Of a stretch of 64,000 nucleotides of DNA, positions 1-64,000 are shown in pieces. Origin of the DNA: Promethearchaeota archaeon (GTDB taxonomy: Archaea; Asgardarchaeota; Lokiarchaeia; Sigyniarchaeales; SOKP01). The notes under the pieces were generated by a model, which worked only from the letters and a program-made list of their open reading frames with translations, was not told the DNA's origin and did not search any database. The position numbers and the translations under genes were made by a program. Numbering within the stretch: position 1 is the first letter of the stretch; each line of letters starts with the position of its first letter. The stretch covers positions 175,285-239,284 of the forward strand of contig JAUVNS010000008.1 in the NCBI GenBank assembly GCA_030599585.1. The letters are read 5' to 3'.

Positions 1-1
1 A

Positions 2-217
2 GTTTTTATGGGCAAAAGTCCCGATTTAGATGCTATTAGTCATAGAGTTATGGATGCATGGATTGCCTTTGCTCGTACTGGAAACCCAAACCACGAAGGT
101 ATACCTAAGTGGTTGCCATATGATGTTGAAAAGAGGCCGACTATGTTAATAGATCACGAGTTTAAAGTCGTTGAAAAGTTTCTTGATAAAGAACGAGTTG
201 CTTGGGACGATATTTAG
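2..217 (+). CDS. Type-B carboxylesterase, C-terminal fragment (gene starts before the window)
   Basis: MDAWIAFARTGNPN...WLPYD...RPTM matches the C-terminus of COesterase/PnbA-like enzymes; the frame is open back to position 2. Confidence 0.85.
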   Translation, partial: VFMGKSPDLDAISHRVMDAWIAFARTGNPNHEGIPKWLPYDVEKRPTMLIDHEFKVVEKFLDKERVAWDDI

Positions 218-244
218 TAAAACTCAAATTTTTTTTAAATTTTT

Positions 245-1045
245 TTAATCTTTTTTAAGCCATTCTTTAAGTGCTGCTTTAACAGAGCGACGCATTTCTA
301 CTGAATATTCGGCCCCTAGTTTACCAAGATAGAGTTGTTGCCCCATATTTTCTGCTCCTTTCACTACGATTTTTCTCTTGTCATCCTTTAACATGTCCTT
401 AAAATCTTTTTCGCTTAATTTTGAGTATTTATTTGTGAAGAGAATAAATTTTTGAGGAAAGCGTGTTGTGAGGGGGATTTTGTTTTTATCTCCTTTAGGA
501 TAACCATAACAGATCATTGTTATAGGAAATACCCATTTAGGAAGGTCAAACATCTCACGGTGAATTTCGTAGTTTTCCATAATATCTCCAATATAACATG
601 AGCCAATACCTAAAGCTTCAGCGGCGACTACGGAATTTTGAGCAGCAATTAAAGCATCACAACAAGCAAGAAGTAAATCAGATTCTTGAGGTGTTTGGAA
701 CTCTTTACCTATTTCATCACATTTTTCCTTGACTTTACTTACTTCAAAGTAATCCCACCATCGCTGCATGTCAGCTAAAAACAATAAAACTAACGGTGCT
801 TTAGCAATATGAGGTTGATTATCGCAAGTTTTTACTAATTTATCTTTTAGTTTTTGATCACTAACTTGAATCATCGAATACATCATTAAGTTTCCAGCTG
901 TAGGGGCTCTCATTGCTCCTTGGATGATAGCGTCTATTTCATCTTGAGAGAGAGTTTTAGGATTGTACGCACGAATCGTTCTTCTATTTTTTATTAAGTC
1001 TAATGTGTGATTTTTTTGACTTTTCTCATCCATAGTTAATTTCAC
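245..1045 (-). CDS. NADPH-dependent nitroreductase / flavin reductase (NfsA/Frp-like)
   Basis: RRTIRAY, RAPTAGNL, DALIAAQNSVVAAEALGIGSCYIG and GYP motifs. Confidence 0.9.
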   Translation of the reverse strand: MKLTMDEKSQKNHTLDLIKNRRTIRAYNPKTLSQDEIDAIIQGAMRAPTAGNLMMYSMIQVSDQKLKDKLVKTCDNQPHIAKAPLVLLFLADMQRWWDYFEVSKVKEKCDEIGKEFQTPQESDLLLACCDALIAAQNSVVAAEALGIGSCYIGDIMENYEIHREMFDLPKWVFPITMICYGYPKGDKNKIPLTTRFPQKFILFTNKYSKLSEKDFKDMLKDDKRKIVVKGAENMGQQLYLGKLGAEYSVEMRRSVKAALKEWLKKD

Positions 1046-1232
1046 ATTATTTAATATTTAAAAATTTATTTTTTTTTGTTCAACTGTATCCTCAAACATC
1101 TTTAATTCGTAAATCTAAAAATTAGGTAAAGAAGAATTATAGCTCTCTGATTGTTAGATAACTGTACCTCATTCTTTAAAAAGGGACATAAATATTCTAG
1201 ATATAAATACTGACAATAAAAAGGTGTATTGA

Positions 1233-1826
1233 ATGAAATCAAGAAATTATAAAATTAAAGCTAAGCTAAGTTCGGCATTTACCAGCCTTTCCTCATATCT
1301 AATCCTCCTAGTCCAATATGTTCCTGCAACGGGTATATGGTTTGGTATCATGAGTATTCCATTGGTTACCTACATAATCTTCTTTTTCCAGGATCCAAAC
1401 ATTCTTTTTAATGACATTCAATTCTTAACGCGATCTTATGGGTTTTATGTGGTAATATTTGGCTTAATATTTTTTATTTATACTGTTGTTTATCAATTAA
1501 CACATAGGAAACAATTAATGCGAACTGGACCTTATAAATACATTAGACATCCGCAGTATATATCTTTCATTATCATGACTCTAGGTATGACATTAGTAGC
1601 TTTTCAAACATCTCCCATATTCGATTTTATACTTTATAATGTTGAGGGCCATACAATCCTCTTTTTAATCTGGATTGGTGAGGTACTGGCTTATATTGTT
1701 TTAGGCAAGATCGAAGAACTAGCCTTAAAATCTAAATATGGAGATAAATTCTTAGAATATGCAAACGAAGTATCATTTATGATTCCTTTCCTTAAAATTA
1801 ATAAGATAAACCTCAATAAGAAATAA
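1233..1826 (+). CDS. Isoprenylcysteine carboxyl methyltransferase / PEMT-family membrane methyltransferase
   Basis: Multi-TM protein with TGPYKYIRHPQY and a C-terminal EELALKSKYGDKFLEY...FMIP motif. Confidence 0.85.
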   Translation: MKSRNYKIKAKLSSAFTSLSSYLILLVQYVPATGIWFGIMSIPLVTYIIFFFQDPNILFNDIQFLTRSYGFYVVIFGLIFFIYTVVYQLTHRKQLMRTGPYKYIRHPQYISFIIMTLGMTLVAFQTSPIFDFILYNVEGHTILFLIWIGEVLAYIVLGKIEELALKSKYGDKFLEYANEVSFMIPFLKINKINLNKK

Positions 1827-1834
1827 GTAGGAAT

Positions 1835-2539
1835 ATGAAATTTCATAAATTTAAAATATCTTTTTTTTTCAAATTAGGTTTAACTCTTTGCTCTCTTGCT
1901 CTACTCATAATTATCTTCACTTTGTTAATCCTTTTTTTAGAGCCTATATTCGATCCTAGCATTTACTTCATAAGCCAAGTTGTAATCACCCTTCTAATAA
2001 TAACTCTAATTTTTGTTACTGTTTTTACAGTTCTTACAGTTAACGATTATAGGATATATTTTACTAGAAAAAATTATGTAAAACAAGGAAGGTCGTATCT
2101 ATCTCTCGCTGACATCTTTGAAAACGAAAATCGGTTGAAAATTTTGACCCAAATCCTCAATAATCCCGGAATCCATCACAATGAATTGCAAAGATCCTGT
2201 GATTTGCAGAAAGGTCAATTACAGTGGCATTTAGAAACATTATTAAAAAATAACATAATAAAAAAGGAAAAACATGGGCAATATACTATCTATTTTCCAA
2301 TAACATCCTCTTCAGAAGCAATTAACACGTATAAAAATCGATTAAATAAATCAAAGACTACTAAAAATGTGTTTGATATAATTATAAAAAATCCGGGGAT
2401 AAATTCCGCTGAAATCTCTCGTGTGTTAAACCTTTCCCGTAATTCCATTAAATACCATGTTGATAAGTTAATTGAAAAGCAACTAATCAAGTTAGAAAAA
2501 AAAGGACATACCTTCGAATTATATGAATCCAATCCTTAA
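1835..2539 (+). CDS. Membrane-anchored transcriptional regulator with two winged-HTH domains
   Basis: Two N-terminal hydrophobic helices, then NENRLKIL..I..NPGIHHNEL...LQWHL and a second NPGINSAEISR..LSRNSIKYHV repeat. Confidence 0.8.
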   Translation: MKFHKFKISFFFKLGLTLCSLALLIIIFTLLILFLEPIFDPSIYFISQVVITLLIITLIFVTVFTVLTVNDYRIYFTRKNYVKQGRSYLSLADIFENENRLKILTQILNNPGIHHNELQRSCDLQKGQLQWHLETLLKNNIIKKEKHGQYTIYFPITSSSEAINTYKNRLNKSKTTKNVFDIIIKNPGINSAEISRVLNLSRNSIKYHVDKLIEKQLIKLEKKGHTFELYESNP

Positions 2540-2888
2540 GATAGTAATTTAAGAAATCTCAGCATCATTTTTAATTCTTGTTGGTTGATTTCGGCAATAG
2601 ATATTCTCATTCTTTTCCAAATAGTATTTCCAATTTTCTTATATTTAATGGGTTTAATATATTCTCCAATACAAATATCAGCAGAAAAGCGAAAAAAATT
2701 GGAACCCAAAATTAAAGACAAGATGAACCAAGGGGGAGTAATATACTATGATAACAATGTGGATTATGAATGATTAGTGATTAAAACTGTGAAAGAAACT
2801 ATGAAACCTAAGGATATTTATATGAATAAAAATAATACTTTTTAACAATTAATATTAGAATTTAAAAATAAAAAAATTGGTTTAAAAT

Positions 2889-4316
2889 ATGTCAAAAAAA
2901 GAAGAACTTTCCGAGTGGAAAATCGCACCTACAAAGAAGATGGCTGGCTATGGCTTCGGTTATATCATTGTGAATTATTTATTACTGTATGGATTATCTT
3001 CAATGGACTTTTTTTACCGAAATGTAATTGGTCTTAGTGCTGAACTAATTCTAGCGGCGATGATTATATTTGCAATATGGAATATGATCAATGATCCATT
3101 ATTAGGCTTTTTAACTGATAGACCAATGAAATGGACTAAAAAAAGGGGATTACGAGCACCTTGGGTTGTACTTATGACTGCTCCAATGTTGATATTTTTC
3201 ATACTTATCTGGACGGCACCAGTAGCAACTGGGGATGGAATGAATAGTCTCATATACTTGCTTGTTATTGTAAGCCTATTCGATTCATTTTTCTCAATTT
3301 ACAATGGCCATCTATATGGCGGATACACTAACCAATTTCCTTCAAAGTTCGAGCGTAGGAAATCGTTTATGTTAATGACAGTGATGTTGTTTATAACGCT
3401 TATTGTTTTGCAGGTTGTGCAATCACTTATTTTAGAAGCAGGGGAGATAGAGCAGCAACCGTATATCACTAATTCAATAGTAATGGTGATAATATTGGCC
3501 ATTTTCACTGTCCCTACTATAAAGTTTGGAATTGGTGAATCAGAAGAAATGAAATCGATGTTCATTGAAAAATATGAATCTGCTGAAAAAGCCAGTTTCA
3601 TGGAAGTGGTAAAAACAGCTCTTAAAACAAAGAACTTCCGGATTTCGCTCCTTGGGTACACTATTCAAGTAACAGCGACAACTTTATGGAATGCAGCTCA
3701 ACTTTACTTCTTTAATGATGTCTATGGAATAGGTATCGGTGCACAAAGAATACCACTATTGCTTAGTATTATAGCTGCTATTGCTTCGATCCCGTTCTGG
3801 TCTAATTTTACTAGAAAAGGTAATTTCAAGAGAACTTATTGGGTTGCATTTTTGTTACATGGTATTGCGTATCTACCTTTTATGGCTATGTTAGCTATAC
3901 CTTACGGATCAGGAACATTAACTATAATGCATACAGTATTTTTATTTATCAATAATATATTTTTCGCAGGCGAGGTCACTATGTTGATGCCGGTGGCAGC
4001 AGACACATATGACGAAGTAGCAATTAAATTAGGAAAACGAGCTGATGCCACATTCGTGGGGATTCGGAGCTTTTTCTTCCGTATAGCGTTTCTCGTACAG
4101 GCACTAGTGTTCTTTATAGTATTAACTTCTACGGGTTATGTTCCCGCCGCCCTAACTCAATCTGAGCCAACTAAAGTGGGAATTATGGTAATGGGGGCAT
4201 TGATTCCGAGTATTTTATTCATTGTGATGTCCCAGATATTTAGAAAATACTATACTCTTGAAGGAAAAGAAAAAGACGACATGATCAAAGCTCTTAAAGA
4301 AGCTGGTTTATACTAA
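2889..4316 (+). CDS. MFS transporter, GPH (Na+/melibiose-like, MFS_2) family
   Basis: About 12 TM segments; WNMINDPLLGFLTDR...GLRAPW, ADTYDE...GKRADATFVG, YTLEG near the C-terminus. Confidence 0.9.
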   Translation: MSKKEELSEWKIAPTKKMAGYGFGYIIVNYLLLYGLSSMDFFYRNVIGLSAELILAAMIIFAIWNMINDPLLGFLTDRPMKWTKKRGLRAPWVVLMTAPMLIFFILIWTAPVATGDGMNSLIYLLVIVSLFDSFFSIYNGHLYGGYTNQFPSKFERRKSFMLMTVMLFITLIVLQVVQSLILEAGEIEQQPYITNSIVMVIILAIFTVPTIKFGIGESEEMKSMFIEKYESAEKASFMEVVKTALKTKNFRISLLGYTIQVTATTLWNAAQLYFFNDVYGIGIGAQRIPLLLSIIAAIASIPFWSNFTRKGNFKRTYWVAFLLHGIAYLPFMAMLAIPYGSGTLTIMHTVFLFINNIFFAGEVTMLMPVAADTYDEVAIKLGKRADATFVGIRSFFFRIAFLVQALVFFIVLTSTGYVPAALTQSEPTKVGIMVMGALIPSILFIVMSQIFRKYYTLEGKEKDDMIKALKEAGLY

Positions 4317-4355
4317 ATTCATAGATTGCAAAATTAAAACGATGCGTGATAAAAA

Positions 4356-4778
4356 ATGTCGATAGACACTCCTAAAAAACCAAGACTCAAGGGTTTTGCC
4401 AAGTTCATAGGAAGTTTAGTTAATATATCCATGGGAAAACAAGAATGCCAAGATTTCGTTCAAGCACAAAAGACCCGGGTTCTTTTAAGTAATCTACAAG
4501 ATAAAAAATGGGCTGCATTGGTCTCGGTTATTAACGATTGTGTTACAGTTGAAGGGATAGAAAAGGGTCCAGATTTCGATATAAAAAAAGTGGGTAAAAA
4601 TCTTAGAGCATGGGCTTGGTGGGAAATTCCATCAACCGAAACAATGGTAGATGCAAAAAACTGGAAATCTGGGAAATGGATACTTAAAATGGGAGGAAAG
4701 AAAACAAAAGGAGCCTCACAAATAGCGATTATTGCTCAAGTTCTATCGTATGCTCGTTCATCTGAATCATCTGAATAA
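4356..4778 (+). CDS. Hypothetical protein, possibly SCP2 sterol/lipid-carrier-like fold
   Basis: Alpha/beta pattern (RVLL..., AALVSV..CVTVEG..., C-terminal KTKG..IAIIAQVL) reminiscent of SCP2 domains; GTGA-type RBS upstream. Confidence 0.45.
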   Translation: MSIDTPKKPRLKGFAKFIGSLVNISMGKQECQDFVQAQKTRVLLSNLQDKKWAALVSVINDCVTVEGIEKGPDFDIKKVGKNLRAWAWWEIPSTETMVDAKNWKSGKWILKMGGKKTKGASQIAIIAQVLSYARSSESSE

Positions 4779-4910
4779 AGGGTATTAAAATTTATAACTT
4801 CTATTTTTTTTTTTTAATTTTTTTAATAACTGATGTTTAACCACATTTGGTTTGCTTTAATGGTTATATATTTCTACTTGCTGATATTTGGGTATTTTTA
4901 AATCTTAATC

Positions 4911-5789
4911 CTATGAGAGTAATTTTGGAAATCTTTGCTTCATTGATAATTCTTTCTGGATGATTTCATTTAGTAATTCTTCTCTCTCTTTACCAGCAAG
5001 TATTTCCAATTTTCTAATTTTTAAGGGATCAACTTTTTCTCTCAATACACTAATCTCTTTTATTGTTGGAGGATTTGTCTCTTGAATATTCTTAGGGATG
5101 ACCAAATCAAACCCAGTTGATTCTTTAACATCCTCGATATCAACGCCAGGATGAGTTGATGCTAACCTCATACGCTTGGTTTTTTCATCAAAATCCAAAT
5201 AGGCTAAATTAGAAATCATACATTGCGGTCCCGCTCCACCACAAATAGAAGGATTACCATCAGGGAAGCCAACGCCGGAAATAAAATCTAATTTTTCGGT
5301 TGGAACAAATGTTCGTGAATCGTGACGAGGAGTGTACAGAAATGATCCTCGGGCGTAGAACATACTAAAGTCAGCTATCCCAGCACAACCCGGTAATCTT
5401 ATTTTTGGTTTATTCCAATCTCCAATACAAATATTATTCGTATTGCCGTATTGATCTATTTGTGCCGGTCTAAAGAACTCAATCGTAGTAAGTTTATCCG
5501 AAGGAAGAGACTCTAACGTACATTCCCCGGAATTTTGAAAGCGATAAGCTCTAGCGGTATTCATTTCTAAATAGAGCAGAGAGACTTGGCGAGGTTCGAA
5601 CACAAAAGTATTCCCCATAATATAATGATAAATGGCGTTTGGTGCGTGTGTCATTTTTGCTAAAGTAAATGCTGCCCATACGCAGGGAGTTGCAACTCCA
5701 ACGATCATAACGTCATCATCTTGAACTTCTCTAGCCATTAAAACTGTAATCATTTCGTCTACGGTATAATCTTTAGAAGTCTCACCCAT
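4911..5789 (-). CDS. CoA-transferase family I beta subunit (GctB/IpdB-like)
   Basis: AQIDQYGNTN, RLPGCAG, LDFISGVG, MRLASTHPGV...VKESTGFDL, PPT..E...LREKVDP. Confidence 0.88.
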   Translation of the reverse strand: MGETSKDYTVDEMITVLMAREVQDDDVMIVGVATPCVWAAFTLAKMTHAPNAIYHYIMGNTFVFEPRQVSLLYLEMNTARAYRFQNSGECTLESLPSDKLTTIEFFRPAQIDQYGNTNNICIGDWNKPKIRLPGCAGIADFSMFYARGSFLYTPRHDSRTFVPTEKLDFISGVGFPDGNPSICGGAGPQCMISNLAYLDFDEKTKRMRLASTHPGVDIEDVKESTGFDLVIPKNIQETNPPTIKEISVLREKVDPLKIRKLEILAGKEREELLNEIIQKELSMKQRFPKLLS

Positions 5790-5962
5790 TTCTTTCCACT
5801 TTTCTTAGAGTATTATATTTTTTTAATCGAGAATTCTAGTGTTATATTTATTTGGTAATAAGAAAACATTTAAGATTTTCTAAGAGTCTAATCTGAAAAT
5901 AATCATAAAGGTGTTGAAAAAAGTAAAAATTGAAAAGTTATTCGATATTTTTCTTTGTAATT

Positions 5963-6574
5963 ATGTACATTGTCTGTTTTGATTTAGAAGGCGTTTTCAC
6001 TCCTGAAGTATGGATTGCGGTAAGTAAAGCTACTGGAATTGATGAACTTAAATTAACTACACGAGATATTTCTGATTATGATATCCTTATGAAAAATCGC
6101 ATCGCAATATTAAAAAAAAACAATATCACTCTTAAAGAAATACAAGAGATTATTTCGAAAATGGATTTATTACCTGGTGCAAAGGAATTTTTGGATTATA
6201 TTCGTTCTGTAGCCCAAGTAGTTATTGTAACTGATAGTTTTATTGATTTTGTAATACCTTTTATGAAAAAACTGGGTTTTCCTATGTGTTTTTGCCACAA
6301 TCTTGAAATAAATAAAGAAGGTATTATTACTGATTATAAAATTCGTATTAGTGAGATGAAAAAAAAGACAGTTTTAGCTCTCAAAAAGTTAAATTACGAA
6401 GTGATTGCGGCAGGGGATTCGTATAATGATGTATCCATGTTATTAGAAGCAAAACATGGTATTCTGTTTAGACCACCAAAAAATGTGGTCGAACAATTTC
6501 CAGAACTCCCGGTTGTTAATGAATACGATGAATTAAAAGATTTGATTTCTAAATATTTAGGGTTTTCCGATTAG
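5963..6574 (+). CDS. thrH: Bifunctional phosphoserine phosphatase / homoserine phosphotransferase
   Basis: HAD motif CFDLEGVFTPEVW, TTRDISDYD.LM..RI, AAGDSYND.SML; ATG at 5963 matches the family N-terminus. Confidence 0.92.
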   Translation: MYIVCFDLEGVFTPEVWIAVSKATGIDELKLTTRDISDYDILMKNRIAILKKNNITLKEIQEIISKMDLLPGAKEFLDYIRSVAQVVIVTDSFIDFVIPFMKKLGFPMCFCHNLEINKEGIITDYKIRISEMKKKTVLALKKLNYEVIAAGDSYNDVSMLLEAKHGILFRPPKNVVEQFPELPVVNEYDELKDLISKYLGFSD

Positions 6575-6589
6575 GTTATAAATCGCGCT

Positions 6590-7948
6590 CTAATCTTGAA
6601 AATCTTCTAATAAATATTCTTTAAAATCCGTATAATTGATAATTTCTTTTGGGTTTGGAAATTCGGATTTATCTTGTATTACTTTTAACGAATATGGCAT
6701 TTTTGGAACGATGTCGATTAATTTGATTATTTCTTCAGGAAATTTTGAAGGATTAGCAGTTTCAAAAGTTAATGATTTAATATCATTATTCTTCGGATAA
6801 CTATCACGATATAGCTGGAGCGCAGCCCACCCAACAGCTCCGTGAGGTTCAATTATTTTTTTATATTTATTATAAAAATTAACTATTGCATCTTTAGTTG
6901 CTCCATCGCTTATAGAATATGAAACAACTTCATTACGAAGCTCTTCCATGTTTGGTATTTTATGTATTACTCCTTTCTCGTCTATTTTACCTCCATAAAG
7001 ATCAAAGATTCTTGCTAAATTTGAAGGATGACCAACATTCATAGCATTAGATATGCAGTTTATTGATGGATCGACTTTAGTATAAACTCCCGTTTTTAGA
7101 AATTTTGGAAATTCGTTGTTTTCATTTACAGCTGAGATAAATCTCTTTATAGGAAGCCCCATTTTTTTAGCAATTAGACCTCCGGTAAGATTTCCAAAAT
7201 TCCCTGAAGGAACAGAAAATATGACCTTTTCGTTCTTTTTATCTACAATTCTGGAGTATCCCCAGAAATAATAAAGCGTTTGAGGTATCAAACGACCAAA
7301 ATTTATAGAATTCGCTGATGACAAATTTATATGGTTTAACTCTTTATCGCCGAAAGCACTTTTTACTAACTTTTGACAATCATCAAATTTACCCTTTATT
7401 CCAATGGCAGTTATATTTTCACCCAGTGTCGTCATTTGTTTTCTTTGTAAGTTACTGACTTCGTTTTTTGGAAATAATACTACAACTTTAATTCTATACA
7501 TTTTATAAAATGCTTGAGCGACAGCACCTCCTGTATCTCCTGAGGTCGCCGTTAAGATTGTGATATTCTTATCATCTACTTCGAGAAAATGTTCCATTAT
7601 TCTTGCTAACGTTCTTGCTCCAAAATCTTTGAAGCTACATGTAGGACCACGATCTAAATAGCATATATAATCATTATTAACAATATTTTCTATAGCTATT
7701 TCAAAATTTAAGGCATTATTTACGATTTGCTGAAGCTTCTCTTGCGATATGATTTTTCCAATGAATTTTGCAATTATAATATTAGCAATATCAACAAAAT
7801 CCATGTTTTTGAACGAATCAATCGTATCATTAGTCAGTCTTGGAATTTTATTTAGCATATATAATCCATTGTCTATAGCTTGGCCTTGTAAAACAGCAGT
7901 TTTGAAATCTACATCGTCTGAATTATAATTTGTTGAGTGAAAACTCGT
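6590..7948 (-). CDS. thrC: Threonine synthase (long bacterial/fungal-type), probable ACG start at 7948
   Basis: GPTCSFKDFGAR (PLP lysine), TATSGDTGGAVA, SANSINFGR, VPSGNFGN, ETANPSKF. The conserved N-terminus (FHSTN...VDFKTAVLQGQAIDNGLY) lies upstream of the first ATG (7858). Confidence 0.92.
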   Translation of the reverse strand, partial: TSFHSTNYNSDDVDFKTAVLQGQAIDNGLYMLNKIPRLTNDTIDSFKNMDFVDIANIIIAKFIGKIISQEKLQQIVNNALNFEIAIENIVNNDYICYLDRGPTCSFKDFGARTLARIMEHFLEVDDKNITILTATSGDTGGAVAQAFYKMYRIKVVVLFPKNEVSNLQRKQMTTLGENITAIGIKGKFDDCQKLVKSAFGDKELNHINLSSANSINFGRLIPQTLYYFWGYSRIVDKKNEKVIFSVPSGNFGNLTGGLIAKKMGLPIKRFISAVNENNEFPKFLKTGVYTKVDPSINCISNAMNVGHPSNLARIFDLYGGKIDEKGVIHKIPNMEELRNEVVSYSISDGATKDAIVNFYNKYKKIIEPHGAVGWAALQLYRDSYPKNNDIKSLTFETANPSKFPEEIIKLIDIVPKMPYSLKVIQDKSEFPNPKEIINYTDFKEYLLEDFQD

Positions 7949-7949
7949 C

Positions 7950-8972
7950 TCAAAAACCTCTTCTTTTTTTGACTATACTAATAAGATCGTTTAATATAGC
8001 AGATGCTGCTTCAAAACCGCCAGCTCCCTTCCCTATTAAAATTATGGATCCCGCGTACTTGGTTTGAAGTTCAATTAGGTTCAATGTTCCTTGAACATTT
8101 AGAGGTGAATCTCTTTTAACCAACCTTGGCTCTACAGTTAAATTATTATCTTTAGCAATAGCTAGATGTTTTATTACATAACCATCTAATTTTGCTAGTT
8201 CCAATGCATGTGGCGTGATTTTAGTAATTCCTTTAATCCTTACATCTTCAATAGATTTTGACCATCCAAGTAACTCGTTTGATAGAATTACTAGTTTCCC
8301 AGCTGCGTCATAACCATTAATATCTAAACTTGGATCCGTTTCTGCATATCCTAATTCTTGCGCCTCTTTTAAAGCTACTGAAAAAGAAATCCCTTCAGCT
8401 GTCATTCGACTTAGAATATAGTTATTTGTCCCATTTAATATTGCTCTAATTCGAGAGATTGTATTTCCTATAAGACTTTCTTTAATTGATAAAGCAGGAA
8501 CGCAACTTGCAACCGTTGCTTCAAATTTAACTAAACAATTCATCTTTTCAGCTAAATTTTGTATATTAGTGTACTGTAAATAAAACGGTGCTTTATTTGA
8601 TGAAATTACATTGATACTATTCTTTAATGCTTCTATAATGTGCGATAATGCGGGTTCTCCAGTATTTGGGTTAGTTGGTGTAGTTTCAATACATATTTCT
8701 ATATCTAAAGTAGAAATTAAATCCTGAGCTTTCACATTACTTGTCCAATATTGATTTTTTCTTAAATTATTGTAATCCTCCAATACATTATCTAAATTTA
8801 TTCCAGCGTTATTAATCAGAGCGCCGTCGTGTTCGAAAATGGCAACTAATTTGAAATTGAAATTAAAGTTAGCTCTAATATAATCTCGTTTTTCTTTTAA
8901 TAACTGAAGAAAGCGTGTTCCAACATTTCCCATTCCAATTAAACAGATTTTCACTTCCATATCTTTACACAT
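7950..8972 (-). CDS. hom: Homoserine dehydrogenase (archaeal type, no fused ACT domain)
   Basis: IGMGNVG, SSNKAP, FEATV, ILNGTNNYILSRM, AQELGYAETDPSLDING.DAAGK, GKGAGG.EAASA. Confidence 0.95.
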   Translation of the reverse strand: MCKDMEVKICLIGMGNVGTRFLQLLKEKRDYIRANFNFNFKLVAIFEHDGALINNAGINLDNVLEDYNNLRKNQYWTSNVKAQDLISTLDIEICIETTPTNPNTGEPALSHIIEALKNSINVISSNKAPFYLQYTNIQNLAEKMNCLVKFEATVASCVPALSIKESLIGNTISRIRAILNGTNNYILSRMTAEGISFSVALKEAQELGYAETDPSLDINGYDAAGKLVILSNELLGWSKSIEDVRIKGITKITPHALELAKLDGYVIKHLAIAKDNNLTVEPRLVKRDSPLNVQGTLNLIELQTKYAGSIILIGKGAGGFEAASAILNDLISIVKKRRGF

Positions 8973-8982
8973 AACTGATTTA

Positions 8983-9474
8983 TTATGATCGTATCAAAAA
9001 GAGATTTTTCTCTTTACATATTTTTTCAATTTCAGTTGTTAGTTCAAATTTTGTCATAACTTCAGGAAATTCTGCTTTCATCATAACGCTACTTATTTCA
9101 TCAACTTCAGTAAACTTAGCGTGTAATTCAAGAACTTTAATGCTCTTGGAATCCAATCGTTTAATGGTTTCTGTTATATCTGAGTCGAAAACGTGCCCAG
9201 TTAAAATGAAAGTCAAGATTTTATTTTTAGAGTTAACAGAAATCTTGGTGAGTTGTATATTATTTTCGGTTAAATTTTTTTTTATGTTTTCTAGCGATAT
9301 TTCAATTAGTTCTTCACTTAATTCAAACCAAATATCAACTGGAATCATGTTATTAAGTTTTTTATCATGATGGTGTAATACACCATGGATATTTCCCCCA
9401 TTTTGGGAGATTGGTTTTATTAATTCAATTAAGCTTCCCGGAATATCCGGTAATTTAACTTCTAAGTAAATCAT
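8983..9474 (-). CDS. ACT-domain protein, probable allosteric subunit of homoserine dehydrogenase
   Basis: LPDIPGSL...IKPISQNGGNI..VLH and ILTGHVFDSDITETI; lies 10 bp upstream of hom, as in archaeal hom operons. Confidence 0.85.
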   Translation of the reverse strand: MIYLEVKLPDIPGSLIELIKPISQNGGNIHGVLHHHDKKLNNMIPVDIWFELSEELIEISLENIKKNLTENNIQLTKISVNSKNKILTFILTGHVFDSDITETIKRLDSKSIKVLELHAKFTEVDEISSVMMKAEFPEVMTKFELTTEIEKICKEKNLFLIRS

Positions 9475-9670
9475 TTTTGAAATAAGTCCTTTTTTTTTTT
9501 AGAAATATATTTAACAACCAATTTCATAGATAAAAATGTATCTGGTTTACAACTACCGTATCAAAGGACACTTTTTAATTTTTCTACTAATTAATTGTAA
9601 TTGAAATACTTGAAAAAATGATCAATCTCTTTTTAAACTATAATTACAAACTTAAAGCTGGGCTATGTCG

Positions 9671-10546
9671 TTACAATAATATATTTAATATCATTTCTGC
9701 GCCGCCAGCATTATCCAGATATTCAGCGTTCGATTTTACATCAATGAATTTACGCTTATATTCGTTAAAAGGCGTTTTAAGATATTCTTGAATGTGAAGT
9801 GCATCGAATGTATAACGATCGTAGCACGAAGTGGGATGAGCTCCAAAAGGCACTTTTACGACGGCATTGGTAGTTTGCATTGGTAATTGCGCTTTTCCTT
9901 GTAGATATCTAATATCTTCTGTTTCAAGTAACCTTTCGCAGGTAATAATTGTTTTTTTTGCAGTCTTAGCCATATCGTCATCCATCCAAACTGCTCCCGC
10001 TATATTTCCATTGCCATATTCATCCGCAAAAGGGACATGTAAAATTGCAACATCTAAGTCTATTTTAGGGATGGCCATAAGTTGAGTGCCTGAACCCAAA
10101 GGATCTTCGAACTGTTTTATATCGTTCCTGACTTTAGGAAAATCAGTACCTATCATCCCTTTTAATGGCATAAATGGAACTTTTAAATACGAGCTTTTCA
10201 ATCCAAGAGCAATTGATGCTTCACTTTCCTCGGAAATACTTACTGAACCTGATTCCACAGCCTTTCTATAATTCGGGGCCATGCCAAATATTTCCATACC
10301 AACAAAACAGCTTCTTACTTCTGACACGCAGCCCGCACCAATAAGCATATCAATATCTATCCCACCAACAAAAGTACATAGCGATAAACCTTTTTTATTT
10401 TGCTTAATCATTTCTTTACAAGCACTTATTGGTTTTCTCCAAAAAGAAAGCCCTCCAATTCCAACTAAATCACCATCTTGAACATAAGTAGAAATTGCCT
10501 CATCTAAGGTCATTAGTTTACTTTTTTGAATTTTCGATCTCCTCAC
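9671..10546 (-). CDS. CoA-transferase family I alpha subunit (GctA/IpdA-like)
   Basis: KLMTLDEAI..YVQDGD.VGIGG, DMLIGAGCV, VPFMP...IGTD, DVAILHVPFADEYGNG, VPFGAHPTSC. Confidence 0.88.
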   Translation of the reverse strand: MRRSKIQKSKLMTLDEAISTYVQDGDLVGIGGLSFWRKPISACKEMIKQNKKGLSLCTFVGGIDIDMLIGAGCVSEVRSCFVGMEIFGMAPNYRKAVESGSVSISEESEASIALGLKSSYLKVPFMPLKGMIGTDFPKVRNDIKQFEDPLGSGTQLMAIPKIDLDVAILHVPFADEYGNGNIAGAVWMDDDMAKTAKKTIITCERLLETEDIRYLQGKAQLPMQTTNAVVKVPFGAHPTSCYDRYTFDALHIQEYLKTPFNEYKRKFIDVKSNAEYLDNAGGAEMILNILL

Positions 10547-10681
10547 ATTATAGAATATTGAATTTTAGATATTAAAACGATATTTAGAAACAATTTTTGT
10601 TATGTTAAAAATATGATATGTTGCACTCTTTTGAATGCAGAAAAAAAATGAAAAATAATTCAAAATTATTAATATATTGCC

Positions 10682-11446
10682 TTATTTTTTTGCTTTTTCT
10701 AATTGTTTCTTTAATTTTACAAAGAATTCTGGGGGCGACATTTGATATGGTGTTGGGTATCTAGTTCCTGCTCTGTGGGTTTTTTCCATACCTTCTATTA
10801 TTTCGTCAATAATTCCCATAGGTATTGAGGCAATTAAATCCGTATCAGTTGCCATAGCAAAACGACGATCGCCAAGACATGGAAACGCAATCTGTAGTTC
10901 ACCTGTAAGAATGGCATTTGAGATAGTATCGGCGCAAACTCCATCACAAAACGTTGACATTGAAATTCTCCCTCCTTTTTTCCATAAAGAACCCTGGATT
11001 ATTCTCATAATCTGAGCAGAATTACCCCAAATTAGGATCAAATCGGGTTGAAAATCAATTCGGCTTAAAGCACCCGAAACTATAGCAGAATATTGTCCGA
11101 ATGGTAGTTTTGGCATCGAATTTGTAGTTTTTTTAGCCGCTTCTTTTGTTTCATTGTAGCGTCCCACGAAAAAAGCGCCCTCTTCGAAAAGTTTATAAGA
11201 TTCTTCAAATCCAAGAGATATTTCGGCTAAGGGACACAAATTATCCTCCTTTACACACCCCATTGTCCATCCGTAATACCTCGCATAACTGAATATTTGA
11301 CAAAGTGCGATTTTTTTTTCTGTTTTCTTTAAAAATTTAATATTATTTAATTCTTCGGGATTCTGTAGTAATTTTACGGCAACGGGGAATGTAGCTAACC
11401 TAAGATATTTATTAAGTTTTTCATCTGTTTTTTCGTATTTACCCAT
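10682..11446 (-). CDS. DUF169 family protein
   Basis: LRLATFPVAVKL, ALCQ....AR..GWT, CPLA..SLG, PDLILIWGN.AQIMR, GVCAD, PCLGDRRFA; likely start MGKYEK. Confidence 0.85.
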   Translation of the reverse strand: MGKYEKTDEKLNKYLRLATFPVAVKLLQNPEELNNIKFLKKTEKKIALCQIFSYARYYGWTMGCVKEDNLCPLAEISLGFEESYKLFEEGAFFVGRYNETKEAAKKTTNSMPKLPFGQYSAIVSGALSRIDFQPDLILIWGNSAQIMRIIQGSLWKKGGRISMSTFCDGVCADTISNAILTGELQIAFPCLGDRRFAMATDTDLIASIPMGIIDEIIEGMEKTHRAGTRYPTPYQMSPPEFFVKLKKQLEKAKK

Positions 11447-11591
11447 ATTTACTCTACCATTTTTACCATTACAAATTCTAATATTAATTAACATTAACTT
11501 CTTTTAAATATTTTTTCTCAGATAATTTTATTATGATGATTTTTAATTGATTGAGTATTACATCATAATATATTAAGCTTAGAGGTAATGC

Positions 11592-12128
11592 ATCATTAGA
11601 AAAAGATTAAAACAAGGGCTAGTGCAAGTTTATTTTGGTAGGGGTAAGGGTAAAACCACTGCAGCCTTAGGACAAGGTTTTCGAGCTACGGGGCATGGAT
11701 TTAAGGTATATATGATTCAATTCATGAAAGGATATCCTCAATATGGAGAAGTAAAAGCCATAGAAAACACTCAGAATTTCGATTTAAAACAGTTTGGCAC
11801 GCCAGACTTAATAGCAACTCCCGGAGAAATTGATTTCGAAGAGGGAAGGAAAGGTATGGAGTTTGCAGAGAAAATAATTATGAGCGATGAATATGACATT
11901 GTAATTCTTGATGAAATTGGGGTAGCCGTTGAGTATGGGATTGTAAAGATCGAAGATGTATTAAAATTAATTGAAAATAAACCCGAATTTGTCGAACTAA
12001 TTATAACAGGCGGCCCTAAGATGCATCCAAAAATCAAGGAACGAGCAGATTTGCTTACTGAAATGAGGATGATCAAACATTACTATTCTTCAAAGGGTAT
12101 TAAAGCTCGTTTTGGTATAGAACATTAA
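11592..12128 (+). CDS. cobO: Cob(I)yrinic acid a,c-diamide adenosyltransferase (CobO/BtuR); start uncertain (ATC 11592 / ATT 11595 / GTG 11622)
   Basis: GLVQVYFGRGKGKTTAALG, IQFMKG, YDIVILDEI, ELIITG, ADLLTEM..IKH, ARFGIE. Confidence 0.9.
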   Translation: MIRKRLKQGLVQVYFGRGKGKTTAALGQGFRATGHGFKVYMIQFMKGYPQYGEVKAIENTQNFDLKQFGTPDLIATPGEIDFEEGRKGMEFAEKIIMSDEYDIVILDEIGVAVEYGIVKIEDVLKLIENKPEFVELIITGGPKMHPKIKERADLLTEMRMIKHYYSSKGIKARFGIEH

Positions 12129-12137
12129 CGAGGTATA

Positions 12138-13316
12138 GTGAGCTATAATATGGGAATTAGGAATTTTATATTTTCACTTGTCTTAAAATTCTCTAAAGTA
12201 AAGCTAGATAATATTCTTATAGATCACCACAAATATCTTGGAAAACGCGAAAATTCGCTCAAAATTTACGACCGCCCACCTAGAAACATGATTTTATCAC
12301 CCTTTAATTTGACTTTTAATCCTACAGATCGATTGCTTATCGTAAATTTTGAAGAGGATTCTATTTACTACAGTATAGAGCTTCAAATTTTCAATAAAAT
12401 TGACAAAGAATTCCCGCTTGTAATCATGTATCGAAAGGATAACATGAAAGATATTTATTACACTAATGAGATTGTTATAAAAAATAGAAAAAAGATGATC
12501 AGTGATTTATTTGGAAAAGTGTCGTTCAATCAACTTGACAATATCGAATACAAATTCCAATTTGATGAGATGGGCTTGGATGCTTACCTCTTTTTAAAAG
12601 ATAAGTTAGAAAAAGAAATTGAGTTCAAAATTAAAGAAAAAATTTCTGGGAGAGAATTGACTTCAATTTTAACCCCTATTGGTACAGTCAGTAAGAAACC
12701 TGAGTACTTCACCATCGTTTTCCTCAACAAGTTCGGTATGGTAATCAAAGAAAACACAGAAATCTTTGTCAAAATTCACGGCTTTTCAAGAAATATAACA
12801 GAAATGCCTGTTCCAATGAATAAAATGAGTTTTTATTCAGCTCACTATTCTTTAGAACCATTAATCTGTAACTGGAATAATAATTTTAATGGTAACATAA
12901 ACCCTATAATTTTATATCCACCAACCCTAAATGTATCTGATGGTAATATAACATTTAACCTTGTAAAGAACTCTGATTACTACGAGATAAAAAAAATCTC
13001 TGGAAACGACGATGAGGGTCATACTCTTTCCTTCGATTTTTCTCCAGCAATACCTAATTTATTATCTCTAGGAAGCAATTCGAAAATAAATGGAAGATTT
13101 TCCGTAATAATTGATAAAAAAAAGGGGATTTTTGCAGGGAAATATCATTTAGTTCGTATTGGGGAGGCTATTGAGTTTAGAATTACACCAAACAAAGGAT
13201 GGCAACCATTTCCTGGAAAATTATGGTTAAAAACTTATAAATGGATTTCAAAAATATATATTCAAGATATCAAAGATATTAAAATCAGTTCCTATTGGCG
13301 AAGAATAAAAGGATGA
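12138..13316 (+). CDS. Hypothetical protein (beta-rich)
   Basis: 392-codon ORF 9 bp after cobO; no motif recognised. Confidence 0.7.
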   Translation: MSYNMGIRNFIFSLVLKFSKVKLDNILIDHHKYLGKRENSLKIYDRPPRNMILSPFNLTFNPTDRLLIVNFEEDSIYYSIELQIFNKIDKEFPLVIMYRKDNMKDIYYTNEIVIKNRKKMISDLFGKVSFNQLDNIEYKFQFDEMGLDAYLFLKDKLEKEIEFKIKEKISGRELTSILTPIGTVSKKPEYFTIVFLNKFGMVIKENTEIFVKIHGFSRNITEMPVPMNKMSFYSAHYSLEPLICNWNNNFNGNINPIILYPPTLNVSDGNITFNLVKNSDYYEIKKISGNDDEGHTLSFDFSPAIPNLLSLGSNSKINGRFSVIIDKKKGIFAGKYHLVRIGEAIEFRITPNKGWQPFPGKLWLKTYKWISKIYIQDIKDIKISSYWRRIKG

Positions 13317-13334
13317 TATTTTACTTGGAGCATT

Positions 13335-14564
13335 TTAATAGTACTTTCTTTCTGGAATAGTTTCTATAACATCTCGAATTTTACTTTTCATTTCATTAAA
13401 AATCTTTAGTGAACTAGTAAATTTATTCGATACTACGTCTACTAGATGCTTATCAAGAAAAGATTCCAATGATTTTAGTTTTTCAATATTTCCTTCTGTA
13501 ATACAATATAAAAAGAACTGATTTTCGAGTTTTTTAAATGATAAAAAACGATATTTTTGGAAACCTGATTTTACTGAAATCCATCTTGGATAACCTTTCA
13601 TGTTTCCAAGAATTATTGCTATAATCGCTTCAATTTTTGCAGTCAAGACTGATTCTCTAAAATCATTAATTTCAAATTCTTTTTTCTCTCGTTCTTCTTT
13701 AGAATTATTGTTTTCAGAATCAAGTTCAAATTGTTTTTGCTTTCCAAATTTTAAAACATCCTCTTTATCTAACAAAAGCGAAATAACACCAACCGTTTCA
13801 GATGATATTCCAAAATAATCTAATCTGAGCCAATTATCTATATAATTAAAATTTGGTTTCTCGAATTTGACTTTTAATTCGACTGCTTCTTCTATATAAT
13901 TTAAAAATATATTTATTTTAATAGAAATCTGGCGTTTATCAATTTCAGCCAATTTTTTAATATTAATTTTATCCTTATGTATCATATCATTAAAAAACCA
14001 TGAAATCTGATTGAATATCCAATCGCTATCTTTATCTGAAAAATTTCCTATGAGAATGTGTATAACTCCATTTTTCTCAAAAAAACGAGCGATTAACTTT
14101 TTTTCTCCTACATTCTCCTTGTTTCCAAAAATTATCAACATTTTGTCAAGCGTTCCAGATAAAATACTCGTAGAAATATAATCTAAATTATTTGTTAACT
14201 CTAAAATATACTTAGATTTTTTATTGTTATAATATATGGGAATTCTCTCTTTTGAAACAATTCCGTAAAAAAAAAGGTTTTTGGGAATCTTTTTCTTTTT
14301 CTTTGATAAGACTTTAAGAGCTTTAGGTTCTATTTTTGGAATCTTTTTCTTTTTTGTTCTATTAATATTTTTTTTCGATTCAATTTTAAGATCTTTAGGT
14401 CCTACTTCAGTAAATAAATTATACTTTCCGTACATGAATCGAAACATTTTTATCGAAAAAAGATTACAATTTCTACAGATACAATCTTTTTGATAAGGCG
14501 CTACAAAAGTATATCCACAATGTTCGCATTTTAACATATTATAAATTTTATCTTCATGTTCCAT
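13335..14564 (-). CDS. Hypothetical protein: N-terminal Zn ribbon, Lys-rich linker, two putative longin/roadblock-like domains
   Basis: CEHC...CRNC at the N-terminus; two alpha/beta blocks beginning FFYGIVSKERIPIYY and LDYFGISSETVGVISL. Confidence 0.6.
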   Translation of the reverse strand: MEHEDKIYNMLKCEHCGYTFVAPYQKDCICRNCNLFSIKMFRFMYGKYNLFTEVGPKDLKIESKKNINRTKKKKIPKIEPKALKVLSKKKKKIPKNLFFYGIVSKERIPIYYNNKKSKYILELTNNLDYISTSILSGTLDKMLIIFGNKENVGEKKLIARFFEKNGVIHILIGNFSDKDSDWIFNQISWFFNDMIHKDKINIKKLAEIDKRQISIKINIFLNYIEEAVELKVKFEKPNFNYIDNWLRLDYFGISSETVGVISLLLDKEDVLKFGKQKQFELDSENNNSKEEREKKEFEINDFRESVLTAKIEAIIAIILGNMKGYPRWISVKSGFQKYRFLSFKKLENQFFLYCITEGNIEKLKSLESFLDKHLVDVVSNKFTSSLKIFNEMKSKIRDVIETIPERKYY

Positions 14565-14799
14565 TTTCTATTCTCTTTTTCAACCACTTTAACTATTAAT
14601 AAAATCAAATTCTACAAATTTAAACTTATTTTTGTTTACTTTTGTGTAACTATAAAAAGATATGAACCAAAATGATTTTAAAATATTTAAGTAAAAAAAA
14701 AAGAAAAGAGATTACATATATTTTCGTATAATTTTAAATACAAACTCATTATCCTTTAATTTAAAACATAGAATAAATAAAACTATTCAGCCTAAAGCG

Positions 14800-15150
14800 A
14801 TGAAAAAAGAAACCAATTTGATAAGTGTATGCGGTTTAAACTGTGGCGAATGTGAGATTTATAATGCTCCTAAAAATGTAGAAATCGCTGAAAAATTAGT
14901 AACACATTTTTATGGTATGTGGGATAACGTAAAAACTTCTGATTTTCATTGCGGTACTTGCAGAGGAGATCGATCAGAATGTTGGACTGAAGAATGTTGG
15001 ATTCGAGAATGCTGCATAGAGAATAAAAAATTAGATTTTTGTTTTGAATGTAACGAATTTCCATGTAATAAATTAATAGAATGGTCGAAAGAGAGTGAAA
15101 AATATGCCAACGCTTTACAAACCCTCAAAAATATAAAAAAAAATAGATAA
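14800..15150 (+). CDS. DUF3795 Cys-rich protein
   Basis: CGLNCGEC, CGTCR, CWIRECC, FCFEC.EFPC pattern. Confidence 0.85.
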   Translation: MKKETNLISVCGLNCGECEIYNAPKNVEIAEKLVTHFYGMWDNVKTSDFHCGTCRGDRSECWTEECWIRECCIENKKLDFCFECNEFPCNKLIEWSKESEKYANALQTLKNIKKNR

Positions 15151-15176
15151 AGTTAGAAGAAAGTAAATTTCTATAT

Positions 15177-15608
15177 TTAATTCAATAATAAAACGACTGC
15201 TTCGCCATCAGTGACAAGTTCTTCGTTTTGATTATAAACCTTGGTATCGCATCTTATAAATTTTAATTTACCATCCTTTTTGGTGAACTTCTCTTTAACT
15301 GTTGCGACAGCCGTAAGATCATCTCCAAAAAAAACGGGTTTAATAAACCGTACGCTTTGTTCGCCGTAAAGTATCCCTGGTCCAAACAAATGCACACCTA
15401 AAGATGCTGATATTAGGCCTACACTAATAACTCCGTGAGCAACTTGCTTTCCAAACATTTGAGTCTTAGCATACTCTGGATTCACATGAATTGGGTTATA
15501 ATCTCCAGAAACTTCAGCAAATTTCATCACATCTTCTTCTGTAATAGTTTTTGTGAATTTTGCAGAGTCTCCAACCTTATAATCATCAAATTTTACGGGT
15601 TCTAACAT
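15177..15608 (-). CDS. MaoC-family (R)-enoyl-CoA hydratase
   Basis: FAEVSGDYNPIH hydratase motif, AHG, GPG, F.KPVFFGD. Confidence 0.92.
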   Translation of the reverse strand: MLEPVKFDDYKVGDSAKFTKTITEEDVMKFAEVSGDYNPIHVNPEYAKTQMFGKQVAHGVISVGLISASLGVHLFGPGILYGEQSVRFIKPVFFGDDLTAVATVKEKFTKKDGKLKFIRCDTKVYNQNEELVTDGEAVVLLLN

Positions 15609-15758
15609 AAATTCAAATAATGAATAGACAGATAAAAATTTTGATGATTAAAATACTAGTATTGAAAATAGGTAAATGAAACCGCTTAAACATAAACCAA
15701 AACATTCTTGAGATACAAAGTATTATAGAAATTTAATTACAGGGATTAACGATTATCT

Positions 15759-16991
15759 TTGAATGATTTGAGTACTTCTAAAGGAAATTCAAGAGTTAAA
15801 AGTAGAAATATCTTAGCTTTATGCATCGCTAAACTAATCCATGGATTTGGAGCAAGTATGTTTAACGTTGTATATCAACCATTTCTTTTAGACATTACAA
15901 ATTCACTATTTATTACTGGAGTTTTAGTTACTTTAGGCAGTGTTATGCAATTTCTGCCCATGCCTTTAGTAGGTAAGTTATCTGATAGGATAGGGCATAA
16001 AACTACAATTATCGCAAGCATTCCAATATATATTTTAGGATTAGTGTTAATTTTCATTTCAGATTCAAATAATATCCTTTACCTAATTTTTGGAATCGTC
16101 ATGTTCTTCTTGGGATTTACCCTAAATAACATGAATGGTCAATTCCTAGTAGCCGAAAATAGTGGATCGTCGAAGGGATTGATGTATAGTCTGATATTTT
16201 TTTCGTTCTTTCTTGGAAGCATCGGTGGAAATGCTTTTGTGATTTTTAGTAAATCGATTAGTACGCGCGTCTTCTTTTTAATATTTATGGGAATATTAAT
16301 AGTAGAAGGCGTAATATTCACATTTTTCCTATCAACTAAATGGAAAAAACAAAAAGCTGACGAACTCATAAATGAGGATCTTCACAGTAAAAAGGAGAAG
16401 CTATGGCTGCAATTTTTTAAGAATCCGAGGATGAGATCGATCCTTATTTTTTTTACTCTAGATATTTTTATTTATGGAATCTCTTTTTCCATTTACAACG
16501 GGGGATTACGCGACTATTACCATTTAACAACTGTGGAAATATCTTTCATAGTTATTTGGATGAATATTACAAATATGTTATTCCAGATTCCCGCTGGACG
16601 TATCACTGATAAGCTCGGTAAAAAGAAATCTTTAATTTTAAGCGCAATAACGGGTTTAATTTTTTTCATCATAAATATTATAGCCTCGATATTGTGGTCT
16701 AATGGAATGACGTTTGTTCTGATTCCGTCTCTAGTGGTTGCCCATATAATATTTGCTTTTTCAATAATTACGTTTATTCCATCAGAGCAGATTATCCTTA
16801 CAGATTTAGGAAAAAATAAGAAAGCGGAATCGTATGGAATTGTATCATTTATTAGAGGTGTAGGATTTATTCCAACGGGTATAATAGGGGCTCTTTTAAT
16901 AGAAAATGTCCATTATTTAGCCCCCTTTATTATAACATCAATAGGGATTCTAGTGGAAATCTGGTTTTTGTTCAAATTCTTCCACGATTAG
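15759..16991 (+). CDS. MFS transporter
   Basis: About 12 TM segments; motif A twice (GKLSDRIGHK, GRITDKLGKK). Confidence 0.9.
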   Translation: MNDLSTSKGNSRVKSRNILALCIAKLIHGFGASMFNVVYQPFLLDITNSLFITGVLVTLGSVMQFLPMPLVGKLSDRIGHKTTIIASIPIYILGLVLIFISDSNNILYLIFGIVMFFLGFTLNNMNGQFLVAENSGSSKGLMYSLIFFSFFLGSIGGNAFVIFSKSISTRVFFLIFMGILIVEGVIFTFFLSTKWKKQKADELINEDLHSKKEKLWLQFFKNPRMRSILIFFTLDIFIYGISFSIYNGGLRDYYHLTTVEISFIVIWMNITNMLFQIPAGRITDKLGKKKSLILSAITGLIFFIINIIASILWSNGMTFVLIPSLVVAHIIFAFSIITFIPSEQIILTDLGKNKKAESYGIVSFIRGVGFIPTGIIGALLIENVHYLAPFIITSIGILVEIWFLFKFFHD

Positions 16992-17130
16992 TGTTTCTGC
17001 TTTTCTTATTGCTTATCGTAGAAGTGTAAAAAAACTATTAAAAAGAGAAAGAATAAGAAATAAAATAATTCGAAAATTCAATTTAATAGTTTTTAAAATA
17101 ATAAATAATAATTAACTAAAGGTAGAAAAA

Positions 17131-18390
17131 ATGGGAAAATTAGCACGACGCGTTGCGATTGTTGGAGCGGGAATGTCACAATTTGGAAGATTATTCCCTT
17201 TGAAGCGAAACCCAGATTTATGGGTAGATGCTTGGCTAGACGCAGTAAAAAGAGTAGATAATGGTATTGAACCTAAAGATGTTGACGCTTGTTATATTGG
17301 AAATTATTCTTCGGATCTTTTTAATCATCAAGGTCATCTCGCACCCCAAATGGCAAACTTCGTAGGATTATCTCCAAAACCAGCATCTCGATTTGAAGGT
17401 GCCTGTGCCAGTAGTGGTGTTGCTCTGAGACAGGGTGTTATTGCGATAGCTTCAGGTATACACGATGTGATCGCTGTTGGTGGATGTGAAACGATGAATG
17501 AAGTATCGACAACTTTGGTAACAGATACTTTAGCTACGGCATCAGATAATTTATTTGAGTACCCTGCTGGCGCAACATTTCCGGGATTATATGCTGCTGT
17601 TGCTTCGGCACATTTCCACAAATACGGAACTAATGCTGAAGATTTAATGAGAATTGGAATTAAAAACCATGAAAATGGAACACAAAATCCATTCGCGCAA
17701 ATGCAACTTTCAATAAAAGATCTAATGGATAAAAAATTGTCTAAATTGGAAAAACAAGGTAAAGATATTCCAGATTGGAAAGATGAATTCGATTTTCTTA
17801 AGAGTTCCTCTAACCCTATGATTGCGAGTCCTCTTCGCCTTTTTGATTGCTCTCTTGTAACTGATGGAGCCGCCTGTGTGTTTTTAGCTGCAGAAGATGT
17901 CGCCAAACAATTTACTGACACGCCAATTTGGATTACCGGAACAGGTCAAGGTAGTGCCGCATTATCTTTACACGATCGAGATTCATTAACAAGTTTTGTA
18001 GCAACAAAAGAAGCAGCAAGACAAGCTTATCAGATGGCAAACCTTACTCCAAAGGACATTCAAATAGCGGAATTACACGATTGTTTTACTATTGCTGAAT
18101 TAGTAGCAATGGAAGACTTAGATTTTTATGAAAAAGGTAAAGCTGTTGATGCTATACGCGATGGAGAATCAAAGCTAGACGGGCGCTTACCTTTGAACAC
18201 ATCTGGTGGGCTTAAATCTAAAGGACATCCGGTAGGGGCTACGGGAGCTGCTCAAGCTGTAGAAATTTTCAAACAAATGAGGGGAATTGCTGAGAGGAAT
18301 CGACAAGTTAAATTTGATGTAGAGAAAGCACTCTCACACAATCTAGGTGGTAGCGGAGCTACATGTGTAGTTACAATTTATCAAAAATGA
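17131..18390 (+). CDS. Thiolase (SCP-x / archaeal acetyl-CoA C-acyltransferase type)
   Basis: EGACASSG catalytic Cys, AELHDCFT, NTSGGLKSKGHPVGATG, HNLGG. Confidence 0.95.
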   Translation: MGKLARRVAIVGAGMSQFGRLFPLKRNPDLWVDAWLDAVKRVDNGIEPKDVDACYIGNYSSDLFNHQGHLAPQMANFVGLSPKPASRFEGACASSGVALRQGVIAIASGIHDVIAVGGCETMNEVSTTLVTDTLATASDNLFEYPAGATFPGLYAAVASAHFHKYGTNAEDLMRIGIKNHENGTQNPFAQMQLSIKDLMDKKLSKLEKQGKDIPDWKDEFDFLKSSSNPMIASPLRLFDCSLVTDGAACVFLAAEDVAKQFTDTPIWITGTGQGSAALSLHDRDSLTSFVATKEAARQAYQMANLTPKDIQIAELHDCFTIAELVAMEDLDFYEKGKAVDAIRDGESKLDGRLPLNTSGGLKSKGHPVGATGAAQAVEIFKQMRGIAERNRQVKFDVEKALSHNLGGSGATCVVTIYQK

Positions 18391-18391
18391 G

Positions 18392-18823
18392 GTGAAAAAA
18401 GTGTCAGAAAATGAAAAAGAATTTACGATGGAAAGTTATCTGGAATTTTTACAAAGTAAAAAACTCATGGGATCAAAATGTAAAGATTGTGGTGAAACAT
18501 ATGTACCTTCAAGAAAATTATGCATAAAATGCAATTCAACAAATCTTGAATGGATTGAGATGTCAGGAAAAGGAAAAATAGCAGCGTTTTCTTGTATTGG
18601 AGTAGGAACATCATTTATGGCTGAAAAAGGATATTCTATCAAAAATCCTTATTGCTTCTCGGTTATTAAACTTGACGAGGGACCAAAGATTTCGGGTCAA
18701 TTGACGGGAGTTGACGAAAAACATCCTGAAACTATTAAAATTGGATCTCCAGTAAAGGTCAAATTTTTAGAAACTGAACTGAAAGGTGAAACAAGAATAG
18801 ATTTAGGTTTTGAACCCGCTTAA
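18392..18823 (+). CDS. DUF35 Zn-ribbon/OB-fold thiolase partner
   Basis: CKDCG..YVPSR.LC.KC, SGKGKI, PY...IKLDEGP, IKIGSPV; 1 bp after the thiolase stop. Confidence 0.92.
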   Translation: MKKVSENEKEFTMESYLEFLQSKKLMGSKCKDCGETYVPSRKLCIKCNSTNLEWIEMSGKGKIAAFSCIGVGTSFMAEKGYSIKNPYCFSVIKLDEGPKISGQLTGVDEKHPETIKIGSPVKVKFLETELKGETRIDLGFEPA

Positions 18824-18890
18824 ACACAAATTATTTATTTTTTATTTTAATTTTATTTGATAATATTTAGTAATTTCAAGCAACATAAGA

Positions 18891-20054
18891 ATGGTGTTTT
18901 TAATAAAAAAACCGTCTAAGCTTACTATAATCGCTTTTATTATGTTAATAGTAGTTATTCCTATCGTTATTCCAATTTTCCTTTTATTCAATGATAGTGA
19001 GTTTACAAACATTGAAATCGAATTGCACTTCAATGGCGATACTGCCTACACTTATGTAGCTGACCAAATGAGCATAAATACCACACACTATAGAATACCT
19101 GGTACTCAAGGGAGAGAAGATTGCGCACAATATTTTATAACTAAATTTCAACAAATAAATCCTCTAATTGGCTATACTCTTCATAATTTTACAATTCAAT
19201 CAGTAGAATGTCAGAACGTTCTCTTTAAGATGAACGAAAACTTTACTAATATCTTAATTTTAGGGGCTCACTACGACTCTAGAGCTAGGGCTACAAAAGA
19301 TTCGACAAATCCGGATTTACCTGTCCCTGGAGCAAACGACGGTGCTAGTGGATCCGCTGTTCTTATAGAACTTGCTGAAGTTTTGTATAGTCGAATGAAT
19401 AACTTGTCTGTTCAAATTTGGTTTCTATTCTTTGACGCTGAAGATCAAGGAACCGATTTGGGAGTTGGAATTTCAGGGTGGGATTGGATTGAAGGTTCTA
19501 AGCAATTTGTGCTTGAAATTGACAATTTTTACAATTCATCAAAAGAAGATTTTGACGCCATGATTCTGTTAGATATGGTTGGAGGAACAAATTTGCGTTT
19601 TATTAACGAACAGCACTCAACATCCTCGCTATTGAATGAACTCTTTGAAACTGGAAGACAATTGGGATATACAAGCGCGTTTCCTTCTGACCCAATTGTT
19701 ACTTCTATATCCGATGATCATGTACCATTTCTAAATTTTGGTATACCATCTGCTGACTTAATAATTAAATTTTGGAATCAACCTGCTGAATGGCCTTATC
19801 ACCATACTACTGGCGATGATATATCTCACATTTCAAATAATAGTCTAGAAATCACTGGAAAAACTGTAGAACAATTCATCTATAATAATTATTATGATAT
19901 AACCGATCAATACCAAGGAAATTTTCCGTGGAGCGATGATTTTAACCTTCTGGATAGTGAGTTATTCCTGTTGATTTTGATTGTTTTGCCAATAATAGGT
20001 ATTGCTGTTGTTGTATTAGTCTGGCGTTCGCGATCAAAAAAGGATAATAATTAA
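18891..20054 (+). CDS. M28-family Zn peptidase / glutaminyl cyclase-like, membrane-anchored at both ends
   Basis: GAHYDSR, GANDGASG, FFDAED, LLDMVG, DDHVPF, YHHTTGD; N- and C-terminal hydrophobic helices. Confidence 0.85.
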   Translation: MVFLIKKPSKLTIIAFIMLIVVIPIVIPIFLLFNDSEFTNIEIELHFNGDTAYTYVADQMSINTTHYRIPGTQGREDCAQYFITKFQQINPLIGYTLHNFTIQSVECQNVLFKMNENFTNILILGAHYDSRARATKDSTNPDLPVPGANDGASGSAVLIELAEVLYSRMNNLSVQIWFLFFDAEDQGTDLGVGISGWDWIEGSKQFVLEIDNFYNSSKEDFDAMILLDMVGGTNLRFINEQHSTSSLLNELFETGRQLGYTSAFPSDPIVTSISDDHVPFLNFGIPSADLIIKFWNQPAEWPYHHTTGDDISHISNNSLEITGKTVEQFIYNNYYDITDQYQGNFPWSDDFNLLDSELFLLILIVLPIIGIAVVVLVWRSRSKKDNN

Positions 20055-20088
20055 TTCCTAAATAGTATTTCGAGTATAAATTTTAATT

Positions 20089-20709
20089 TTAAATTTTCTG
20101 GCCTAATATTGCACGATGGTTAGTTTCATCGATGTATAATTCCGATAAATCAAAAGCGCTAAAAACCCTTTTAACTTCTGCGACAGTAAAAAAATGATGG
20201 GGAAGTCCCTTCTCTTGACCTACTAAAGGAATATATGTTCTTTTCTCAACTTTTCGCATATTTTTCATCTTAAGGTAAAAACCTTGAAGTAAAGGGAATG
20301 TAAGAAATATGAAGCCTTCTGGTTTTAAGGTGCGTCTTATTTCATTAACAGTAAACACAATATCTTTCATTAAATTGTGGTGAATTACTTGAATTGAGAT
20401 AATAGCATCAAAAAAACCATCTTTATAGGGAAAATTTTGCTCAATTTTTTGACAAGTTAATTCTGAAGCTAATTTCTCTTCATTTAACCAATTTTTTGCG
20501 ATTTCCAAACCATTCGGAGACCCGTCAAGACCATAAACTTCGAATCTTTTTTTCAAAAAAAACAAAAGATGCCTTCCAGTTCCGCAGCCTAGGTCTAAAA
20601 TTCGCCGAACCCCTTTTTCACTGAATAAGTTCGCTAACCTCTCCATATCTGGGTGTGGGGTAGTAAAATATTTACCCTTTTCAGCAAAAACATCGTCCCA
20701 GTCAGGCAT
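20089..20709 (-). CDS. Class I SAM-dependent methyltransferase
   Basis: ILDLGCGTGRH, GLDGS, FDAIISIQVIHH, LKPEG. Confidence 0.9.
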   Translation of the reverse strand: MPDWDDVFAEKGKYFTTPHPDMERLANLFSEKGVRRILDLGCGTGRHLLFFLKKRFEVYGLDGSPNGLEIAKNWLNEEKLASELTCQKIEQNFPYKDGFFDAIISIQVIHHNLMKDIVFTVNEIRRTLKPEGFIFLTFPLLQGFYLKMKNMRKVEKRTYIPLVGQEKGLPHHFFTVAEVKRVFSAFDLSELYIDETNHRAILGQKI

Positions 20710-20736
20710 AATACTATTTAAGTCAATAAACTCAAT

Positions 20737-21696
20737 TCAATGATCACATTCGTAGAAATAATGACCGAATTTCTCTTTAAAGGCTTCTGCGACTTCATTG
20801 GTTTTTGGACGAATAAATGCGTAACCATCTTTAATTGTTTCATAGGTAACGGGTAATGAACCTAACACTTCACCGTCAACTTGGCAAAGATAAGGATCAT
20901 CTTCTGATTTCAGCATTTCAATTCGTACTTTTTTACTCTGATACTCAAAAACATCAGGATGTGGTAATAACGAGGCACTATACATTCTTTTAAATTGAAA
21001 TAGCAATTTAAACTTACCAATATCAACAACGCTAATATCAAATAATCCATCTTCTACACTTGCCTTTTGACACACGTACATTCCTCCTCCGTATGCCCCT
21101 CCATTTCCTACCGCGGTTAAATTAGCCCTTCCTTCGTAAGTTTCATTATCCATTACAACTCTTATTTCTCTGCTTTTCCATTTGAACAGTGTCTTAATAA
21201 CGATAGAATTGTAGTTTTTTTCTTGGTTCTCGTTTGCCCTTTTCGCAACCTCTGCATCGAAGCCTTGTGATCCAATACCCAAAAAGTATCGTTCAACACC
21301 TTGATCTGTTTTAGCAAATCCTATATCTGATTTACCTGAATAACCTTCTGCGATAATTTCGCAAGCTCTTTTTATGTCAGGAGTTATCCCGATAACTGCG
21401 GGAATGTCATTTCCTGAACCCATAGGAATGAACCCACATAAAGCTCCAGATTTTGAACTAATGACGCCGTGTAAAACTTCATTACATGTGCCATCACCTC
21501 CCGCACCGATAACTTTATGTCCTTCTTTAGCTAATTTACTCGCTAATTCAATAGCGTGTCCAGCATACTCCGACTTGAATAATTCATATGACTGCTTAAG
21601 ATCGTCTAAACATTTTTTTGCGTATTCTATATCCTGTGCTGCCTGTTTCGACCCCCCAGCAATGGGATTATAGATAATCGCTAATTCTTTTTCCAT
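20737..21696 (-). CDS. Diacylglycerol/sphingosine kinase-family lipid kinase (YegS/DgkB-like)
   Basis: IYNPIAG, GAGGDGTCNEV, IPMGSGND, GFDAEV, GNGGAYGGG, QVDGE. Confidence 0.92.
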   Translation of the reverse strand: MEKELAIIYNPIAGGSKQAAQDIEYAKKCLDDLKQSYELFKSEYAGHAIELASKLAKEGHKVIGAGGDGTCNEVLHGVISSKSGALCGFIPMGSGNDIPAVIGITPDIKRACEIIAEGYSGKSDIGFAKTDQGVERYFLGIGSQGFDAEVAKRANENQEKNYNSIVIKTLFKWKSREIRVVMDNETYEGRANLTAVGNGGAYGGGMYVCQKASVEDGLFDISVVDIGKFKLLFQFKRMYSASLLPHPDVFEYQSKKVRIEMLKSEDDPYLCQVDGEVLGSLPVTYETIKDGYAFIRPKTNEVAEAFKEKFGHYFYECDH

Positions 21697-21873
21697 AATT
21701 TATTCACGCAATTAATCTTTGATACATTATATTCATTAAAATTCTATAGTATAATTTTAAATCTACAACTATATAAAAATTATAGTTTTGAGATAATCTA
21801 AAAATAGAATAGCATTTTGTTAAAAATCGAGATTTAACATTGAGTTATTAAGAGGATTGTTAATATTCTGATA

Positions 21874-22386
21874 TTATTTCTCTTTCCAAACGCATGAACA
21901 GCCAGAACAAATATATTTCTTTCCATAAATCCTTGGATAGTCGCAGATGATATCGTTCTTATCAATTAATTCGTGTATTTTATACCAATTTTTATCATCG
22001 CATATGGGACACAGCCGACGGCCTTGAGGTTTTGGGATCGTTAAGATTTCTTCGGATCGTCCAAAAAGACCTTCATTTTTTATAGAATTAAGCATGATAT
22101 TTTTTTTAATGAAACTTATTTGAGGAGCTTCAGAATAGTCCGTTTCTGAAGATTTGTGAGGTGTTTCAATAATTTTGGATCCAAATTTTTTTGTTTCGAG
22201 AATTTTTATGTAACTTGAAACTATCGGATTAATTTCACTCTTTTTAGGTAATCTTTCATATTCGCTAATGAAATTGTCTATAAAACTTTCGACATAATCT
22301 TTTTCAATGCTTAAACCTTTTTCTTCAACTTCTTTAATAATGTCTCCAATGATATAATCTTTTAAGATCGGATCTTCCATAATCAT
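21874..22386 (-). CDS. Hypothetical protein with C-terminal Zn ribbon
   Basis: RRLCPIC...YGKKYICSGCSCVW; GGTGAGG RBS upstream. Confidence 0.75.
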   Translation of the reverse strand: MIMEDPILKDYIIGDIIKEVEEKGLSIEKDYVESFIDNFISEYERLPKKSEINPIVSSYIKILETKKFGSKIIETPHKSSETDYSEAPQISFIKKNIMLNSIKNEGLFGRSEEILTIPKPQGRRLCPICDDKNWYKIHELIDKNDIICDYPRIYGKKYICSGCSCVWKEK

Positions 22387-22634
22387 TTACGAACGCCTCA
22401 CCCTGATGAGATCACTTCAAATATGATGACCTCATTAAATCAGTAATTCTAGATTAAGATTTTATGATATAAAATACTATCTCAAAAGGGACTGGCATTT
22501 AAATATCTCAACTGTAGACACCTTCTTTTATCAGAATATGCTAAATCTTTAAGGGGCTTAGAACAAAATTTATATTAACATCTTTATTTAATTAGACAAG
22601 AGCAAGAGGAAATGTTAAAAATATAAAAAAAAAA

Positions 22635-23258
22635 ATGAAGAACGCAACAGAGAAAGAAAAAAAGCCCGTTTCTAGAAAGAAAATTATCATTGCGGTTGTA
22701 ATGATTAGTATTGCGTTCTTTGGATCTTTCTTAGTGTATTTTATCCTTCAAGTTTCATTCAACACAGAATCCCCTATAGTAGTCGTAGTCAGTGGCTCAA
22801 TGGAACCTCAAATACATAAAGGTGACTTGTTGTTTGTAATGGGACGCGAACCAGAAAATATTAAAAACGGAACTATTATAGATAAAGATGGAGATATAAT
22901 TGTATTCAACGCTCAGGGATTGTGGCCCTCAGCTCCTATCGAACCAATAGTCCACCGAGTGATTGATAAATACCAAGTAGGCGACACATGGTACTTCAGA
23001 ACTAAAGGTGACGCTAACTCGATTCCTGACGCAGCCCCAATTCCCGAATCTCGTGTTATCGGTGTTGTAGTCGGAGGTATTCCCTACATAGGCTGGGTGA
23101 AAATATTCCTTACAGAATCTGGCTTATTAATCCCTTTATTAGTTATTATATCGGTGCTTCTTATTGTCAGCATAGTGAGAGATATATATAAAGGCGATGA
23201 CGATGAACAGGATGAAAATAATAAAGATGAGCTCGAAAATGCTGAAGAAGAGCGTTAA
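22635..23258 (+). CDS. sec11: Signal peptidase I, Sec11/S26B type
   Basis: PIVVVVSGSMEP, GDLLF, PIVHRV (Ser-His), TKGDAN...D, IPYIGWVKI. Confidence 0.93.
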   Translation: MKNATEKEKKPVSRKKIIIAVVMISIAFFGSFLVYFILQVSFNTESPIVVVVSGSMEPQIHKGDLLFVMGREPENIKNGTIIDKDGDIIVFNAQGLWPSAPIEPIVHRVIDKYQVGDTWYFRTKGDANSIPDAAPIPESRVIGVVVGGIPYIGWVKIFLTESGLLIPLLVIISVLLIVSIVRDIYKGDDDEQDENNKDELENAEEER

Positions 23259-23414
23259 TATCTGAGTTAAGTGAAAAAACACTCTCATTTTTAATGTTGA
23301 ATTATCACAATCTTTGGACTGAAATCTCAAACTTTTGTCTTATAAATTAAACTTTAATATTGATTTAAAGTTAATAGTAAACATCAATAAAATTTTGATA
23401 AATTGATGATATAA

Positions 23415-23642
23415 ATGGCATGGACACCACCTACGAAATTTACAGTGCTCTTCAGCTTTTTACTCTTAGCAGGGGGATTGTTCATATTAGTTGAACAATA
23501 CTTTGCGCTTGCTGGCGGCATCCTACCGCCCTTAACTTTCGGAACATTCACTTCTGATCAGTGGTGGGGCATTTTTGGGATGGGATTAGTTTTTCTCGCT
23601 TGGTTCCTGATGTTTCTAGGAGTAAGATTAAAAGGTTTATAA
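23415..23642 (+). CDS. Small 2-TM membrane protein
   Basis: 75-aa ORF with two clear hydrophobic helices, followed by a T-tract. Confidence 0.7.
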   Translation: MAWTPPTKFTVLFSFLLLAGGLFILVEQYFALAGGILPPLTFGTFTSDQWWGIFGMGLVFLAWFLMFLGVRLKGL

Positions 23643-23823
23643 TTAAAATCAACTTTTTTTTTTAAAAATTCTTTATTAACCAATGTTAGGTTTCAGCACT
23701 GGTCGTATTATTAAGACTCTGAGAATTCAGTTGTTAGAAGTAAGGTTATAGATGATATTATTCGAATGAATATATATTAATAAGACAATAAGATTTTTAT
23801 GAAAAAAACAATTAAAAACAAAT

Positions 23824-23856
23824 GTAATAAAATTCGTAATAAAATTCGTAATAAAA
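23824..23856 (+). repeat. Short tandem repeat (GTAATAAAATTC x about 2.7) upstream of alba
   Basis: gtaataaaattc gtaataaaattc gtaataaaa read directly. Confidence 0.8.
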
Positions 23857-23936
23857 ATCTTACGAGAGAACAATAATACAGTATACAAAAAATACAAAAT
23901 TAAAACAATACAAAACAAAACTTAGAGGTAAATAAT

Positions 23937-24236
23937 ATGTCAAAAGAAGCAAAACCTAGAGAACGTGAACAAAATTCTGTATTTGTCGGGCGCAGACCTA
24001 CCATGAATTATGTAATGGCTACAATGATGATCCTTAATACGGGTGAAGATTGTACCGTGAAGGCCAGAGGTAGAGCTATTTCCCACGCGGTTGATGTGTG
24101 CGAAATTTTAAGGAACCGATTCTTAAAAGGAACTGAATACAAAGACATTAGGCTTTCCACAGAACAATTGGAAGGAGAGAATGGTCAATCAAACAACGTT
24201 TCTAGCATTGAAATTGTACTTGCTCCACCAAAGTAA
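23937..24236 (+). CDS. albA: DNA/RNA-binding protein Alba
   Basis: VFVGRRPTMNYVMA, VKARGRAISHAVDVCEI.RNRF, NVSSIEIVL; GAGGT RBS. Confidence 0.97.
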   Translation: MSKEAKPREREQNSVFVGRRPTMNYVMATMMILNTGEDCTVKARGRAISHAVDVCEILRNRFLKGTEYKDIRLSTEQLEGENGQSNNVSSIEIVLAPPK

Positions 24237-24238
24237 AT

Positions 24239-24303
24239 AGTGGGTTTATAATCTAAACTCACTTCGCTAAAACAAAAAAACTCTCTTTTTTTTATTTATT
24301 TTA
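24239..24303 (+). terminator. Hairpin plus T-tract after alba
   Basis: AGTGGGTTTA-taatc-TAAACTCACT (10 bp, one G-U) followed by a long T-rich run. Confidence 0.55.
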
Positions 24304-24566
24304 CATTAATTTTTTCATAAGATAATTTAATTGGTTAAGATCACTGAATTTTATGGTTCAAGAGTAATTTTAGAATCAAATTAATACTCTTATTTTGTGA
24401 TTCAATATGGTCAAATGATGGTAGAATTTGGAGAATTATTAAGGAATGTCAAAACATTTAAAAACTCATATTGTAATACTTTATATTAATAAAAAATCAA
24501 TTTTAATCCGATTTTTTAGGACTTTACTAAAATTTAATCAAAGTATAAGAAGAGGAAGAAAAAATT

Positions 24567-24755
24567 ATGGCTAAGGTTGACACTTTATTTGTAAAATCTA
24601 AAGTTCGAGAGCACATAAAATCTAACAACCTCAATACATCCTCGGGTGTGCTTGATGGTGATACGCTGAATAATTTGATAATTGCGATTCTTGATAATGC
24701 CTGTAGACGCTCTAAAGCGAACGGTCGAAAAACCGTAAAAGCACGGGATCTATAA
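24567..24755 (+). CDS. Short histone-fold protein (alpha3-truncated; Bd0055/face-to-face-like rather than HMf-like)
   Basis: LFVKSKVREHIK..NLNTSS...LDNACRRSKANGRKTVKARDL; the protein ends at the RxTxxxxD motif. Confidence 0.88.
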   Translation: MAKVDTLFVKSKVREHIKSNNLNTSSGVLDGDTLNNLIIAILDNACRRSKANGRKTVKARDL

Positions 24756-24827
24756 ACAAAATTATAATATAAACTACCTTTCTTTTTTTTATTTTTTACC
24801 GAATTAACTTGAGCTCAGAGTAGGATA

Positions 24828-26933
24828 CTATGGGGTCAGTAATGAGTCTATTGCTATATTCTCACGTTTAAATACTGCTGTGCTTATTCCTGTGGTGTGG
24901 TCTTTACTTACGATTATTTTATGCGTATTAATATCTGTCGGGATAGATGTGTGAGTAATTAAGAAAATCTGTGAAAATGTTTTTGATTTTATCAAATGCT
25001 TGAGTATTCGTTCTCGTCGAGTCTCATCAAGTGCTGCTAGTGGCTCATCTAAAAGAAGAATATCAATTTTAGGATTTTTTTTAGGCGAATCTTTTGTGGG
25101 GCGTATTTTACTCATTAATTCGGATATAGCTAATCGTAAGGCAATTCCCAAGGCAGTTTTATCTCCTCCAGAAAGAACTTCTATTGACTCAAGAACACCG
25201 TTGAAATTATCCCTGATTTTTAGCGACAGGCCCGTCTTTTTTGTTCCAGACAAGTCAATAGTTAAATCGCTATATTGACCTGAAGTAAAATCTTTAATAT
25301 ATCTGTTAGTTGTTAATGCGATATTTTTGACTAACCGCTTTACAACCATATATTCTGTGACAAACCTCCTAACTAATTCTTTTGATTTACTGATGTGATC
25401 GATATCAATTTCGAATTCTCCGATTTCTTTTTCCAATTTCTTCATTTGGTTAACCTCACTGCGCAATTCTACAATTTTATTAAGATTTCCTTCGATTTTC
25501 CTTCGATTTTCTTTTGATTCTTTAATAATTGCAGTTAATTCAGTACTGAGTTTTTTCTTCTCAATTGAAAGAGTTTTTATGTTGGCAGGATTTGTATTTG
25601 CAAATTTAGTCTTGTGTTCTGCTAGAAAAAGATTAGTTTCTTCCTTAGCCTTATTAAAATCCAATGCTTTTTTTTGGTAATTCTGATAATCGTTCCTTAA
25701 TCCCTGAATCACGGTAATCTGTTTTTTAACGTAATCAAGTTTGTTTTGTTTTCCATTTATATCTAAATCGAGATTTTCAATAATTTTCGAAATGGATTTA
25801 ACTTTTTCTTGACTTACTTCAATTTCCTTGTTAAAATTATCCACCATTTCATTATAATGCTCTTTTGTAAGCTCATTTTGGCAAGTAGGGCATTGTGCTA
25901 CCTCTGCATTATTCTCGTTCGTAGTAAACAGCAAGCTCTCTTCCATTTTCTTTATTTTTTTTTTACTATCATCAATTCTGCCTTTGGTTTTCCCTAAACC
26001 TTTATAGGTTGCTTCTCTTCTTTTATCCAAAGTTTCTTTTAGCGTTTTGATATCGTTTTCTTCATTAATTAAAAGCGATATTTTTTCATTAATTTTAGAT
26101 AAGGGTTCAAAGTCTTTGATATTTAACTTAGTATTTTTGATTTTTCGTTGAAAATCGTTCTTGTAAGCGAGTGAATTTTCTTCAAGTATTTTTTGCTGGT
26201 CATAAAGACCTCCTAACTTAGAAATCAAGTCATCTGATGGAAAATCAGAAATTTGTTGTTCGTGTTCTTTTTGTAACCTAATATTTTCAGTAAGTTTTTT
26301 TTCCAATTCTACATTTTCGAGCTCTACATCAGTGATATCCTTTTCGATTCGGTCTAGTGGAACTCTTTTCCTTTCCAACTTTTCTTTATTAAATTTAGCA
26401 TTTTTGGATTCTCTATCAAGGAAAGCGAGCGCATCATCGATTATATTGAGCCTGAAAAGATCAATTATCATTTCTCTTAGCTCAGCACCTTTTTTGTTTG
26501 CTAACTCTTCCACCTCTCCTTGTCTTACGAATACTGTATTTAAAGCTTGCTCTGTAGAAATTTCGAAAAAGTTTTCAATATTAAAGGACTTAATTTCACG
26601 ATAAGAAGTTTTAACCCATTCAAACAATTTCGTAGTAGTGGCTCCAGTTCTACCCCATTTACGATAAATATTATATTTTATGTTATCAATAGTAAGATAA
26701 ATAGTTAGTTCGGCTTTCTCTTCTCCATATGTGATAAATGAGGCTGCATTCCTTCCGCGAAATATTTTAGATCCAAAAAAAGCGAATAAAACCCCTTCTA
26801 AAATAGTAGATTTACCATATGAGTTCTTTCCACTAATTAATATTAATCCTTTTGGAAATTGCTTCATCTTTTTTGGAAGAGTTAATTGCTTATATCCCAT
26901 GAAGTTTTTAAAAATGAGATTCGTAATATGCAT
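24828..26933 (-). CDS. rad50: Rad50/SbcC SMC-family ATPase
   Basis: Walker A GKNSYGKST, Q-loop VRQGE, central Zn hook CPTC, signature LSGGDK, Walker B/D-loop LLLDEPLAALD, ITH. Confidence 0.93.
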   Translation of the reverse strand: MHITNLIFKNFMGYKQLTLPKKMKQFPKGLILISGKNSYGKSTILEGVLFAFFGSKIFRGRNAASFITYGEEKAELTIYLTIDNIKYNIYRKWGRTGATTTKLFEWVKTSYREIKSFNIENFFEISTEQALNTVFVRQGEVEELANKKGAELREMIIDLFRLNIIDDALAFLDRESKNAKFNKEKLERKRVPLDRIEKDITDVELENVELEKKLTENIRLQKEHEQQISDFPSDDLISKLGGLYDQQKILEENSLAYKNDFQRKIKNTKLNIKDFEPLSKINEKISLLINEENDIKTLKETLDKRREATYKGLGKTKGRIDDSKKKIKKMEESLLFTTNENNAEVAQCPTCQNELTKEHYNEMVDNFNKEIEVSQEKVKSISKIIENLDLDINGKQNKLDYVKKQITVIQGLRNDYQNYQKKALDFNKAKEETNLFLAEHKTKFANTNPANIKTLSIEKKKLSTELTAIIKESKENRRKIEGNLNKIVELRSEVNQMKKLEKEIGEFEIDIDHISKSKELVRRFVTEYMVVKRLVKNIALTTNRYIKDFTSGQYSDLTIDLSGTKKTGLSLKIRDNFNGVLESIEVLSGGDKTALGIALRLAISELMSKIRPTKDSPKKNPKIDILLLDEPLAALDETRRERILKHLIKSKTFSQIFLITHTSIPTDINTHKIIVSKDHTTGISTAVFKRENIAIDSLLTP

Positions 26934-26935
26934 CT

Positions 26936-28246
26936 TTATACCTCCTTCTCCTTTTCCATGTATTTTAATGCATTTTTAAGAGCTCTCATCCCCAATTGGC
27001 TAAGTTTATCCACATTAAAATGGGATTTATCTTCAGTTAACTTCTCTAGAACAAAAGATTTAAATTCTTCATCCGGATGTTCTAATATATAATCTTGAAT
27101 TATCCCAGCACTTATATCATCCTCAAAAGATTCAGACATATCAACAATCTTCCAAATTATCTGCAAGATATTGAATTTATCAGATTGAGAAAAGCAATCT
27201 CTCCGTATTCGGGACATCATTTCGTTTATTTGCCAATTTTTTTCTGTTGTTATTTCTCCAGTAAAATTGAATTTTAATCTCGCTGCAGTTTTTGGGTTAA
27301 AACCTTCATCTGAGATAAATAGCTTCAATTCATTGTTGATTAGGTGTTCTAAATCGGAGGGGGATTGATCCGGATTAGCTGTAATTTGTAAGAGTTTGAA
27401 GGATCTTTGTAACAGTTTATCTGTAAAGACTCGCTCTACATTTAACAATTTAGTGTCGGTATTTACATCTACTATTAAATAACCTTGGTTTTCATTAATT
27501 TCTTTAAAATTCATTGGAAGCAAGCTTCCTGAGTAATAATGATTTTTCGATAATTTTTTTAATCCATGTTCGTGCCCTAAAGCAACATAATCGTAATCAA
27601 AATCATTAGAATTAATTTTGCGATGTAATGTGTAATCACCAGCAGAACCGTGTGCAACTGCAATATTAATTTTTCCCTCGTTTCCAATAGGGTGTTGATT
27701 TTCTATCCAATTATCATAAGCCGCTTCATAGACTTCGTAATCTTGAAATTCAAAATATGGAAATAAATAGAAGCGCACATTTTTTGCTGGAAAATCCAAC
27801 TTTAATGGCTCATTATTTTTGATCGCCGTCAATAGGTCTCTTTGTTTATAATAATGAAGATTTGAATATCTTTCGACTTGAATGTGTGATTCAAAAGGTG
27901 TATATTCATATCCTCTGAAGATCCCGTGATTCCCTTCAACATATATGAAAGGGATTTGATTATGTGTGTTATCAAAGAAGATATCTAAACCTTCTTTAAA
28001 TGCTCTCCTCGCAGGTTCTGGTGGGGGATACGAACTATATTTAGACGGATGGTGAAACATATCGCCACAATGAACAACATAATCTAAATTCTTGATTAGG
28101 GATATGTCTGTCATGACTTTTAAAAATAAATCGTAAATCTCTTGTTCGTAAGGTTTTGAGTAGTTTTGAATCGCCCACTTGTTTATAACGCCTCTTCTCG
28201 TTCGATAACCTAAATGAGAATCTGATATTTGTACAATTTTTACCAT
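26936..28246 (-). CDS. mre11: Mre11/SbcD nuclease
   Basis: SDSHLG, CGDMFH, EGNH, AHG, YVALGHEH, YSGS; ends 2 bp before rad50. Confidence 0.93.
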   Translation of the reverse strand: MVKIVQISDSHLGYRTRRGVINKWAIQNYSKPYEQEIYDLFLKVMTDISLIKNLDYVVHCGDMFHHPSKYSSYPPPEPARRAFKEGLDIFFDNTHNQIPFIYVEGNHGIFRGYEYTPFESHIQVERYSNLHYYKQRDLLTAIKNNEPLKLDFPAKNVRFYLFPYFEFQDYEVYEAAYDNWIENQHPIGNEGKINIAVAHGSAGDYTLHRKINSNDFDYDYVALGHEHGLKKLSKNHYYSGSLLPMNFKEINENQGYLIVDVNTDTKLLNVERVFTDKLLQRSFKLLQITANPDQSPSDLEHLINNELKLFISDEGFNPKTAARLKFNFTGEITTEKNWQINEMMSRIRRDCFSQSDKFNILQIIWKIVDMSESFEDDISAGIIQDYILEHPDEEFKSFVLEKLTEDKSHFNVDKLSQLGMRALKNALKYMEKEKEV

Positions 28247-28286
28247 ATGCAATCCTTATCTTTTTTTCATGTAAAATAAATAAACA

Positions 28287-29468
28287 TTATACCCCTAATA
28301 CTTTATGTCTCCATTTTTGAGAATACTTTTTTGTTTTTGGGTCGTATTGTAATTCTAAGAACGCAGCTTCTAACTTATTAAATTCTGACGTTAATAAAGT
28401 ACTTGCTTCATGAGCTCCTACAAGACAAAGGGGATAACCACGAGGGGCAAATGGAATTAGATTTTTGATAATATATAAAGCATCCTTCGTGTCTAAATCG
28501 TCGCAAATGTCAAACCTCAAAGCAGAACTATCCTGTTGCAGTCTCGTTAAATACGCTCTACTTTTTGTGTACATTGAAAGATCTGGCATATCCACAAGAA
28601 AATTCTTATTCTCATATATTTCTGACCAAATTGGCAGCAAAAAATTCCCCTGAGCATCTCTTAACCGGCAAGTCTTTGAAAAACTATAGTATTTTATCTT
28701 GTATAATTGAATAAATCTATAAAAAAATTCAGTAAAAGCGGTTGGAGGGAAAATATGCTGGCGAAACATTTGAATTCCATCTCCAAGGAAGACTACATTT
28801 TCGTTTTTGCCCCAGTTGCTTATTTCCTTAATTCTGATTAGTGATTTTAGTATCTCATCAGCAGTTCTTATTCTATCAACAACATGTCCTAATGTTGGAT
28901 AATAGAAAGCGTGAGAGTTAATGTGATCATCTATTTTTTTTTTATAAGTTGATTCGAACCATTCTTCGAGTTTATCAACTTTATCTTTTAATTTACCTAC
29001 ATAGAATTCTCGTTTAATGGTTTTTACAAAATTTTCGATTACTGTTTTATAAATAATAAGTTTATGCTCGTTATCTTCTATGTATGTGGTAATAGGTTTA
29101 TACATTATTTTTTCTTTTTGATATTCTCCGTTCTTAAAAGTGAGATGGCATTCTCCAAACTTAAATGATGCAAGTTTTGCATAAGTTCCGCTAAAAGTAT
29201 TTGAGCTCTCATCAAAACCTATAATTTCGTAATTATCGCGTACATAATTCATAGACTCCTTCCCAACTGCGAGATGTGGCATTTCACTAAAGAGTAAATT
29301 AGTGTTTTTCAAACTCTCATCATTGTCAAATTTATCAGTCTCGAGCTCGATCTTCTCTTCTTCAGTCCACTTAGCTCTTCTTTCCTGAATATATTCTTTG
29401 AATTTTTGAACATCTTCGTCAATAGATATTTCAGGTCTTTTTTCAAATGACTTCTCTAATGAGATCAA
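28287..29468 (-). CDS. nurA: NurA-family 5'-3' nuclease (divergent; possible ATT start at 29486)
   Basis: IIGFDES, FLGDG, SFSKT, GYPLCLVGAHEAS (NurA GYPxxLxxAH); located between herA and mre11. Confidence 0.8.
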   Translation of the reverse strand: MISLEKSFEKRPEISIDEDVQKFKEYIQERRAKWTEEEKIELETDKFDNDESLKNTNLLFSEMPHLAVGKESMNYVRDNYEIIGFDESSNTFSGTYAKLASFKFGECHLTFKNGEYQKEKIMYKPITTYIEDNEHKLIIYKTVIENFVKTIKREFYVGKLKDKVDKLEEWFESTYKKKIDDHINSHAFYYPTLGHVVDRIRTADEILKSLIRIKEISNWGKNENVVFLGDGIQMFRQHIFPPTAFTEFFYRFIQLYKIKYYSFSKTCRLRDAQGNFLLPIWSEIYENKNFLVDMPDLSMYTKSRAYLTRLQQDSSALRFDICDDLDTKDALYIIKNLIPFAPRGYPLCLVGAHEASTLLTSEFNKLEAAFLELQYDPKTKKYSQKWRHKVLGV

Positions 29469-29520
29469 TTCGAAATTAAAAGAAATTTTTTATCACCTTA
29501 GTTTTTTTTATCTCTTATAT

Positions 29521-31263
29521 TTATGGAAGCGAAGTAGGTGGGGGCGCTGAAGACGCGACTTTTTTTCTAAAATTTTCATAAAACCTTTTAGAGTGTTGTT
29601 CAAAGTATTCATCATAGAGTGGAATTTTTAATTTTTGAAAATTTGTAAGCCATATTCCCGAAATTAACGCTATCCCCCTAGTCCCTGTTAAGGATTCTAA
29701 ATCGCTACGCTGAATGCCTCCTCCTAGCATTTGGGCTGCAACAGCTTTTTCTTTTTCTGATCTTAAGGGTAAATTAATAACGGTATTCATATTACTTAAA
29801 ATGCTCTCATCTATGGGTGAATATTGCTGTGAAATCACTTCTAATCCTAGGTTAAATTTTCTTCCTTGGCGTGAAATATCTTTAAAGACATTATTATGTC
29901 TCATCATTTCAGGCCGTAAGATACTTGGAGCTTCTTCAATTGTAAAGATAATAATTGGTAATTCTGATGGATCTTTAACTGTTGTTCCGGTTTTAATATA
30001 TACATTTTTCAAATTAGCTTTATAATTATCATAAAAGTTTTTAGGTAAATTCTGGATTAGCTTTTTTTCAAAAGTAGTGATATCCGAAGATGATTTTAGC
30101 GATTTACGAATATCAAATAATGTTCTAGCCAAGATGCTATTAAAAAGGAATTGTTCTAAATCGGATATCATGGATGCATTGAATATAATTACATTCCCTT
30201 TTTCCAACTTTAGCACGATTTCTGGAAGTTTGCTTGCAGCATTAGATTGAAACATTTCAGAATACTCCAACCAGTGCATTCTTCGTCGTATCGCAGCCAT
30301 AGTTTTTTCGTCATGCCCTCCTGGAGGACGATAGCCATCAGTTAATAAATTTTCGATATAATTTTCTTGATCACTTCTATATGCTGAATAAATAGCTCCA
30401 GCTTGAAGATCGTTAAAAGAACCTGTCGTAAATAGGTCTTCTGGTGTTATCTCTTGATAATTTACCAGACAAGGAGTGGCTAGACTCTTTAATTCTGCTG
30501 GTGGTATACCTTTATTAGGATAGAGATAAAACCAGGAACCAAATAGCTCTTTGTTGTATCCTGATGTTTTGCATATATCAATAACTCCATATTTAATACA
30601 TCCCAAGGCATACTCATCATGCATGTCAATAGCAAGCATGGAGATTTTAGTCCCTTTCTCTCCGAGAATTATCTGAGCGTTATGCTGTAACAAACCGTCT
30701 ATAAAAACTTGATTTAAATTTGATTTCCCCATTCCTGTAGCACCTGCAATAAAAAAATGGTACATTAAATATTTGAAGGGAAAATAGACCTCAACTTTTT
30801 TTTCAGATGCTAAATTACCCATAAAGATTCCATCAGGAGGGAAAATATATCTCAAATCTTCATGGATGTCGCTTTGATCTTCTAAGATTTCCATTAAATG
30901 GGGTTGAAGTGTTTTGTTTTCCATCAAATCTTCAATTAAAAAGAATACATTGGTTACATGACTCTTTATTTCTTTTGTATTCTTATCTTTTTCTATACAG
31001 AGGATAGGACGGCCTTGAATAACATATTGTAGCTCTGATTCTAATTCTGCTTTGATGTAATCTGTTATTTTAACATTTCTTAATTTTTGGCGTGTAAATA
31101 TGTAGTCTGATATTGTTTGTTCGCTAAGGACCTGAACTATTATGGTATATAGCTTATTATTCCTCTGATCTTCAGCAGACAATTTTAAAAAACCATGAAG
31201 ATGGATGTAGTCCTTGTAAAAAATTTCAATTGTACTTTCAACAGAATTTATTCTAATAATCAT
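29521..31263 (-). CDS. herA: HerA-family helicase/translocase ATPase
   Basis: HFFIAGATGMGKSN, IDMHDEY, TIEEA, ISRQGRKFNLGL..ISQ, ILSNMNT. Confidence 0.9.
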   Translation of the reverse strand: MIIRINSVESTIEIFYKDYIHLHGFLKLSAEDQRNNKLYTIIVQVLSEQTISDYIFTRQKLRNVKITDYIKAELESELQYVIQGRPILCIEKDKNTKEIKSHVTNVFFLIEDLMENKTLQPHLMEILEDQSDIHEDLRYIFPPDGIFMGNLASEKKVEVYFPFKYLMYHFFIAGATGMGKSNLNQVFIDGLLQHNAQIILGEKGTKISMLAIDMHDEYALGCIKYGVIDICKTSGYNKELFGSWFYLYPNKGIPPAELKSLATPCLVNYQEITPEDLFTTGSFNDLQAGAIYSAYRSDQENYIENLLTDGYRPPGGHDEKTMAAIRRRMHWLEYSEMFQSNAASKLPEIVLKLEKGNVIIFNASMISDLEQFLFNSILARTLFDIRKSLKSSSDITTFEKKLIQNLPKNFYDNYKANLKNVYIKTGTTVKDPSELPIIIFTIEEAPSILRPEMMRHNNVFKDISRQGRKFNLGLEVISQQYSPIDESILSNMNTVINLPLRSEKEKAVAAQMLGGGIQRSDLESLTGTRGIALISGIWLTNFQKLKIPLYDEYFEQHSKRFYENFRKKVASSAPPPTSLP

Positions 31264-31456
31264 GATAATTGACTCTTTTTTCAGTGATCACTACTTTCTT
31301 TTATAGCTAAAAGATTTTATGTTCTTTTAAAGTTAATAGTTTTTACATTTTATAAATCTCATGGACTTTAGAAATTTAATAGTTTTTAAAATAACTATTA
31401 TGAGACTAATATAAAGAAAAAAAACGATGGGTTATGATTTCACTTAGTTCTGTCGA

Positions 31457-32638
31457 TTACTTTAGGAACTCCTCAATTAAGTTATATACTTTTTCGAGTA
31501 TTTTTTGTTCTGGTAAGAAGGTTAATCTCATATGTCCTTTTCCATAGTCACCAAAACCTGAACCGTAGACTAAACATACGCCTGTTTTTTTAAGTAAATC
31601 AACAACTAATTCTTTATCGTCTTTCCATTTATTTAATTCTTCTAAATCTAACTTAGGGAAAAGATAGAAAGCACCATTAGGCTTAACGCACGTAATTCCT
31701 TCAATCTTACGCAACCTATTATATGAATAATCACGCCTTTCTTTAAGTTTTCTGACCATATCAATTGTATGGCTACTTGAAGTTCTTAAAATGTCAAGTG
31801 CTGCAAATTGTGCAATGGAACTAGCAGATAGACGCGCACGAGCCATTTTAGCGATGCCATTTTTTATTTCTTCTAGTTTGTTTTCTGGATCGTGATAGTA
31901 TAAGTATCCAAGCCTCCATCCTGTTACCAAGTGAGTTTTTGAGAATCCATTTAATCCAATTATGGGAACATCTTTAGCTAACGACGCAGGGCATACATAT
32001 GGCTTATCATAGGTAATCTGATCGTAAATTTCATCCGATAAAATTGGTAGGTTATACTCTCCGGCAAGATCAATTATCTCTTTGATTTTTTTTTCTCCAT
32101 ATAAGACTCCCGTTGGATTATTAGGGGAACAGATTAATATTGCTTGAGTTTTAGTAGTAATTTTTTTCCTTAAATCTTCAATATTGGGCTCCCAATCTTG
32201 TTGTTCATCAAGTTCATATTCAACTGGTTTACCATCATAAAACTTAGTATAATTGATATATAGGGGATAAGATGGGCCGGGTATGAGAAGTTCTTTACCA
32301 TTTTCGATTAAACTTGAAATAATAAAGTTTATTCCCTCTGTAACGCCTGATGTTACAATAATATCCTCAGTACTAACATTGAGATTTTGTCCCTTAAGGA
32401 GTTTACTTAATTCTTCTCTTAATTCAACTACTCCCAATGAATTTACGTAGTAATTCTTGCCTTTACGACTATAGACGGAAAGTGCATCCGAAATAAATTT
32501 TGGAGTATGAAAATCGTAGGAAACTGGATCGCCTATGTTTAAATGGTAGATTGTTTTACCACTTTTAGCAACTTCTTGAGCTACAGCTGCGATCTCTCGA
32601 ATCGCGTACTCTACACCTTTTACTCTATTAGTGAGCAT
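31457..32638 (-). CDS. PLP-dependent aminotransferase class I/II (alanine aminotransferase-like)
   Basis: VEYAIRE, LNIGDP, SPNNPTG, SDEIYD, NGFSKTHLVTGWRLGY, PNGAFY, GSGFG. Confidence 0.92.
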   Translation of the reverse strand: MLTNRVKGVEYAIREIAAVAQEVAKSGKTIYHLNIGDPVSYDFHTPKFISDALSVYSRKGKNYYVNSLGVVELREELSKLLKGQNLNVSTEDIIVTSGVTEGINFIISSLIENGKELLIPGPSYPLYINYTKFYDGKPVEYELDEQQDWEPNIEDLRKKITTKTQAILICSPNNPTGVLYGEKKIKEIIDLAGEYNLPILSDEIYDQITYDKPYVCPASLAKDVPIIGLNGFSKTHLVTGWRLGYLYYHDPENKLEEIKNGIAKMARARLSASSIAQFAALDILRTSSSHTIDMVRKLKERRDYSYNRLRKIEGITCVKPNGAFYLFPKLDLEELNKWKDDKELVVDLLKKTGVCLVYGSGFGDYGKGHMRLTFLPEQKILEKVYNLIEEFLK

Positions 32639-32752
32639 ACTAATTATCCATTATAATTCAAATTTTAATTAATATAATACAATTAAGTTTATAGAAAGAA
32701 GAATTAAATAGCTTATCTTTCTGCAGAATGAGAGTAATTGAAATAAAAAAAG

Positions 32753-33133
32753 TTAGAACTGAAATTCCCTATTACGCAATTTTGAAACTAAATGCCCTCT
32801 CGAGAGGAGTTGTATTCCAAATTGCGAACTATAGTCGCGCGAGAAATCTGTGGTGATGTTACAAACCATAATGCCACCTTCTATTTCAGGTATATCAACG
32901 CATGCTTTATGAAGTTGCCGTAGTTGTGTTATCGAAATTTCTCTTTTCCAATCTCGAACAAAAACGCCATAATTTCCAAATTTACCATTTTTAATAACAG
33001 CGTTAAATGTCCATGTTTTTCCGGATTGACCCTTTAATTTTGTAGGACCATTAATGAATTCATATTTCTCAGAAAAGACCTTTTCAGTTAACTCTGTTAA
33101 TGACTTATCTCCTAATGACATAAAATCACTCAT
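32753..33133 (-). CDS. Stand-alone Mrr-like restriction-endonuclease-fold protein, apparently catalytically degenerate
   Basis: LKGQSG..WTFNAVI, GVFVRDWKREISITQLRQL, GGIMVCN..T..S..Y...FGIQLL follows the Mrr_cat layout. Confidence 0.65.
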   Translation of the reverse strand: MSDFMSLGDKSLTELTEKVFSEKYEFINGPTKLKGQSGKTWTFNAVIKNGKFGNYGVFVRDWKREISITQLRQLHKACVDIPEIEGGIMVCNITTDFSRDYSSQFGIQLLSRGHLVSKLRNREFQF

Positions 33134-33305
33134 TTTTTATATAAATATAGATTGTAAGTAATATATAAGTGTTATTTAGATAGATAAAGAAAATAATCTT
33201 AAAAATAAGTAATACGCAGATATTATCGTCAGAATATGTGCAAGTTTAAAGATTTCTTAACTTCATACGAAGCCGACAAAAATCTATACTCACACACTTT
33301 AGTTA

Positions 33306-34157
33306 TTACGAATTAAAAATCTTATAATTGAGTAATTTATACAGAGGATAGTGCCCCTCTACATCGGGACCTTCCATCTTTATGTATGTGTAAAGATTTG
33401 ACTGCAAAAATTCAACGAGTTTAAAGGCAATCTCATTACAAATCATGTCGCAATTAATAAAATCATCGACGAGATAATGACACTTGCTATTATGTTTAAC
33501 ACAGAATTTTTTCATTTGTAAAGATAATCCTTCTGCAGAAAGAAGATCTAAATGATCCCATCGATCTATAAAGCCTCCTAAATTTCTCGGAGCAATATTT
33601 CTGAGTTTTTCTTGCAATAATTCAATTTTTTTGTTTGAAATGCCATCAACTAAATTTCCTAATCTCTGAGAAATTCCTTTTGCTTCTTTTTTCGCTTCAA
33701 CTTGACATAAGAAAACGTACTGCTTCAAAAGGTTCTCTGCCTTTTTTGCCCTCTGATAGTCGATTATTTCCCATCCTGATAACTTTTTACAACTAATTTC
33801 ATTCTTGCTTGGATTTGAAAAATCAGTAGGATATATCCAACATTGAGGTGGTTTAATCCCAGATTTGTGAACTGAGCATCCATTTAAATCTTTATTGAAT
33901 AAAAAGCATTTACCTGAGTCTTCGTTAAACCTCAACTGAAAAGAGAAAATATTACTTCTCGTAAAATCAGACTTTTCAGCATATCCCCTTTTAATATATT
34001 CTTTAGCCAGAACCTTTGGAATATCAATCTTAATGGAGCAGCATTCACCTTTACAGATTGCAGAGTCAGTGCAATTAGGACCCTGTATTGCCGATTTCAT
34101 TAATTTATTAAATTCTTCGATAATTTGCCAAAAGTAGCTATTTTTCTGATCTATCAA
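33306..34157 (-). CDS. YkgJ-family cysteine-cluster (Fe-S/Zn) protein
   Basis: C....CKGECC, CFLF...GCSVH...KPPQCWIYP. Confidence 0.8.
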   Translation of the reverse strand: MIDQKNSYFWQIIEEFNKLMKSAIQGPNCTDSAICKGECCSIKIDIPKVLAKEYIKRGYAEKSDFTRSNIFSFQLRFNEDSGKCFLFNKDLNGCSVHKSGIKPPQCWIYPTDFSNPSKNEISCKKLSGWEIIDYQRAKKAENLLKQYVFLCQVEAKKEAKGISQRLGNLVDGISNKKIELLQEKLRNIAPRNLGGFIDRWDHLDLLSAEGLSLQMKKFCVKHNSKCHYLVDDFINCDMICNEIAFKLVEFLQSNLYTYIKMEGPDVEGHYPLYKLLNYKIFNS

Positions 34158-34221
34158 GACTGAAAAACCTTTGTTTATACAACGAGATTAATGTGTAGAA
34201 AGAACTTTATGGAGAATAGTC

Positions 34222-35415
34222 TTATTTTTTCTTTATTTTCTTTATTTCTTCTTTTATATTTTTTTGAAGAATCATAACGTCACGCATTTGTTTACCAATT
34301 ACATCTATTTCTCTCTTTAAAGGAGCAGTTTCTGATCGTTTTTCTTTCTCTAATTCCTTTCTGATTAAATTATACGACTTTATCTGGTTTATATTATTCA
34401 TGAAATACTCTGTCGCGTCATCCCTGTTTGTTTTTATTCTCTGTAGCGTTTCTAAAATTATTTTAATATTATCAATAGAAGTCGTCCAATAGCTTAAATT
34501 TTCGTTCTCTCTTAAAGAGTCAATCGTTTGATCGATAAATTCTAAAGCCACTAAAAATACATTTTCAGCGTTAATTTCATGGGTCTGACTTTTTGAAAAA
34601 GGTTCTAATCTCACTTCATCTAAAATATCGGAACTGTAGTTAATTAAAATGTTTCCGATAGATAATTGATGTTCAATAGCAGCATCTTTTGCATTGATTT
34701 CAGTGATTTCTGTCACAAGTTTGAGTTCGTCCAATTCAATTTGTGTAATCAATGGAGTAAATCGTACCCGAAGGTGCTTTTTTCCATAAAACTCGTTTCC
34801 TATCCTTATTATTTGGGTGTAGTCTTGTATTAAATTTTCACCAATGGGGGCGAACAAAACCCCATCTGAAGAATCAAGCTGAAGTAACAATGGAATAATT
34901 CTTTCTTGCTTTATAGCACCAGTTACAAGAATTTTTTGCCAAGGAGCTGATTCAGGTTGACCGTTCAATGGATTATCTACAATCACACTTATTTTATCTT
35001 GAAGACCATTTCTCTCTAAATTATCTTGCGTAATCTTGGCAATAACTTGATTTGCTTCTAATATTACAATTTTCCCTTTAGGGGCTAGCCTATGTGCAAG
35101 TGCGGCAATATACCCACTTTTAGCCCCTAGGATAAGAAGATCGTCATCATCTTCTAATAATAATTGTTGTAGCATGATTGAAATCATATGTGGAGCAGAT
35201 ATCGTTCTAAGCGTTTCTGGGTTCTCTTTATTCAGAAAAAATAACACGGGAGCATCGGTATAAATTTTAAAATGGGAATGTAATTCGTTAGGTATAAAAT
35301 TCTTTAGAGGGACGTCTAAGAAGGCTTTAACTAATCGGATATCTCTCAAATACCCATTATAAATTAGGGTAAATAATAGCTGAATTTTTGACCGAAATAA
35401 TTTGCGACTCTCCAT
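34222..35415 (-). CDS. Protein-L-isoaspartate O-methyltransferase-like protein with long C-terminal helical extension
   Basis: TISAPHM, LILGAKSGYIAAL, APWQKILVTGA, GVLFAPIG, VRFTPL; roughly 170 additional C-terminal residues. Confidence 0.75.
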   Translation of the reverse strand: MESRKLFRSKIQLLFTLIYNGYLRDIRLVKAFLDVPLKNFIPNELHSHFKIYTDAPVLFFLNKENPETLRTISAPHMISIMLQQLLLEDDDDLLILGAKSGYIAALAHRLAPKGKIVILEANQVIAKITQDNLERNGLQDKISVIVDNPLNGQPESAPWQKILVTGAIKQERIIPLLLQLDSSDGVLFAPIGENLIQDYTQIIRIGNEFYGKKHLRVRFTPLITQIELDELKLVTEITEINAKDAAIEHQLSIGNILINYSSDILDEVRLEPFSKSQTHEINAENVFLVALEFIDQTIDSLRENENLSYWTTSIDNIKIILETLQRIKTNRDDATEYFMNNINQIKSYNLIRKELEKEKRSETAPLKREIDVIGKQMRDVMILQKNIKEEIKKIKKK

Positions 35416-35515
35416 CTAAATTACAAGATAATGATAATATTTATAGCTATTATATCTTTTTATATTAAAATATTAAATCATCGTAATGATGACAATACTT
35501 TAGGTTTTTACTTTT

Positions 35516-36103
35516 ATGTTCGTATTAGATGCAGCAAACATTAAAAATGCAAGGATAACGATATTTTTAATAACGTTCAATACGCTTCTGTTCCTTCTTT
35601 TCTCTTTTGGCGTAGAAGATTTAGACTATATTTTTTATTTATTAGTTCAAATCAACAGTAAAGTGGTCTATGATTTAGAACTATGGCGTTTAATAACATC
35701 AATGTTCTTGCACGGAGATTTTCTTCACCTTTTCTCAAATATGTTTTCTCTCTTAATTTTTGGATCGTATATCGAACTCAGTTTTTCAAAGGTTAAATTT
35801 GTCCTAATATATTTCATATCTGGTTTTCTAGGAAGTTTGTTTACTGTATTTTTTTTACCTCTAAACACAATTAGTTTAGGAGCCTCTGGTGCAATTTTTG
35901 GGTTATTAGGGGCTGTGTTATCGATGATTATATTTGATAGAAACAATCCCTTAATTATTTTAGGATTGATTTACGCTTTTTACTTCGTGATCACTTCTTT
36001 CAGACCAGGAGTAAATTATTTTGCTCATATTTTTGGGTTATTGGGAGGTTTTGTAATAGGATATATTCTCAGAAAAAAACCTCCTACTGAACAAATATAT
36101 TGA
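35516..36103 (+). CDS. Rhomboid intramembrane serine protease
   Basis: WRLITSMFLH..FLHLFSNM, GASGAIFG, AHIFGLLGG. Confidence 0.95.
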   Translation: MFVLDAANIKNARITIFLITFNTLLFLLFSFGVEDLDYIFYLLVQINSKVVYDLELWRLITSMFLHGDFLHLFSNMFSLLIFGSYIELSFSKVKFVLIYFISGFLGSLFTVFFLPLNTISLGASGAIFGLLGAVLSMIIFDRNNPLIILGLIYAFYFVITSFRPGVNYFAHIFGLLGGFVIGYILRKKPPTEQIY

Positions 36104-36108
36104 GCTCA

Positions 36109-36774
36109 CTATTTCTTTTTCTTTTTACTCTTCCTTGCTAACTCCATTGTAAAATCCTTGGGGCATATGGTATTTAATGGGCATAAATCACATTTAGGAT
36201 GAATGGGTAAGCAAATTTCTTGACCAAATCGTACAAATAAGCGATTCACCCTAATCCATTGACTTTTTGGTATGATTTCTTTTAATCTTTTCTCAGTTTG
36301 CTCCGGTTTAGTTGTTTTAATCCATCCTAATCTATTTGGAATCCTATGTACATGTGTATCCACTGGGATTGCAGGAATATTAAAAGCATATACCAACACG
36401 CAATTCGCTGTTTTGGCTCCTACCCCTGGTAAAGAAATTAATTCGTCAAAATCAACTGGTACTTTCCCCATATAATCTTCTGAGATGATTCGAGAGACCT
36501 CCTTGATACGAGCAGCTTTAACCTTATAAAATCCTGATTTATGTACTAATTCCTCTAAGATTTCAATATTAGCGTTAGAAATGGCTTGAGGAGTTTTGAA
36601 TCTGGAAAATAATTTCTTGGTCACTTCTTCGGTACTCGAATCTCTTGTTCTTGCAGAGAGAATTGTCGATATTAATATTTTAAAGGGATCATTTCTTTGC
36701 TTTGCTAATTGATCTAAATGAGCTTCTCCTTCAATAACTTTCTCTATTTCGTCGAGAATTTCTACATAATTCAT
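36109..36774 (-). CDS. nth: Endonuclease III
   Basis: PFKILISTILSART, HhH LPGVGAKTA, VDTHVHRI, C.PIHPKCDLCPL..IC Fe-S motif. Confidence 0.95.
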   Translation of the reverse strand: MNYVEILDEIEKVIEGEAHLDQLAKQRNDPFKILISTILSARTRDSSTEEVTKKLFSRFKTPQAISNANIEILEELVHKSGFYKVKAARIKEVSRIISEDYMGKVPVDFDELISLPGVGAKTANCVLVYAFNIPAIPVDTHVHRIPNRLGWIKTTKPEQTEKRLKEIIPKSQWIRVNRLFVRFGQEICLPIHPKCDLCPLNTICPKDFTMELARKSKKKKK

Positions 36775-36777
36775 GTT

Positions 36778-38196
36778 TTAGTCTGATTCACCAATTTTTT
36801 CGAACACATATAGTTTTCTTTTGACAATTTGATTTTTTTTAGCATCAAGGATTGCTCTAACATGCGCTTGTTTAAATTGGAGTTTTCTATTTGATTTGTT
36901 TACGATCCTATTCAAATCTAACATTGGGATTAGTTTGAACTTGTAAAAATTTGCTATTTGTTCAACATTTAATTGTACATCTCCGCCATCGATAGTACCA
37001 ATAACGGGTGCTATTATACTAATCCTACCTTTTGGATTTAAAACTTTAAAACTTTCTCTAAATGTAGCTTTAAATAAAGGATTTAATTTCGATTCAATCA
37101 AGTCAACAACTTCAGTATAATATGGTTTTTGCTTGTAAAATGGGCCTAACTCCGGTTCTGTACAAATCCCGTCAAATTTTTGTTCATTGAAAATAGAAGA
37201 GAGTTGATTTATGTCAGCTTTTTTGATTCTCTCGTTTAGCATATAAGGTACTGTTTCTTCAAGCTCGTTTAATAACCAGCTAACGTTTCTTTCAGTATTT
37301 TTAACTTTAGTTTCGTCAATGTCCGCTCCAAAAATTTGAAAATCTTCAATTAAGGCAAATAATATTATAGTCCCATTACCAACGAATGGATCTAAAATTG
37401 TTTTTCTCTCTCTCTGTTCAAATAAGTTTAAAAAGTTTAACATTATAAGAGACAATTTTGGTGAAATTGCGCTTTTAAACTCTTTAAATGGTCTTTCCTC
37501 ATCAATTTTTTTTTTGAAGTTAGGATCGTCACAAGTAAATGTTCTTGCAATATAACAGCCTTCCTCTGTGAATCCAAAAATGATTTCAGCTCGGTCTCTA
37601 TTGAACAATCCGTATGTAATAACGTGATGAGGGAAAATAGGGTTTAAATTACCAGCATCAATATTTTCTTGAGGGTATTTATAATATAAGGATTTCTTAG
37701 CACCAATTTCCTTTAATAGGGCCATGATTTCTTTATTTAAAAATGGTAAAAAGTGTTTTAAGAGCACATCCGAGTAATAATTATCATCATAGAGATTAGG
37801 GTAAATTGAAACAGCAAAAAATAAACTTTCTCTTCTAATACTAGGAAAAATTTTTTTTAAGGATGAGTTGATAACTTTAAGAATCTCTTTCCTCTTTATA
37901 TCGACCTGCTTGTACTTTTCGATTTGTAATGGAAACGCAAATTGGACGGTTTGGATATCAATAAAATCATGTATCTCGGCGATCTTCTGGATTCCTCCTA
38001 ATATGTATTGAAGCTCCATTAGTTTATTGGCGTATAATCTATCTTCATGCAAATCATCAAATTCTACAATGGCAATATTCGCCGAATAATCTGTGATTCG
38101 ACCTTTAAACTGTGAATTTTTCAATACATTATCAAGTTCAGCTAAAGACAATTGCCAGTTTGACCCTAAAACAAATAAGAAGCGATTCATAGTCAA
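36778..38196 (-). CDS. Trm11/TrmG10-like RNA methyltransferase
   Basis: LG.NWQLSLAEL N-terminus, RPF..SAISPKLSLIMLN, ILDPFVGNGTI, GADID, DGICTEPELG. Confidence 0.75.
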   Translation of the reverse strand: MTMNRFLFVLGSNWQLSLAELDNVLKNSQFKGRITDYSANIAIVEFDDLHEDRLYANKLMELQYILGGIQKIAEIHDFIDIQTVQFAFPLQIEKYKQVDIKRKEILKVINSSLKKIFPSIRRESLFFAVSIYPNLYDDNYYSDVLLKHFLPFLNKEIMALLKEIGAKKSLYYKYPQENIDAGNLNPIFPHHVITYGLFNRDRAEIIFGFTEEGCYIARTFTCDDPNFKKKIDEERPFKEFKSAISPKLSLIMLNFLNLFEQRERKTILDPFVGNGTIILFALIEDFQIFGADIDETKVKNTERNVSWLLNELEETVPYMLNERIKKADINQLSSIFNEQKFDGICTEPELGPFYKQKPYYTEVVDLIESKLNPLFKATFRESFKVLNPKGRISIIAPVIGTIDGGDVQLNVEQIANFYKFKLIPMLDLNRIVNKSNRKLQFKQAHVRAILDAKKNQIVKRKLYVFEKIGESD

Positions 38197-38264
38197 TTAA
38201 AAATAGGTTGTATAGGTTTAAAAAGCAAGCATATTATTAGTAGTTTTAGTTAAGGAAGAATAAG

Positions 38265-39539
38265 TTAGTCAGTACCTAATACATATTTAATTATTTTAAT
38301 GATATCCGCTTTACGAGCCTTAGGAGGTACATTTATATCGTTAGTTTTGCAATAATTTTTCAGTTCCTTAACGGTAAGACTATTTAAATCCTCAGGTAAT
38401 TCACCTACTAAATCAGCATTAACTTGACCTTTTTCTTTGTTAAAATCTTTACTATCTCCAGTTATAGTACGCTCATATTTTTCGCCCGAGACATTTTCAA
38501 TCGCACTTATGATAGAGTCCAGATCTTCTTTTTTCCTTTTCGGAAGCAGAGATATAATTTCTTCTTCTTCTTGTTCTTCAATTGTTGTTTTCTTCTCTTG
38601 TTTCCTTTGATACCTATCATGTTGCACAGTTTCCAATTCTTTCATTATTGTCTTATAATTATCTTTGAAATACTTCAAACTTACATTTATTACATCTGAG
38701 AGATTACCCCATCTTTTCTGTTTAACTATTGATTGACCCCAGTGAAATAAGTCTCTCTGTAAATCTAGAGTAATTACTTTACCTTCATATGTTATATCTA
38801 AAGTAAGCCACCTTAGAATATTTGCTATTATTAGATCGTTATCAAAAGCAGAAAACCCATATTCTCTTCCTAAAGACGAGAAAATAGATAAAGTCCCGAA
38901 CGCTGCCACCTGTCCATGATGGTATTCTGAGGTGATGATCAATGGAACTTTAGGGCAATCTTCTTCGACCCATTGCTTTCCATCGAATCGATTTCTCCAA
39001 CAATTCAGACCTCCTCTTACTATGACTTCGACGGTTATATTTTTTTCTTCTTCCTTTGACAATTTAAGCGTTCCTAAAGAGCAAGCACTAGATAAAACCA
39101 TTTTGTGTGCATTTTCTGTGATATAATGTGGTTTAAAATCAGATAGCAAAGGTCTTTTCTGCAAATTAACATAATTTACTGAATCATTAATTTCATCATT
39201 TATAAATTCAAATCCGAAAAATTTGGTTAATTCGTTAATATTAGTTCTATTTGTGTGTTCTCCACCCCTCGAGCCAACGATTAGTAAGCTTCCGCCTTTT
39301 CTAACGTATTCCTCTAAAACCTCTATTTCTCTCGGATCAAGATTAATGTTTTTAGGTATAGACATTATAATCGCATTATATTTTTTAACTTTATCCAACG
39401 AATAAAATCCCGCTTCTATTTTCCCTAATTTGTAAGCAGAAGTGAAGAGGAATTGAGTAAAATCGGCATAGCTCGAAGCTTCTAAGGTAAGCATGTTGTT
39501 GTGGCTGTAATCGAGCCCGACTGTAATGTCATTTTTCAT
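38265..39539 (-). CDS. GIFT (GldG/IFT52-like) domain + ribbon-helix-helix + coiled coil + C-terminal SAP/Rho-N-like domain
   Basis: LDYSHN, YVRKGGSLLIVGSRGGE...TNINEL...GFEFIND, GQVAAFG..SIFS, DN...IANILRWL; ITLDLQRDL...WGNLSDVINVSLKYF; LNSLTVKELKNYCK...ARKADII. Confidence 0.7.
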   Translation of the reverse strand: MKNDITVGLDYSHNNMLTLEASSYADFTQFLFTSAYKLGKIEAGFYSLDKVKKYNAIIMSIPKNINLDPREIEVLEEYVRKGGSLLIVGSRGGEHTNRTNINELTKFFGFEFINDEINDSVNYVNLQKRPLLSDFKPHYITENAHKMVLSSACSLGTLKLSKEEEKNITVEVIVRGGLNCWRNRFDGKQWVEEDCPKVPLIITSEYHHGQVAAFGTLSIFSSLGREYGFSAFDNDLIIANILRWLTLDITYEGKVITLDLQRDLFHWGQSIVKQKRWGNLSDVINVSLKYFKDNYKTIMKELETVQHDRYQRKQEKKTTIEEQEEEEIISLLPKRKKEDLDSIISAIENVSGEKYERTITGDSKDFNKEKGQVNADLVGELPEDLNSLTVKELKNYCKTNDINVPPKARKADIIKIIKYVLGTD

Positions 39540-39704
39540 AATGAAATCATTCCTAAACTAATGTGTTTAAAAATATAATAATTTCCGCTTTTAAATATTT
39601 ACAGCAAAATTATCATTTCATTACATCACAAAAGAGATAATAAAATCGTATAATATAGGCGTTTTATAAAAATAACATTTACTCGTAAATAAAAAAAAAA
39701 AAGA

Positions 39705-40796
39705 TTAGATTTTAATCTTAATATCATATCTAGCAAGTAGTAGAGCTATTCCTGCTTCTATTACTATTGGTAAAACTCCAACTAAAAGCATAGTAATTAG
39801 AGGATTAGCCACAAGAAAACTTCTATCAAGAAGACCTATAGCCACATCAAAAATAAAGGCTAATATAAAGAGTAATAGCATATTTTTACCCATTTCTGAA
39901 AGTACAGGAATCCTAAAGTTCATTTTTTCGAATCCATAGAAAACGGCAATTAAGAAGCCAGAGGCCGCGATCGCTAGGAATGCTAGAGATGTTGTTGCGT
40001 CGTGATGTTCTGCAGGTTGGATCCAGTCAAGACAGTAGAAGGCTATTATAAAAATGGTTGCGACTGGTAAAATTCTTTTTTTAAATCCAACATTTGGATC
40101 TTCGGGTTCCATTTTGTACCATTGAGAGAAACATGTCCCAGCAATAGCAATTGCAGCATGATTTAATGAATTAAACGGAAATGGAATAGTTCCTACTCCT
40201 CCAAGCCCTTTATGCTCAAATAGTGGAGTTGCGTAGAGTATCGCATGAAGGATCAATATTCCGATGCAAACATATAACCTTTTATCTGCACTTTTAGGGA
40301 TTAAATACGCCAAGAGATAAGCAGCAAAAGTTCCAATCGCTAAATTTGCTAAGGTACCATACCATAGCACTTCATCCCAAGGAATTCCGTCACCAAAAAG
40401 TAACCCCCCAATTAATCCGTCATCTAAGAATGCTAGCCCATATAGAACTGCTACACGGATAATGCCATGCTTCCATGCGGCGCCAACGCCTTTTTTTTCC
40501 ATCCTACTCGTAAAAGCAATATATGCTACATAACCTAAGATGAACATGAAAATTTGTTGACCAATATCAATAATTGTTATTAAAGCTGGATACCCGTCGT
40601 AGTACTGGAATCCGTGATTTAAAAGGGGTGGTCCTATAGGAATTTCAGTCCCGGGAAAATTGCCTGAAAGTGGCCATGTAATCACCGATATTATAAGAAA
40701 AATAATAATTAATCCCCGAAATTGATCTAACCATTCATACCGTTTATGTAATTTTGTTTTTCTTTCTTGTTCTACTTCAATTTTTTCCTCAGTCAT
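39705..40796 (-). CDS. HGSNAT/DUF5009-like membrane acyltransferase
   Basis: RYEWLDQFRGL, LNH...DG...TIID.GQ.IFMFILG, multiple TMs, MGKNMLLLF. Confidence 0.7.
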   Translation of the reverse strand: MTEEKIEVEQERKTKLHKRYEWLDQFRGLIIIFLIISVITWPLSGNFPGTEIPIGPPLLNHGFQYYDGYPALITIIDIGQQIFMFILGYVAYIAFTSRMEKKGVGAAWKHGIIRVAVLYGLAFLDDGLIGGLLFGDGIPWDEVLWYGTLANLAIGTFAAYLLAYLIPKSADKRLYVCIGILILHAILYATPLFEHKGLGGVGTIPFPFNSLNHAAIAIAGTCFSQWYKMEPEDPNVGFKKRILPVATIFIIAFYCLDWIQPAEHHDATTSLAFLAIAASGFLIAVFYGFEKMNFRIPVLSEMGKNMLLLFILAFIFDVAIGLLDRSFLVANPLITMLLVGVLPIVIEAGIALLLARYDIKIKI

Positions 40797-40964
40797 TTTT
40801 TCCTCATCACTTTTTATTGTTCAAATTCTGAAAGTAAATTTGGCATTTACTAGTTTTGATACTTCTAAATTTAAAGGTATCTCTTCAAAAAAAAAAGCAA
40901 ACTTATTATAAGAGTACAACGAAATTAAATTAATTTTACAAATTATTAAAAGAGTATCTTAAAT

Positions 40965-42419
40965 ATGAAGAGAAGAGAGTTAATTTCGTTATTTTTCTTT
41001 TTGTCGTTAATCCTAATCATTGTCATGGATAGTGCTTTGTTTCTACCCAATGAAGTGTTAATTGCCGCTGATTTGGGAATATATTTTGACACTATAGGCA
41101 TTATCATAAGTATATATACTATCGTAAATGGTATTTCAATTCTAGTATTCGGATATTTAACCGATACGATAGAGAGAAAAAAGATTTTAATCCTTGCTGG
41201 AGTATTGTGGTCTTTAACGGCAATACTGCATATATTCGTAGAAGAATTCTGGCAATTAATGCTTGTTAGGATTGTAGCAGCAATCGCTGTAAGTGTAACC
41301 ACTCCACTTGTAATTTCATATTTAGCAGATATAATCTCATCTGATTCACGCTCAAAATCTTTTGCGTTTTGGGGTTTGATAACAAATATAGGAACCTTGG
41401 TTGCTGGGATAGTAGCTTTATCATTTAATGAGATTGATTTCGAAGCTATAGAATTACCCCTCCTTCAGAAAATCGACTTTATCGCCCTTACTTATCCAGA
41501 TGTGTTATATACTTGGAAGCTTCCATATTTTTATCTTGGTATTATTGCTCTCATATTTACCATCCTTAATTATTTCATAACCGTAGAACCAAAAAGAGCG
41601 GCAAAAGAAAAACAGTTAGAAGAAGTTTTTTTAGACGAAAATGTCCGGTATTCTTATAAGATCAAATTTTCAGATTTAAAATTCGTCTTTAAGAGGAAAT
41701 CAAATTTCTTCCTGATGTTTAACTTTTTTGATGTCATCGCTTCAGGATTAGTATTAGCTTATATATTCCCCTATATCCAGCTTGAAATTGGTGTTAGTGT
41801 TGTCGATATCAAAGTCATTATTCTATTTCTCTTCCTAATTGTTTTGGGATTAATAATTGGACAATTTTGGCTTGCACATTTGGGGGATAAAAAAGTTCAG
41901 CGTGGAGATCTTTCTGGTAGGGTGAAAGTAGCGGTTATTTGTTCGATTTTGAATTTACCCTTCTTTTTATTTGGATTTGCGATGACACCTAATGTTGCAA
42001 ACTCTACTTTCTTCTTTGGTACTTTGTTGGTCAACGATATTGGATTTTGGGTTTTGTGGTTGGTCTATTGTACGTTTTTAGGTGTAGGTCTCGCTTTAAC
42101 TATGGGAATTGGTCCCAATTGGTATAGTTCTCTTATTGATGTTAATTTCCCCGAGAATCGTGGGACTATGGTTGCAGTCGGAGCCTTTATAGATTCTATC
42201 GGACGAGCCTTAGGTGCAATTATAGGTGGTTTCGTGGTAACATTAACGGGAAGCTTTTCTGCGACGATTTTTTGGTCTTTTTTAATATTTGGGATATTTT
42301 CTACTTTCCTATGGATTCCCCTTTTCTTTACTGCTAAAAAAGATTATTTAGAAATAAATGAGGCTATGAAAAATAGAGCATCTTCGTTAAGTAAAATACA
42401 ATCAGAGGAATCTCGGTAA
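40965..42419 (+). CDS. MFS transporter (Spinster-like)
   Basis: About 12 TM segments; FGYLTDTIERKK, LADIISSDSRS, EPKR, DVNFPENRGT. Confidence 0.85.
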   Translation: MKRRELISLFFFLSLILIIVMDSALFLPNEVLIAADLGIYFDTIGIIISIYTIVNGISILVFGYLTDTIERKKILILAGVLWSLTAILHIFVEEFWQLMLVRIVAAIAVSVTTPLVISYLADIISSDSRSKSFAFWGLITNIGTLVAGIVALSFNEIDFEAIELPLLQKIDFIALTYPDVLYTWKLPYFYLGIIALIFTILNYFITVEPKRAAKEKQLEEVFLDENVRYSYKIKFSDLKFVFKRKSNFFLMFNFFDVIASGLVLAYIFPYIQLEIGVSVVDIKVIILFLFLIVLGLIIGQFWLAHLGDKKVQRGDLSGRVKVAVICSILNLPFFLFGFAMTPNVANSTFFFGTLLVNDIGFWVLWLVYCTFLGVGLALTMGIGPNWYSSLIDVNFPENRGTMVAVGAFIDSIGRALGAIIGGFVVTLTGSFSATIFWSFLIFGIFSTFLWIPLFFTAKKDYLEINEAMKNRASSLSKIQSEESR

Positions 42420-42481
42420 TTAATTTGACAAAAAGTCGTCGAAATTTCATTTAATTTCGATTACGAGAAAGAATTTTAAAA

Positions 42482-43339
42482 TCAATTTTTATAAACATTT
42501 ATATCTAAAACTACATGATATAAACCCGGACCGTAACTTTTTACGAATCTCTTTGCCAACAGATTGCATTTAAAATCACTTTTTTCTACAATTTCTTTAA
42601 ATTCATTAAACAAATCTAAATAATTTTCTTTGTCGGCAATGCCTTCATAATGATATATCGTACCTTCAACTTTCGCTAAGGTTAACGCTTCTTTTATGAA
42701 ATCTTTTGGAGCTGGAAATACCCCCATAATCACTCGATCTGCTTTAAGACCTGAATTGCTCAGAGTCATTACTTCAATCTTACTATCTCCATAAATTGGA
42801 GTAATTATTTCCTCAAAATGATTGAGCTTTATATTCTCAGTTAAATATTTAAAAGATTCAGGGTTCAACTCTATACTAAACATCTTTTTAGGTTTTGAGT
42901 GTTTTGCTATGGGTAAGGAGAAATAACCTATCCCTGCAAACATATCAACGATAACCTCACCCTCTTCTACTAAAGTAGCTAAAAATTTCCTTTCGTTTAG
43001 ATTTCCCATACTAAACATTATCTTTGTAAAATCAAATCTATAGATTACCCCATGTTCTTTATGTTTAGCAATGGGATTATCTACTCCAACAAGAAACTCT
43101 ATTTTTTCTGGAGTTCTAAATTGTCCTTTTACCCGCCCTGAGTTTAAATAAACTGATTTTAACTTTGGTAATAAATCTAAGTATTTTTCAGCGATTAGAA
43201 TTTTTTTTTCAAGTAATAGCGGTTTAAATTTTACTATTGCCACATCCCCAATGGTTTGAAATCCTCGAGGAAGAGCAGACAATTCTTCATCAGTTAGAAT
43301 CCCTATAAGAACGTCCTTAAGTTTATCTTTAAATCCCAT
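42482..43339 (-). CDS. taw2: Trm5/Taw2(TYW2)-family tRNA modification enzyme, probably Taw2
   Basis: HKEHGVIY.FD.TKIMFS.GN..ER, VDMFAGIGYFSLPIA, ELNP, ADRVIMG, IYHY, KSYGPG.YHVVLD; lacks the Trm5 N-terminal D1 domain. Confidence 0.75.
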   Translation of the reverse strand: MGFKDKLKDVLIGILTDEELSALPRGFQTIGDVAIVKFKPLLLEKKILIAEKYLDLLPKLKSVYLNSGRVKGQFRTPEKIEFLVGVDNPIAKHKEHGVIYRFDFTKIMFSMGNLNERKFLATLVEEGEVIVDMFAGIGYFSLPIAKHSKPKKMFSIELNPESFKYLTENIKLNHFEEIITPIYGDSKIEVMTLSNSGLKADRVIMGVFPAPKDFIKEALTLAKVEGTIYHYEGIADKENYLDLFNEFKEIVEKSDFKCNLLAKRFVKSYGPGLYHVVLDINVYKN

Positions 43340-43441
43340 TAATTATCAAAAATGCAATCCTTATTCAAAATCAAGTTAAATTATTATATTATAGTATATT
43401 ACTTTTCAAAAATATTATACTAAAAAATTAGAGGATAAAAA

Positions 43442-45301
43442 ATGACTAGTTTAAATGATCCAGAGTTTCTGGTTGACGAAAACAAGGTTTGGTTTACTGG
43501 AGGTTATTGGCCTGAAGGTGTTCCTCACCAACTTAAAGATGTAGACGGTATTGAAATGTTACCGATGTGGGAAGGATTCATAAAATCTGCTAACGATTAT
43601 GGAATCTGGGATAACGATATTTGTATTTTTGTGTATGGTCCATACATGGAAAAAGTTACATTGAGAACTCTTTTCGAATATGCTAAGAAATTTGGCACAT
43701 TTCTTTATGAAAACTTAGGAATAAGAAAAGGCGATGTAGTAGCAATCGATCTCCCTAATTCAATAAACTTTGTAGTAGCTTATATGGGTTGTATGTATAT
43801 TGGGGCAATTGCTCAAGGCATTAATCCTACTTATAAACCAATGGAATTACTGCACTCATTAACGATGACAAAGGCAAAGGTCTTAGTTTTAATGGACATG
43901 CTTTACATCGCCGGTCCCGCAACAATTCTTCCAAAAACTGATGTGAAATTTCTAATCCCCTCCAATTTTGTTGATTTTTTCACTGCTGACGAAGATACAA
44001 TCCAAAAACTCGGAATTCCAACCGCTAAAGATAAAATCCCGAATGAAACAGAGGATTATGAAATACATTGGATGAAGGACATAATAGACGGGACTGAACC
44101 AAAAGAAATTACAGTTGAAATAGAGGTCTGGAAAGATCCTGCGGTTTATCTTATGACTGGAGGAACAACTGGACTCCCTAAAGTAGCGATGCTAAGCCAT
44201 GCGAATCTTATTTCAAATTTATTCATGATAAAACCCTGGACCAATCTCGAACCAGGCATGATAACTATTGGAAGCATTCCATTTTTCCATAGCTTTGGAA
44301 TGACTTGTGTAATGAATGGAGCTCTATCCTTAGGAATGCAGATGTTACTGTTCCCTAAACCTCCTTCAGACGATGTTTTATCAGAAACAATAGATAAACT
44401 TGAAGCACCTCAAGGAATAATGTATACGGGAGTAGAAATGTTGTTTAAAAGACTTACAGATTATGTAAACGAAGTAGGTGTTGAAGAATACAAGAAAAAA
44501 TACACTTTTGCAGAGAAGCTAAAATATGCTACACAAGGAGCTGGTCCACTTCATGATCATATTCGCGTACCTTTTGAGGAAATCTTCTGTCCGATAAGAG
44601 TTGGTTATGGTTTAACTGAAACGTCCCCTGTTACTAGCATAGCACCATTTTGGGGTCCTAATAAAACGGGGAAGTTAGGTTTACCTGTATCCGGAGTAGA
44701 TTGGGCGATATTCGATTCAGCTGACTTTGACAAAGGTCCAATTTGTGACGGTACTCCTGAAATGAATCATTTTGGCGTTGAACATACCGGTGAAATTTGT
44801 GTTGCCGGACCACATATTATGCTTGGATATTTAGGAGTCCAAAGCGAGCAAGAAGACAATCTTAAGATGTGGAACGGAAAGAGGTGGTTGCTTACTGGAG
44901 ATATCGGGTTTATGGACGAACACGGATTCTGTGAAATAAGAGATCGAAAGAAATCTTTAATAAAAGTTTCTGGACATTCAGTATTTCCAAAGGAAGTTGA
45001 AGATTTAATGGGACACCATCCTGCGATAGATCAAGTTGCTGTAGCAGGATTACCAGACGAAAGCAGTGGTGAAAAGGTGAAAGCATGGATTGTACTAAAG
45101 AAAGGGTTTAAAGTTGGAAAGAATATTGAAGTTGAAGAAATTAAGAAATGGTGCATGGAAAATATGGCGAAATGGAAGAGCCCAAGATTAATTGAAGTCG
45201 CTCGAAAACTCCCCGTGTCAATAACTGGAAAAGTACAACGAAGACAACTCCAAGAAAAAGATATAGCAAAAATGGAAAGTGGAAAAGAAATAAAAGGTTA
45301 A
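43442..45301 (+). CDS. Long-chain fatty-acid--CoA ligase (AMP-binding)
   Basis: MTGGTTGLPK, GYGLTETSP, TGDIG.MD, DRKKSLIKVSG, LP.SITGKVQRR. Confidence 0.92.
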   Translation: MTSLNDPEFLVDENKVWFTGGYWPEGVPHQLKDVDGIEMLPMWEGFIKSANDYGIWDNDICIFVYGPYMEKVTLRTLFEYAKKFGTFLYENLGIRKGDVVAIDLPNSINFVVAYMGCMYIGAIAQGINPTYKPMELLHSLTMTKAKVLVLMDMLYIAGPATILPKTDVKFLIPSNFVDFFTADEDTIQKLGIPTAKDKIPNETEDYEIHWMKDIIDGTEPKEITVEIEVWKDPAVYLMTGGTTGLPKVAMLSHANLISNLFMIKPWTNLEPGMITIGSIPFFHSFGMTCVMNGALSLGMQMLLFPKPPSDDVLSETIDKLEAPQGIMYTGVEMLFKRLTDYVNEVGVEEYKKKYTFAEKLKYATQGAGPLHDHIRVPFEEIFCPIRVGYGLTETSPVTSIAPFWGPNKTGKLGLPVSGVDWAIFDSADFDKGPICDGTPEMNHFGVEHTGEICVAGPHIMLGYLGVQSEQEDNLKMWNGKRWLLTGDIGFMDEHGFCEIRDRKKSLIKVSGHSVFPKEVEDLMGHHPAIDQVAVAGLPDESSGEKVKAWIVLKKGFKVGKNIEVEEIKKWCMENMAKWKSPRLIEVARKLPVSITGKVQRRQLQEKDIAKMESGKEIKG

Positions 45302-45327
45302 TTTTTTTTTATTATTTTTTTTTAATT

Positions 45328-46959
45328 TTACTCGTTTAGGCGTTTGTGCGTTTTTTTCATAATTTTATATATGTTTGTGAATTCATAAAAGAGCTTGTCG
45401 TAAACTGCCCTATTTTCTGGATTTGGTGTGAAAATGTTAGAGTATTCGATTAAATCGGGAATTTGATCCCAGGTAAGGTAACCTAATCCCACTGAAGCGA
45501 TAAAAGCGGCTCCACGAGCATTTGCTTGTATAGGATCTTTAACTTGTTTGATTGTCCTATTGAGTACGTCAGCAAAAATTTGACACCAAACATTACTAGT
45601 TGCGCCACCACCTATTATGTTAAGTTCGGGCATTACTATGTCTTTTTTCGTCATTCCTGGATTATCTTTCATCTTCCCTTTTTGGATAAATTTTTCGACG
45701 TACATATGAAGCCACCTCACATTGTAAGCAACACCCTCAAAGATTGCTCTTATTAAGTGTTCACGCGACATCTCAAGCGATAAATTATAAAAACCACCAC
45801 GAACAGTATGATCGTCAACGGGAGCTCTTTCTCCGATAAGCCAAGGAGTAAAAATTAGGTTGTTAGACCCCGCAGGAACTTTCTCAACAATTCTATCCAA
45901 AATTTTGTATACATCCGGAACCTGTTCTTCTTTCATTAATTCATCCTTATGATATAAAATTTTATCTCTTAGAAATTGTAAAGCTCCTCCAGCGATTTCT
46001 TGTTCGTTTGCTACAAAATACCGACCTTTTATTGCTGAGGGGAAGCTAGCCATATTATGAAAGATATCTGTTTTTTTGTATGGTACGTGACATGTTAACC
46101 AGTCAGACGTTCCAATGTATATGTGCCCTTCGTAATTCTTTACAGCTCCAGATCCAATAGTTGCTGTTTGTAGATCTGGTGCCCCCATGATCATTTTAAT
46201 CCCCTTTTCTAAACCAAGCTCATCTGCAATTTCATCTTTAATTGGTCCCAGAACATCTGTAGACCATCTTAAATCTGTAGGGAATTTATTTGGGTCGACT
46301 TTAACCATTTTCATTATTTTGTTGTAATACTTGATATCGTTGATATCTCGAATGTCTGTAAAAAAATGCATTTGAATGGAAGCGTAAGAGGCGGCAAATT
46401 TGCCCGTAAATTTTAAATTTACATAATCGTGGGGTTCCAAAAACATAAAAGTCTTATCGTAAATTTCTGGATGGCAATCTTTTATCCACAAAATATGGGC
46501 AAGAGGATCTTTTCCTGATAAACTGGCGCCTCCACCTGTGACCTTAACTAATTTTAACATTTTGCGCACAGAATATCCACTTACTTGGATTAAACTTTTG
46601 TGGAATTTTTTCATATAAGGTGCGCCTCGAGTGTCCATCCATATGATAGAATTCATTAAATGATCTCCATCTTTATCTAGAGCCACAGTACCACTCCATT
46701 GACTCGAATTACAAACACCCACTATGTCATTAACCGAAACTTTTCCGTTTTCAATTACTTGTTTAGCTGTCTTAAGAATGGCATTCCACCAATCGTTAGG
46801 ATCTTGTTCAACCCCACCTCCCTTTTCTACGTATAGAGGAACTTCTTGAAATGCCCAATCGACAACTTCCCCATGGGTTGAGACTATAGCGGCCTTAGGT
46901 CCGCCTGTACCATGATCAATTGCCAAAATATATTTAGAAGAATTTTCTGTATCTGACAT
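45328..46959 (-). CDS. FGGY-family carbohydrate kinase (xylulokinase-like)
   Basis: LAIDHGTGGPKA, EQDPNDWW, IIWMDTR, YIGTS, PWLIGERAP, RAIFEGV, GGGATS..WCQIFAD. Confidence 0.9.
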   Translation of the reverse strand: MSDTENSSKYILAIDHGTGGPKAAIVSTHGEVVDWAFQEVPLYVEKGGGVEQDPNDWWNAILKTAKQVIENGKVSVNDIVGVCNSSQWSGTVALDKDGDHLMNSIIWMDTRGAPYMKKFHKSLIQVSGYSVRKMLKLVKVTGGGASLSGKDPLAHILWIKDCHPEIYDKTFMFLEPHDYVNLKFTGKFAASYASIQMHFFTDIRDINDIKYYNKIMKMVKVDPNKFPTDLRWSTDVLGPIKDEIADELGLEKGIKMIMGAPDLQTATIGSGAVKNYEGHIYIGTSDWLTCHVPYKKTDIFHNMASFPSAIKGRYFVANEQEIAGGALQFLRDKILYHKDELMKEEQVPDVYKILDRIVEKVPAGSNNLIFTPWLIGERAPVDDHTVRGGFYNLSLEMSREHLIRAIFEGVAYNVRWLHMYVEKFIQKGKMKDNPGMTKKDIVMPELNIIGGGATSNVWCQIFADVLNRTIKQVKDPIQANARGAAFIASVGLGYLTWDQIPDLIEYSNIFTPNPENRAVYDKLFYEFTNIYKIMKKTHKRLNE

Positions 46960-47080
46960 ATTTAATATAAATGATAATAAGGTAAATAAAGATTTATTGC
47001 GTCAGACATTTTTCCATAATTATATGAGCAAATTTAGATTTTCTTAATCAGATATAATTAAAGTATTTTGTTGATTCTAA

Positions 47081-48478
47081 ATGGAATATGAGGAAAAAAT
47101 AGCGAAAATTAAAAATATTGTTGATTTGCCTATTAGCAAATTCAAACCAGACGAATTAAAAGCGATATTAGAAAGGTATGAGAAAAATCATGCGAAGTCA
47201 AAAAAGGCTTTTGAGAGAGCAAGAAAAATAATCCCTGGAGGCGTAGAACATAATCTCGCCTTTAATTATCCATTCCCTCTAGAGAGTAAGCGTGTTTTTG
47301 ACTGTTACATGGAAACTGTTGATGATGTTATACTTACAGATTATTTAATGGATGGAGGACCGATTATCCTCGGGCATAATCATCCCGTTTTAACGGAAAA
47401 GGTTATCGAAGTTATTCGGAATATTGGACCATGTCATGGAATAACTAATGAATACGAATATCTTGCTGCCGAACAGCTTCAAAAGCATTTCCCTTCTTGT
47501 GAAATCATAAGATGGCTCCAAACAGGGACAGAAGCCGATATGCTTGCCATAAGGATTGCCAGAGTTGCTACAAATCGCAAATGGATAATTAAAATAGGCG
47601 GAAGTTATCACGGATGGTCAGATCAATTGGTTTACGATATGCACGTTCCTGGAACAAAGCTATTAGAATCCCATGGAATACCAAAAAATGTGTTTAAATT
47701 CACCGATTCTTGTCCTCCAAACGATATTGAAACATTGCGGCAAATGTTTAAAGAAAAGCGAAAAGTTGCTGCAGTATTAATTGAACCAATGGGGGGAGAA
47801 TCAGGAGCTAATCCTGTCAGACCGGGATTTAATAAAGAAGTAGAAGAATTATGTCATGAAAATAAAGCACTTTTGATTTCCGACGAAGTTGTGTGTGCTT
47901 TTAGATTGCATATGGGTGGTGGTCAAGCGTATTATGGATACGACCCGGACTTATCTGTGTTTGGTAAAATTGTAGGACATGGGTATCCCTCCGCTGCTGC
48001 TATTGGAGGTAAAGAAGAATATATGAAATTTTGCGCAGCAGGAGTGGGTGGTGGAAAAAGAGCTTATAGCGGAGGAACTTTAGCAGCGAATCCGTTAACG
48101 TGTGCTGCTGCATATAATGCAATTAAATTAGTCGAAGAGACTAACGCAACGGAAATAGCTGGAAAAGCTGGAGCTCGATTAGCTAGCGGATTAAATCAAG
48201 TGTTTGAAAAACATGAATTACCCTGGTTTTCATACAATTTGGGTGGAACGGTTCATTTTCATACATCCTGTCTTTTTGGTTTAAGTTTTGATATACCCGA
48301 TCAAGTAGGGCAACTACCAAAAAGAAAGAAATTTATGGAATACATAGGAGCGGCTTTGGTGGATCAAGAAATTATCTCTGTTGCGGGAAGCAGGTTTTAT
48401 ATGTGCATACTACATACCGATGAAATTGTTGACGAAACCGTTGAAAAAATAGATAAAATCTGCCAAAAAATTGAATAG
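47081..48478 (+). CDS. Class III PLP aminotransferase (GSA aminomutase-like)
   Basis: IPGGVEH, GPIILGH, TGTEA, GSYHGW, EP.GGESG, SDEV..AFR, FGKIVG.GYP, GGTLAANP. Confidence 0.88.
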   Translation: MEYEEKIAKIKNIVDLPISKFKPDELKAILERYEKNHAKSKKAFERARKIIPGGVEHNLAFNYPFPLESKRVFDCYMETVDDVILTDYLMDGGPIILGHNHPVLTEKVIEVIRNIGPCHGITNEYEYLAAEQLQKHFPSCEIIRWLQTGTEADMLAIRIARVATNRKWIIKIGGSYHGWSDQLVYDMHVPGTKLLESHGIPKNVFKFTDSCPPNDIETLRQMFKEKRKVAAVLIEPMGGESGANPVRPGFNKEVEELCHENKALLISDEVVCAFRLHMGGGQAYYGYDPDLSVFGKIVGHGYPSAAAIGGKEEYMKFCAAGVGGGKRAYSGGTLAANPLTCAAAYNAIKLVEETNATEIAGKAGARLASGLNQVFEKHELPWFSYNLGGTVHFHTSCLFGLSFDIPDQVGQLPKRKKFMEYIGAALVDQEIISVAGSRFYMCILHTDEIVDETVEKIDKICQKIE

Positions 48479-48565
48479 TTTTTTCTATACTTTCAATTAT
48501 TACCTTATTTTTTTATTTGATTAAGATATACATTCAACAATATTGGTAAGTATTATAATATCTGA

Positions 48566-48913
48566 TCACTCAGGTAAATAAAATTTGCATACGGTGCATT
48601 GCCGTGCTTTCAATCTTCTTTCGGGACCAAGAATTATATATTTACTTTTCATAGTACCGCTGCATTTAGGACAAGTTTTTACAAAATTTTCTTTAATAGA
48701 ATTTAAGACAAACTGGATATTCTTCTCTAGTTTGAGTAAGTCGTTCGCGTTCTCTATTATATTTTTAGCGGAAACAATCCCAATACCTTTAATCCAAGCT
48801 AAATCTTCAGGCTTTGAACTCGCAATGTCTTCAATTGTTTTAACTCCTGCTTTACTTAAGTTTATCGAGGAAATGGGACCAATGCCGCTTACTCGTTCAA
48901 GTTCATTAGACAT
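48566..48913 (-). CDS. Tandem helix-hairpin-helix protein with C-terminal Zn ribbon
   Basis: VSGIGP, IKGIG HhH motifs; CPKC...CTVC. Confidence 0.8.
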   Translation of the reverse strand: MSNELERVSGIGPISSINLSKAGVKTIEDIASSKPEDLAWIKGIGIVSAKNIIENANDLLKLEKNIQFVLNSIKENFVKTCPKCSGTMKSKYIILGPERRLKARQCTVCKFYLPE

Positions 48914-49094
48914 TAGGAGCACTTTAGACTATTTGTTTCTGTATGAGATTGACAAGTTTAACTTGATGAATGGATTAAAATGAAATTTAACCTTCACTTA
49001 TTGTGAACTTATGCTATTTATTATAATTAATAATGGTAATTCTATAAGATAAAATTTTATATGATAAAAAAAAAAGAAATGAAATTTGAAAAAG

Positions 49095-49820
49095 TTACTT
49101 TTCTATTTGTTTCCCTACACCGAAATACATTAAAAAGCCACCGAGAAGGGCTAAAATTATCCCAATAGCCCCTATAAGTAATCTAATTGTTGCATTGGCT
49201 AAGAAATTAGAAATAAAAATAGCATACATAAATATCATTAGAGCAATGAATCCATATATAAAAAATCTCCACTTTCTCTTCAACATTGCATCCTCGAACT
49301 TCTTGTAAATCTGAAATGAGAAATATAGTGACGGTATGAGTGCCCCAATAGTTTCGACTAAGACAACATATAGGAAGAATGGTAAACTCCATTCAGGGCT
49401 CCAATTTGTTCCTGAATTGATAGTAACTCCTAACCCAGGTATAAAAAGGAAGAAAAACATACCAAACATCGCAATTCCGTAAATAATAAGGATTATCAAT
49501 TGTTTACTCGTTGAAATTACCTTTTCAGATTTTAAGAGTATTAAGTCAAAGACCACGATAAATATAGGAGCATAAAAGATTCCAAAATTTGTAAAGAAGT
49601 TGAGTATTGATACAATAAATTCATCAGTCAGAGGCGCGTATAAAAAATTAATAAGAAATCCTATAACAGGAGATATATAAAGTCCTGCGAAAATGACATT
49701 TAATCGTTTTCTATCTCTTAGCAAGATTTTGATTGCTAAATAAAGAAATGCTACCATAATTACCCCTTGGGCTATATAAACAGTTATAATTCGACCCGTC
49801 GTTAATTGAAAATACACCAT
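49095..49820 (-). CDS. Stand-alone 7-TM membrane protein (paralogue A)
   Basis: Seven hydrophobic segments, basic loops (RDRKR, KKFEDAMLKRKWR), no soluble output domain. Confidence 0.8.
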   Translation of the reverse strand: MVYFQLTTGRIITVYIAQGVIMVAFLYLAIKILLRDRKRLNVIFAGLYISPVIGFLINFLYAPLTDEFIVSILNFFTNFGIFYAPIFIVVFDLILLKSEKVISTSKQLIILIIYGIAMFGMFFFLFIPGLGVTINSGTNWSPEWSLPFFLYVVLVETIGALIPSLYFSFQIYKKFEDAMLKRKWRFFIYGFIALMIFMYAIFISNFLANATIRLLIGAIGIILALLGGFLMYFGVGKQIEK

Positions 49821-49964
49821 TGCATAACCACACTTGTTTTGTTATATATTTTTTTTTTACTTGTTATTAATTATTATTGTAGTTTTCTTATTTAACTGTA
49901 ATTTTTACATATATTAGTTGAGTTAATAAAAAATATCTAAATTGAATAAATAGCGATAATTACT

Positions 49965-50675
49965 TCACAAATTCTTAGCTACACCAAAATACACGAAATA
50001 GAGTGAAACTATTGTAGGTAGCGAGAGGAGTGACCAGATTAATCTAAATGTTGGATCGTTTAATGTATTAGAGATCGAAGTACCAAAATATAAGAAAAAA
50101 TAGCTACTTATCCCTATTAAAAAATACTTTAGTTTTTTCTTTAACTCCTTATACTCAAATTTTCGATATAGTTTTATTGATAAATATAACGTGGGAAAGA
50201 TTGCGAATAGGCTACAAACAGTTAGACTATACAATAAATAAATCCAACTCCAATCAGGCTTCCAGTTAGTGCTTTCGTTAATTGTCACTCCATTTGGAAT
50301 CAACCATAGACCTACTAAAAGAACACCAAAAACAACAATTAGTATTAATTGAAGTTTGGGAGTGAAAACTTCCTCTGATTTAAGCAAGATTAAGACAAAA
50401 ACTAACAAAAAAACCAAAGGAAAACATAATAAATAGTAAGTCGTAACATGCAAAATATAAACTACTTCTTCTACAAAAATGAAGGCATAGGCGACATTTA
50501 GGATTACTGCGAACGCTACGCATACATAAAAACTGCTGAGAATAAGATTTAAACCTTTTCTTTCCCTTTTTAAAATTTTGTACGCTATAACCAAATAAAA
50601 TAGCCCTGCTAAACCTTGTACTAAAAAGATTTGAATAAATCGTGCAATATCCATAGTTTGCGCCAGAAGCATCAT
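49965..50675 (-). CDS. Stand-alone 7-TM membrane protein (paralogue B)
   Basis: Shares QG..., KIL.R.RK.LN, LILLKSE, GVTIN..TNW.P.WS, P.LY.S..Y.KFE...LK.K...F..G, YFGV with paralogue A. Confidence 0.8.
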   Translation of the reverse strand: MMLLAQTMDIARFIQIFLVQGLAGLFYLVIAYKILKRERKGLNLILSSFYVCVAFAVILNVAYAFIFVEEVVYILHVTTYYLLCFPLVFLLVFVLILLKSEEVFTPKLQLILIVVFGVLLVGLWLIPNGVTINESTNWKPDWSWIYLLYSLTVCSLFAIFPTLYLSIKLYRKFEYKELKKKLKYFLIGISSYFFLYFGTSISNTLNDPTFRLIWSLLSLPTIVSLYFVYFGVAKNL

Positions 50676-50921
50676 ATCATATCCCCAACTACTTTATAAT
50701 AGAGTGTATAAACATTTTGCCTATTATTGTCATAAATTCTGTCTCTATTTAATAATTTATTTTTTAAACGGTTGTACAATTATTTGAACGAAAATAGAAT
50801 CGTTAGAACCTAAAAAAATCTCAATTTATAATAATATAGAGTTATAGACTCAAATACAAAAAATTTTGTTTCAGAACTATCTTAAGTGGTAGGATTGACG
50901 ATTTTTTGCATTGTTTTTAAT

Positions 50922-51515
50922 TTATGGGTATTTTCCTACGAAATCTTTACTACTTATTTTCACACGCTCGAACAATTCGGGATTGATAAATTCTAGCTTT
51001 AAAGTCACATAATTTAGAACTTTAATGAAAATCTCGGTAATATCCCTTTGCGAGTTTTGAATTTTACAACAATAGTGAAATTTTAACTCTTTAGTTTTTT
51101 GAATTAAAGCAAATTCATTTATTTTTCTATATGTTGGAGGATTAGCTTGTTCAATTAAATAAGTATCGATTCCAACTAATACTGCAATCCCATTAAACAT
51201 AAATTTATCGCAAAATTCTTTATAAATCTCCAAGGATAGCCTTAAAATGTCTTGATCATTATAGAGATTTACGGCAATAATAATTGCATCGATTTTTTTA
51301 AGATGATTAATATTATCGGTAAGATCTTCGAAATTTTTAAACTGAAAAATCTTCATTTTTAGTGGTACGTTCTCGTAGATAAATTGAAACTCACTTATGG
51401 AATCTTTAGAACTAATTAATTTTGTTTTTTCTTTTAAGTACTCTAATATAATATCGATTCTTGAATCATCAGTACCGATTAAACCTAGATTTAAAGAAAA
51501 ATGGAAGTCCTTCAA
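50922..51515 (-). CDS. Ras/Rab-like small GTPase fold with degenerate G motifs (pseudo-GTPase)
   Basis: LNLGLIG (beta1), PLKMKIF (beta3), IDAIIIAVNL (beta4), AVLVG (beta5), DITEIFIKVL (alpha5); GKT, DxxG, NKxD and SAK are absent. Confidence 0.6.
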   Translation of the reverse strand: MKDFHFSLNLGLIGTDDSRIDIILEYLKEKTKLISSKDSISEFQFIYENVPLKMKIFQFKNFEDLTDNINHLKKIDAIIIAVNLYNDQDILRLSLEIYKEFCDKFMFNGIAVLVGIDTYLIEQANPPTYRKINEFALIQKTKELKFHYCCKIQNSQRDITEIFIKVLNYVTLKLEFINPELFERVKISSKDFVGKYP

Positions 51516-51610
51516 TACTTTTCAATCAAATAAAAATAATTAAAGCTCTTAATTTAATATTATAATAAAATATCATACATATAAATTATTGATTGAACTT
51601 TCATTTTAGA

Positions 51611-52537
51611 ATGCTATTTATTTACGGTTTACTAGTGTTAATGGTATTTCTCTGGAGCTTCTCCTTCGTTCTTGTGGATATAGCTGTCGAATTTATACCT
51701 CCAACATCTCTTGCCTTGACCCGATTCTTATTAGCTTCTCTCTCATTTTTAATTGTCGATCTTTATCTTTTTATACGACGAAATCAGAGAGATGAGGAAA
51801 CTTCTAAAACAATTGAGAAACGCTCATATATGAAACTAGATTGGATATATTTATTAATTGCAAGCTTTAGTGGTACATCTTTATTCTTCGCCCTCCAATA
51901 TGCAGCTATTGAGTTGATCGGGCCTTCTTTGCCTGCCTTATTCGTGTGCCTATTAGCGCCCGTATTAATTACTGTTTTAGCTGTGTTTTTTTTTAACGAG
52001 AGATTAACTAAGTTGAAAATAATGGGTTATATTATAGCTACCGTAGGAGGTTTTTTGTTAGTCACAGGAGGAGATTTACGAACCCTGACACCAGAAACAC
52101 CTAACTTTTTAGGATACTTATTTGCTCTTATAACACCCTTGTTGTGGGCTATATACACAATATCCACTAAAAAAATTTCGAAATCAAAGTCAAAAATAAC
52201 TTCTCTTAAATACATCGCGTATTTTGGAACTTTAGAGTTGTTTATTTTTGTATTCTTCAAGGGTGAATTTCTAATTTTCGCTTTAAACATACTAAATCCA
52301 TTTGTTTTAATTTCTGGGATTTATTTAGGTATCGGATGTTATGTTTTTGGTTATTTTATTTGGCAGAAATCACAAAATGAGTTAAAATCTTCAAAAGGGG
52401 CTTCATTTCTCTATATTGAGCCTTTTCTAACTCTCATCTTTTCAATTATCCTGAACCGATCTGAGACAATACTGATATGGAACATCATCGGAGGTATCAT
52501 TGTCTTGGTAGCTGTGTTAGTAATAAATTATAAGTAA
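51611..52537 (+). CDS. DMT/EamA family transporter
   Basis: About 10 TM segments in two repeats; WSFSF, PPTSLALTRF, FFNERL, WAIYTI.TKK, FLYIEP. Confidence 0.9.
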   Translation: MLFIYGLLVLMVFLWSFSFVLVDIAVEFIPPTSLALTRFLLASLSFLIVDLYLFIRRNQRDEETSKTIEKRSYMKLDWIYLLIASFSGTSLFFALQYAAIELIGPSLPALFVCLLAPVLITVLAVFFFNERLTKLKIMGYIIATVGGFLLVTGGDLRTLTPETPNFLGYLFALITPLLWAIYTISTKKISKSKSKITSLKYIAYFGTLELFIFVFFKGEFLIFALNILNPFVLISGIYLGIGCYVFGYFIWQKSQNELKSSKGASFLYIEPFLTLIFSIILNRSETILIWNIIGGIIVLVAVLVINYK

Positions 52538-52553
52538 TAAAAAATGAGCAAAT

Positions 52554-53249
52554 ATGAACAAAAGAATACTTTTTATTGGTGATAGCATCACTGAGGGAAA
52601 AATAGGAATAGGATATGTTAATATAATTCAACGCAATTTCCCTGAATTTCAGTGTCAAAATTATGGACGCGGGGGTGATACTCTATCTGGAATTTTTACG
52701 AGACTTTTTAAAATTTTGAAAACAGAAACAGAATACTATGACGTTATAGTAATTGAAGCTGGCCATAACGATCTTTTCTTACCTTATGTCAAAAGTAAGT
52801 GGAAAGTCACAAGCATTAGAAAAGTAACTCCATTAAACAAGATAGAAGACTTTTATGATAATGGATTACGAATGGTAGGTTTATATAGCAAAGCTAAGAT
52901 AATCATAACTACTTTAAGTTGCTTAGGAGAAGTCTTAAATTCTCCGATAAACCAAAAAAGAAGATTAGTAAACGATCAGATAAAGAAAGTTGGTTCTAAA
53001 CATGGAGCATATATAGCAGACGTAAGTCCATTTTTTGATAAGATTTTAAGAAAAAGCATATCTGGTTATAATCTAATGGAGCATCCTTTAAACTTAGTTT
53101 TAGATTATTTTAGATCAAAAAGAATGAATTGGGTAGAAAAAATTAGCAGGAAAAGAGGGTTGATGTTGACTATAGACGGCGGACACCTCAATAGTAAAGG
53201 TGCGATAATATATGCCAAAGAACTATCCCGAATATTAAATATGCTCTAA
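52554..53249 (+). CDS. SGNH/GDSL hydrolase
   Basis: FIGDSITEG, NYGRGGDT, AGHND, DGGHLN. Confidence 0.92.
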   Translation: MNKRILFIGDSITEGKIGIGYVNIIQRNFPEFQCQNYGRGGDTLSGIFTRLFKILKTETEYYDVIVIEAGHNDLFLPYVKSKWKVTSIRKVTPLNKIEDFYDNGLRMVGLYSKAKIIITTLSCLGEVLNSPINQKRRLVNDQIKKVGSKHGAYIADVSPFFDKILRKSISGYNLMEHPLNLVLDYFRSKRMNWVEKISRKRGLMLTIDGGHLNSKGAIIYAKELSRILNML

Positions 53250-53300
53250 CCATCAAAAAATTGATTAAAGGAAAATAGTTTGAAGATTAAAATAGAGAGA

Positions 53301-54725
53301 TTACAAATTCCTTGAAGTAATAGATTTTAATTCATTAGAAAGCGTGTCATCAATAGGTTTTAAAGAACTTTTCTCAGCGAGTTTAGTCGCCTGCTCCTTT
53401 GCTCTTTTTCGTGTAGACTTAGAGCCATTCTCTTTCCAAGCGTCTCGAGACATGCGATCTATTACCGGACTAACTATAAAAAGCTCTTTTCTAAAAAGCT
53501 TTAAAGTCGTTGGATGCGAAAGCAATTCTTCTTTTTCACTGTAGTCCTTTAAAATTTCTGAAGCGAATGGAGTACCGTGATCTTCTACTCCTCTTAGAAG
53601 TCGTTTCACCATTCCTACTACTTCGTTGTCAATTACTAATTTTTCAATGCTTTGAGTGGATTCAAAATCTAGCATGCCAGGTCCCGAAACCATATTAACA
53701 CCAGCAAGTCCCGCTAAAAGAGCTCCCATACCTCCTTCGAAACCCGCTTGAGCATCTGGAACTTTGGAATCACTGAGGCTCATGTAAGCATGAGTGGGCA
53801 TTTTCATAAATTTTCCCATTTCGACATCACCCAAGTTTATCATCATTGTCTCAATTGCGCCCATTGGAGTTGTACCTTGCTTCATATCTAATATTGCTGG
53901 TGATCCGCCCCAAATCAATGGAGCTCCTGTTTTTGCTAGCTGTCCAATTACAACGCCTGCTAAACATTCCGCAGAGTGTTGAGTTATGCACCCAATCAAA
54001 CTAATTGGAGCGCTAGCCCCTGCTAACGGCATAGAAACAAACTCAGATGGAATCATACTCTTGGCGGCATCGATAAGGGACTGAGATGTTAAGTCAGACC
54101 ACTTTAGCGGAGGACTAGGACAAGCATCGAAGATAGCTAAAGGTTTCCTTGCTAGATCATCCTCTGATAATCGACAACTTAACAATAATTCTTTCATTAT
54201 TGGAAAACTTTCTTTTCGAAATGTCCCGGTTATAACTGGTTTATAACAATTAGATAATGCGATATATAACCTATGCCAATCTTGTGCCTGGGTGGGGACA
54301 TCTTGATAAACTATAGCAGTGCTTTGAGCTTCGATATACTTTAAATGTTCTACTACTTTTGAAAAACGTACGAAATCTTTTTCGAACGCGTTTCTAATTG
54401 TCCCTGTATTCTCATCCAGAAACAATATCGCTGCTGAGCCAGGATCGTAATGAACATTATCGTTCGCTAAGGTAATATGCTCTTTACCCTCTCTATCAAA
54501 AAGTTTGATCTCACTTGGAACAGATTTGAGACATTTATCGACTAAATCAGAAGGAATGAAGTATCGAGAACCCTCGTGATTAACTCCCTCGCTGTTAAAT
54601 AATTCTTTAGCGTCATCATTTTCTAAAAATATTCCTAGATTTTCTAAAATATCTTTAGCCTCCTTGAATATCTTTACTTTATGATCTTCATCTAAAACGT
54701 TAATTCTTGGTCTTAATATTCCCAT
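53301..54725 (-). CDS. Trimethylamine methyltransferase (MttB) superfamily protein, non-pyrrolysine
   Basis: SPPLKW, MPLAGASAP.SL.G...QH.AECLAG...Q, GAPLIWG, SDSKVPDAQAG.E, G.N...G.GML, EKLVIDNE; continuous ORF with no in-frame TAG. Confidence 0.92.
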   Translation of the reverse strand: MGILRPRINVLDEDHKVKIFKEAKDILENLGIFLENDDAKELFNSEGVNHEGSRYFIPSDLVDKCLKSVPSEIKLFDREGKEHITLANDNVHYDPGSAAILFLDENTGTIRNAFEKDFVRFSKVVEHLKYIEAQSTAIVYQDVPTQAQDWHRLYIALSNCYKPVITGTFRKESFPIMKELLLSCRLSEDDLARKPLAIFDACPSPPLKWSDLTSQSLIDAAKSMIPSEFVSMPLAGASAPISLIGCITQHSAECLAGVVIGQLAKTGAPLIWGGSPAILDMKQGTTPMGAIETMMINLGDVEMGKFMKMPTHAYMSLSDSKVPDAQAGFEGGMGALLAGLAGVNMVSGPGMLDFESTQSIEKLVIDNEVVGMVKRLLRGVEDHGTPFASEILKDYSEKEELLSHPTTLKLFRKELFIVSPVIDRMSRDAWKENGSKSTRKRAKEQATKLAEKSSLKPIDDTLSNELKSITSRNL

Positions 54726-54750
54726 CCTAACATACACACTCTCATTTTAG

Positions 54751-55638
54751 TTAATTCCCTAGTGAATCTATAAGTTTTCTTATTTCTTTTATAGTATCTG
54801 GAGACGTTCCACAGCAACCTCCTACAATTTTAGCGCCCAGTTGAATCATTTCTCCAATATCATTTACAAAATCTTTAATAGGTTGATCGTAAACTGCTAT
54901 ATTATTACTGTTCATTCTTGGTTGTCCTGCGTTAGGTTTTATAGATATCGGTTTATCAGTGAGAAGCTTCAAATCTTTCATTAAATCAACCATTTCATCA
55001 CTTCCTAATGTGCAATTTGCTCCAATGACATCTACTTTTTGATCTTCCTGAAATCGGACGCATTTTTCTAATGAATCTCCCATTATCGTATAAAAACCTC
55101 TTTTCGTCTTTTTATAAGTCATAGAGCTAATGATCGGTTTTTTTGAAATGGTTTTCACCGCTTCCAAAGCTGCTTTCATCTCTTCAATATCTGACATTGT
55201 TTCTATATGCCATAAATCTACTCCATCTTCTAAGAAACCAACTTGCTTCTCAAAGCTAGAAGTCCATTGATCTGGTGATGCTTTTCCAACTGGAGGTCTA
55301 AATTCACCAGAGGGCCCTATATCAGCAACAATTAAACGATTTGGAGGGCGTGCTTTTTTTATGTTTTCTAAGCCGCCTAGGTTTATTTCTTTGATTCGAT
55401 CTTCTATTTTATAATTCTTTAGGTTTATGAAGCTCGACCCAAAAGTGTTTGATTGACACATGTCTGCCCCTGCATCATAATAGGCTTTATGGATTTCGAA
55501 AATCACATCTGGATGGTCGATATTGAGCGTATCAGGGAGTTTTCCCGGCATAATGCCGCGTTTAAAAACTTCTGACCCCATTCCTCCATCAAATAGTATA
55601 ATTTTAGAACTATCATTCAGCCAATCATGAAATAACAT
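54751..55638 (-). CDS. Homocysteine S-methyltransferase domain protein (MetH N-terminal-like, stand-alone)
   Basis: LFDGGMGS, HKAYYDAGAD...NTFG, DIGPSG, IETMSD..E, GANC, KPNAGQP, IVGGCCGTSP (Zn ligands). Confidence 0.92.
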   Translation of the reverse strand: MLFHDWLNDSSKIILFDGGMGSEVFKRGIMPGKLPDTLNIDHPDVIFEIHKAYYDAGADMCQSNTFGSSFINLKNYKIEDRIKEINLGGLENIKKARPPNRLIVADIGPSGEFRPPVGKASPDQWTSSFEKQVGFLEDGVDLWHIETMSDIEEMKAALEAVKTISKKPIISSMTYKKTKRGFYTIMGDSLEKCVRFQEDQKVDVIGANCTLGSDEMVDLMKDLKLLTDKPISIKPNAGQPRMNSNNIAVYDQPIKDFVNDIGEMIQLGAKIVGGCCGTSPDTIKEIRKLIDSLGN

Positions 55639-55668
55639 AGTAGTCCTACCTATAAATCCATTTTAATA

Positions 55669-56316
55669 TTATTTGTTTAAGAGATTTTTAACTAATTTAA
55701 CAGCTCCTACAGCACTACCAGCAAATCCGTCGGCATTACATTGTTCTGTCCACTCTTTTGTAACTGGAGCTCCACCAATTATTACTTTAAAATTATCTCG
55801 AATCCCTTTATCCTCTAAAATATCGATGATCTTTTTTTGACCGAACATTGTTGTAGTAAGCAAAGCAGAAACCCCTATTATGTCCGCATTTTTCTCTACT
55901 GCTGTTTCGATGATTTTTTCCGCTGGAACATCAGCCCCCAGATCGTAAACATCAAAACCATTAGCACTAAGCATAGTACCTACAATTGTTTTTCCAATTG
56001 AATGAATATCTCCCTCAATCGTTGCAATTACTACAACGCCTTGAGATGCAGAAGCTCCACTCTCTTTCAAACTTGGTAAAAGAATATCCATTGATTCTTG
56101 CATAATGTTTCCACCAAGCATTAATTCTGGCAAGAAAAATTCCCCTTCTTCCCAGAGATCACCAATTCTTCGGATTCCGTCACCATATCCTTTTTCGATG
56201 ACCTCTAACAAGTTCCATTTTTCAGTAATCGCCCTTTTTGCAAGTTCAATTGCTTTCTCCTCATCTAAATTCACAATTGCGTCAGAAATTTCACCATAAA
56301 ATTGTTCTTGAGCCAT
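55669..56316 (-). CDS. Corrinoid-binding methyl-carrier protein (MttC/MtbC-like)
   Basis: Cap domain GEFFLPEL, DxHxxG as EGDIHSIGK, DLGADVP, SALLTTTM, IGGAP. Confidence 0.95.
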   Translation of the reverse strand: MAQEQFYGEISDAIVNLDEEKAIELAKRAITEKWNLLEVIEKGYGDGIRRIGDLWEEGEFFLPELMLGGNIMQESMDILLPSLKESGASASQGVVVIATIEGDIHSIGKTIVGTMLSANGFDVYDLGADVPAEKIIETAVEKNADIIGVSALLTTTMFGQKKIIDILEDKGIRDNFKVIIGGAPVTKEWTEQCNADGFAGSAVGAVKLVKNLLNK

Positions 56317-56523
56317 TTCAATATCTCCTAAAAACTTTTTATATATAATTTTTACAAAGTCTTAGTTATTTAATTAAAATTTCGGATTTAAAAAGAGGTA
56401 ACTTAATTTTTACCATGGTAAAGCCGAGATTATTATTCCGTTATTAGTTGTATATTTAATCCAAAAAATTATATATTTCAACACTATATGAATTTTAAAC
56501 CGTAAAATTGAAAGTGTATTAAA

Positions 56524-57012
56524 ATGTCGAGAAGGTATTACGCAAAAGGGAAGAAGACCTATGCAAAAGACCAAAGCTTTGAGCAAGATCAACTCGGAAA
56601 AGAAAAAGAACGTTATCTCATAAGCATAGATTTAATGAGCTTAAAAACTCTTAAAGATTACGATCTTCTGGGATGGCGGGGCGAATTTTACTTCAAAGCA
56701 GACGGTCCGAAAGTCTTTAAATCGAGATTTCCAAATAAAGGAACAATAAAATTACAGAGGAATCAAAACTTTACATCTAAAGCAGACATGAACATATGGA
56801 GTCAATTTAAAACAGTTAAGGTTGGAAGAGAAGCCGTAGAAAGAATTACAATAATATTGAGAGAGCAAGACCATTTAAAGAAGGATACCACAATTGCAGA
56901 AGAAGAATATGTAATAAATCTTCCTTCCAAAACCCAGTATGTTATCTTACAGGACGATAAAGAAGAGACTAAAGCAAAACTACGAATTCAAGCTTCAAGA
57001 ACAAGATATTAA
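56524..57012 (+). CDS. Hypothetical protein, probable C2-like beta-sandwich
   Basis: ISIDLMSLK..KDYDLLG.RGEFYF and ITIILREQDHLKKDTTIA resemble C2 loops 1 and 3. Confidence 0.5.
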   Translation: MSRRYYAKGKKTYAKDQSFEQDQLGKEKERYLISIDLMSLKTLKDYDLLGWRGEFYFKADGPKVFKSRFPNKGTIKLQRNQNFTSKADMNIWSQFKTVKVGREAVERITIILREQDHLKKDTTIAEEEYVINLPSKTQYVILQDDKEETKAKLRIQASRTRY

Positions 57013-57106
57013 ATGTAATTTTTATTTTCTCCTTTTTCTTTTTTATTAATTAGGATTTATAGAAAAAAATAGAAGAAATAGTGTTAAGTTTATAGAATGT
57101 TGGTAT

Positions 57107-58501
57107 TTAAAGCCTTTTTTCTTGTGATCTATAGATTACAAATGCTCCAATAACGAAACTGATAGCTATCACAATTTGAACAATACCCCAGAACGTTCCT
57201 CCGAACAGATCGTCTAAAGCTAAAGATATAACCAAAATTGCTATTTCAAAAACAGCAAGGTAGTTTAGAATTGCTAAAAATTTGTTTTCTATTGCTGACG
57301 ATTTAGTATTCAACGTGTTTCTTTGTCTGTTAAGAGTTTTTCTAATTCTTCCGATTACATCGTCGGTTTGTTTTGAAAACTTAAATCCATCCAATTTTTC
57401 AATCATTTCGTTAAACATGCTAGTTTTAAAGGTACTGGTAAACAGTAACCGCGTAATTTTAGAGATAATTATATCCTTATTTAATTCGAGAATTATTCTA
57501 TTGAGTTCTGTTTCTAATTTTTCTAACCTATCTATCTTGTCCATTAAAGTTAAGTTTTCTTCAATCGCTCGCGTCTCTGAAATAACTGTATCAAATTTTT
57601 CTGCTACAATTAGAATATTTTCCATGTGCATTAGAATGAGAAATCTTTGAACGTTCCCTACCTCGGGACCATAAAGTGTATCAATTAATAAATTTTTCAT
57701 TGAATTTGGGTCTAAAAGCCCCGGCCCCGGAATAATTACATTACCCGCGTGAGTTATCATTACAAATTCGTCTGTGTAAGGACATAAATTTTTAAGATTA
57801 ATTTGATCTCTATACGCAACAGGATCTAATTCTCTGTACTTATCCGTTCTTAATGTTAATCCTATTGAATATCGTGCGTTTTTTCCGATCTGGTTTCCAA
57901 TAAAACGATAATCTGCTCTTTTAAAATCTGGTTTTGCGTCCCAAATAAGCCAAGTATGATGCCATGGTTCTAAAGCTGATTCTAATTTTGCCTTTTCCGG
58001 ATAATTCGCTTTTTTCAATAATGCTATAACATTCTCTCTTATTTCTATAAATTTTTCAGTTATTGGTCTTCCGGTGCTTTCCAATATCATGTTTGAAGGC
58101 TGAGATATTTGTATAAAATCTTCAATCGTATGGTAGTTCTCAAAAACTAATTCGCAGTGAATAACTAAAACTGAACCGTAATGGATGTGCCCTTCTAATC
58201 TAATTTTTCCAACTATATTTGGAGCGGTAGCGCAAGAAAATCTATCTGATCTACCAATTTTAAAACAAACAGGAGCATAATTCTTAGATTGACTTGAAGT
58301 CCACTTTAATGGTTGATTGCAACTTTTTTCTTGCCCTGGAACAGCGACTTTCCATCTATAATCTTTGTATAACTTTAGCGAACCTTCTTGATCTAAAAAT
58401 CTCCTCACTTCTGGCAGCTCGAAATAGAGTCCTAGCTCATAAAATTTCCAAAATACTAAAGTAACCTTAAATGTATATTCTTCCTCAGTTGAGATTGTCA
58501 T
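57107..58501 (-). CDS. Hypothetical protein: large soluble domain, long helices, two C-terminal TMs (CorA/RMD1-like topology)
   Basis: Coiled region (DRLEKLETELNRIILEL) followed by two terminal hydrophobic helices; no GMN motif. Confidence 0.6.
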   Translation of the reverse strand: MTISTEEEYTFKVTLVFWKFYELGLYFELPEVRRFLDQEGSLKLYKDYRWKVAVPGQEKSCNQPLKWTSSQSKNYAPVCFKIGRSDRFSCATAPNIVGKIRLEGHIHYGSVLVIHCELVFENYHTIEDFIQISQPSNMILESTGRPITEKFIEIRENVIALLKKANYPEKAKLESALEPWHHTWLIWDAKPDFKRADYRFIGNQIGKNARYSIGLTLRTDKYRELDPVAYRDQINLKNLCPYTDEFVMITHAGNVIIPGPGLLDPNSMKNLLIDTLYGPEVGNVQRFLILMHMENILIVAEKFDTVISETRAIEENLTLMDKIDRLEKLETELNRIILELNKDIIISKITRLLFTSTFKTSMFNEMIEKLDGFKFSKQTDDVIGRIRKTLNRQRNTLNTKSSAIENKFLAILNYLAVFEIAILVISLALDDLFGGTFWGIVQIVIAISFVIGAFVIYRSQEKRL

Positions 58502-58628
58502 AATTTTTCTATGAAAAGTTTTATCTTATTCTAATTATATTAGAAATTTAAAATATTCTTTTTATTAGATTAGTATAGATTTACCTTTTAATCTATTAAA
58601 CATTTAGGTAGCCTAAGGTGAGCTTAAA

Positions 58629-59264
58629 ATGGGAGATAAAAAACTTGACTTACAGAAAACCAACATTATAGTTCAAATAGCAAATATTAACGATGTTTCA
58701 GGTATTCACAACGCACTTAAGCAAAATCTTATTGAAATTCGCGATTTTAATAAAATTACTAAAGAACAAAGAGTAGTATTGGAAGAAAAAGGCTTTTTGA
58801 GAAAGGAAGTAGATAAGAATTACTATAGTAACCTTATCAAAAATCCTCATATCGATATCTATGTAGCAAAAACAGAGAATGGGGATATTATCGGCTTTGC
58901 GAGTATCCATAAAAACATAGGTGATGTCCGGAAAGTACGCGATGTATTAGGAAACTTAGATGCCAAGAATGAAAAGGCACGAGAATTACTCCTCGATGAT
59001 GTTAAAGAATTTGCTTATTTAGATCAAATCAGCATCTTACCAGAATATCAACGTAAAGGAATTGGAACCATTATTTTTAATAAGGCTCTATCAGAATTAA
59101 AAACACCAATCGTTGCTTTTATCGTAGAAGTACCCTTAAAAAATAAAGCGTCCATTTATTGGCACGAACGTAATGGATTTATACTCGAAGCCATCAGTGA
59201 TGGGGAATATAAGGGAAAAACATTTAAATTTCTGATTTATATAAATTGGAATAAGGTAACTTGA
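58629..59264 (+). CDS. GNAT-family N-acetyltransferase
   Basis: IIGFA, YLDQISILPEYQRKGIGT, NKASIYWHERNGF. Confidence 0.9.
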   Translation: MGDKKLDLQKTNIIVQIANINDVSGIHNALKQNLIEIRDFNKITKEQRVVLEEKGFLRKEVDKNYYSNLIKNPHIDIYVAKTENGDIIGFASIHKNIGDVRKVRDVLGNLDAKNEKARELLLDDVKEFAYLDQISILPEYQRKGIGTIIFNKALSELKTPIVAFIVEVPLKNKASIYWHERNGFILEAISDGEYKGKTFKFLIYINWNKVT

Positions 59265-59321
59265 AAGTTACGAGACCTTATTGAATTTAGGTTACCCTAA
59301 ATGCTAACCTGTTGATTAATT

Positions 59322-59585
59322 TTACTTGTCCAGATTATTAGTAAAGACTTCACCGGTTAAACTTTTAGCAAGCTTAGCGCTCGTATCAAAAAGACCCTTC
59401 ATAGATTTATAAAAGATATCACCAATAAATTCGCTCAACTTTTTATCTGGTTCCATGTTAGCTTCAGAATCTCCAAGTTCATTCAATTCTTTTATAAGAT
59501 CTACTTTTTTTTCCTTGAGTTCCTTAGTAAGACTCTCAAAATTATTTTCGATATCATCCCTTTCAGGATTTTTGTTATTTTCCAT
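59322..59585 (-). CDS. Small helical hypothetical protein
   Basis: GAGGT RBS; 17 bp downstream of the PlsC-like gene on the same strand; amphipathic C-terminal helix. Confidence 0.7.
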   Translation of the reverse strand: MENNKNPERDDIENNFESLTKELKEKKVDLIKELNELGDSEANMEPDKKLSEFIGDIFYKSMKGLFDTSAKLAKSLTGEVFTNNLDK

Positions 59586-59602
59586 TTTTTTTTACCTCAT
59601 TT

Positions 59603-60298
59603 TTATTCTTGTTCTGTTTCAGGGTGTACCCTAAGAGAATCGATAATCTTAATTATATCCGCAGCAAGTTCGTATCTCTCATCTCGGTATTTTGGACGAG
59701 ATAATCGTTTTTCTACTTTAAGCGGGGTTCCAATTTTTACTCTTATCCCTGTCGTGTCAATTAAATTTAGAATTTTTGCCTTTTCCGTGTATATTGCTAT
59801 TGGAATTATAGGTGCCATCGCAGCAACAGCGAATTTAATAATACCCGCCATCGCTTTCACTTGAACCTCAGGAGTAAGTTTAGATTCTGGGGTCATTGCT
59901 ACAAGATCTCCGGTCTCGTTGAGATAATGGAATACTTTATCTATTGGTATTGTATCGTCTTTATCAAGCGTGCTACGGAACATACCTAACGTTTTAAGAA
60001 CGGGTCCGTACAATTGGTGTTTCATTAATTTATGATAAACCATAAAATGAATTCTTCGTCCAGAAACCTGGCTAATAATTGCCATATCTCTCATAGCGTT
60101 TTCGCTTACTGTCGTTAAAATAGCTTTCCCTATAATGGGTACGTTTTCTTTGCCTTCTATCTTTAAATCGGCAAATGCTTCTAAACCAAAGCCTCCAATA
60201 CCTTTTACAGCTGCGTATAAAATATCTTTCATCAGATTCTTACTATTAAGTTTATTTTCTCCTTTCGTTTCCTTTTCTTCTGTTGATGTTTCAACCAT
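59603..60298 (-). CDS. PlsC/LPLAT acyltransferase-fold protein with degenerate catalytic motif
   Basis: KIEGKENVP..GKAIL, RRIHFM, VAMTPE, GIIKFA....APIIPIAI, IRVKIGTPL; the HxxxxD position reads SENAMRD. Confidence 0.75.
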   Translation of the reverse strand: MVETSTEEKETKGENKLNSKNLMKDILYAAVKGIGGFGLEAFADLKIEGKENVPIIGKAILTTVSENAMRDMAIISQVSGRRIHFMVYHKLMKHQLYGPVLKTLGMFRSTLDKDDTIPIDKVFHYLNETGDLVAMTPESKLTPEVQVKAMAGIIKFAVAAMAPIIPIAIYTEKAKILNLIDTTGIRVKIGTPLKVEKRLSRPKYRDERYELAADIIKIIDSLRVHPETEQE

Positions 60299-60312
60299 TT
60301 ATATCCTCTCCT

Positions 60313-60507
60313 TTATAATTTGTCTATAAAATTGCTAACTTCCTCCATCCGTCTCTCGTAATATTCCTTTAACTCTTTCTCGGAAACAAACGAAGGAATT
60401 ACTTTTTCTAAATAAATATCAAAAATTGTTGATAATTTAGTTTTATGTTGAAGAGACTCAAGAAATTCCTCTCCTAAGTGCTTCAATTGATTAAAAAATT
60501 CTGCCAT
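60313..60507 (-). CDS. Small hypothetical protein
   Basis: 64-aa ORF tightly packed between the activase and PlsC-like genes, with a purine-rich RBS. Confidence 0.6.
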   Translation of the reverse strand: MAEFFNQLKHLGEEFLESLQHKTKLSTIFDIYLEKVIPSFVSEKELKEYYERRMEEVSNFIDKL

Positions 60508-60531
60508 TTCTCTTTTTCCTCTAAACTTTAA

Positions 60532-61557
60532 TTAAGTTAATTGATCCCATTTCCCACATCTGGAACCCCAACGAGCAATCACTTTATTTCCATATTCAGG
60601 CATTTTAACTTGGACTATTTCGCAATTATTTGGGCAATCACCGCAATTAAATGCGGATGTTGTGAATTCTATTTCAGATACTTCAAGACCTCTGAATTCT
60701 GTCTCGTGTTCGTGTTCAATATAGTAATCTCGCACGAGGATAGCCATACCCAGAGCTCCCATCAGTACATTATATTTAGGAACAATAACTTTGCAGCCTA
60801 AATGCCTTTCGAAAGCTTCTATAATTCCTTGATTATATGAAACTCCTCCTTGAAAGACAATCGGTTCTTCTAAATCTTTTCCCTTTCCAACATTGTTCAT
60901 GTAATTTCTAACAAGCGAATCGCATAATCCTGCGATAATATCATCTTTGGTATAACCTGCGTTTTGTTTGTGAATCATGTCAGACTCCGCAAAAACCGTG
61001 CATCTTCCAGCAATGCTCACGGGATTTTTCGATTTTATAGCATAATCACCAAACTCTTCTATTGCAATCCCAAGTCGTGCTGCTTGATGATCCAAGAATG
61101 AACCCGTTCCAGCTGCACAAATAGAATTCATAGCAAAATCTATAATTATCCCATCTCGTAAGAGTATTATCTTCGAGTCTTGACCTCCAATTTCTAAAAT
61201 TGTTCTTACATCTGGGTATATAGTTTGAGCAGCAACAGCGTGAGCGATAATCTCTGTTTTTGCGAGATCAGCGCCAACTATAGCTTTAGTTAAATACCTT
61301 GCAGAACCAGTCGTTCCGCAACATCGTATTGCATACTCGTGTAAATTTTCGCTTTTTTCTATGTTTTCACGTAATTCAGCCATCCCTGCTTTTGCTGATT
61401 CAATAGGAGAACCTCGATTTCGTAAAAATACGCTGGAAAGTATATTTCCATCGGAATCCATTAGCACAAATTTGCAACTCACGCTCCCTATGTCTATTCC
61501 AAGGAAAGCATCCTTTTTTTGTTCTTCTTCAACTACTTTTTCAGTAACATCTTCCAT
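60532..61557 (-). CDS. 2-hydroxyacyl-CoA dehydratase activase-type ATPase (BcrAD/BadFG/HgdC family) with C-terminal Cys cluster
   Basis: LGIDIGSVSCK, TTGSAR, EIIAHA, LEIGGQDSK, MNSICAAGTGSFLD, IAGRCTVFAESD, QGGV, GALG, C-terminal CGDCPNNC...GSRC. Confidence 0.93.
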   Translation of the reverse strand: MEDVTEKVVEEEQKKDAFLGIDIGSVSCKFVLMDSDGNILSSVFLRNRGSPIESAKAGMAELRENIEKSENLHEYAIRCCGTTGSARYLTKAIVGADLAKTEIIAHAVAAQTIYPDVRTILEIGGQDSKIILLRDGIIIDFAMNSICAAGTGSFLDHQAARLGIAIEEFGDYAIKSKNPVSIAGRCTVFAESDMIHKQNAGYTKDDIIAGLCDSLVRNYMNNVGKGKDLEEPIVFQGGVSYNQGIIEAFERHLGCKVIVPKYNVLMGALGMAILVRDYYIEHEHETEFRGLEVSEIEFTTSAFNCGDCPNNCEIVQVKMPEYGNKVIARWGSRCGKWDQLT

Positions 61558-61569
61558 TTATACTTACCA

Positions 61570-62760
61570 CTAAATTGAATTTTGAATTAATTGATAACAT
61601 TGGTTGTAAAATATATCTCCAAAATGAGGATATATCTTTTTATTACCATTTGATACGAATTTAGCATTATTTTTAATTTCTTTATTCCTACGACCATGCA
61701 TTAGGTCGGAGAAGGCCTCGAGTCGCGTCCGAAACCCCTCCATGCCACTTTGCTCGTCAAATGAGAAATATATAATCGGGAGGTCGTACATCTTCTTAAG
61801 CTTGTTGGTTATAATTGTTCGAGCAGTCACTTCTGGCATGCAAAGAAACGGATATTCGTGAACGAAACCATCAAAACCCGCTTTAGCTTTGTCAATATAC
61901 TCCCCAAGCACCCATCTCGCCTCGCCCCCTATATCCATAGGCATGTAGGGATGTGAAAGATGCTCTAACCATTTTCTATGATAGTTTAGGTGAAATTTGT
62001 GAACTACCCAATCGTAAAGACTTAGGGATTGGTGAATTTCGATTCCCATTTCACCTAACTTGCGTCTGATATCAAGATTCACATAAGGCTCTAAGCTAAT
62101 GTGAATTTCTCCTGAAAGTCCCACCTTTAAGGGACTTAGAGATTTATCGATATCGAGACTATTAAAGTCTTCTTTAATTACATTCTTGAATTTCCTTAAC
62201 ACAGGGAGCGTATTGGCTTCATCAAGTTTTGTTAACAAATCATTAACGATATTAGTTGTGTCTCCTTGATTTCGCTCGTAAGCCCGGAAAACGCCCTCAG
62301 CGGTTTGAATGTCATTTAAAAGTTTAGCTTTTTTTAAGAAAAAGATAATAGCCTTAACGAATTTAGAGTAAATAAATAAATCTCTTCGGCCGCTTAACTC
62401 TTGAAGCGTTTTAACCCAATTAAACTCAAGTAAATCAGCCTGATCTAGCGGAACAACCGTAATATCTTTATATCCCATATCCCTTAAGATTCGTTCTTGA
62501 ACCGATGCATAAAAACCGAATCGACAAGGTCCACAATCAATAGCCATTACCAATGTATCTGCTCCCTTCTTAATAGCGTTCACGAAGTCTCCTATCGTTG
62601 CTTTAAACGGAAAGCAAACAAATTCTGGACTATGTTTAACACCGATTTTAATTGCTTCTCGATTAGTTGGATCTGGAATGACCACATCTAATCCTAAGCT
62701 TGTAAATAGTGTTTTGAAAGCCACCCAGTTCGGACCCATGTTAGGGAAGGATATTAACAT
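61570..62760 (-). CDS. 2-hydroxyacyl-CoA dehydratase-like / DUF2229 (PlsR-like) Fe-S subunit
   Basis: SFPNMG, GVKHSPEFVCFPFK..IG, CGPCRFGFY, KVGLSGEI, DGFVH.YPFLCMPE, FDEQSG.EG.RTRLEAF. Confidence 0.82.
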   Translation of the reverse strand: MLISFPNMGPNWVAFKTLFTSLGLDVVIPDPTNREAIKIGVKHSPEFVCFPFKATIGDFVNAIKKGADTLVMAIDCGPCRFGFYASVQERILRDMGYKDITVVPLDQADLLEFNWVKTLQELSGRRDLFIYSKFVKAIIFFLKKAKLLNDIQTAEGVFRAYERNQGDTTNIVNDLLTKLDEANTLPVLRKFKNVIKEDFNSLDIDKSLSPLKVGLSGEIHISLEPYVNLDIRRKLGEMGIEIHQSLSLYDWVVHKFHLNYHRKWLEHLSHPYMPMDIGGEARWVLGEYIDKAKAGFDGFVHEYPFLCMPEVTARTIITNKLKKMYDLPIIYFSFDEQSGMEGFRTRLEAFSDLMHGRRNKEIKNNAKFVSNGNKKIYPHFGDIFYNQCYQLIQNSI

Positions 62761-62930
62761 AACAGTTTAATAGATTAATTTCAATTTTTTACTTAGCAAT
62801 GTATTTGATCAAATAACACAATTTAAAATAAAAATTTACCCATTACAAACAGATTCTCAATCGTATGTTATTCTTAATAAAAAATGGGAGTAATTTTAAT
62901 AATATAAGATACAAAAATACAAATTTTAGA

Positions 62931-63113
62931 TTACTCCAAATACCTTTTAACTCTTCTTTGTATTTCCATTTTCAAGTCTTCTGTAAATAAAATTGGATCT
63001 TCAATGCCTCTCTTCTCTTTAGCTAAAATAGCCGAACCATCTTGAATATATAAAAGAAAATCTATTTCAACACAGGAATCGAATAAAAGCCCCGATTTTC
63101 TCATTACTCTCAA
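62931..63113 (-). CDS. Possible small hypothetical protein
   Basis: 60-aa ORF overlapping the upstream stop by 4 nt; no motif. Confidence 0.35.
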   Translation of the reverse strand: MRVMRKSGLLFDSCVEIDFLLYIQDGSAILAKEKRGIEDPILFTEDLKMEIQRRVKRYLE

Positions 63114-64000
63114 AGGTTAAAAAGAGATCCGATATCAAAAAACGAATTTCTTGAAAAAAACTCGAGTCCATTCCTAACGGCGAATCCTACATCTAATTTC
63201 TTTGATGGATTCAGCATTGTTAAAACCTTTGACATTGGTGTTTCAATACTAGACACGAAATATTCAAAATTGGATTTCGGCTTAAAATATATATTTTTTA
63301 CTTCATCCGGGACCACATACTTGGCATCTCTAAACAAGGGATTATTTTTCTTGTTGCCAACCATTAAATCATGAAATGCTTCGATTCTTGTTCTAAGTCC
63401 TTCAAAACCAGAACTTCCATCAAGACTAAAATGAATGTGGGGCATATAAAACTTGTCCATGTTTTTCTCAGCTTCTAACATTCCCATGAAGGATATTTCG
63501 GGGAGACAGGTGAAGGGAAAAACGTGAACAAATCCATCAAAACCTTTTTCTTGACACTCAAGATAAGATCCCATGTTCCACTGGGCTTCTCCTCCCACAT
63601 CCATTGGAATATAATTTCTTGCACTATGTGCAAGCCGTCTTCTTCGTTTGCTGGCGTCAAGTTTATACATAACCCAATCAAAGACATCATACTGCTTGTG
63701 AACCTCGATGCCCATGACGCCTAATTCTCCCATCATATCATAATTAACCCATTTCTCCAACATGACTTGGATTTCCCCAGTATAACAAACCCTCAAAGGT
63801 TCCATTTCCTTGTCAATAGGAATCTTGCGAAATTGTTCATCTATCGTTTTTTCAAAATAAGATAATTTCATCAAATTATTTTCGTTATCAAGTAAATTCA
63901 TCAAAGTATGAACTACTTTGGTAGTCATTGCTTTGTTTTTTTCTCGACATCTAACAAGTCCTTCAATATGGGTTATTCTTTCAACATAGTATGCTTTGAC
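63110..64000 (-). CDS. Second dehydratase-like/DUF2229 subunit, paralogue of 61570-62760 (N-terminus beyond the window)
   Basis: LRVCYTGEI, YIPMDVGGEAQW, FDGFVHVFPFTCLPE, SLDGSSGFEGLRTRIEAF; the frame is open to 64000 (VKAYYVERITHIEGLVRCRE aligns with the paralogue). Confidence 0.85.
   Translation of the reverse strand, partial: VKAYYVERITHIEGLVRCREKNKAMTTKVVHTLMNLLDNENNLMKLSYFEKTIDEQFRKIPIDKEMEPLRVCYTGEIQVMLEKWVNYDMMGELGVMGIEVHKQYDVFDWVMYKLDASKRRRRLAHSARNYIPMDVGGEAQWNMGSYLECQEKGFDGFVHVFPFTCLPEISFMGMLEAEKNMDKFYMPHIHFSLDGSSGFEGLRTRIEAFHDLMVGNKKNNPLFRDAKYVVPDEVKNIYFKPKSNFEYFVSSIETPMSKVLTMLNPSKKLDVGFAVRNGLEFFSRNSFFDIGSLFNL

What the first reader, a model, noticed from the sequence alone, without database searches (positions are those of the whole stretch)
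49095..51515. Rab-like pseudo-GTPase followed by two tandem stand-alone 7TM paralogues
Seen: three co-oriented genes: a small-GTPase-fold protein, then two mutually homologous proteins of about 240 aa with seven TM helices, a conserved TM4-TM5 loop (GVTIN..TNW.P.WS), a basic TM5-TM6 loop (KFE...LK.K) and no fused kinase or cyclase. Neither has a retinal-type Lys in TM7. Inference: receptor-like 7TM proteins with no output domain need a partner, and a neighbouring G-domain protein suggests a primitive 7TM/G-protein-like signalling or trafficking module. Caveat: the gaps are 144 and 246 bp, so co-transcription is not shown.
Basis: partly seen in the sequence, partly recalled or inferred. Interest (0 to 1): 0.7.

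Follow-up and report, generated by a model that had tools for sequence, protein, structure and literature searches.

The report
Asgard 7TM pair beside dead GTPase
Two receptor-shaped seven-helix membrane proteins of a Loki-type Asgard archaeon lie in a conserved gene cassette with a Ras-shaped protein that has lost its GTP-binding motifs and with small zinc-ribbon proteins; this is probably a membrane sensing complex, but it is not a shown receptor/G-protein pair.

Summary
Three minus-strand genes encode a Ras-fold protein without a Walker A Lys/Ser (197 aa) and two paralogous stand-alone 7TM proteins (236 and 241 aa, 35% identical). The 7TM-A model has a GPCR-like fold, is predicted N-out/C-in, and most resembles HisKA_7TM sensor modules.

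The three genes are part of a larger cassette: pseudo-GTPase, 62-aa Zn-ribbon (ZnR1, deleted in this sub-lineage), 7TM-A, 7TM-B, and an HhH+Zn-ribbon protein (ZnR2, window 48566-48913). The pseudo-GTPase was found in 64 of 68 other genomes of one GTDB family and in 0 of 232 other genomes of the phylum. In 52 of 65 genomes it lies within 5 kb of a 7TM gene.

In the most divergent genus the flanking genes differ, but the core is kept and the pseudo-GTPase is fused to ZnR1.

Against tight coupling:
- Unrelated opposite-strand genes are inserted between the two halves in some genomes.
- One genome deleted the pseudo-GTPase, and this one deleted ZnR1.
- The wider 7TM family occurs without either.

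My reading (0.45) is an output-less 7TM sensor with cytosolic adaptor proteins, not a nucleotide switch. The scan found this cassette before in other genomes, with similarly cautious verdicts.

The parts
50922..51515 (-). Ras-superfamily-fold pseudo-GTPase ('G-like'), 197 aa, TTG start. It is single-copy in the genome.
   Evidence: ORF. No Pfam hit. AF2 pLDDT 88.1. Foldseek Rac1/Rab1b E 4.5e-9. VIA Z 15.5 to Rab3C. G1/G3/G4/G5 motifs eroded across the family. One copy in the genome.
50676..50921 (.). 246-bp spacer at the position where relatives carry the 62-64-aa CxxC...CxxC Zn-ribbon gene (ZnR1). The gene is absent here and no remnant was detected.
   Evidence: No ORF over 35 aa. tblastn/blastn of six ZnR1 orthologues against the spacer gives best E 0.26, i.e. 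chance level. ZnR1 is present at this position in L001-L004, L006, L021 and L022.
49965..50675 (-). 7TM-A, a stand-alone 7TM receptor-like protein of 236 aa. Many orthologues start at the Met equivalent to residue 8 (MDIARF), so the true start may be 50654.
   Evidence: VIA Z 17.7 to ADGRL3. Atlas TM 0.70-0.76 to HisKA_7TM clusters.
49095..49820 (-). 7TM-B, an old paralogue of 7TM-A, 241 aa. It is the copy retained in every cassette examined that still has an identifiable A or B copy.
   Evidence: 35% identity to A. Position-specific orthology: the first gene matches A and the second matches B in L003, L004, L006 and L021. Only B is present in L001 and L002.
48566..48913 (-). HhH (HHH_5) plus C-terminal CPKC...CxxC Zn-ribbon (ZnR2) protein, about 115 aa. 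The listed ORF starts at GTG 48922; the orthologues' length of 115 aa fits the ATG at 48913.
   Evidence: Pfam HHH_5 E 5.4e-12. The full-length orthologue occurs only in family f1 and is always directly downstream of 7TM-B. In genus g4 the ZnR2 half sits on a different N-terminal domain, still next to the 7TM gene.
51593..52537 (+). EamA-family transporter, the divergently transcribed conserved neighbour. It is context and is not shown to be part of the system.
   Evidence: Pfam EamA E 1.3e-32. It is adjacent to the G-like/ZnR1 end of the cassette in L001-L005, L021, L022, L026 and L028, but not in g4.

Best explanation
The window holds a reduced copy of a cassette that is a near-universal, single-copy feature of one GTDB family of Loki-type Asgard archaea. 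Its order is Ras-fold pseudo-GTPase, ZnR1 (62-aa Zn-ribbon, lost in this sub-lineage), 7TM-A, 7TM-B, then an HhH+ZnR2 protein.

Shown:
- 7TM-A and 7TM-B are old paralogues. The 7TM-A model has a GPCR-like fold, and both lack an output domain.
- Loop charges of 7TM-A fit an N-out/C-in topology.
- They are distant look-alikes of the HisKA_7TM and 7TMR-DISM input modules that other prokaryotes fuse to kinases, cyclases or HD domains.
- The G-like protein has a Ras fold but cannot have a canonical nucleotide site.

Inferred:
- A and B form a hetero-oligomeric membrane sensor.
- The conserved outward TM4-TM5 hairpin (NxSTNWKPxWS) and the TM6-TM7 loop (SNTL...R) bind an external or membrane ligand.
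- The basic inner loops (RRxxK; KFExxLKKKWK) recruit small cytosolic proteins encoded alongside.
- The most likely direct partner or output is the HhH+ZnR2 protein. It is always immediately downstream and could bind DNA.
- The pseudo-GTPase acts as a nucleotide-independent adaptor together with ZnR1, to which it is fused in one genus.
- It is an accessory, dispensable arm, not a G-protein-like switch.
For: Fold and topology.

Remote sequence link to 7TM sensor modules:
- hhalign against Asgard HisKA_7TM domains gives 89.9% probability, E 1.7e-6 for the B profile, and 81%, E 1.2e-5 for the A profile.
- The commonest weak Pfam family among 122 members is 7TMR-DISM_7TM (7 members); HisKA_7TM is matched by 2.

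Stand-alone status.

Cassette conservation:
- G-like was found in 64/68 other genomes of family f1 and 0/232 elsewhere.
- In 52/65 genomes it lies within 5 kb of a 7TM gene on the same contig, and in 2 more at 7-10 kb.
- The HhH+ZnR2 orthologue lies directly after 7TM-B throughout f1.

Genus g4:
- The core outlasts the flanks. A radical-SAM gene and a 722-aa unknown replace EamA and Na_Ca_ex, yet G-like, 7TM and ZnR2 remain with about 250-bp gaps.
- Rosetta-stone fusion P0393: residues 57-193 match G-like (E 3e-15) and residues 269-324 match ZnR1 (59% identity, E 4e-25).

ZnR1-like domains associate with true Ras-family genes in this genome. Four of 9 lie within 2.5 kb, against 0.68 expected; permutation p about 0.005, with the threshold chosen after seeing the data.

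A/B orthology is positional and old.
Against: - No physical interaction is shown.
- The two halves are separate transcription units in some relatives. Opposite-strand genes are inserted between ZnR1 and 7TM-A: about 3.3 kb in G057 of the same genus and about 9.5 kb in G282.
- Components are lost one at a time. ZnR1 is lost here and in about five sampled close relatives whose spacer is about 275 bp. 7TM-A is lost in L001 and L002. G-like is lost in G144.
- G210 has nine 7TM copies. G-like, a stand-alone ZnR1 and a strong HhH+ZnR2 orthologue were not found there.
- All carriers belong to one family, so shared ancestry inflates the adjacency count.
- The unrelated EamA and Na_Ca_ex genes are almost as constant as neighbours.
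- Six other 7TM paralogues in this genome have unrelated neighbours.
Confidence: 0.45

Rival explanations
1. The genes are an inherited synteny block with no functional coupling between G-like and the 7TM proteins. The 7TM proteins are autonomous members of a lineage-expanded receptor-like family. G-like/ZnR1 belongs to the GTPase network of Asgard cells and has simply stayed next door within one family.
For: - All carriers are in one GTDB family.
- EamA and Na_Ca_ex are conserved neighbours too.
- Opposite-strand insertions split the halves.
- G-like was lost in G144 and ZnR1 was lost here.
- G210 keeps nine 7TM genes without the cytosolic partners.
- 7TM relatives occur in families f2, f12 and f24 without G-like.
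- ZnR1-like domains sit near ordinary Ras genes elsewhere in this genome.
Against: - In genus g4 both flanks have changed, but G-like~ZnR1, a 7TM gene and a ZnR2 protein are still adjacent with about 250-bp gaps.
- Even where insertions occur, the halves stay within 10 kb on the same strand.
- G-like identity falls to 26-34% between genera while gene order is kept.
Confidence: 0.33
2. The 7TM pair is a membrane docking hub, not a ligand sensor. ZnR1 is a shared docking module carried by several cytosolic proteins: the pseudo-GTPase in g4, a two-gelsolin-repeat protein, and a coiled-coil protein. The 7TM/ZnR2 complex would tether such GTPase- and actin-linked proteins to the membrane.
For: - ZnR1 at 59-67% identity sits at the C-terminus of a protein with two gelsolin repeats (Pfam Gelsolin E 1.4e-27), of a 416-aa coiled-coil protein and of a 170-aa protein in this window.
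- The gelsolin-ZnR1 protein (332-340-aa reading frames) is kept in all five further genomes checked.
- ZnR1 is fused to G-like in g4.
- ZnR1 genes are enriched near Ras genes.
Against: - Nothing links ZnR1 physically to the 7TM proteins.
- This genome lost the cassette's ZnR1 while keeping the 7TM genes.
- The strongly conserved outward loops of the 7TM proteins fit ligand binding better than a pure anchor.
Confidence: 0.12
3. The 7TM proteins are small-molecule or ion transporters, or membrane enzymes. They would work in a transport-themed neighbourhood (EamA exporter, Na+/Ca2+ exchanger), with the GPCR-like fold being a generic seven-helix bundle.
For: - Invariant polar residues lie inside TM helices: Q20, N60, Y63, T79, and S202-N203 at the outer end of TM6.
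- The neighbours are transporters.
- Helical bundles often give middling Z scores (note).
Against: - All 50 best structural matches are GPCR-fold receptors, Z 12.9-17.7. No transporter family appears among them.
- The nearest named predicted-structure clusters are all signalling input modules.
- The transporter neighbours are on the opposite strand and are absent in g4.
Confidence: 0.08

Closest known systems
HisKA_7TM (PF16927) and 7TMR-DISM_7TM (PF07695) input modules of prokaryotic histidine kinases, GGDEF/EAL and HD proteins
   Same: Both are seven-helix membrane modules of about 220 residues. Predicted-structure TM-scores are 0.70-0.76. hhalign gives 81-90% probability against Asgard HisKA_7TM domains. 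These two are among the weak Pfam families that recur across the 122 members; 7TMR-DISM_7TM is the commonest.
   Different: No member reaches the Pfam cut-off. The proteins are stand-alone, with a C-terminal tail of 4-6 residues and no kinase, cyclase or HD output. They occur as a conserved A/B pair with Zn-ribbon and pseudo-GTPase genes. True HisKA_7TM kinases of about 600 aa exist in other Asgard families but were not found in this genome.
Eukaryotic GPCR fold (best matches: adhesion GPCRs ADGRL3 8jmt and CD97 8ikj)
   Same: Both have an N-out/C-in seven-helix bundle with a beta-hairpin in the TM4-TM5 outer loop. VIA Z is 17.7 (rmsd 3.2 A over 211 residues) and 17.4, and all 50 best chains are GPCR-fold.
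   Different: Identity is 6-15%. Foldseek E-values are only 0.018 or weaker. No DRY, NPxxY or CWxP motifs are present (sequence). No sequence-level PDB hit was found. The neighbouring G-domain protein is a Ras-type pseudo-GTPase, not a G-alpha.
Ras-superfamily small GTPases and their pseudo-GTPase offshoots (e.g. AGAP1 GTPase-like domain 7eb6; Rab3C 8a4a)
   Same: Both have the six-stranded G-domain fold, with Z 15.4-15.5 over 154-159 residues. The region following G5, reading KDIxEIF, corresponds to the Rab-type NVxxxF helix start (my comparison from memory). The Asp of G4 is kept in at least 90% of members. The g4 orthologue gives a weak Pfam Ras hit, E 0.0011.
   Different: The Walker A Lys/Ser is replaced by Asp-Ser here and Asp-Tyr in other genera. 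There is no DxxG. NKxD is reduced to VGxD and SAK to YC[CF]. There is no C-terminal Cys for prenylation. The family is restricted to one GTDB family.
Sensory rhodopsin / Htr transducer pairs of haloarchaea (analogy from general knowledge, not tested)
   Same: Both are output-less 7TM receptors that must signal through a separately encoded partner whose gene lies alongside.
   Different: There is no retinal Lys in TM7. The candidate partners here are soluble Zn-ribbon, HhH and pseudo-GTPase proteins, not a two-helix membrane transducer feeding CheA.

Membership tests
HisKA_7TM (PF16927) | Match to the Pfam model above the gathering score (28.6 bits) | tested here: not met
   No hit for 7TM-A or 7TM-B at E<=1. 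Two of 122 family members hit, best E 0.005. A six-frame scan of the whole genome gave 0 matches at E<=10, while the controls responded.
HisKA_7TM (PF16927) | Seven-helix fold like that of family members | tested here: met
   Atlas search by shape gives TM 0.70-0.76 to clusters in which 52-100% of members carry PF16927.
HisKA_7TM (PF16927) | Profile-profile sequence similarity | tested here: inconclusive
   hhalign against ten Asgard HisKA_7TM domains: A5 89.9% (E 1.7e-6), A1 81.2% (E 1.2e-5), but the broad alignment A6 gives only 32%. TM composition can inflate such scores. hmmsearch of the profiles against these kinases found nothing.
HisKA_7TM (PF16927) | N-terminal position in front of a cytoplasmic signalling domain | tested here: not met
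   The proteins end 4-6 residues after TM7. The best 150 representative clusters are all 329 aa or shorter.
Eukaryotic GPCR superfamily | 7TM bundle with GPCR helix arrangement, N-out/C-in | tested here: met
   VIA Z 17.7 and 17.4, and the top 50 are all GPCR-fold. Loop charges fit the positive-inside rule. Both rest on a predicted model.
Eukaryotic GPCR superfamily | Class-defining sequence motifs (E/DRY, CWxP, NPxxY) or significant sequence similarity | tested here: not met
   The motifs are absent from both sequences. There were no PDB sequence hits at E<=10. Foldseek E is 0.018 or weaker.
Eukaryotic GPCR superfamily | Coupling to a heterotrimeric G protein or arrestin | not testable with these tools
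   The neighbour is a Ras-type pseudo-GTPase. Binding was not established.
Microbial rhodopsins | Schiff-base Lys in the middle of TM7 | tested here: not met
   TM7 of A (PTFRLIWSLLSLPTIVSLYFVYFG) and of B has no Lys.
Ras-superfamily small GTPases | G-domain fold | tested here: met
   Foldseek E 4.5e-9 to Rac1/Rab1b. VIA Z 15.5. Model pLDDT 88.1.
Ras-superfamily small GTPases | G1 Walker A GxxxxGK[ST], G3 DxxG, G4 [NT]KxD, G5 SAK | tested here: not met
   In the alignment of 35 family members, G1 reads GLIGTDDS or GIVGNKDY, there is no DxxG, G4 reads VGxD and G5 reads YC[CF]. Pfam Ras gives no hit for the window protein.
Rab family specifically | C-terminal Cys prenylation motif and closer similarity to Rab than to other Ras-like families | tested here: not met
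   The protein ends ...DFVGKYP with no Cys. Rac, Rab, Ras and AGAP domains score within one Z unit of each other.

The most novel reading that the evidence does not exclude
A prokaryotic GPCR-fold receptor heterodimer transmits its state to a Ras-fold, nucleotide-independent adaptor plus a Zn-ribbon docking module. That same module is also carried by a gelsolin-repeat actin regulator and by coiled-coil proteins. If so, this is an Asgard-specific receptor-to-GTPase/cytoskeleton link: a 7TM/G-domain pairing that arose outside eukaryotes, or that shares roots with the eukaryotic one.
Probability: 0.12. Interest if true: 0.85.

Novelty: new variant of a known kind. Interest (0 to 1): 0.55.

Why it matters
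[quoted passage not shown] They are rich in small GTPases, but what feeds signals into those GTPases is unknown.

This cassette is conserved, carries no family annotation, and places GPCR-fold, output-less 7TM proteins next to a Ras-fold protein and Zn-ribbon modules. One of those modules, ZnR1, recurs on a gelsolin-repeat protein and near true Ras genes. That makes it a concrete and cheap target for pull-down, nucleotide-binding and structural work.

If the parts bind each other, it would be the first prokaryotic 7TM-to-G-domain link. If they do not, the result still defines three new Asgard protein families: a 7TM family with 418 representative clusters, a family-wide pseudo-GTPase, and the ZnR1 and ZnR2 modules.

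Tried and rejected
- Complex prediction with three chains (7TM-A, 7TM-B and G-like, each with its alignment; G-like as partner) scored 0.00 against a mark of 0.32. The tool's verdict was 'no answer', which is neither for nor against binding.
- Pfam gave nothing for G-like, 7TM-A or 7TM-B. Profile searches of PDB sequences gave nothing meaningful for either family.
- hmmsearch of the A1, A5 and A6 profiles against Asgard HisKA_7TM kinases found nothing.
- A search for a decayed ZnR1 in the 246-bp spacer gave only chance-level matches.
- Bacterial-type promoter and terminator scans were at shuffle level and do not apply to archaea.
- The repeat search found no motif shared by the four upstream regions beyond what AT-rich DNA gives.
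- Neighbours of the other 7TM paralogues (183-aa, 184-aa and two 128-aa proteins) are unrelated to each other and to G-like. One true Ras gene lies two genes upstream of the four-copy array. With 68 Ras genes in the genome, that is not beyond chance.
- The ESM Atlas look-up of the HhH+ZnR2 protein returned only its own clusters.
- In family f2 the ZnR2 domain sits on a 253-aa soluble protein with no 7TM gene nearby, so that link does not extend beyond f1.
- Literature searches found no description of this cassette. One preprint (10.64898/2026.10.28.762692) notes that Asgard '7TM proteins' and GPCR-like structural clusters have been listed as eukaryotic signature proteins.
- Rejected: rhodopsin, because there is no TM7 Lys. 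Rejected: a working GTPase switch, because the motifs are absent. Rejected: a specific Rab assignment.
Full report
OBSERVATION

- G-like: 50922..51515, 197 aa, TTG start.
- 7TM-A: 49965..50675, 236 aa.
- 7TM-B: 49095..49820, 241 aa.

The gaps are 246 and 144 bp. A and B are 35% identical (E 2e-45), and both carry the quoted loop motifs. Pfam recognises none of the three.

An AF2 model of 7TM-A, built on 27 homologues, has pLDDT 89.9. It shows seven TM helices and a beta-hairpin in the TM4-TM5 loop. Loop charges (ICL1 +3, ICL3 +6, outer loops 0 or -1) give an N-out/C-in topology. TM7 has no Lys.

An AF2 model of G-like, built on 35 homologues, has pLDDT 88.1. It matches Ras-superfamily GTPases: Foldseek gives Rac1 and Rab1b at E 4.5e-9, and VIA gives Z 15.5 to Rab3C and 15.4 to the AGAP1 GTPase-like domain. 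Rab, Rac and Ras score alike, so 'Rab-like' is not established.

The P-loop keeps its length but reads GLIGTDDS here and GIVGNKDY in other genera. DxxG is absent, NKxD is reduced to VGxD, and SAK is YC[CF] in all 35 members. The whole family is therefore a pseudo-GTPase family.

WHAT THE 7TM PROTEINS RESEMBLE

- Foldseek against PDB gives only weak GPCR matches, E 0.018 or weaker.
- The exhaustive aligner puts GPCR-fold chains in all top 50 places. The best are adhesion GPCR ADGRL3 (Z 17.7, rmsd 3.2 A over 211 residues) and CD97 (Z 17.4).
- Among predicted structures, the nearest named clusters are HisKA_7TM input modules of kinases, GGDEF/EAL and HD proteins, at TM 0.70-0.76.
- At sequence level the link is weak. 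Seven of 122 family members touch 7TMR-DISM_7TM and two touch HisKA_7TM, all below the cut-off. The Pfam model finds nothing in this genome.
- hhalign against ten genuine Asgard HisKA_7TM domains gives 81-90% probability for the A and B profiles, but 32% for the broad profile.

I file the proteins as distant look-alikes of prokaryotic 7TM sensor modules, not as members of PF16927.

A profile search of 1.84 billion representatives finds 418 clusters. The best 150 are all stand-alone, 114-329 aa.

THE CASSETTE IS LARGER THAN REPORTED

In relatives the order is: EamA (divergent), G-like, a 62-64-aa CxxC...CxxC Zn-ribbon (ZnR1), 7TM-A, 7TM-B, an HhH+Zn-ribbon protein (ZnR2), then Na_Ca_ex (convergent).

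- ZnR1 is 76-94% identical between lineages in which G-like is only 26-52% identical.
- The first 7TM gene is always the A orthologue and the second the B orthologue, so the duplication is old.
- In this window the HhH+ZnR2 gene is present at 48566-48913.
- ZnR1 is absent from the 246-bp spacer, with no detectable remnant.
- About five sampled close relatives have the same spacer of about 275 bp. The loss is therefore a sub-lineage event.

DISTRIBUTION (301 genomes of the phylum)

- G-like was found in 64 of 68 other genomes of the window's own GTDB family, one copy each. It was found in 0 of 232 genomes elsewhere, including 0 of 7 in the sister family.
- The 7TM family is wider: f1 66/68, f2 6/7, f24 4/21, f12 1/1, with 1-9 copies per genome.
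- This genome has eight 7TM copies. Four of them form a tandem array elsewhere.
- From the coordinates, G-like lies within 5 kb of a 7TM gene on the same contig in 52 of 65 genomes, and at 7-10 kb in two more. The other 11 are on different contigs, several at contig ends.
- The full-length HhH+ZnR2 orthologue occurs only in f1 and always directly after 7TM-B.
- Submitters' labels on some MAGs (Thor-, Hermod-, Hodarchaeota) do not fit this GTDB grouping.

EVIDENCE FOR COUPLING BEYOND INHERITED SYNTENY

- In the most divergent genus (g4) both flanks differ: a radical-SAM gene replaces EamA and a 722-aa unknown replaces Na_Ca_ex. The core stays together with about 250-bp gaps.
- In g4, G-like is fused to ZnR1 through an acidic linker of about 75 residues. 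Residues 57-193 match G-like (E 3e-15) and residues 269-324 match ZnR1 (59% identity, E 4e-25).
- Also in g4, the ZnR2 half sits on a different N-terminal repeat domain, still next to the 7TM gene.
- ZnR1 is a reusable module. In this genome it ends a two-gelsolin-repeat protein, a 416-aa coiled-coil protein and a 170-aa protein in this window.
- Four of nine ZnR1-like domains lie within 2.5 kb of a true Ras-family gene. The expectation is 0.68 and the permutation p is about 0.005, with a threshold chosen after seeing the data.

EVIDENCE AGAINST TIGHT COUPLING OF G-LIKE AND THE 7TM PROTEINS

- Opposite-strand genes are inserted between ZnR1 and 7TM-A. In G057, of the same genus, these are a U32 peptidase and a B12-radical-SAM gene (about 3.3 kb). 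In G282 they are four genes (about 9.5 kb).
- G144 has deleted G-like but keeps ZnR1, one 7TM gene and the HhH gene.
- L001 and L002 lack 7TM-A.
- G210 has nine 7TM genes in arrays. G-like, a stand-alone ZnR1 and a strong HhH+ZnR2 orthologue were not found there.
- EamA and Na_Ca_ex are nearly as constant as neighbours outside g4.
- The other paralogues in this genome have unrelated neighbours.

The tightest links are therefore 7TM-B with HhH+ZnR2, and G-like with ZnR1. The link between these two halves is looser.

MECHANISM I COMMIT TO (0.45)

- A and B form a membrane sensor. Their conserved outer hairpin and TM6-TM7 loop bind a ligand, and their basic inner loops recruit small cytosolic proteins.
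- HhH+ZnR2 is the likeliest direct partner or output.
- G-like with ZnR1 is an accessory adaptor that does not cycle nucleotide.
- Fold, topology, motif loss, conservation and the fusions are shown. The heteromer, ligand binding and every contact are inferred.

Rivals:
- Inherited block without coupling (0.33).
- Docking hub for ZnR1-bearing GTPase and actin-linked proteins (0.12).
- Transporter or enzyme (0.08).

NOVELTY

I found no paper describing this cassette. A preprint notes Asgard 7TM and GPCR-like structural clusters in general.

This scan has noted the same cassette in other genomes. Two follow-ups reached cautious verdicts. My results agree on the fold, the dead motifs and the separate transcription units. 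They add the family-restricted distribution, the g4 fusion with changed flanks, the one-at-a-time losses and the ZnR1 module's wider associations.

I rate it a new variant of a known kind: an output-less 7TM sensor module with unusual accessory genes.

Noticed in passing
own genome contig C34:160843-161859 (L019:3843-4859, minus strand): A 338-aa protein with two gelsolin repeats (Pfam Gelsolin E 1.4e-27) ends in a ZnR1-type Zn-ribbon that is 67% identical to the cassette's stand-alone ZnR1. ZnR1 hits inside reading frames of 332-340 aa occur in all five further family genomes checked. From memory, it may correspond to the 'two-domain gelsolin plus unknown domain X' class described for Asgard gelsolins. 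I could not check this in the paper library.
   Followed up: partly
window 21874-22386 (-): A 170-aa protein with no Pfam hit carries a C-terminal ZnR1-type Zn-ribbon (59% identity to the cassette ZnR1). A third carrier is a 416-aa coiled-coil protein at L010:415-1665, next to a Ras-family gene.
   Followed up: partly
own genome, nine ZnR1-like domains against 68 Pfam Ras matches: Four of nine ZnR1-like domains lie within 2.5 kb of a true Ras-family gene (C24, C21, C11, C50), against 0.68 expected. Permutation p is about 0.005, with the threshold chosen after seeing the data. This suggests ZnR1 is a small-GTPase-associated module in this lineage.
   Followed up: partly
own genome contig C20:121029-124384 (L016:5006-8388, + strand): Four tandem paralogues of the 7TM family (240-248 aa). 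Upstream lie a 183-aa unknown, a nitroreductase, and a 349-aa protein with a genuine C-terminal Ras domain (Pfam Ras E 1e-44) and an unexplained 178-residue N-terminal part.
   Followed up: partly
G279:C21:1094-1654 (related genome, not fetched): The 7TM-A orthologue in this relative's cassette is interrupted by one TGA and two TAA codons, while 7TM-B next to it is intact. It is probably a pseudogene, another sign that 7TM-A is the dispensable copy.
   Followed up: no
L023 (G210:C6:836000-846000): A run of seven co-directional genes of 238-283 aa includes at least two 7TM family members. G-like, a stand-alone ZnR1 and a strong HhH+ZnR2 orthologue were not found in this genome.
   Followed up: partly
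L029-L036 (Asgard families f7, f9, f24): Canonical HisKA_7TM proteins of about 600-660 aa, presumably histidine kinases, are common in family f24 (6 of 7 genomes). PF16927 gave no match in the window's genome and only one sub-cut-off match (E 4.5e-4) among 25 other f1 genomes. Four f24 genomes also gave weak hits to the 7TM-A/B profile (E about 1e-12). I did not check whether these are the same genes.
   Followed up: partly
L021:2751-5792 and L022:3361-12654: The ZnR1/7TM-A junction has taken insertions in at least two lineages: a U32 peptidase plus a B12-radical-SAM gene in G057, and four large opposite-strand genes in G282. In G144 a 920-aa CCG/Pyr_redox_2/4Fe-4S oxidoreductase, on the strand opposite to the cassette genes, lies between ZnR1 and the 7TM gene (L026:6072-8834).
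   Followed up: partly

Follow-up and report, generated by a model that had tools for sequence, protein, structure and literature searches.

The only DUF2229-type enzymes with demonstrated activity, according to the available parts of two reports, are PlsA/PlsR and Ger (glycerol ester reductase), and these act on glycerolipid esters (PMC13159169, PMC8788747). Reference systems for PlsA/PlsR are C. perfringens CPE1194/1195 and the PlsA of Enterococcus and Lactococcus, which is encoded by one gene, and for Ger the proteins Tmari_0479 of T. maritima and SHJ90043 of D. alkenivorans. The Ger domain plan is given as B / D-H / D-D-H (BBDHDDH), with the two fused activase domains (BB) described as conserved in all alkyl-ether producers (PMC13159169), and the plsA-plsR fragment is listed as 4199 bp (PMC12838417). 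In the accessible text of the sources, Asgard plsC/plsY and 'Ger homologs' appear as separate gene lists (PMC13159169; PMC13400652), and PMC13400652 cites one lipid analysis of a Lokiarchaeon in culture, which is stated to have given archaeal lipids only, by a method that may miss ester lipids. Our literature search found no paper on one conserved operon, on a split three-gene form or on a His-less PlsC.

We report that the sole bacterial-type lipid acyltransferase genes of a Loki-type Asgard archaeon are clustered with a split ATP-driven iron-sulfur reductase, of a type by which anaerobic bacteria make ether lipids out of ester lipids, and that the cluster offers a route, open to test but unproven, to ether lipids derived from fatty acids. 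How archaeal isoprenoid ether lipids gave way to eukaryotic fatty-acyl ester lipids has long been an unsolved question.

Gene order in the window and the proposed full cluster

The window is the whole stretch of 64,000 nucleotides that was analysed. Its ORF list gives six ORFs here, all on the minus strand, which together with an upstream element are as follows.

A, 63110..>64000, minus strand: 296 aa read, 5' end open; C-terminal part of a predicted Red2-type (beta) subunit of ~441-444 aa
Upstream element, 62801..62867, minus strand: ~67 nt, with TATA-like TTTGTAAT; its end lies 40 nt ahead of the start codon of B
B, 61570..62760, minus strand: 396 aa; predicted Red2-type (beta) catalytic subunit, DUF2229 + HGD-D, BCR/HAD fold
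ACT, 60532..61557, minus strand: 341 aa; activase ATPase of the HgdC type, with one domain and an added C-terminal stretch containing four Cys
s64, 60313..60507, minus strand: 64-aa ORF, conserved in related loci
sPlsC, 59603..60298, minus strand: 231 aa; PlsC fold, catalytic His of the HX4D motif absent
s87, 59322..59585, minus strand: 87-aa ORF with matches within the genus only

A sequence-only reading had described this minus-strand gene set with gaps of 12-24 bp across the last five genes, and the ORF coordinates bear this out (B to ACT 12 bp, ACT to s64 24 bp, s64 to sPlsC 14 bp, sPlsC to s87 17 bp); the gap between A and B is 349 bp. A is cut at its 5' end because contig C22 ends where the window ends. 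The element upstream of B could be aligned in 9 genomes, whichever gene precedes it (A, alpha or others), and is a candidate promoter/operator of B-ACT-s64-sPlsC-s87. Contigs from three metatranscriptome libraries (three studies) overlap parts of sPlsC, s64, ACT, B and A at 90-99% identity, which is a hint of expression, these contigs being short and RNA-library contigs being able to contain DNA. No family over the Pfam cut-off was found for the truncated A, s64 or s87.

The same assembly carries alpha, a double PlsC and a HAD phosphatase together on a 3.7-kb contig (C44), and relatives with an intact locus place this gene set adjacent to the window genes. From these relatives we infer the join of C44 to the window end, which is not assembled. 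The upstream part of the full cluster would thus consist of HAD phosphatase, double PlsC and alpha, followed by a genus-specific nested set that in the source genus would comprise a VAO-flavoprotein-alpha' fusion, ACT2 and A; the downstream part, the half represented by the window, would be B, ACT, s64, sPlsC and s87.

Genes elsewhere in the window had been cited as compatible with a lipid function. Their families were recovered (AMP-binding at 43442-45301, DAGK_cat at 20737-21696 and thiolase at 17131-18390), but they lie 14-40 kb off and add little. The window also has CoA_trans genes, ~50 kb from the cluster.

Reductase subunits

A and B had been taken for two paralogous subunits, and the paralogy holds (42% identity over 229 aa, E 7e-64); they do not form one HgdA/HgdB-like pair, since both classify as Red2-type and come from two different, nested reductase sets. 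Specifically, the full-length orthologues of A (441/444 aa in G113/G109) have a second activase and a FAD_binding_4+DUF2229+HGD-D fusion upstream, and A groups with the B of family f2 and not with that of f1 (99*, two analyses). Judged by its sequence, A is the Red2-type (beta) subunit of the second, nested set.

The true partner of B is alpha (Red1-type). The C44 gene encodes a full DUF2229 (PF09989, positions 1-217, E 1.5e-43), its orthologues have DUF2229 plus an HGD-D tail, and 16 of 17 long hits are alpha-B fusions of 671-770 aa with the same domain order. Cysteines C63, C101 and C289 are invariant in alpha, as are C49, C79 and C307 in B (27 sequences aligned). NCBIfam has no model matching alpha, B or the fused alpha-B protein.

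In B, Pfam finds DUF2229 at residues 8-70 (E 1.9e-11) and a weak HGD-D C-terminus at 294-352, and a DUF2229 piece at 140-215 is also present in its relatives. The HGD-D (PF06050) match covers only ~60 C-terminal residues and scores 18.6 bits, below the cut-off of 28.4 (17.3 bits for the A orthologue). A PDB sequence search with B gave nothing below E 0.7 and a B profile nothing below E 0.3, and the match of an alpha profile to DCCP and HadC was confined to their last ~70 residues. The predicted structure of B (pLDDT 86.1) matches the folds of DCCP, HadBC, BzdNO and MbdON with TM ~0.5 (7yyl, 6eno, 3o3m, 8s02 and 9gai, E 3e-8 to 8e-5); the model suggests that B has the catalytic-subunit fold of the BCR/HAD radical enzyme superfamily and probably binds an Fe-S cluster. 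B has 1008 homologues, the best 120 of which are 76-94% identical and carry Asgard labels; no ~1400-aa BBDHDDH protein occurs among its best 150 relatives. The earlier proposal is upheld to the extent that the subunits belong to the DUF2229 type, as in PlsA/PlsR/Ger, and not to HgdAB/HadBC, with HGD-D below the cut-off and no PDB sequence match.

Activase

ACT matches BcrAD_BadFG (PF01869, E 2e-48) with one domain only in its 341 aa, and scores 202 bits against TIGR00241 (cut-off 125.4); its best solved-structure match is 4eht_A (E 4.8e-38). The terminal motif CxxCxNxC...GSRC noticed in the sequence-only reading is confirmed, with all four of its Cys invariant in 39/39 aligned activases. ACT also keeps C147 and C186, the two cluster Cys of HgdC-type activases, and neither these two nor C305, C308, C312 and C334 vary in any of the 39 sequences, among them the linker of a BB-D fusion protein. 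The four-Cys tail aligns with the activase-DUF2229 linker of this 977-aa protein.

PlsC-fold genes and small ORFs

The prediction of a PlsC-like gene stands as regards the fold and calls for a correction as regards catalysis. sPlsC matches PF01553 (E 7.2e-8, 32.8 bits, cut-off 23) and reaches 33.5 bits with TIGR00530, far under the cut-off of 102.95; the best match of its structure model is T. maritima PlsC (5kym_A, E 1.5e-7, TM 0.59). Aligned to canonical PlsC, its HX4D site reads E-N-A-M-R-D, with Glu in place of the catalytic His. Among 120 homologues this position is D in 96, E in 11, K in 8, H in 2, and Q, P or a gap in one each; that is, the His is lost in 118/120, with D, E or K there in 115/120. 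sPlsC retains the HX4D Asp and the motif III Glu, with motif III reading TPESK and not FPEGT. Because the catalytic His is absent, sPlsC is not expected to be an acyltransferase of the usual kind and is probably an inactive form of PlsC.

The double PlsC on C44 has the HX4D motifs H-E-S-H-L-D and H-N-S-E-W-D and the motif III sequences FPEGTR and YPEGTT, and its G104 orthologue scores 157.5 bits against TIGR00530 (cut-off 102.95) over two stretches. By motifs it appears to be a two-domain, catalytically intact PlsC. Within the source genome, PF01553 matches the double PlsC and sPlsC and no other gene, and a purpose-built PlsC HMM recovered these two and no further gene at E<=1.

As to the small ORFs, s64 is conserved in 9 related loci, with ACT on one side and the PlsC-like gene on the other, and has no Pfam family and no atlas match. 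s87 is genus-restricted, with matches at 3 loci (L032, L047 and L049) and by tblastn in G083, and matches DUF7337 weakly, under the cut-off.

Conservation in Asgard genomes and bacterial relatives

The linkage to a PlsC-like gene is conserved and is stronger than the window alone shows. In family f1, a PF01553 gene is present in the cluster in 13/13 examined genomes with a B orthologue, sPlsC follows ACT in 11 of these 13, and the double PlsC is upstream of alpha wherever the flank is available; in f2, two PlsC genes precede alpha in 2/2 genomes examined. The f1 and f2 linkage may count as one evolutionary event, since kin are not independent. Family f5 has the trio (alpha-B-ACT) in 10 of 13 genomes and PF01553 in 0/13. 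Among 18 f5-type loci (Pfam check covering 5), none has a PlsC-family neighbour and one, L042 of G123 (f27), has PlsY and DegV beside the trio, placed before alpha. Because of these f5 trios without PlsC, the trio as a family needs no PlsC and may have several substrates. Conversely, PF01553 occurs without a B-like match in f14 (4/4 genomes), f22 (7/7) and f25 (1/1), and G083, a 100% complete genome of the same genus, keeps the HAD gene, double PlsC, sPlsC and s87, while alpha, B, ACT and s64 are missing without trace.

Bacterial neighbourhoods were counted in 80 loci kept of 590 confirmed. The trio is found in 65 of the 80; plsX is present in 21, directly after ACT in 19 of these and overlapping ACT by 4 nt in 9, with the trio of Dehalococcoidia being coupled to plsX. 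FabD is nearby in 11 loci, and a PlsC-family neighbour was seen in only 1/80. Matches to PF09989 are present in the T. maritima and L. lactis control genomes.

Proposed function and alternatives

We consider the most likely function of the cluster to be that of an accessory ester-to-ether lipid reductase, and hold this with moderate confidence. The double PlsC would attach two fatty acyl chains to glycerol phosphate as esters. A low-potential donor would reduce an ACT dimer, which would hydrolyse ATP and pass electrons into the Fe-S clusters of alpha/B; these subunits would then reduce and dehydrate an acyl ester of the glycerolipid, giving an alkyl or alk-1-enyl ether by the reaction published for PlsA/PlsR and Ger. 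A phosphate would be taken off by the HAD enzyme. sPlsC might bind lipid without transfer catalysis, as a member of the acyltransferase module rather than an obligate reductase subunit, and the reductase would be an accessory modifier of ester lipids, not essential to the acyltransferase module. More tentatively, Loki-type Asgard archaea may make hybrid membrane lipids, with bacterial-style fatty chains ether-bonded to glycerol, by a self-contained operon in which the diester of a double acyltransferase becomes an ether through a three-subunit reductase, a dead PlsC fold serves as lipid-holding helper and, in some genera, a second set with a VAO-fused Red1 adds a redox step.

The characterised fold relatives with solved structures (HadBC, BzdNO, MbdON and DCCP) all use CoA thioesters or small molecules. 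Moreover, the Dehalococcoidia trio is coupled to a gene for acyl-ACP/acyl-phosphate chemistry and not to plsC, and DegV, a fatty-acid-binding family, adjoins the trio in G123. These data would fit a trio acting on the acyl donor (acyl-CoA, acyl-phosphate or a hydroxyacyl thioester), with PlsC/PlsY/PlsX-type enzymes handling the product, which would give unusual acyl chains, aldehydes or alcohols and not ether bonds. We regard this as rather unlikely, as the glycerolipid ester substrates of PlsA/PlsR and Ger (PMC13159169, PMC8788747, in the parts available) argue against it, as does a cluster without CoA transferase or ligase.

Remodelling or breakdown of scavenged bacterial ester phospholipids, an option raised in the sequence-only reading, in which sPlsC would capture the lipid and the HAD enzyme take off the head-group phosphate, is improbable: the His-less fold does suggest binding without transfer and a gene of the GDSL lipase family is located 6 kb away (52554-53249), but the double PlsC, which has an intact HX4D motif in each domain and scores above the TIGR00530 cut-off, points to synthesis, and there is no conserved lipase or transporter inside the cluster among relatives. 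Least probable is that the trio is a 2-hydroxyacyl-CoA dehydratase or another fermentation enzyme with the lipid genes as mere neighbours. These organisms are reputed fermenters, ACT is among solved structures closest to HadI/HgdC, and an aminotransferase and ornithine cyclodeaminase are beside an f5-type trio in one locus (L038). Against this stand the short, sub-cut-off HGD-D match, the missing sequence-level match of B to HadBC, and linkage to PlsC, PlsY or PlsX that recurs in three different arrangements; furthermore, no CoA transferase or 2-hydroxyacid dehydrogenase is present in the cluster here or in 12 related loci.

With this cluster, what was a vague inventory of genes becomes a defined cassette that can be cloned and has a clear read-out in alkyl glycerols or plasmalogen aldehydes, and nature provides controls in a relative without the reductase (G083) and in a family that has the reductase and lacks PlsC (f5). 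It is also a warning that annotated 'PlsC' in Asgard genomes includes a probably inactive form. If true, the hybrid-lipid reading would provide a living case of archaeal and bacterial lipid chemistry combined, in the lineage that is the nearest to eukaryotes.

Comparison with known systems

With HgdAB/HgdC, HadBC/HadI, BcrABCD/BzdNOPQ/MbdONPQ and DCCP/DCCP-R the cluster shares the predicted superfamily fold of B (TM ~0.5) and the activase type of ACT, and ATP-driven electron injection is the expected principle. B is only 12-15% identical to these relatives, with no sequence-level match, and unlike these systems the cluster is without CoA-handling neighbours and ACT has the extra four-Cys tail. 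For HgdAB/HadBC in particular, neither a full-length PF06050 match over the cut-off in both subunits nor a neighbouring CoA transferase with 2-hydroxyacid dehydrogenase was found. sPlsC has the fold, the HX4D Asp and the motif III Glu in common with T. maritima PlsC (5kym), and differs from it by the replaced catalytic His and by TPESK instead of FPEGT.

The source genome also encodes, on contig C12, a two-gene pair of BB-D (969 aa) and a 462-aa protein (977 + 469 aa in G113). It has two activase domains and DUF2229, with the same four Cys in the linker as in the ACT tail, and at ~1440 aa in two genes it is near the size of the plsA-plsR fragment as given in PMC12838417; its second protein weakly resembles B (hhalign probability 35%). 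Unlike the cluster, the pair is fused and has no acyltransferase neighbours in G000. This type was probably counted as the Lokiarchaeota 'Ger homolog' in PMC13159169, as far as the available part of that source indicates.

With PlsA/PlsR/Ger, as these are described in the available parts of PMC13159169 and PMC12838417, the cluster shares the BcrAD_BadFG (PF01869) activase with its cluster Cys, the full DUF2229 + HGD-D unit (Red1) and the Red2 unit of short DUF2229 pieces + HGD-D, as well as conserved Cys ligands, an anaerobic setting and lipid acyltransferase genes nearby. Likened by domain descriptions, alpha, B and ACT appear to be a split form of the PlsA/PlsR/Ger domain plan. ACT does not have two activase domains in one chain (BB), for which an ACT homodimer could stand in. 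Unlike PlsA/PlsR/Ger, the Asgard enzyme is split over three genes, and an activase gene has a single activase domain where those enzymes have two fused ones. The host is an archaeon, in which the reductase is flanked by a double PlsC and a His-less PlsC, and in the source genus a nested second set, with a fusion of Red1 to a VAO-type flavoprotein, doubles the reductase.

Genes at the end of contig C22

The cluster lies where contig C22 of the Promethearchaeota archaeon assembly (G000) stops, i.e. at the last base of the window. Open reading frame calls combined with Pfam and NCBIfam searches bore out the row of minus-strand genes proposed in the sequence-only reading:

63110 to beyond 64000, minus strand: A, predicted Red2-type subunit, 296 aa read, 5' end open
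61570-62760, minus strand: B, predicted Red2-type subunit, 396 aa; DUF2229 N-terminal piece (E 1.9e-11) and weak HGD-D C-terminal piece (Pfam)
60532-61557, minus strand: ACT, HgdC-type activase, 341 aa; BcrAD_BadFG E 2e-48; TIGR00241 202 bits (NCBIfam cut-off 125.4)
60313-60507, minus strand: s64, small open reading frame
59603-60298, minus strand: sPlsC, PlsC-fold protein, 231 aa; PF01553 E 7.2e-8
59322-59585, minus strand: s87, small open reading frame

The spacings between B, ACT, s64, sPlsC and s87 are 12, 24, 14 and 17 bp in turn, in agreement with the gaps of 12-24 bp reported for the last five genes, and A and B are 349 bp apart. A 60-aa TTG frame at 62931-63113 was discarded as spurious, being without family and overlapping the A stop. 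An ESM atlas search gave no match for s64. Every homologue listed for B or sPlsC that comes with a named source is labelled as Asgard (Lokiarchaeota, Promethearchaeota, Hermod-, Thor-, Odin- and Hodarchaeota), apart from one cluster in each list labelled Nanopelagicaceae bacterium, which probably reflects mis-binning.

A TATA-like box is part of an element of about 67 nt on the minus strand (62867 to 62801), which ends 40 nt before the B start and is kept in nine genomes, whether A, the Red1-type DUF2229 subunit alpha or an unrelated gene lies upstream; this element is a putative promoter/operator of the B-ACT-s64-sPlsC-s87 unit. Contigs of 151-350 nt from three metatranscriptome libraries of three studies match, at 90-99% identity, the s64/sPlsC junction and portions of the sPlsC, ACT, B and A genes, with other parts uncovered. 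These hint at transcription of the cluster in sediments, DNA carry-over being also possible; run X15 is probably DNA.

Elsewhere in the window, genes for an MttB-family methyltransferase, an S-methyltransferase and a B12-binding corrinoid protein stand in a row (53301-56316) and constitute a methylamine or betaine-type methyl-transfer set. Some 41 kb from the cluster (15177-18823) are genes for a MaoC dehydratase (minus strand), a thiolase and an OB-fold (ChsH2_C-type) protein, a type of gene set proposed for archaeal acyl-chain metabolism.

Reconstruction of the full cluster

In G113, a genome of the same genus, the locus is intact and reads, 5' to 3': alpha (365 aa, full DUF2229), a 977-aa two-activase and DUF2229 protein, a 469-aa protein, an 837-aa FAD_binding_4, DUF2229 and HGD-D fusion, a second activase (ACT2, 343 aa), A (441 aa), B, a 4.2-kb insert, ACT, s64, sPlsC and an s87 homologue. 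A plain order is found in G104 (same genus), i.e. HAD, double PlsC, alpha, B, ACT, s64, sPlsC and s87. The 3.7-kb contig C44 of G000 carries the end of a HAD hydrolase gene, an open frame of 582 aa whose product has two PlsC domains (the double PlsC), alpha (358 aa) and the opening 148 codons of the FAD fusion. We infer that C44 adjoins the end of C22; the G000 assembly lacks the remainder of the fusion, ACT2 and roughly the first 148 codons of A.

Outside the window, G000 has a two-gene unit (C12:69618-73966) encoding a 969-aa two-activase and DUF2229 protein (BB-D) and, after it, one of 462 aa with weak resemblance to B. This pair is a more canonical unit of the kind formed by the bacterial anaerobic plasmalogen synthase (PlsR/PlsA-like) or glycerol ester reductase (Ger-like). 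It lies inside the cluster in G113, and on another contig in G000, beside a member of a 295-aa protein family with many copies in this genome (contigs C23, C15, C47, C49, C12, C38, C34 and C20). Relatives have insertion hot spots in the alpha-B and B-ACT spacers (L032:4160-8420; L043:3064-7251; L036:5745-8004), where a 4.2-kb insert encoding a member of the 295-aa family, a Usp gene or a PIN-domain gene is found, and the contigs of many relatives also break at the reductase locus.

Two nested reductase sets

In both trees the B-like sequences, A included, split from the alpha subunits (support 99 in FastTree and 100 in IQ-TREE quick), and A clusters with B of the f2 type (99). By sequence, A and B are thus both of the Red2 type and not a heterodimer pair; their proposed paralogy stands (42% identity over 229 aa). 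A is a member of a second set, nested between alpha and B, in which ACT2 and then A follow the 837-aa FAD-alpha' fusion. The alpha' part is 42% identical to alpha, and ACT2 51% identical to ACT. The fusion is complete at L032:12128-14641 (G113), its N-terminal 148 codons are at G000 C44:1-444, and in G144 it starts after alpha (L148:1-187). It combines a VAO-type flavoprotein domain (FAD_binding_4) with a Red1-like half made up of DUF2229 and HGD-D. Alkyl-DHAP synthase was considered for its N-terminus and rejected: the best PDB matches are cytokinin oxidases (E 1.9e-19), with AGPS at only E 1e-3, and we therefore assign this part only to the VAO-family flavoproteins. Neither tree orders the deep branches among the Asgard f1/f2, f5-type and bacterial clades.

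The PlsC-fold proteins

PF01553 occurs at only three places in G000 (Pfam), namely sPlsC and each half of the double PlsC, and an HMM built from seven PlsC domains retrieved the same two genes only at E<=1 among 5801 open frames of at least 90 aa. HX4D and motif III are intact in each half of the double PlsC, which also scores above the TIGR00530 cut-off. The database name of the sPlsC homologues is 1-acyl-sn-glycerol-3-phosphate acyltransferase, and the closest match of the sPlsC model (pLDDT 77.6) is T. maritima PlsC (5kym, E 1.5e-7), ahead of LpxM, PatA and GPAT. Judging from its motifs, however, sPlsC is probably not an ACYLTRANSFERASE. Specifically, the N-H-Q-S-E-F-D of a canonical neighbour aligns to its S-E-N-A-M-R-D, and among the 120 homologues listed (of 253 with E<=1e-3) the His position is occupied by D (96), E (11), K (8), H (2), Q (1), P (1) or a gap (1). 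The Asp of HX4D is retained in all 120, and motif III reads TPESK, TPEAK, TPESR or TPEAR, not FPEGT. In a second MAFFT run the reference was displaced by one column; both registers give 118 of 120 sequences without His four residues before the Asp. In the f2 genomes, the second of two PlsC genes has Phe replacing His.

Linkage to lipid genes in Asgard archaea and bacteria

B-like genes were found in 39 of 151 sampled genomes of the phylum (f1, 24/25; f2, 2/2; f5, 10/13; f16, 1/5; f27, 1/1; elsewhere, 0). The lone f16 case is accounted for by L147 (G031:C6, 2342 bp), probably a mis-binned contig nearly identical to G000 C44 (alpha scores 738 bits), and G031 was left uncounted as a genome with both PF01553 and the alpha-B-ACT trio.

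Synteny with the PlsC-like gene across Asgard genomes, the check proposed with the sequence-only reading, holds for two families. The flanks of 13 f1 genomes that have a B orthologue, one of them G000, were examined, and in all 13 the cluster contains a PF01553-family gene. In 11 of the 13 sPlsC follows ACT, G138 and G030 having insertions there, and the double PlsC is upstream of alpha in every f1 case with a flank that reaches far enough. In both f2 genomes, two PlsC genes precede alpha. It fails, however, at 18 f5-type loci, where phmmer detected no PlsC-family neighbour (Pfam-checked for 5 of the 18). At one of these, L042 of G123 (f27), DegV and PlsY genes stand beside the trio, before alpha.

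Fused alpha-B proteins were aligned and the alignment was used to scan bacteria; 590 stretches were confirmed, and the 80 best ones, retained for analysis, come mostly from Dehalococcoidia and other Chloroflexota, Bacillota and Sumerlaeota. Among these 80 loci, the split trio is present in 65, plsX in 21 (directly after ACT in 19 of the 21, with a 4-nt overlap with ACT in 9), FabD close by in 11 and a PlsC-family gene in one. In Dehalococcoidia (L104:5998-10069 and 18 other loci) an M20 peptidase gene precedes trio-plsX, and thioredoxin/thioredoxin reductase genes follow.

Function of the cluster

The cluster is real and its lipid context is well supported. Genomes of one lineage are related to each other and amount to about a single event; still, the trio has three lipid-acyltransferase partners (PlsC, PlsY/DegV and PlsX) in three lineages, and chance is therefore hard to invoke. 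An obligate link between reductase and PlsC is another matter. The f5 family has the trio in 10 of 13 genomes and PF01553 in 0 of 13, and f14, f22 and f25 have PF01553 without a B-like match. G083 (same genus, 100% complete) has HAD, double PlsC and sPlsC genes and an s87 match, with a 204-aa frame (L146:6066-6680, G083:C6; Toxin-deaminase family match, E 4.3e-8) between double PlsC and sPlsC; alpha, B, ACT and s64 have left no trace, and the B query found no B-like match in the whole genome. These patterns indicate that sPlsC travels with the acyltransferases and that the reductase is dispensable, which argues against sPlsC as an obligate subunit of the reductase.

The most likely function of the trio, at roughly an even chance, is that of an accessory ester-to-ether lipid reductase, which would act on ester lipids as a non-essential modifier. 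By analogy, a dispensable reductase would fit an accessory role of the kind that PlsA and Ger have in bacteria. G000 encodes GGGPS (PcrB, E 5e-54; C28:71940-72617) and one PlsY-family protein (E 6.1e-30; C34:144868-145362). The Fe-ADH_2 family includes G1P dehydrogenase, and with this model no clear G1P dehydrogenase was found in G000, all matches being weak (best E 8.6e-9). The one lipid analysis of a cultured Lokiarchaeon described in PMC13400652 is reported to have given archaeal lipids only, and esters may have been missed; the same paper, citing Coleman 2019 and Manoharan 2019, reports plsC and plsY in Asgard genomes, as does PMC12993045. Ger homologues in Lokiarchaeota and Heimdallarchaeota are reported in PMC13159169 from a search requiring only 30% coverage. 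In the main texts found by our literature search there was no description of the operon, the split form or a His-less PlsC, and supplements may list the genes.

Comparison with known reductases

In its model (pLDDT 86.1), B adopts the catalytic fold of the BCR/HAD superfamily, and DCCP, HadBC, BzdNO and MbdON are about equally distant (TM ~0.5, 12-15% identity). PDB sequence searches gave no solved DUF2229 protein and no match to B, and with the alpha profile the match to DCCP and HadC is confined to their last ~70 residues. Neither the family models nor these searches grouped the subunits with the HgdAB/HadBC dehydratases, the outcome that would have spoken against a lipid reductase.

For PlsA/PlsR we relied on PMC12838417, PMC9702350 and PMC8788747, the first of which names the plasmalogen synthase domains Act1, Act2, Red1 and Red2. 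Ger is described in PMC13159169 as BBDHDDH, i.e. two PF01869 domains, a single PF09989 and, after it, short pieces of PF06050 and PF09989. No long BBDHDDH protein is present among the 150 best relatives of B, and 16 of the 17 matches above 600 aa are fused alpha-B proteins in that order. Three Cys are invariant in alpha (24 sequences) and three in B (27 sequences), and the two cluster Cys and four-Cys tail of ACT are all invariant in 39 of 39 Asgard and bacterial sequences. In the fused BB-D protein, the linker between activase and DUF2229 aligns with this four-Cys tail. The Ger plan is mirrored here across three genes, alpha (D and H), B (D, D and H) and ACT (B).
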